DNA from: a bacterium
Lineage (GTDB): Bacteria > Bacteroidota > Ignavibacteria > UBA10030
Assembly: GCA_043803945.1 (NCBI GenBank)
Contig: JAZDJN010000063.1
Span: 1-19,783 of the forward strand
Reading direction: 5' to 3'
DNA: 19,783 bases
The translations under genes were made by a program, and so were the position numbers. Position 1 is the stretch's first letter; every line of letters begins with the position of its first letter. A model generated the notes under the pieces. It was not told where the DNA came from and did no database searches. It worked only from the letters and a program-made list of their open reading frames with translations. Of the stretch, positions 1-19,783 are shown piece after piece.

Positions 1-2221
1 CGACATAGGAAATTAATCGCGTGTAGATGCTGTCGTTGGCTTTGGTATCGCCATGAGTACCATCATCAAACATACGGCGTGTTGTATCCTGCCAGAGCGT
101 CGGACCCCATGTGGCCCATCCGCCTGTAGCCGGACCGTTCATTGCGACACCCCATTTTTTAACGCTGTCAGCTTTCTTCACCGTCAGCGTACCTTGAATA
201 TCCTGTAAGCTGTCTCCCTTTAAAACCTGGAAAATAGCCGGGCGTGCGTCAACGGTAAACTTCACAGTTACATTACGAGCAATGGCGCGTAAGTTTCTGA
301 ATCTTGGCATCCGCCGATCATCACTGGCGCTTGTGGAAACGTCATTGATCGTCATCGTCTTTGACGTGGTTATCGCATTCCGGCGTTCGCCTAATGATAC
401 ATCCGTACCGGTAAAGTTAAAGTTATAATAAATCTCCCGCATCTCACCACTGGCCGATACTCTGTAGTACTGATAATACAATGGAGTATTGAGCTTTGTG
501 ACAATCGTATCGACAGAACGGTATGTGGTTGTAAGACCCTGCGGGTTCATTCGCTTTACACGGACTTCCATCGCACTCCCACCATAGCCGGCGCGGACTT
601 CAAGCATATCATCAAGAACGAAACCGTTCTCTGTGATCGCACGCAGCATGTTCGCATTGAATGTAACGATTACTGTGTCAGAGCCTGAGAATCCAGCGAG
701 ATACCGATTTGCCCAGAACTTCCAGTAGAGTGTTGTATCGGGCATTGTCGGCCTGAATTCAAAGATACGAGCAGGGTTGCTTCCTCCACCCGGTTCAATA
801 TCAGAACCTGTTCGTAGAATTCCATCTTCCCACGTTGCATTTGAAGTCGGATTATTCGCATCGACCTTTGCGTGAATCACGAACTTATAGTAGACAGTCC
901 CTGCCACTGAATTCTTTGGGAATTTGACAACGGTAGACCAGAATTGTGTACCATCGTACTGCTGGCTGCCGCCATTGCCATGCTGGGTTTCCTGCTTTAA
1001 AAAGATCGTCTTATCCCACGCCAACGGGGCCAGACTGCCTCGGATACCCATGATCTGTGTTCCAACATTGAAGCCTTGATTAGACTGCATGTTCACGCGA
1101 AACATGATTGCTATACTATCGTTGGCGGAAACATATGGCTTCCAATATTGATCTTGTTTTGAAGGACTACCGTTAACATATTGCAATGGTAGAGTTGTAT
1201 CCTTACTCTTTGGAACGGATGAAAATAGCAGATTCCGATTTCCAGCGGTAAGATCATTTTCCCACCCTTGATGCTCATCGTCTGCGAGAAGCGCCGACTT
1301 GTGATTTGTATAGAATTTATAATCGATTGACGTAGCTGGAGTGACGACGAATTTTGCTGTGCCTTCCCAATAATCACCGCTCACATTCGTCAATTTTACT
1401 GGACTTGTCATGCCCCAGGTAAGAGGCGATGTGCCACCGCGGACCTGAACATAAGAAATAGGTCGCATTGTGTCGGGTACTGTTGCCGTGTTAACACGAA
1501 ACTTTACGGAGACAGTCTCCGGTTGAACTGTCAGAAGAGGCTTATCGTTGAAGGTCTTCCAATACAGAGTCGTGTCATTGGCTATTGTAAATTTTCTATT
1601 ATCAACACTTTCCCAAATCGGACCGGAACCGTAGACAAACTTATATTCCTGAACGGTTCCTTTCGAAGCATTCGGGAAGGAAAATTTGCCGGAATAAAAC
1701 TTCGTTACTCCTTCTCTCGCGAAGACCCAGGTCTTTCCCCAATCGAGAGGAGATGCACCTCTGATACCGACCGCATCGGATGCAGGATTAAACGATGCAT
1801 CGCTGCCCATGTTCACACGAAACCAAACATCGACAGAATCAGTAGATGTTGTAAATGGAACTGTGTACCCATTGTTGTAGTACGCGATGGGGAGAACCGT
1901 ATCTTTGGTGACCGTAAGCTTCTTATTGTCGCCACCTTCCCAGTCGCCAATAAAGAATTTATATTCCAAACTGGTGTTCGCAAGGAACGCAATGGTTTTT
2001 GTCCAATAGTCACCGCTTTGATTCGTCATTCCAACGCTTTTATCATCCCAGGTCAACGGGGTGGTATTTCCGCGTATTTGAACGACTGAGTTTGATCGCA
2101 GTGTATCCTTCACAGTTGATGTGTTCAACCGGATGGTTACATTATATGTTGTCTGGGCTGTTGCCACCCAACTAAGCAACAATACACCAAGGACAAGCAC
2201 AACAAGTGGTCTCATCTTCAT
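1..2221 (-). CDS. Secreted multi-domain carbohydrate-binding protein with tandem CBM20-like (starch-binding) modules; 3' end lies beyond the left window edge (>=740 aa)
   Basis: Not in the ORF track (no stop in window). Manual translation from ATG 2221 (AAGGAG RBS upstream): MKMRPLVVLVLGVLLLSWVATA|QTTYNVTIRLN..., a Sec signal peptide. Repeated modules carry 'IRG..PL.W', 'GDYW', 'EYKF...WE...NR/NK' (CBM20-like) and 'DTTLYW'. The window end reads RMFDDGTHGDTKANDSIYT, a Ca-binding/choice-of-anchor-X-like motif. Confidence 0.85.
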   Translation of the reverse strand, partial: MKMRPLVVLVLGVLLLSWVATAQTTYNVTIRLNTSTVKDTLRSNSVVQIRGNTTPLTWDDKSVGMTNQSGDYWTKTIAFLANTSLEYKFFIGDWEGGDNKKLTVTKDTVLPIAYYNNGYTVPFTTSTDSVDVWFRVNMGSDASFNPASDAVGIRGASPLDWGKTWVFAREGVTKFYSGKFSFPNASKGTVQEYKFVYGSGPIWESVDNRKFTIANDTTLYWKTFNDKPLLTVQPETVSVKFRVNTATVPDTMRPISYVQVRGGTSPLTWGMTSPVKLTNVSGDYWEGTAKFVVTPATSIDYKFYTNHKSALLADDEHQGWENDLTAGNRNLLFSSVPKSKDTTLPLQYVNGSPSKQDQYWKPYVSANDSIAIMFRVNMQSNQGFNVGTQIMGIRGSLAPLAWDKTIFLKQETQHGNGGSQQYDGTQFWSTVVKFPKNSVAGTVYYKFVIHAKVDANNPTSNATWEDGILRTGSDIEPGGGSNPARIFEFRPTMPDTTLYWKFWANRYLAGFSGSDTVIVTFNANMLRAITENGFVLDDMLEVRAGYGGSAMEVRVKRMNPQGLTTTYRSVDTIVTKLNTPLYYQYYRVSASGEMREIYYNFNFTGTDVSLGERRNAITTSKTMTINDVSTSASDDRRMPRFRNLRAIARNVTVKFTVDARPAIFQVLKGDSLQDIQGTLTVKKADSVKKWGVAMNGPATGGWATWGPTLWQDTTRRMFDDGTHGDTKANDSIYTRLISYV

Positions 2222-2396
2222 AAGGTTACCACTCCTTCTTTAATGATTGAATAGTGTGTGAATTAATGTCAATATCCAAATCCTTCCAAAACGTCCGCCG
2301 TATGAGTTCTTTAAACTACTGGCCTCCTTTCTCTGAGGTTCACATGAATAATCTCGTTATGGTATTACCAACTGCCATGCTCTTGTATTAGATTGA

Positions 2397-3431
2397 CTAT
2401 AATCCAATTGAAACACTTATTGTATTCAAATCTCCGAATCTGCCGAACTGTTGATTTGCATAATTCAATTCGAAGGCAGCAAATCCATCAAGTTCGTAAC
2501 GTGCGCCGATACCAAATGTTAATCCTTCCTCAGAATCTTGTTGAAGAAGCGATTTGTATCCTGCACGTAAAAAGACTGTTTTGAAAAGAGAGACTTCTCC
2601 TCCGAGGTTGAGTGTCAGGACGTTATCGTTTGGACGAATCGCATCGGCGGCAATGGTTACGGCATATTCTGGTGTATTGAGAAGATCGAGCCCCAACCCG
2701 ACGCGGAAGAAAATTGGAATGGGCCATGAATCGACCTTTAATTTCCCGACAAGAGTCTTATTTGAGCCGGGATTTGAGGGATCGATATCAATCTTCGTAT
2801 TCAGATCGCGGCCATCGAGCGACAGATCACCTCCGAAATTCGAAATCGACATCCCTAATCGCATGTCGTGAAAACCGGTAACGAACAATAATCCGGCGTC
2901 AAAGGCGATCGTACTCGCTGATTCATTCCAAACCTGTTGAGAGATATATTTTACCGATCCTCCGATCGAAAACCGATCCGTCAAACTTCGCGCATAAGAA
3001 ATCGCTATGGAAAGATCCTGCGCCGACCAATATTGTCCTGTGCCATTGGGATACAATTCTGTGGTAACTTCCTCATCACCATAATCGAGTTGTGTGATAC
3101 TGACAGCTATTGCGTTGGCACCGTCAAAGTTCACCATCCCTCCTATCCAGCGCAGCCGGGAATCGACGAGCCAGTTGGTATTGGAAAACATCGCCTCTGT
3201 CTTTTTTGCCTGCACAAATGCTCCAGGATTGAAGTACACACAAGAAATATCGTTCATCGACGATACTGATGCCCCTCCCATGGCAAGTGCACGGCCGCCG
3301 ATGGGGATTCCAAGAAATTGGGCTGAGGTCGTTGCAATTTTTGCTTGTCCAAAAACAACTTGAATCCCCAGTAAGAGAACAAGCAGGATCTTCAAAGTGT
3401 TTCCAGGTATACCATTCATCTTTTTCGTCAT
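2397..3431 (-). CDS. PorV/PorQ-family (UPF0164, FadL-like) outer-membrane beta-barrel protein
   Basis: 344 aa with signal peptide (VFG|QA). N-terminal 'AQFLGIPIGGRALAMGGA...YFNPG' motif typical of PorV/FadL-like barrels. Alternating amphipathic strands and a hydrophobic C-terminus (ISVSIGL). Confidence 0.85.
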   Translation of the reverse strand: MTKKMNGIPGNTLKILLVLLLGIQVVFGQAKIATTSAQFLGIPIGGRALAMGGASVSSMNDISCVYFNPGAFVQAKKTEAMFSNTNWLVDSRLRWIGGMVNFDGANAIAVSITQLDYGDEEVTTELYPNGTGQYWSAQDLSIAISYARSLTDRFSIGGSVKYISQQVWNESASTIAFDAGLLFVTGFHDMRLGMSISNFGGDLSLDGRDLNTKIDIDPSNPGSNKTLVGKLKVDSWPIPIFFRVGLGLDLLNTPEYAVTIAADAIRPNDNVLTLNLGGEVSLFKTVFLRAGYKSLLQQDSEEGLTFGIGARYELDGFAAFELNYANQQFGRFGDLNTISVSIGL

Positions 3432-3442
3432 ACGATCACCGC

Positions 3443-6400
3443 TTACTTTATGATTGCAAACTTGCCTGTTTTGGCACCGACTGTGGATTCGACAACATAG
3501 AAATAGACACCGAAGGCGATATCGAGGTTTTCCTTCGTCTTCAGGTTCCAGGTGACTGTGCCATCCTCCATTGTTCCACTATGCTGAAGCGTAATGACAT
3601 GCTCGCCGCGGGAAGTAAAGATTTGAATGGAAGCTCCCGCTGGCAGATGAACAAAATCGATACGCCGCTTTCGGCCTAATGTGACGCCCGGATCCAAAGG
3701 TGGTTCGAGCGTTGAAGCCGAGACATACGGATTAGGTACGACCCGAATCTTGGAAAGCTGCGCCCGCGCTTGATCAGCCGCAACGGTCGGCACGGTGGTG
3801 GTAAACTCAAACACGTCACCTTGCCGGAATGGCTTTGTCGTTCGTATCTGTAGTTTATCACCGGCACCGAGGGCATAAATCGTATCGATGGGGTCTGACA
3901 TTTTCGCCAGGAAGAGGAGACGCCAGGTATAATTCAACTGCCCCCGGGGATTTTTTGACATAATAATAATTTGATCGACCGGTGAGAGTTTTCCGTTGAA
4001 GTCTGAATCGACAAAAATAAATTTTGTGTAAACACTGTCTGTAAGATCATAGATCCTGAAATTCACCGGGATCTGGTCGGGGAACAGGTCCGGATCGCCG
4101 TAGGAGGTATCGACAATGGAATTTGCAAATTGAATTTCGTAATCACTTGGTTTAGCATAGCCGACATATTTTTTGCCGAACAACTCAACATTCAGCGTAA
4201 TAAAATTGTAGACATAGGCATTATTCCCTATCCAGCGCGATTGCCCTTCATCTTTGCGAACTTGCCAGTCATTATTTAGGACAAGTTCCACACCATCAAA
4301 GATATCCGCATCCTTTGTTTCACCGACGAAGGGGGAACCTTTGATGAATGGGCTGCGATACACCGGATAGTATTGATACTTGATTGTATATTTCTCAGCA
4401 GGAAGGCTTCCTGCAGTTTTCCCCCTGATTTCACCGCGTGCGGAATTGAGAGTGTACCTTGTTGACGCCACAGATGTACCTCTTGAATCGAAAATGCTAA
4501 CAGTACCCGGGATCAAATTCTGTTTATTCAAACGGATAACAGTGGTATCGAGTGAGATAAATTCCTCAGATATCTGTGAGAGATCTTTCACTGTATAGAA
4601 TGAGGTAAGTCTCTCCCACTCCGTTGAATCAGCAAGATCCGTTTTAAAATTCATATTGTTGTCGACTGTGTCGACTTGAGTATCGAGAAACTCCACTTGA
4701 TACTTGTGACCCGTTACCTGAGTTTCATCTAAAACGTGATAGTACGCTTTGCCGGTTCCATACTTAATGGGTCTCGTTAATTCAACTCCGTCTTTTGGCG
4801 GTACATAGCCAGCAACCTTTCCATTTGGTGTGACAATAGCCACGTTTGAACCTTTATCGACAACACCCGTTGGAGAAATAGCGACATAAATATTATTCTC
4901 AGAGGGCATAATTTCTGAGAACTGATCACCGCGGTCATATGCCACGACGGCGTAATAATACTTTCTGCCGTTCTGTACATCATTATCGACAAAGCTGTGT
5001 TGAATGCCAGTATCATCACCCAGGTAATACGCAAATCCGGATACATCATTATAGAGTTCGCCAGTGGTTGGGAAGTACCCTTTTACACCATTCTTCACAT
5101 CAAATTGCTTTAAAGGACGGTATCCTTGTGCTGAGCCTGAGCCATCGGTGATTGTAAAGATGTCTTTAAATGTCGGATCCGTCGATTTATAAATCTTGTA
5201 TCCCTCAAAATCCTTAATATTGAGAACGGGGTCAACGGACTCTTCAGCTTTCCGATCCCAATACAGGGTGACCACCCCATCGCCTGGTACTGCAGTGAGT
5301 GTTGGTATATCAGGCGGCTGCGGAAACTGGTAATTCGCATCATAGATCTTTTGAACAGTCTTCTTGTTCTTCAGCAGATCGTTGATATCGTCATCGATGC
5401 TGCCGCCTTTTCCTCCACCATACACCAGGGCAAGAGAAAATCGTTCTGTGGTTTTTGCCCTGAGCGGGAAGAAACCGGAACCATAGATGAAGTCGCCATC
5501 TCTTCCGCCCGTGGGTCGATTATTATCAATATTACTGGGAACGTCGAAGAAACCAGGTGCAAGATAACGCCACATTGCTTCATCATCGCCCATTACAAAG
5601 TTATTGGCAGGTGTGAAATAATAGAAACTGGTTAGGCCAATCTGATCCGATTCCCGGACATCCGTTTTATCGATGTGTGGTTCACCCGGCAATCCGCTAT
5701 CCGTACCATTGGCATTGTATCCGGAGGTTGGGAAACCATCACCCTCACCATAATCACCGGTTCCTTTGACACCATCGCGCCCCACATCATCATGAAGGAG
5801 ATTCCAGTCTCCATTATTATCGATCAGATCGTTGCGCCGTTCATCGATCATACTTCGCGGGTCTTTTCCGATATTCGTAAAGTAATTGATATAGCGAACA
5901 GGACGAAGGATATCGAACGGTTTACTGCCATTGGAGAGGATTTTAACCTGACGATAATGCAGGTAGTAACTCTCATCAATTAACCCATCATAGTCATTAT
6001 CTATTCCATCGTAAGAATTTGGATTCACCACAACAACACCGCGGTCAGAATAGAGATTACCTTCGGCAACCTTTGTCTTTCCGGGTTTGATCCACTGTGT
6101 GAGACCACGAGTGGTAATTCTGACAGAGTCGACAGCCGGCACGCGATATAACACCCTGCTGAAGTCATCATTGATGAGGACTATTTGAGAATTCGGCCGA
6201 ATTAATGTTGAGTCAAAATCAGACTCAGCGAACTTTGGTGCTCCGAGTCCAATTAAGGATGAGTCGGCATCGCCATCATTGTCGATACCATCGTAAGGAT
6301 TTCCAGGGCTCTCCAGAAAGGCATAGCCCACCATACCGATTGGTCCAACCCAGAGAGGATTGTTCGTCGATCGGCCCCAATCGCCGGTATAGGTGATATT

Positions 6401-7237
6401 GGTCGCAACATCGAAGAATGACCAGTCGTCGTCATACTCCTGATAATTTTCTGTCGAGGTGACACCGATGTAGGTTCCAACGAGCATTCCGAAGACAGTA
6501 CGATTGTAATCCGTTGTACTGGTGTTTGTAATTTCATAGAGCCAGAAAATGTTATCCTTCGCGAGGAACTGTGCCCATTGAAGGGCTCTTACTCTCATCT
6601 CTAATCCTAATCCATTGCGCGACGGCTTGAGCGAATCGGATTTGAAAGAAACACCAAAGATATTATTCGTGGCAAGGCTAAATCGTTCGTCGTTCTGGTC
6701 GTCCATCACATAATACGTTTCGAGGTCGGCATTGATCCGTTTGCCAAAATATCCGTTCCATGAACGCGGCCAGCCCGGGTCGTTGCCATCGTTCATTTTA
6801 TCAGGCCAGGTTGGAGGCCATGAGTTTTTATCGTTACTCATGGCAACCTTCTCAATATTGGCGTTAAAATATCCTGAGACAGGTTCGAACGTCCAGGGTT
6901 TTCCTGTGAGAGGATCTTCGTCACGCCGTGTCGTAGGCCGGGCGACGGGGCTTGTTACGACGGAGTGGAACAACTTTCCTTCCGAAATGACTTCCGCTCC
7001 GACCAGCGGGCTCACATCACCGAGGTACCCGTTGTTGTTATCCTTCCAGGCACCGCGATATCCTTGTTCAGCGGGTTGGCCAATGACTCCCCAGTTTCCA
7101 AACACGGTTCGTACCTGATTGCCATTCATAACCGCACTGCGCCGAAATTCCCGGCCGCTTGATTGCTGGGCAATAGCTGCCTCGGATGAGCCTAGAGCTA
7201 TCAGAATCCAAAGTGCGATAAACGATTTCTGTTTCAT
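3443..7237 (-). CDS. Large secreted/surface protein with Dx[DN]xDG Ca-binding motifs, an Fn3-like domain and a T9SS-CTD-like C-terminal domain; function unknown
   Basis: 1264 aa with SPI-type signal (AIA|QQ) and no lipobox Cys. Motifs DGIDNDGDAD and DGIDNDYDGLIDE. Fn3-like segment 'PTLTAVPGDGVVTLYWD...FEGYKIYKS...YYYAVVAYD'. C-terminal 'IRVVPNPY...IQIFTSRGEHV...WNLKT...GVYFYVV...GKFAIIK'. Starts 2 nt after the receptor stop, with GGAG inside the receptor's last codons. Confidence 0.85.
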   Translation of the reverse strand: MKQKSFIALWILIALGSSEAAIAQQSSGREFRRSAVMNGNQVRTVFGNWGVIGQPAEQGYRGAWKDNNNGYLGDVSPLVGAEVISEGKLFHSVVTSPVARPTTRRDEDPLTGKPWTFEPVSGYFNANIEKVAMSNDKNSWPPTWPDKMNDGNDPGWPRSWNGYFGKRINADLETYYVMDDQNDERFSLATNNIFGVSFKSDSLKPSRNGLGLEMRVRALQWAQFLAKDNIFWLYEITNTSTTDYNRTVFGMLVGTYIGVTSTENYQEYDDDWSFFDVATNITYTGDWGRSTNNPLWVGPIGMVGYAFLESPGNPYDGIDNDGDADSSLIGLGAPKFAESDFDSTLIRPNSQIVLINDDFSRVLYRVPAVDSVRITTRGLTQWIKPGKTKVAEGNLYSDRGVVVVNPNSYDGIDNDYDGLIDESYYLHYRQVKILSNGSKPFDILRPVRYINYFTNIGKDPRSMIDERRNDLIDNNGDWNLLHDDVGRDGVKGTGDYGEGDGFPTSGYNANGTDSGLPGEPHIDKTDVRESDQIGLTSFYYFTPANNFVMGDDEAMWRYLAPGFFDVPSNIDNNRPTGGRDGDFIYGSGFFPLRAKTTERFSLALVYGGGKGGSIDDDINDLLKNKKTVQKIYDANYQFPQPPDIPTLTAVPGDGVVTLYWDRKAEESVDPVLNIKDFEGYKIYKSTDPTFKDIFTITDGSGSAQGYRPLKQFDVKNGVKGYFPTTGELYNDVSGFAYYLGDDTGIQHSFVDNDVQNGRKYYYAVVAYDRGDQFSEIMPSENNIYVAISPTGVVDKGSNVAIVTPNGKVAGYVPPKDGVELTRPIKYGTGKAYYHVLDETQVTGHKYQVEFLDTQVDTVDNNMNFKTDLADSTEWERLTSFYTVKDLSQISEEFISLDTTVIRLNKQNLIPGTVSIFDSRGTSVASTRYTLNSARGEIRGKTAGSLPAEKYTIKYQYYPVYRSPFIKGSPFVGETKDADIFDGVELVLNNDWQVRKDEGQSRWIGNNAYVYNFITLNVELFGKKYVGYAKPSDYEIQFANSIVDTSYGDPDLFPDQIPVNFRIYDLTDSVYTKFIFVDSDFNGKLSPVDQIIIMSKNPRGQLNYTWRLLFLAKMSDPIDTIYALGAGDKLQIRTTKPFRQGDVFEFTTTVPTVAADQARAQLSKIRVVPNPYVSASTLEPPLDPGVTLGRKRRIDFVHLPAGASIQIFTSRGEHVITLQHSGTMEDGTVTWNLKTKENLDIAFGVYFYVVESTVGAKTGKFAIIK

Positions 7238-7239
7238 GC

Positions 7240-10062
7240 TTAGAACTCCAAATTCATTCCTAGTTCAACCCGCCGTGGTTCTGAATAAAATGTGGGGATC
7301 CTGAACCATTCAGTGAGTGTGTTGATATATTCCTTTGGATTAGTCAGCCGTGCACGCGACTCATCAGAGGTGAATCCTGCACGCCCTGTATCATCAAATA
7401 CTCCGTATTCATTTCGAATATCAAAGAGATTATTAATTCTTGTGAAGAAGACCATCTTCATCGATGCGAGCTGCACTTCGTAATAGCCGCGCAAGTCGAC
7501 ATTGAAAAATGATTGTTTGAGTTGGCTGTTCGTGAGGATGGTGGAAATATCCGTAGAGCTTCGCGGGGTGTACGGAGTGCCGGAACCATAGGAGGCAATC
7601 ATGTTCAAACCCCAACTGGCTGTACTATAGGAAAGGACAACATTCAATGTATGCCGTTGATCCCAGCCAAGCGGCAGAAGCTGAACTTCGGGTAATGCTC
7701 CGCTCGTGAGCGCATTGCGGGATTCCTGCGGGTCCGAAGCGCTGCCCCGTGCAACCTGATAGGTATAATCCACAGTGCTGTTGAAACCGTTGGAGAAACG
7801 TTTCTCCAGTGTCAGGACAATTCCCTTGACGAATCCAAAGTCTGCATTCGTGTACCTGCTGTATTTCGACGCCCCGCCAAAAATGATGATTTCATCCCCG
7901 CGGGTACTTGTAAGATTTCTGATGTCTCTCAGATATGTTGTCACATCGACAGAGATATCATCGGTAAGCTGCTGCTGCACGCCCAATTCACCGCTGATGG
8001 TTTGCTCAGGCTGCAAATCGGCATTTCCGATGATTCCCTGGTTGCCAGTTCCAAGACCGATCTTGAATCGGGGATTCTCATAGAGCCGCTCAAAGCGAGG
8101 TATCTGGAAAAAATGTCCATAGGAAAAATGGACGATCCCCCGATCCGTAATTGGAAAAGAGACGCCGAGCCTTGGACTTACTGCAGATTTTGGCGAGGCA
8201 GACTTGAACCAGTAAGACTCACGTTCGGCAAGAGTCACCTCAGTTTCACCCGGATCCTGATTTCCGTTTCTATTCTGGTCATGGAATCGGTTCTGCGGCT
8301 TGATCGGGTTGTAAATACTCGGGTCGCTTGGATCACTCAGAATCTGTCCATCGGGTTGGAAGTAATCGTAGCGCACCCCGATATTCACAATAATATTTTT
8401 GAATTCCATTTTATCCTGGATGTACGCGGAGAACTCCCTCGGTTTCCTCTTGTAATAGTCGTGCGAGTTCGATGAAATATCGAGTATGCGCGTTCTGATA
8501 TAGGGATCTCCAGTCGCAACGTTCAGATCTGTCTGCGACTGAATCGGTTGAAGCTGGATATTCTCATATTCCATCATGTGAGTTCTGAACTCTATGCCAG
8601 CCTTGAGAAGGTTCATTCCATCGATCTGGCTTGTTACATCTGCCTTGATCAAAGCCGTTTGCGTTGACCGATGAAATTTTGATAAATCCGTTCCACCGGT
8701 CAGGAAGCTGTACGAATCATTCGAAATGAAGAGCAAGGGATGGACATAGCGCGGCCCGTTTGGATTGACAACCTCATATTGCCCCATAAATTGTCCGGTT
8801 GGAGAAATTGAATCGGCATACTGCAGATCGTACAGGTAGTACTTGAAATCTTTGAGGAAATAGGAACCGCCAATTGTATAGAAGGTGCTTGGAGTTACGG
8901 AGTGGGAAAATTGGAATATTACCGTGTGACTCTGGTTGTAATTGTTACCCATTCCTTCAGGATTGTAGAAGTACGATCTATTAAAAGGCTTCGCTTTGGT
9001 ATAATCAAAGATGTAGTTTGCCGAGAGTTTCATGAGGGAGGCGATCCGCCATGTCAGTTTTCCCTGAGCATAGTACCGTTCACTCCAGTTCATTGGTACC
9101 GTAGAACTATCGCCCTTTCCCGATTGATCCCGGAAGAGATGGAACACACCAAGGCTGTCTGTATAGGAAATATTGGAAGGATTAAACCGATTGAAGGCTT
9201 TTAGATACCCGTTAAAATAGATGTAGCGTGCATTGGCAAAAAAGGTGAGGTCATCTCCAAAGATCGGCCCGCTGAGGTTCGCCTCAATATTTCGAATGTT
9301 GGTGGGATTAAATTGATTTCCTGGAAAGAGCTCTTTATTAAACGAAAGGTAATCTCCACCATAAATTCCTACTCCACCTGTATATTTAATCCCTCCCTCT
9401 TTCGTTGCAATGTTTACAATACCCGACATCGCCTGGCCGTATTCTGCATTGAACGCTCCAGACACAAGCTGTAATTCTTGTATCAAACTTTTATTGATTT
9501 CAACAACCTGGGTGCCGTTGAATGCATCCGTGACCGGAACCCCATCAATCCAGTAAGCAACTTCTCCGCTGCGGCCTCCGCGCAAGCTTCCGGCAACGAA
9601 TCCAGCCTGGAGTGTGAGTACAGAGCTTACTTCAGAGACCGGCATCGCTGAAATGTCCTTACCACTGACAATCGCTGTTTTCGCAGTGAGATCCTTTTGA
9701 ACCAGCGGACGTTCTGCAATGACCACCACTTCGCTTGTCTCGATGGCCTCCTCTGACATTTCGATGTCGATCGTTGTCGTCAAATCGATATTCACACGTA
9801 CACCAGTCGTACGATACTGGCGATACCCAACCATCGACGCGATGATTGTGTAATCGGATGCTGGGACATTCAGGATGACATACCGACCGTCGAGATCCGT
9901 CACTGCACCCAGACGGGTATTCTCCAGCCGCACATTTGCTCCGATGAGTGCTTCACCGGTTTTCTTGTCTTTGATCACCCCCGTGATTTTTCCTGATGCG
10001 CCTCTTACGGTAAGAGTTCCACAGAGTACTGAGATGGCCAGTAGAGCTACAATCGGCTTCAA
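7240..10062 (-). CDS. TonB-dependent receptor with N-terminal carboxypeptidase-regulatory-like domain
   Basis: 'GKITGVIKDKKTGEALIGANV...TDLDGRY' N-domain, plug 'LRGGRSGEVAYWIDGVPV...GAFNAEYGQAMSGIVNIATKEG', and C-terminal Phe (PRRVELGMNLEF). Start moved from the track's 10107 to TTG at 10062, which has GAGGAG 7 nt upstream and directly precedes the hydrophobic signal. Confidence 0.92.
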   Translation of the reverse strand: MKPIVALLAISVLCGTLTVRGASGKITGVIKDKKTGEALIGANVRLENTRLGAVTDLDGRYVILNVPASDYTIIASMVGYRQYRTTGVRVNIDLTTTIDIEMSEEAIETSEVVVIAERPLVQKDLTAKTAIVSGKDISAMPVSEVSSVLTLQAGFVAGSLRGGRSGEVAYWIDGVPVTDAFNGTQVVEINKSLIQELQLVSGAFNAEYGQAMSGIVNIATKEGGIKYTGGVGIYGGDYLSFNKELFPGNQFNPTNIRNIEANLSGPIFGDDLTFFANARYIYFNGYLKAFNRFNPSNISYTDSLGVFHLFRDQSGKGDSSTVPMNWSERYYAQGKLTWRIASLMKLSANYIFDYTKAKPFNRSYFYNPEGMGNNYNQSHTVIFQFSHSVTPSTFYTIGGSYFLKDFKYYLYDLQYADSISPTGQFMGQYEVVNPNGPRYVHPLLFISNDSYSFLTGGTDLSKFHRSTQTALIKADVTSQIDGMNLLKAGIEFRTHMMEYENIQLQPIQSQTDLNVATGDPYIRTRILDISSNSHDYYKRKPREFSAYIQDKMEFKNIIVNIGVRYDYFQPDGQILSDPSDPSIYNPIKPQNRFHDQNRNGNQDPGETEVTLAERESYWFKSASPKSAVSPRLGVSFPITDRGIVHFSYGHFFQIPRFERLYENPRFKIGLGTGNQGIIGNADLQPEQTISGELGVQQQLTDDISVDVTTYLRDIRNLTSTRGDEIIIFGGASKYSRYTNADFGFVKGIVLTLEKRFSNGFNSTVDYTYQVARGSASDPQESRNALTSGALPEVQLLPLGWDQRHTLNVVLSYSTASWGLNMIASYGSGTPYTPRSSTDISTILTNSQLKQSFFNVDLRGYYEVQLASMKMVFFTRINNLFDIRNEYGVFDDTGRAGFTSDESRARLTNPKEYINTLTEWFRIPTFYSEPRRVELGMNLEF

Positions 10063-10109
10063 GGTAATTCTCCTCTCTATGAGAAAACAGTTCTTCAAAA
10101 CAGTCAATG

Positions 10110-11141
10110 TTACAGATGGACAACGGTATGCTCTTGCAAGCGCGTTGTTGTTCGTATCACCAGTTCTGGCTCGAACGTTTCATGAATAATCGGGAGAGAT
10201 GGATTACTCATTCTTTCTAATAATCTTTTTGCCGCCATCATGCCAATTTCCGACATCGGCTGGTGCATTGTCGTTAGCTGTACATACTCCGCCAGATCAA
10301 TATCATCGAACCCGATGATTGCGACATCCTCGGGGCAGTGGATTCCCTTTTCGCGCAACGCATTCAAGGCACCGATGGCCTGGATATCACTCGCAATAAA
10401 AAATGCTTCGGGCATCTCCTTCTCCATACTGATAAACTCCTGCATCAACCTGAACCCGCTTTCCCTGGTAAATCCATCAAGAATTGTTGAGGTATCATGT
10501 TTATGATACTGAGAGCGAAGAGGAATCCCTCTTTCCGTCAGGGCCTGTGTATAACCATGAAAGCGTTCCTTGGCCGGCCGGCTGTTCAGATTTGCGTTGA
10601 GCATTCCAATTTTTCTAAAGCCCAGATCGAGCAAATACGTGGTTGCTTTGAAGGCGCCCGACTGGTTTCGCACCGAGTATGAATCGAAATCTTTATGCTG
10701 TGCATCGACAAGAATGATCGGAGAGCGCGATGTGGAATGATCGATTTGAAATTCATTTGGCACATTCATTGAAAAGAACAGCACTCCATCGACAGCTTTC
10801 TGAATGCTATGATGCCTCCAGGCAATTTCCACCTGATCCGGATGGTTCACTCCTTGAAGGATCAAGGTGCAATCCTGCTCACTTAATACTGATTGGACTG
10901 CCTGCAAGATTTCTATGAAAAAGAATGTTGTGAAATACGGAATGATCGCAAGCACTGCACCTGTTTTCCTTCTTGCAAGTCCTCGTGCATAGGGATGCGG
11001 ATTATAGTTGAGTCGCTCAGAAATTTTTAGAACTCGTTTACGGGTCTTCGCTGAGACACTAGGATGGTTGTTTAGAACCCGGGAAACCGTGCCGATCCCA
11101 ACCTTTGCTTTCTTGGCTATGTCATAGATTGTTGGCGACAC
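10110..11141 (-). CDS. LacI-family transcriptional regulator
   Basis: N-terminal HTH 'TIYDIAKKAKVGIGTVSRVLN', hinge 'YNPHPYARGL', sugar-binding domain 'PEDVAIIGFDD...LTTMHQP...LVIRTT'. GTG start. Confidence 0.96.
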   Translation of the reverse strand: MSPTIYDIAKKAKVGIGTVSRVLNNHPSVSAKTRKRVLKISERLNYNPHPYARGLARRKTGAVLAIIPYFTTFFFIEILQAVQSVLSEQDCTLILQGVNHPDQVEIAWRHHSIQKAVDGVLFFSMNVPNEFQIDHSTSRSPIILVDAQHKDFDSYSVRNQSGAFKATTYLLDLGFRKIGMLNANLNSRPAKERFHGYTQALTERGIPLRSQYHKHDTSTILDGFTRESGFRLMQEFISMEKEMPEAFFIASDIQAIGALNALREKGIHCPEDVAIIGFDDIDLAEYVQLTTMHQPMSEIGMMAAKRLLERMSNPSLPIIHETFEPELVIRTTTRLQEHTVVHL

Positions 11142-11154
11142 TCTACTGTTCTCT

Positions 11155-11184
11155 TATTTTTATGGAAGGGCTTCCATAAAAATA
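11155..11184. promoter_or_regulatory. LacI-type operator (perfect 14-bp inverted repeat with 2-nt centre)
   Basis: TATTTTTATGGAAG-GG-CTTCCATAAAAATA. The core TGGAAG(G)GCTTCCA is one base from a CG-centred LacI palindrome. It lies 13 nt upstream of the LacI start and overlaps the -10 element. Confidence 0.85.
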
Positions 11185-11206
11185 CGCTTTTTGATTTCAG
11201 AGTCAA
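11179..11206 (-). promoter_or_regulatory. Putative housekeeping-sigma promoter of the LacI operon
   Basis: Minus strand TTGACT-N16-TATTTT, with the -10 element embedded in the operator arm. Confidence 0.6.
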
Positions 11207-11430
11207 GTTAAAAATCACTCTTAGTTCAATTTTTTTTGTTTCAGGTCAAATTCAGCCTATAGACTGAGGCCGTTCAAAGCATCAATTTAAAAGACTTTGT
11301 CCCTTCAGTTTAATACTCATGAATCGAGATTACAATGAAACCTTCTTAATGTAAGAACGTTTATTCGATAAGCCTAATGAGCCATTTCCAATACACTATC
11401 CTATCAACACACATCGAAGGAACAACTATT

Positions 11431-13122
11431 ATGCACAGGATCTATATCGTCTTGTTGCTTTGTGCAATGATTGCGACTTGCTTGTTTTCACAAGCTGACC
11501 CGGTTAAAAAAGGGCTTGAGTCAATAACAATTGACGCAGTAAAGGGCCAACTGGAATTCCTTGCCTCCGACTGGACAATGGGCCGAGAAACAGGAGAAAA
11601 AGGCTTATATATTGCTGCAGACTATATTGCCAGTATGTTTAAGGTGTATGGTGTCAAACCAGCTGGCGATAGAGAAGGCGGACGAGGCGGAAGATCAATG
11701 TTCATGTCCAGCCGTAATGTACGGATGCCCGAGCCTGTTACTACGTATTTCCAGAATTATCCCTTGGTTTCTACCGAGTCTGTGAGTGATCCCGAATTCG
11801 TGCTTATTGATCGAAGCGTTGCTGGTGAGAAAAGTTTATCCTTTCCATATCGTTCAGATTTTCAATTCCCTGTTACTTCCTATGGTATCAATTTCACTGC
11901 TCCCATAGTATTCATTGGGTATGGGTTAACTGATGAGAAGAATGGTTACGACGATCTTAAAGGAATCGATCTCAAAGGGAAGTTCGTGATACGTATTTCA
12001 GGATTCCCCGGTTCTAAGGACACCACATCACCGGCGTATAAGAAGTTCAGACCGGCGGAGCAACCCGCGCAGATGCAGTTTCCACGACAACAGGGACGAG
12101 GCGGTGGAAGGAATCAGCGTCTTGAGCAGTTGGGAGTTCTTGGAGTGCTCGATGTTAACGTTGCACCGGATATGCTCCTTCGCAATGCTACAAATTACCC
12201 CTTCCGATTTAATACGGCATTTTATGAAGGTGACGAACCGCTTTCTTCTTCCGGTAGGAGTATGAGGCTTGTTGAAGATAGTCTTTCAGGAGGAGTAGTC
12301 TCAATTACAATTTCTCAGAGAATTTTCAACGAGATTTTCGAAGGATCCGGAATTTCTCTTGAAGAGTTCGAAAAACAAGTCGCAAAGACGATGAAACCTG
12401 CGTCAAAAGTTATTCCTAATAAATTCATCTCTTTGAAATCGAGTGTCAAATCCAAAATCATTCATGGCCGAAATGTTATCGGAGTCATTGAGGGAGAATC
12501 GAAAGAAGAGATTATCGTCGTCGGAGGCCATTATGATCACATGGGAATGAGAAAAGGATACATCTATAATGGCGCTGATGACAATGCATCTGGAACAGTC
12601 GGTGTTATGACTATCGCCAAAGCATTCGCCGCTACGGGAGTGAAGCCGAAGAAAACTGTCGTTTTTGCCGCCTGGTCTGGTGAAGAGGAAGGGTTGCTTG
12701 GTTCTGCGTATTTTGTTAGCCGGCCATCCTTTGGAAAATTCCAGAATATCATTCTTAATCTTAACTACGATATGATTTCCAGAGATGCTGATAATGATAC
12801 CTTGAAGAATAATTGCGGCTATACATATACAGAGGCATTTCCTATGCTGAAGGAAATTGTCGAAAAAGCGAACAAGGATTATAATGTTTCCTTGAATTTG
12901 AATATCCGATCAGCACCTCGTCCAGGTGGAGGCAGCGATCATGCTTCGTTTTCTGCAAAAGACATCCCTGTGATGTCATTTATGGCTGCGATGCATCCAG
13001 ACTATCACCAGCCGATGGACCACGTCGACAAAGTGAACTTTGAAAAGATGACAAAAATCATCAAGATTGGATTCCTCAGTATTTGGGATCTGGCAAATTC
13101 AGATGCAAAATTGAAAAAATAA
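11431..13122 (+). CDS. Secreted M28-family metallopeptidase with PA-like insert
   Basis: Zn-ligand motifs GGHYDH, NGADDNASG, WSGEEEGLLGS, NYDMI, SDHASF and DYHQPMD. PA-like 'APIVFIGYG...DDLKGIDLKGKFV'. Start preferred at ATG 11431 (GAAGGA RBS, then signal peptide LFS|QA) over the track's 11377. Confidence 0.92.
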   Translation: MHRIYIVLLLCAMIATCLFSQADPVKKGLESITIDAVKGQLEFLASDWTMGRETGEKGLYIAADYIASMFKVYGVKPAGDREGGRGGRSMFMSSRNVRMPEPVTTYFQNYPLVSTESVSDPEFVLIDRSVAGEKSLSFPYRSDFQFPVTSYGINFTAPIVFIGYGLTDEKNGYDDLKGIDLKGKFVIRISGFPGSKDTTSPAYKKFRPAEQPAQMQFPRQQGRGGGRNQRLEQLGVLGVLDVNVAPDMLLRNATNYPFRFNTAFYEGDEPLSSSGRSMRLVEDSLSGGVVSITISQRIFNEIFEGSGISLEEFEKQVAKTMKPASKVIPNKFISLKSSVKSKIIHGRNVIGVIEGESKEEIIVVGGHYDHMGMRKGYIYNGADDNASGTVGVMTIAKAFAATGVKPKKTVVFAAWSGEEEGLLGSAYFVSRPSFGKFQNIILNLNYDMISRDADNDTLKNNCGYTYTEAFPMLKEIVEKANKDYNVSLNLNIRSAPRPGGGSDHASFSAKDIPVMSFMAAMHPDYHQPMDHVDKVNFEKMTKIIKIGFLSIWDLANSDAKLKK

Positions 13123-13138
13123 GGAGAGCCATATACGA

Positions 13139-13173
13139 TATAGAAAAGCCCAGCATTGCTGGGCTTTTCTATA
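13139..13173. terminator. Intrinsic, probably bidirectional, terminator after the M28 gene
   Basis: TATAGAAAAGCCCAGCA-T-TGCTGGGCTTTTCTATA, a 17-bp perfect inverted repeat with A/T tracts between convergent genes. Confidence 0.85.
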
Positions 13174-13197
13174 AATGTGCTCTCCATATTGATAAGT

Positions 13198-13236
13198 AGA
13201 AAAAGCGTCAATACGCAAGTGTATTGACGCTTTCTA
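13198..13236 (-). terminator. Intrinsic terminator after the HU gene
   Basis: AAAGCGTCAATAC-GCAAGT-GTATTGACGCTTT 13-bp stem; on the minus strand it is followed by a T-run. Confidence 0.8.
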
Positions 13237-13254
13237 TGAAGCATCATTATTCTC

Positions 13255-13545
13255 TTACTTCTTCACTCCGAGGACCGCCTCTTTGCAGGCTTTTGCAACC
13301 CTAAATTTCACGACAGTCTTCGCCGGTATTTGAATCTGTGCACCAGTCGCAGGATTACGGCCAATTCTGGCTTTCCGTTGGACGAGCACCAGCTTCCCGA
13401 CACCTGGAAGGGTGAATGAGTTTACTGCTTCACGATATGCCAATCCTGCCATCTCTTCCAATATTGCCACGGCAGTTTTTTTCTTGAGTTCAAATTTGCT
13501 GGCAAGGTGTGCTGCAATTTGACTCTTTGACATTGGCTTTCCCAT
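13255..13545 (-). CDS. HU/IHF-family histone-like DNA-binding protein
   Basis: 96 aa, basic; 'MSKSQIA...LPGVGKL...RKARIGRNPATG..IQIPAKTVVKFR'. AGAGGA RBS upstream. Confidence 0.95.
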   Translation of the reverse strand: MGKPMSKSQIAAHLASKFELKKKTAVAILEEMAGLAYREAVNSFTLPGVGKLVLVQRKARIGRNPATGAQIQIPAKTVVKFRVAKACKEAVLGVKK

Positions 13546-13648
13546 ATTAATGTCCTCTCTATAAGTTTGAAGATATTTAGATTATTTAAAGTAACTTAAA
13601 CTGATTACGATAACTACTTACACCACAAAAGACCTTCAAATTCTCCAG

Positions 13649-13678
13649 CAAATATAGGTATTTTAGAACTAATGTCAA
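13649..13678 (-). promoter_or_regulatory. Putative promoter of the HU gene
   Basis: Minus strand TTGACA-N16-TATATTTG, matching both a sigma70 -35 and the Bacteroidota-type TAnnTTTG element. Confidence 0.6.
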
Positions 13679-14179
13679 CAGGAAAATCAAAATTGTTCAA
13701 TATTTATAGGCCTTTTTTACTATGCCCCTTTTTTATTGAAAAACAACAGGTTACGCGGTTAGAAAAACGTCGAATTTATCGATAAATTCAATTAATAGCT
13801 CTATTGTTACTTTTAACATTTTATGATGAACTTATTCCTTTAAATCTTGACAAAGCGACTCTTACCAAGAATCTTCTTTGAAAATTGGAGTTGCTTGATT
13901 TGAGATGTTTCTCCTCATCCACCTGTAAAAAAAACATTACTATTTTCACTTTCACGTCAAAACTTTTCTAAAGGCTTATTTTCTCATATCAGGCAATCTG
14001 ATTAGTTGGTTCAGAGAACTCGATGGTTCATCTGAGATGTTCACTCGAGAAATTCTGCACTTCTAAAATTATCCTTTAAATTTTATCTGAAAAAAAATCA
14101 TAGAAGAACCGATTCATTCAGGAAGAGTATGTTTTGCTTCTCGAGAATAATAGCAGAACAATATTATTTAAGTTTTTTC

Positions 14180-14210
14180 TTGTCTTTTATACCAATCTTA
14201 TTTAGGTTTG
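14180..14210 (+). promoter_or_regulatory. Putative promoter of the Oar-like receptor
   Basis: TTGTCT-N17-TAGGTTTG (TAnnTTTG) at the point where the AT-rich tract ends. Confidence 0.45.
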
Positions 14211-14424
14211 AACCGTCTTCGTAGTCTGGAAGAATCGGTGGGCCCTGGGTACTCTATTGCGTCGAGAACAATATCTATCTTGAATACAACCTGTATGTAC
14301 ATTTCATACCGTGATTCATCAAGGTTTGCGAAAATCAAATGTACTACGGTTTACTCTCTCACGATTCTTTTCTTTATTAATTTCACATTCCTACAACTCA
14401 AACTTTTTTCATAAGGAGCGCTTT

Positions 14425-17400
14425 ATGAAACAAACCATTACGAGGTGGTTTGCCGTCTTGGGATGCTTTATGATTTTTACTTCTGCTATTTTTGCTCAGG
14501 GTGCTACCAATGCAGCAATTAATGGTACCATTAAAAGCACGAGTGGAGAGGTTCTTCCCGGGGCAACCATCATGGCAGTCCATAATCCCAGCGGCACAAC
14601 CTATGGGACAAGTTCTCGCGTTGATGGCCGATACAACATCCCTAACCTTCGCGTTGGCGGCCCATACACCATTACGGTTTCTTACATTGGATATGCACAA
14701 CAGAAGCGTGAAGATGTCAATTTACAACTGAGTCAGGATCAGACTCTAAATTTCGTTATGTCTGAAACCGCGGTTCAACTTGGTGAAGTGCAGATTGTTG
14801 GAGAACGCGGTTCAATAATGAGCGCAGCCCGTACCGGTGCAGCGACAAACGTCACACGCGCACAGATGGATCGTTTGCCAACCATTTCGAGAAGCTTCCA
14901 GGATTATTACAAGGTTTCTCCTTATTTCACCGGTGTGGGAAGCAATGCCGTTGGACGCAATAACCGCTACAATAATATCCAGATTGACGGAGCGAATTTT
15001 AATGACCTCTTCGGTCTCGGCGCAACAGGAACCCCAGGCGGTCAAGGCGGAACCACACCAATCAGCCTTGAAGCGATTGAAGAGTTTCAAATCGTCGTCT
15101 CTCCTTTTGATGTTCGAAACTCGAACTTCACCGGAGCAGGCATTAACGCGATCACACGCAGTGGAACCAACACCCTCAAGGGATCTGCGTTCTATATGAC
15201 GCGTAACCAGTCGCTCGCCGGCGTCAGCCCGGATGCGTTAAAAGCCAAATTGCCCGACTTCACAACAAAATCGTATGGTGTGCGGCTCGGCGGACCGATC
15301 ATCGAGAATAAGTTGTTCTTCTTTGGAGCTGCAGAGTTGGCACGTTCAGGAGCTCCATTTACCCGGACATTCAATCAAAAAGCATTTGGAACAAACTCCT
15401 ATACCGCGAATTCAGACTCTCTCCGTATTCTTTCGGATTTCCTGAAATCGAAATATGGCTATGAGACTGGTTCGTGGTCGACAATTCCACGTGATGATAA
15501 CAGCGATAAGTTTTTCTTGCGCTTTGATTATAATCTTAGCGAGAGCCATAAGTTAACAGCGCGCTGGAATTATCTCACTGCTTCCACTCATAATTCACCG
15601 TCACGTTTCCGTGGAACGTTTGATGTCTATTCAGAAAATGCTGCCTATCAGTTGGACAACACGACGAACTCATTCGCTCTTCAGCTAACAAGCCTTTTCG
15701 GAAACACTGTTTCGAACGAATTAATCATCGGTTATAATAACCAGCTTGATAAACCAGTCTATAAAGGACAACCCTTCCCAACCGTCGAGATCCGAACAGT
15801 CGGATCCACTCCTGGTACCGTAACAACTGAAAACCGCCTTGCTGTTGGCGCCGAAGAGTTCCGGCATTACAATGAATTGGAACAGGATGTCATAGAAATC
15901 ACCGATAACTTATCGCTCTATTTGAAGGACCACACCATTACCGTTGGAGCCAAAGTTGACCTCCTGCAATTCCGTAACCTCTTTATTTCAGACGGTTTTG
16001 GCTGGTATCAATATAATTCACTCGCAGCCTTTATGGCCGGTGGAAAAGCAGCATCATATTTATTCAAATATTCTGCTACTTCGAATCCCCAGCAAGAAGC
16101 AAATTGGGGATACCGGCAGCTTGGTTTCTATGTTCAGGATGAATGGACCGTCAGCCCGAGACTTAAAATTGTCGGCGGTGTTCGCTTTGATATCCCCACT
16201 TACCCTGATAAGCCCAATAACAATCCAACGTTTGAAACAGCTTTCAGTTCAATGGGCTTGAAGACGAGTGAGCCACCAAAGACAGCGATTGCTATTTCAC
16301 CGCGTATCGGCTTCAACTGGGCTGTTGATGAGGAACGGAATACACAACTTCGCGGCGGTGTCGGTATCTTCTATGGCCGCTATCCTGCAGTATGGGTTTC
16401 TAACCAGTATAGTAACACAGGCGTAGATTTCTACTCAACCACAGTTGCGCCCAACACGTTCATAGCTGATCCTTATAACCAACCAAAGATAGCGACAGGT
16501 TTGCCAACTGCAGAAGTCAATATGACTGATCCAAACTTCAAGGCTCCATCTGTGATGCGATTCAGTATCGGCCTCGATCAGAAACTGCCGTTTGATATCG
16601 TTGCCTCGGTCGAAGGGATCTATTCAAAGAACATGAACGAAGTCTACTATCAAAACATCCTGATGGCAGGGCTTCAGAGCAATAATGGCCTGACTCCCGG
16701 TGGAAGACTTGTTGGCGAGGGTCGTGAAGTGTGGAGCCTTATTAACGCCACAACCGGTGCGTATACAGGAACACGACCACTCCCACTGAGCACTGCATTT
16801 ACGGGCGTGTACTATGTGACGAACACCGATCAGGGTTCAATGAGCAATATCGTTGTCCAGTTACAGCGCCAGAACAACACCGATGGTATCTATGCCAATA
16901 TCGGTTACAATTACGGTATATCGAAAGATATCGGTGGAACAAACAGTACAACCGCAAGTTCTGGATGGAGATATAATCCTACAAAGGGTAATCCAAATCA
17001 ACCGGTGCTCTCATACTCAGACGCTGACCGAACCCATCGGATCTTTGGAACAGTTTCCTATCGCTATGACTGGAATATGTTCGGTCTGGCAACAACCGTT
17101 GGCGTCTTCTACAACGGTCTCTCCGGTAGTCCATTCTCCTATATCGTCAATGGTGATGTGAATGGCGATGGCCGCTCGGATAACGACCTGATGTTTATCC
17201 CGAAGAGTGCCAGCGATATCATCTTACTTACTTCATCCGGTGCCGCTGCTCCGCAAGCCGATTATGATGCATTAATGGCTTACATCGACAGCGATGCATA
17301 TCTGAAAGAACACAAAGGTGAATTTGCCGAACGAAACGCTGCTCGATCACCCTGGTCACATCGTATTGACTTCCGCGTCACACAAGAAGTTGGTACCATC

Positions 17401-17643
17401 ATGGGCCACAAGCTTGAATTCGTTTTCGATGTTGAAAACGCAATGAACATGATTGATGACGAATCAGGTTGGGTGAAGGTTGCAGCTCAACAGGTTCCGT
17501 TGGTAACATTCCATAGCGTTACACCAACCGGAGCGAATGCTGGCAAAGCACGCTATCGCTGGACCGGAATGTCTGATCCAAGCGTTGCGAGCAACACCGC
17601 ATCACGCTGGTCAGGTAACTTCGGAATTCGCTATACATTCTAA
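14425..17643 (+). CDS. Oar-like TonB-dependent receptor with N-terminal carboxypeptidase-regulatory-like domain
   Basis: 'GRYNIPNLRVGGPYTITVSYIG', 'NNIQIDGANFNDLFGL...PISLEAIEEFQIVVSPFDVR...GAGINAITRSGTN', 'ISPRIGFNW', C-terminal GIRYTF. Start preferred at ATG 14425 (AAGGAG RBS, signal IFA|QG) over the track's 14311. Confidence 0.92.
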   Translation: MKQTITRWFAVLGCFMIFTSAIFAQGATNAAINGTIKSTSGEVLPGATIMAVHNPSGTTYGTSSRVDGRYNIPNLRVGGPYTITVSYIGYAQQKREDVNLQLSQDQTLNFVMSETAVQLGEVQIVGERGSIMSAARTGAATNVTRAQMDRLPTISRSFQDYYKVSPYFTGVGSNAVGRNNRYNNIQIDGANFNDLFGLGATGTPGGQGGTTPISLEAIEEFQIVVSPFDVRNSNFTGAGINAITRSGTNTLKGSAFYMTRNQSLAGVSPDALKAKLPDFTTKSYGVRLGGPIIENKLFFFGAAELARSGAPFTRTFNQKAFGTNSYTANSDSLRILSDFLKSKYGYETGSWSTIPRDDNSDKFFLRFDYNLSESHKLTARWNYLTASTHNSPSRFRGTFDVYSENAAYQLDNTTNSFALQLTSLFGNTVSNELIIGYNNQLDKPVYKGQPFPTVEIRTVGSTPGTVTTENRLAVGAEEFRHYNELEQDVIEITDNLSLYLKDHTITVGAKVDLLQFRNLFISDGFGWYQYNSLAAFMAGGKAASYLFKYSATSNPQQEANWGYRQLGFYVQDEWTVSPRLKIVGGVRFDIPTYPDKPNNNPTFETAFSSMGLKTSEPPKTAIAISPRIGFNWAVDEERNTQLRGGVGIFYGRYPAVWVSNQYSNTGVDFYSTTVAPNTFIADPYNQPKIATGLPTAEVNMTDPNFKAPSVMRFSIGLDQKLPFDIVASVEGIYSKNMNEVYYQNILMAGLQSNNGLTPGGRLVGEGREVWSLINATTGAYTGTRPLPLSTAFTGVYYVTNTDQGSMSNIVVQLQRQNNTDGIYANIGYNYGISKDIGGTNSTTASSGWRYNPTKGNPNQPVLSYSDADRTHRIFGTVSYRYDWNMFGLATTVGVFYNGLSGSPFSYIVNGDVNGDGRSDNDLMFIPKSASDIILLTSSGAAAPQADYDALMAYIDSDAYLKEHKGEFAERNAARSPWSHRIDFRVTQEVGTIMGHKLEFVFDVENAMNMIDDESGWVKVAAQQVPLVTFHSVTPTGANAGKARYRWTGMSDPSVASNTASRWSGNFGIRYTF

Positions 17644-17660
17644 GCTTTTTTGATGTTTAT

Positions 17661-17700
17661 AAAAAACCCTGTTGATCGCTCAACAGGGTTTTATATTTTT
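17661..17700 (+). terminator. Intrinsic terminator after the Oar-like receptor
   Basis: AAAACCCTGTTGA-TCGC-TCAACAGGGTTTT followed by ATATTTTT. Confidence 0.85.
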
Positions 17701-17705
17701 AGTTG

Positions 17706-17761
17706 GTAGAAGTCTGTCTTCTATCAGTGAATAATCTCTGTAAGAAGACAGACTTCTTACA
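17706..17761. repeat. Inverted pair of small palindromes (REP/REPIN-like)
   Basis: AGAAGTCTGTCTTCT (17708-17722) and its exact reverse complement (17743-17757). Each arm is itself palindromic: TAGAAG-TCTGT-CTTCTA and TGTAAGAAG-ACAGA-CTTCTTACA. Confidence 0.65.
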
Positions 17762-17831
17762 AGGACCAATTGAACATAGAGTAGTAAGAAAACGAACTTC
17801 TCCACAGCATCACGTGATTACTTTTTTTCTA

Positions 17832-17876
17832 TCATCTGCATAATCTGTGTAACCTGAGTAATCTGTGTAATCTGTG
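17832..17876. repeat. Five tandem 9-bp units, consensus TAATCTGTG
   Basis: TCATCTGCA TAATCTGTG TAACCTGAG TAATCTGTG TAATCTGTG, ending 2 nt from the protease stop codon. Confidence 0.8.
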
Positions 17877-17878
17877 GT

Positions 17879-19663
17879 CTATTTCTTCTTATCCGGATAT
17901 GGTGGTGGAAGCATCAATTTTGCCGGTTTCGACTTCATCTGTTCAAGAACCACCTGAATAGCTTTTTCTAGCTGTTGATCCTCCCCGGCATATTCTTTTG
18001 CTGGATCGTTATCAACTACGATATCCGGTTCGATACCAACTCCTTCCATAATCCATTCCTTCCCTTCAATGTCATATCGTGAGAACTCTGGCCTATTGAG
18101 TACTCCTCCATCGAGGAATGGCAATGTTCCGCGAATTCCAACCACGCCGCCCCACGATCGTTTTCCGATAATTGTCCCCAACTTGTGCTGCCTGAAACGA
18201 TACGCAACGATATCGCCGTCGGATGCTGAGAACTCATCGATGAGCAAAACCTTCGGCCCCAGCACAGTTCCACCCGGATCGATTGTTGGGATCCCTCCGC
18301 GAGAGATACCTATCATTGCAATTTCACGCCTCAGCCGTTCAATGATCATTGGGGAGACGTTACCACCGCCATTACCTCTGCAATCGATAATGAGGGCTTC
18401 CTTCCTCAATTGCGGATAATAGTACTTGGCAAATTCATTCAATCCAGGAACACCCATATCTGGTACATGGAGGTAACCAACTTTTCCGCTGGTAGCCTTA
18501 GCAACTTTGTCGATATTGTTCTGGACCCAATTCAAGTAATACAAGGATTGTTCATTGGCGGTAGGTACCATAACTACATTCCGGCTGCCTTCGTTTTTCG
18601 GTTCCTTGTTAACCTTTAACGTTACTTGTTTACCAGCCGTATTGACCAGTGCTTCATATATATCGGCCATCTCTGCAGTTGAGTTCCCATTAACGGCAAG
18701 TATATACTCACCCTCTTTGACATCAACTCCAATCTCTGTCAAGGGAGATCGTAAGGCATTATCCCAATTCTGGCCTTTCAGAATCCTTGTGATCTTATAG
18801 AATCCTGAAACATCCTTCTTCAGTTGCGCACCGAGCAATCCCTGTTGAATCCTTTCCGGTCTCGGCATATCTCCGCCTCCAACATAGGCGTGACCGGCGC
18901 TAAGTTCACTAATCATCTCCCCAATGATGTATGTCAAATCAGCTCTGTGATTGACAAATGGGAGAAGTGCGCTATAGCGCTTTTTCATATTCGGCCAATC
19001 GACTTTGTGGAGATTCGGATCGTAGAAGAAATCACGCATCTGCCGCCACGACTCTGAAAAGATCTGTTCCCATTCTGCATGTTTATCGAGCTTTACCTTC
19101 ATATCCGAAAGATCGAGCCGGTCTTTGATTTCTATCCGCGAGGATGGGAGATCGATAATTCCATACGACCCTGTTTGGCTCACCAGCATTTTCTTTCCGT
19201 CTGCCGATATCTCATAGCCGTTGATGTCTCCCAGTTCCGTTTCCTTTTTCTTGTCCAGCTCAAAGAGAAAGAGCTTTGCCCTCTCATCATGCAATCCCTG
19301 GCGAAGGTAGTAGAGCTTTTGTCCAACCGATTGAAGATTTCGATAACCGGAAGCTCGAATTGGCAGAACGGTAATACGTTGCTGCAATCCATCCTTATCA
19401 ACTTTACTATCACCCTCTTTCTTTGCTGAACCTGAATCCGGCTTTGAGTCTTTCTTCTCTACTGAGCCTTTCTTTTCTTCCTTTACAGCAACCTCATCGC
19501 TCTTCGGTTCGAAAGGTGATTTTGTCTCCTTGGCAAGAGTCACGAGATAAATTTTTGCCATGTCAAGATACGCGTGATTCCATTCTGTCTGGCTGTAGAT
19601 TGGTGCAAAGGAACGATTGGAAATAAAGAAGAGATACTTCCCATCAGCACTGAAAACAGGAGC
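17879..19663 (-). pseudogene. Tricorn-like S41 protease, C-terminal part only (end of beta-propeller, C1, PDZ, catalytic domain); 5' part interrupted or missing
   Basis: Motifs 'WRQMRDFFYDPNLH', 'ELSAGHAY', PDZ 'GEYILAVNG', 'GYLHVPDM', 'IIDCRGNGGG', 'SASDGD', 'GKRSWGGVVG', 'GIEPDI'. The frame continues upstream of Met 19561 as APVFSADGKYLFFISNRSFAPIYSQTEWNHAYLD, then meets in-frame TGA at 19670-19672. No signal peptide or RBS is seen, so 19561 is an internal Met. The family call is secure; real disruption versus assembly artefact is not. Confidence 0.75.
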
Positions 19664-19783
19664 CTTTCTTCAAGAGGCCGGTCGAAACTCTCTTGGGAAG
19701 TTTAGAATCCTTAAGCCCCGTCACGTTGGAATTAGTCAGTGGATCCAATTTAGAGCCTATTTGGGACTATCTGGTCAAACAAT
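19664..19783. mobile_element. Foreign sequence at the protease breakpoint, possibly an IS5-like terminus
   Basis: None of the three minus frames continues tricorn-like sequence. TTA|GAGCCTATTTGGGA (19750-19766) resembles IS5-family TIRs with TWA targets, and on the minus strand ends a frame ...LFDQIVPNRL*. No transposase is visible in the window. Confidence 0.3.

Follow-up and report, generated by a model that had tools for sequence, protein, structure and literature searches.

Which proteins serve a TonB-dependent receptor at the cell surface when the gene that follows it encodes a protein of 1264 aa with no SusD signature, itself followed by its own PorV-like barrel? The SusC/SusD pair is the textbook model of glycan import in Bacteroidota, and the tools that find polysaccharide utilisation loci search for that pair. 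The question is raised by the window studied here, a stretch of 19,783 nucleotides (contig JAZDJN010000063.1, positions 1 to 19,783) from an Ignavibacteria bacterium of the UBA10030 lineage (GCA_043803945.1). Receptor, partner protein and barrel are the conserved centre of a starch-utilisation locus, and we suggest that they probably play the role that SusC and SusD have in Bacteroides.

Receptor and partner protein

All genes discussed lie on the minus strand, in the order LacI regulator, receptor, 1264-aa partner, barrel and CBM20 protein. The LacI-family transcriptional regulator (10110..11141; Pfam LacI, Peripla_BP_1 and Peripla_BP_3) stands at the operon head, and a LacI gene is found at the equivalent position in most orthologous loci. 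A perfect inverted repeat without assigned strand (11155..11184; two 14-nt arms, 100% complementary, 2-nt spacer) lies 14 nt upstream of the LacI start and is a candidate operator. The three following open reading frames (7240-10107, 955 aa; 3443-7237, 1264 aa; 2397-3431, 344 aa) are separated by 2 nt (7238-7239) and 11 nt (3432-3442), exactly the gaps given in the preliminary description. The receptor start proposed there is a TTG at 10062, preceded at 6 nt by an AGGAG-type ribosome site; the first TTG of the frame, at 10107, is a less plausible start. The last gene, truncated by the contig end, encodes a starch-binding surface protein (2..2221; CBM20, choice-of-anchor X; PF00686 CBM_20 42.4 bits, NF041940). 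In the orthologous locus L069 its position is held by a 703-aa protein that matches only ordinary Por_Secre_tail and FlgD_ig and has no CBM_20 match; a PPIase-like gene and a GH13 amylase gene follow, and upstream of LacI there is a GH77 gene.

The receptor (7240..10062) carries a carboxypeptidase-regulatory-like domain (Pfam CarboxypepD_reg; CarbopepD_reg_2 73.5 bits) and a Plug domain (26.0 bits, cut-off 23.9), and its residues 643-908 match FepA/CirA-type barrels. It thus has the general build of a TonB-dependent receptor, a Plug followed by a large beta-barrel; the receptors of the paralogous modules match PF00593. The SusC/RagA model TIGR04056 gives 75.6 bits against a cut-off of 368.25 and covers residues 40-173 only, and the SusC signature TIGR04057 has no match at E <= 0.01. 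As a positive control, a receptor on contig C9 is recognised as a true SusC over its full length (TIGR04056 496.7 bits). It is followed by a SusD-like lipoprotein with a lipobox cysteine, the genome's one SusCD-like pair; hence the term "SusD-free" of the preliminary description fits the window trio, but not the genome. A subfamily HMM gives the receptors of the 14 modules described below 858-1120 bits and the other receptors of the genome at most 498 bits.

The partner has a signal peptide and no cysteine in its first 70 residues, therefore no lipobox, in line with the earlier view that it is not a lipoprotein. Nor does it match SusD_RagB/SusD-like Pfam families (PF07980) at E <= 0.01. The only Pfam match of the whole protein is CHU_C at residues 1201-1252, below threshold (19.9 bits, cut-off 27).

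Three parts of the partner can be distinguished. The N-terminal half with the signal peptide (residues 1-650; 5288..7237) is, together with the tail, the best-conserved part among orthologues (mean distance 0.46). Its AF2 model (m4a67ae904f0b) has a mean pLDDT of 52, with core strands at 70-89. VIA-align matches it to the supersandwich domains found N-terminally in GH94, GH116, GH15, GH149 and GH161 enzymes (Z 16.1-13.4, 215-270 residues aligned, rmsd 3.4-4.5). A beta-supersandwich core is probable for the N-half, with long acidic loops of the Dx[DN]xDG type; because the model is poor, this assignment and any glycan binding are tentative. The middle part (about residues 651-1149; 3791..5287) is modelled as all-beta (ma92660a59f8c, mean pLDDT 78.3), a string of FN3/Ig-like sandwiches. 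Foldseek matches it to FN3/Ig arrays (an S-layer protein, gp130-type receptors, pilins) and to PorZ (5m11, probability 0.95). Region 584-858 is common to the paralogues C32, C59, C104 and C87. The third part is the C-terminal domain (residues 1150-1264 with the stop codon; 3443..3790).

The C-terminal tail, its barrel and the recurrence of the trio

The tail is predicted by AF2 to be a 7-strand sandwich, and it has a PNP motif and a G.Y.Y...K end, laid out as in type A tails. The type A models PF18962 and TIGR04183 give no match at E <= 0.01, and among the type B models (PF13585 CHU_C, TIGR04131) there is only the sub-threshold CHU_C score given above. A model of the PorZ C-terminus matches weakly (E 1.3e-3). 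We built two HMMs, one for the special tail class and one for the genome's ordinary type A tails. The class HMM gives the window tail 121.8 bits and the 14 module tails 101-138 bits; the ordinary HMM gives 16.3 bits to the former and 21 bits or nothing to the latter. Conversely, the ordinary HMM gives the roughly 140 ordinary tails of the genome 67-141 bits, and the class HMM gives them at most 40 bits. In between stands the uncleaved-type tail of PorU (44.8 against 38.3 bits with the two HMMs). By these sequence models the partner tail represents a separate class of CTD that exceeds type A in length. The "CTD-like tail" of the preliminary description is indeed CTD-like, but passes the models of neither of the two established types. 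The class HMM finds no member in the genome beyond the 14 module tails. In a library of 1.84 billion proteins the class has 5727 representatives at E <= 1e-10, and among the matches listed every single-stretch match extends to the last residue of the protein. The special tail is present in 154 of 301 sampled genomes of the phylum.

The private barrel (2397..3431, 344 aa) belongs to the PorV/PorQ family by NF033709 (185.5 bits, cut-off 90), as do all 14 module barrels (142-213 bits). It is neither PorV proper (NF033710, 62.7 bits, cut-off 250) nor PorQ proper (NF033711, 95.3 bits, cut-off 220), and none of the 14 barrels reaches these equivalog cut-offs. A profile of the module barrels matches the solved PorV chain 6h3i_F at E 2.7e-31. 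The PorP/SprF models (TIGR03519, PF11751) do not match the window barrel; some paralogous barrels have weak or borderline PF11751 matches. In the barrel tree, whose base is unresolved, the module barrels are not separated as one clade from PorV and PorQ. Housekeeping PorV (on C87, directly after PorU; 308.1 bits, cut-off 250) and PorQ (on C54; 242.6 bits, cut-off 220) are encoded elsewhere in the genome. Therefore the window barrel, correctly named PorV-like at the outset, is not the sole PorV.

Of the type IX core that the preliminary description had called for, SprA (747 plus 227 bits) and PorU (1001 bits) are present along with these separate PorV and PorQ genes, but PorKLMN were not found with five models. 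The GldL, GldM and GldN models have no match in this 100%-complete genome, and the GldK model gives sub-threshold FGE-like matches only. The case for type IX dependence is therefore made entirely by SprA, PorU, PorV, PorQ and the tails. Within a sample of the phylum GldM_1st is matched in 36 of 151 genomes, none of them in the triplet-carrying families.

The genome has 18 PorV-family genes above the NF033709 cut-off. Thirteen of them directly follow a special-tail protein of 633-1264 aa, and the gene immediately before that protein is in each case a receptor of one and the same subfamily. In a fourteenth module the barrel comes after the receptor and the tail protein lies three genes upstream. 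Special tails and receptor-linked barrels thus correspond 14:14. CAZyme, CBM or sugar-regulator genes can be recognised beside at least 8 of the 14 modules, for example those for pectin (GH28, GH88, UxaE), alginate or other uronates (PL6-like, alginate lyase, heparinase II/III), beta-glucan (GH94, glycoamylase-type, CBM9) and starch (CBM20).

The synteny check proposed at the outset showed that the triplet is conserved. All 49 orthologous loci that could be tested for the receptor have it as direct neighbour, and all 60 that could be tested for the barrel have the barrel. Outside the family, 14 of 14 loci, drawn from 10 further families of the phylum, keep the order. Both neighbours are found in 8/8 records titled Balneolaceae or Rhodothermales, and the barrel in 10/10 titled Neomarinimicrobiota. 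KSB1-titled records have the receptor in 3/3 and the barrel in 2/3, locus L184 being without a barrel downstream. A cultured carrier is Gracilimonas tropica DSM 19535 (locus L154). Since the same order recurs in 14 modules and the adjacency holds throughout the testable orthologous loci, the trio is more than a chance arrangement. We found no published description of it.

Tail and barrel also diverge together. Over 41 orthologous loci the distance correlation r(CTD, barrel) is 0.88, and the partial correlation is 0.73 given the receptor and 0.81 given the N-half (p = 0.0005), while r(CTD, receptor | barrel) is -0.04. The conservation of the tail equals that of the best-conserved domain (mean distance 0.46 vs 0.86 for the middle part). 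Distance correlations are known for false positives, and the middle part correlates with the barrel as highly as the tail does (r 0.88). The idea of a cognate barrel for the partner gains support from the 14:14 correspondence and the CTD-barrel correlation; the equal correlation of the middle part counts against it.

Proposed mechanism and its alternatives

On balance, we favour a mechanism in which the type IX system exports the partner, an uncleaved tail keeps it on the private barrel much as PorZ is kept on PorQ, and the partner thus displayed captures alpha-glucan on behalf of the receptor; binding, the tether and receptor contact are what we infer.

Step 1: The LacI regulator would control a single operon, as the gene order and the small gaps suggest.

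Step 2: The partner, which carries a signal peptide, would cross the inner membrane by Sec. Its C-terminal domain would then direct export through the outer membrane by the type IX system, of which SprA, PorU, PorV and PorQ are encoded.

Step 3: Unlike that of ordinary type A cargo, the tail would be neither cleaved nor joined to lipopolysaccharide. Instead it would remain attached to the PorV/PorQ-type barrel, whose gene lies 11 nt downstream, in the manner of PorZ on PorQ and PorU on PorV. We propose this tether because of the analogy, the 14:14 correspondence and the correlated divergence. The same barrel might instead be a cargo-specific shuttle, which collects the bulky partner at SprA and delivers it to PorU, where the tail is removed and the partner is placed on lipopolysaccharide or released, with no lasting complex with barrel or receptor. 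Membership of the barrels in the PorV/PorQ family, the match of their profile to the solved PorV of the SprA complex, the presence of PorU and housekeeping PorV in the genome and the type A layout retained by the tail (PNP motif, G.Y.Y...K end) all agree with a shuttle. However, about 140 other cargoes use one PorV, and a shuttle leaves unexplained why a distinct tail class should stand 14:14 with receptor-linked barrels, why the tail equals the best domain in conservation and diverges in step with the barrel, and why the partner/barrel pair always adjoins a receptor. Hence we consider it unlikely and retain the tether.

Step 4: The Ig/FN3-like stalk would present the N-terminal supersandwich domain at the surface, where this domain may capture starch or maltooligosaccharides and pass them to the adjacent receptor. 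This step is suggested on the grounds of a low-confidence fold, the locus content and the strict adjacency. Other glycans would be handled by those paralogous modules that have different N-terminal domains. The partner could also be chiefly an enzyme, a new family of surface proteins that cleave or modify glycans in a SusG-like manner rather than a binding or lid subunit, while the barrel may still anchor it. Supersandwich domains occur also in enzymes, e.g. mutarotases, and the fold that the N-half resembles recurs in many glycoside hydrolases, phosphorylases, lyases and mutarotases. No part of the partner is more conserved than this half, and no other endo-acting enzyme is seen within the short window. 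The matched domains, however, are the non-catalytic N-terminal ones, with no match to a catalytic (alpha/alpha)6 or TIM barrel. So the clear enzyme fold that the preliminary description had named as a counter-argument did not emerge, as far as a low-confidence model can tell; nor did any other of the refuting results that it listed. Furthermore, the partner has no Pfam, NCBIfam or PDB sequence match, orthologous loci hold GH13 and GH77 genes of their own, and paralogues in loci for unrelated glycans have stalk and tail in common but not the N-terminal part, as binding proteins do. An enzymatic role therefore seems improbable to us, about as much as the shuttle, and we keep to glycan capture.

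Slam barrels bring about the surface display of TbpB-type partners of TonB-dependent receptors in Neisseria, and a similar type IX-independent two-partner system, in which the barrel itself displays or inserts the partner or adds a FadL-type side channel to the uptake complex, would fit the absence of GldL, GldM and GldN matches, the complementary sets of families that hold GldM_1st matches and the triplet in the phylum sample, and the additional FadL/Toluene_X-like barrel of three modules, but we regard it as very unlikely, since SprA, PorU, PorV, PorQ and about 140 ordinary CTD proteins mean that a working CTD export route must exist, and the partner tail resembles type IX CTDs. As such a route must exist, the missing motor is more likely too divergent for the models used.

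Last, we put forward a bolder version of the tether, possible but doubtful as a whole. The trio may be a "utilisome" that needs no lipoprotein and is assembled by the type IX system, a glycan importer of three proteins, with the partner docked permanently by its uncleaved tail on a private PorQ-like barrel that is a stable transporter subunit. In Ignavibacteria, Balneolaceae/Rhodothermales, Neomarinimicrobiota and KSB1 it would be the chief substitute for SusCD, and the usual PorL/M motor there would be too divergent for the standard models or replaced. These lineages are abundant in soils, sediments and the ocean. Should the trio work as such a substitute, the loci by which whole lineages take up glycans are currently being missed; the scale is indicated by 14 trio modules in this genome vs one SusCD-like pair. 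Tethering by a cognate PorV-like barrel, so far a matter of PorZ and PorQ, would become a general way to build surface machines.

Comparison with known systems

The SusC/SusD core and the "utilisomes" of polysaccharide utilisation loci in Bacteroidota are described in PMC7618045. Like SusC/SusD (RagA/RagB), the trio has a transporter of about 950 aa with an N-terminal carboxypeptidase-regulatory-like domain and the gene of a surface partner directly after it, stands inside a regulated CAZyme locus and occurs in many paralogous copies per genome. Unlike there, the window partner is not a SusD-fold lipoprotein, the window receptor fails the SusC/RagA model, and a third gene, for the PorV/PorQ-type barrel, is obligatory.

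In the attachment complex of Porphyromonas gingivalis, as presented in PMC10202324, the tail of PorZ is retained and binds PorQ, and that of PorU binds PorV; the authors of this review suggest that cognate PorV-like barrels shield tails from cleavage. The window pair likewise joins a CTD-bearing surface protein, by analogy tethered, to a barrel of this family. Its tail weakly matches the PorZ C-terminus, its model matches 5m11, and the PorQ model gives its barrel a higher score than the PorV model does. However, PorZ-PorQ and PorU-PorV are single-copy housekeeping parts of secretion, whereas the window pair is multi-copy, adjacent and always found with a TonB-dependent receptor in nutrient loci.

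For type B CTD cargo, PMC9143113 describes a co-encoded PorP/SprF-like barrel that gives surface anchorage without A-LPS linkage. There too the cargo's own barrel gene lies immediately downstream of the cargo gene. The trio differs in that its barrel is of the PorV/PorQ family (NF033709) and not PorP/SprF, its tail fails the type B model, and it includes a receptor link, none being described for type B pairs.

TbpA and TbpB with Slam combine a TonB-dependent transporter and a surface capture protein with a dedicated barrel gene beside them. BtuB-BtuG is another TonB-dependent transporter with a surface partner (PMC10404256). Those partners are lipoproteins of other folds and have no type IX tail, and the window barrel comes from another barrel family than Slam. 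Like both systems, the trio pairs a TonB-dependent transporter with a surface protein, for which we propose here a role in capture.

Organization of the locus and its copies in the genome

The window comprises contig C63 in full. The assembly totals 5.54 Mb in 118 contigs and is rated 100% complete. ORF listing gives five minus-strand ORFs, all in the same direction, which Pfam and NCBIfam describe as follows. A LacI-family regulator (10110-11141, 343 aa) is followed by a TonB-dependent receptor (ORF 7240-10107, 955 aa) with N-terminal carboxypeptidase-regulatory-like and Plug domains, a partner protein of 1264 aa without family assignment (3443-7237), a PorV/PorQ-family barrel (2397-3431, 344 aa; NF033709, 185.5 bits against a cut-off of 90) and a CBM20 starch-binding protein (2-2221, 740 aa), which runs past the contig end. 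The three-gene arrangement of receptor, partner and barrel was already recognized from the sequence in the preliminary description and is confirmed here, together with its gaps of 2 and 11 nt, which follow from the ORF coordinates. The receptor start at 10062, also taken from there, is a TTG located six bases behind an AGGAG site and is likelier than the ORF start. The partner has a signal peptide and no cysteine among its first 70 residues; hence, in agreement with the preliminary description, it is not a lipoprotein. Its only family matches are a sub-threshold one to CHU_C in Pfam (19.9 bits against a cut-off of 27) and a weak one to the PorZ C-terminus in NCBIfam (E 1.3e-3). The barrel scores 95.3 bits with the PorQ model and 62.7 bits with the PorV model.

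Upstream of the locus there are two possible operators: a perfect 14+14 nt inverted repeat at 11155-11184, 14 nt upstream of the LacI start, and a weaker palindrome with an AACGTT centre at 11345-11372, ahead of the divergent M28 peptidase gene. The plus strand at 14311-17643 encodes a receptor-like outer-membrane protein of 1110 aa (CarboxypepD_reg and OMP_b-brl_4) with neither partner nor barrel gene. Its score with the HMM of module receptors described below is only 117 bits. It is flanked by the M28 peptidase (11377-13122) and an S41/tricorn-type protease (17879-19561), and may be part of a peptide-uptake set.

The module is present in many copies. In the genome 18 genes pass the PorV/PorQ family cut-off, and a search of the same genome with the partner matched its last ~100 residues directly upstream of most PorV-family genes. 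ORF maps and Pfam scans of 14 candidate places revealed in 13 of them a receptor, then a protein of 633-1264 aa without Pfam families, then a barrel; in the remaining one (C87, about 29-39 kb) the receptor is followed by the barrel, and the tail-bearing protein lies three genes upstream. With an HMM of the 14 module receptors these score 858-1120 bits, which is high by construction; the gap to the other receptors is not by construction, as one further receptor, beside the module on C61, reaches 498 bits and the remaining 24 receptor-like ORFs of at least 500 aa score at most 201 bits. In the distance matrices of the 14 paralogous modules the barrel correlates with the tail (r 0.33, p 0.007), and the receptor with both the barrel (0.58) and the tail (0.54; p 0.0001). 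Therefore, the modules were duplicated as units.

Recognizable glycan genes neighbour at least 8 of the 14 modules. These are GH28, GH88, UxaE and LacI on C56; GH29, GH97, a heparinase II/III-like protein and an alginate lyase on C70; chondroitinase-B-like lyases on C81 and C106; GH94, two glycoamylase-type proteins, CBM9 proteins and LacI on C32; a 3-keto-disaccharide hydrolase and a heparinase-like protein on C75; NamZ and a BNR protein on C104; and CBM20 in the window.

Several modules are extended or altered. Extra barrels follow the PorV-like one in some of them. Extra proteins of 511-522 aa are found in three (C81:12490-14025, C56:48421-49962 and C75:18652-20220), of which those on C81 and C56 match FadL/Toluene_X weakly and the one on C75 has no Pfam match. 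Another module encodes two proteins of 239 aa that lack Pfam families (C24:29578-31018). At C34:48489-51903 (6490-9904 of the extracted locus L065) a 521-aa BNR/sortilin-type protein precedes two PorV-family barrels in tandem, with no receptor. The tail of this protein is intermediate (31.6 bits with the HMM of partner tails and 25.0 bits with that of ordinary type A tails, see below), and the locus is a receptor-less variant of the partner-barrel pair.

The partner, its tail and the module barrels

The partners end in a distinct class of C-terminal domain (CTD), referred to here as the special tail. For the comparison, the C-terminal 115 residues of all 14 partners were made into one HMM (special) and ten ordinary type A tails from this genome into another (ordinary); each was then run on the C-terminal 130 residues of the 4562 ORFs with at least 150 aa. 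The 14 partner tails score 101-138 bits with the special HMM and at most 21 bits or nothing with the ordinary one; the first result follows from how the HMM was built, the second does not. The pattern is reversed in about 140 other proteins (67-141 bits ordinary, at most 40 bits special), and beyond the 14 no ORF of this set comes close to the special class. Closest among the others are PorU (44.8 bits special, 38.3 ordinary), whose tail remains uncleaved (PMC10202324), and a 1797-aa PorU-like protein (48.9 and 31.2 bits, respectively). The latter, at C91:110791-116184, is the second of its kind in the genome, matches NF033707 in two pieces of 226 and 87 bits, below the cut-off, and has a tail between the two CTD classes. 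The genome contains 14 special tails and 14 receptor-linked barrels. The secreted enzymes neighbouring the modules carry ordinary Por_Secre_tail domains. A profile of the tail recovers 21078 of 1.84 billion cluster representatives at E <= 0.001, 5727 at E <= 1e-10 and 151 at E <= 1e-30; among the matches listed, all those in a single stretch extend to the last residue of the protein.

The barrel of the window is not the housekeeping PorV. The possibility that it is the sole PorV of the cell, on which the preliminary description would have fallen, is rejected: PorU (1001.5 bits, C87:354352-357660) precedes a PorV above the equivalog cut-off (308.1 against 250 bits), and PorQ on C54 exceeds its own (242.6 against 220 bits). 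There is also a PorV2-like gene on C95, and SprA on C104 is recognized in pieces of 746.6, 226.5 and 42.6 bits within one 2285-aa frame. None of the 14 module barrels reaches an equivalog cut-off; for 11 of them the PorQ model gives a higher score than the PorV model. The profile of the module barrels matches the solved Flavobacterium PorV (6h3i_F) with E 2.7e-31. The barrel tree, with its base without resolution, 13 of its 29 inner branches open and its long branches meeting, gives no support for a single clade of module barrels apart from PorV and PorQ.

The partner has no PDB relative by sequence, either as a single protein or as a profile (best profile match E 0.4, at the level of chance), and no named cluster in the ESM Atlas. 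We modelled it in two halves, each from a shallow 25-row alignment. The C-terminal half (residues 640-1264) gave an all-beta model with a mean pLDDT of 78.3, in which FN3/Ig-like sandwiches are followed by a final 7-strand domain; Foldseek finds for it strings of FN3/Ig domains and PorZ (5m11) at a probability of 0.95. The model of the N-terminal half (residues 23-650) is poor, with a mean pLDDT of 52 and core strands at 70-89. VIA-align of this model against the full PDB ranks at the top the N-terminal beta-supersandwich domains of GH94, GH116, GH149, GH161, GH15 and GH65 enzymes (Z from 16.1 to about 12, 215-270 residues aligned, rmsd 3.4-4.5), followed by galactose-mutarotase-like proteins; no catalytic domain was matched in this search. 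Tentatively, the N-terminal half may adopt a fold of the carbohydrate-binding type, in which the long acidic loops are Dx[DN]xDG-like. Of the paralogues in the same genome, those on C32 and C59 alone have parts of the N-terminal region in common with the partner; the remaining ones share with it only the FN3-like segment and the tail. Such sharing is what would be expected if a common stalk and anchor bore substrate-specific heads.

Conservation of the module across lineages

Among 7999 scored candidates 3255 are relatives of the partner at E <= 0.001. The best 120 of these are full-length (1245-1317 aa) and 58-66% identical, and the named ones among them are all annotated as "hypothetical protein". 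In a collection of species representatives 214 stretches encode a relative, of which 74 distinct loci were kept, with titles mostly of Ignavibacteriota or Bacteroidota MAGs. Within the orthologous loci the receptor adjoins upstream in 49/49 and the barrel downstream in 60/60 testable cases, and LacI and a CBM20-type gene are usually present. On one complete chromosome (L069) the order is GH77, LacI, receptor, partner, barrel, a 703-aa protein bearing an ordinary type A tail, a PPIase-like gene and GH13, which confirms an alpha-glucan locus.

The special tail (E <= 1e-15) is found in 154 of 301 scanned genomes of the phylum, the genome of the window counted. With that genome excluded, it occurs in almost every family of the class to which the window belongs (for example, 13/14 genomes of f1, 7/7 of f2 and 16/16 of f7) and in many other families as well (35/49 of f28). 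At the same threshold it is absent from f20 (0/63) and f21 (0/22), and f16 has a single case (1/16). All 14 loci inspected from ten other families encode receptor, tail protein and barrel in the same order. The partner from one of these loci was used as the query of a second collection scan, which gave named records; its counts leave out four loci too short to contain the tail. Both neighbours are present in 8/8 records of Balneolaceae and Rhodothermales, among them the cultured Gracilimonas tropica DSM 19535. Candidatus Neomarinimicrobiota has barrels in 10/10 and receptors in 10/11, the miss being a locus with two tandem partners, and KSB1 has receptors in 3/3 and barrels in 2/3, one of these rescued on inspection. 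In Ignavibacteria-labelled records barrels are found in 27/27 and receptors, by a distance rule, in 20/24, the four misses being partner genes fragmented in the assemblies with the receptor further upstream. The order is hence conserved across the genome itself, Ignavibacteria, Balneolaceae/Rhodothermales, Neomarinimicrobiota and KSB1, and the synteny on which the preliminary description had staked its reading is borne out.

Individual loci deviate from this order. In L225, a Neomarinimicrobiota record, two tandem special-tail partner genes lie behind one receptor (1119-8569); in L228 a 197-aa ORF separates partner and barrel; and in L184 (KSB1) another receptor starts downstream of the partner and there is no barrel.

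Distance correlations were calculated over 41 complete orthologous loci. The tail distances track those of the barrel most closely (r 0.88), with a partial r of 0.73 given the receptor and 0.81 given the N-terminal half (p 0.0005); between tail and receptor, controlling for the barrel, the value is -0.04. In conservation the tail (mean distance 0.46) equals the best-conserved part of the partner, and the FN3/Ig-like middle part has a mean distance of 0.86. The correlation of the middle part with the barrel is equally strong (0.88), and the method is prone to false positives. The pattern of divergence fits a tail selected to match its barrel.

Proposed mechanism and relation to known systems

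Ordinary type A cargo is handed by PorV to PorU, which removes the tail, and PorZ and PorU themselves retain their tails and sit on PorQ and PorV (PMC10202324). The authors of that review suggest that cognate PorV-like barrels shield tails from cleavage (PMC10202324). For type B cargo, PorP-like barrels encoded by adjacent genes serve as the anchor (PMC9143113). Since the module combines this principle of cognate-barrel anchoring with a TonB-dependent receptor, we propose a mechanism of three steps. The partner would be exported via the type IX pathway. It would then be permanently tethered to its private barrel, with an uncleaved tail in contact with the barrel. Finally, it may bind the glycan and, in contact with the neighbouring receptor, capture it for uptake. 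As a conserved module the trio has good support; the mechanism is a proposal yet to be proven.

The export step meets a difficulty in the motor genes. The PorKLMN set, for which the preliminary description proposed to look, was not recovered: five models of GldL, GldM and GldN (TIGR03517, PF12080, PF12081, TIGR03513 and TIGR03523) have no match in the whole 100%-complete genome, and the GldK model TIGR03525 finds there only FGE-sulfatase-like matches of at most 80.6 bits against a cut-off of 350. Across the phylum GldM_1st matches 36 of the 151 sampled genomes, all in families without or nearly without the special tail (9/9 in f16, 10/10 in f21, 4/4 in f31), and it matches none in the tail-carrying families f1 (0/7), f7 (0/8), f18 (0/4), f19 (0/5) and f28 (0/22), so that GldM_1st matches and the tail occupy complementary sets of families in this sample. 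In the triplet-bearing lineages the motor is either too divergent for the models or missing. These unmatched models keep alive the rival explanation that a type IX-independent system displays the partner; the same genome encodes SprA, PorU, PorV, PorQ and ~140 CTD proteins, and we consider this rival improbable. The FGE-rich region at C98:44790-63161 (L236) was rejected as porKLMN. It encodes caspase and FGE-sulfatase-domain proteins with an RVT_1 reverse transcriptase, a 1051-aa WD40 protein and an HD protein, and resembles a diversity-generating retroelement set.

The trio was not found described in the literature on PorV/PorQ, TonB-dependent uptake, Ignavibacteria and polysaccharide utilization. 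In Melioribacter roseus Mros0761-0759 are termed 'SusC, SusD and SusE' of a starch operon (PMC3534657); these may be either a real SusCD pair or a receptor-partner-barrel trio named by analogy.

The preliminary description called the module SusD-free; the genome as a whole is not strictly so, and the trio is the dominant architecture, not the sole one. At C9:9391-14130 (L238:392-5131) the single true SusC/RagA of the genome (TIGR04056, 496.7 bits) precedes a lipoprotein of 509 aa that has a lipobox cysteine and matches SusD below threshold (19.2 bits, cut-off 23.1). The two are probably a divergent SusCD pair beside the 14 modules. A SusD match above the cut-off is found in 39/121 genomes of the class. 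By family assignment the trio belongs neither to SusC or SusD, nor to the type A or type B CTDs, nor to PorV proper, PorQ proper or PorP/SprF; only the general assignments to TonB-dependent receptors and to the PorV/PorQ family apply. The trio would resemble the SusC/SusD core in its way of working and is a member of neither family. We suggest that it varies known kinds, joining the core of a polysaccharide utilization locus to a cognate-barrel tether.
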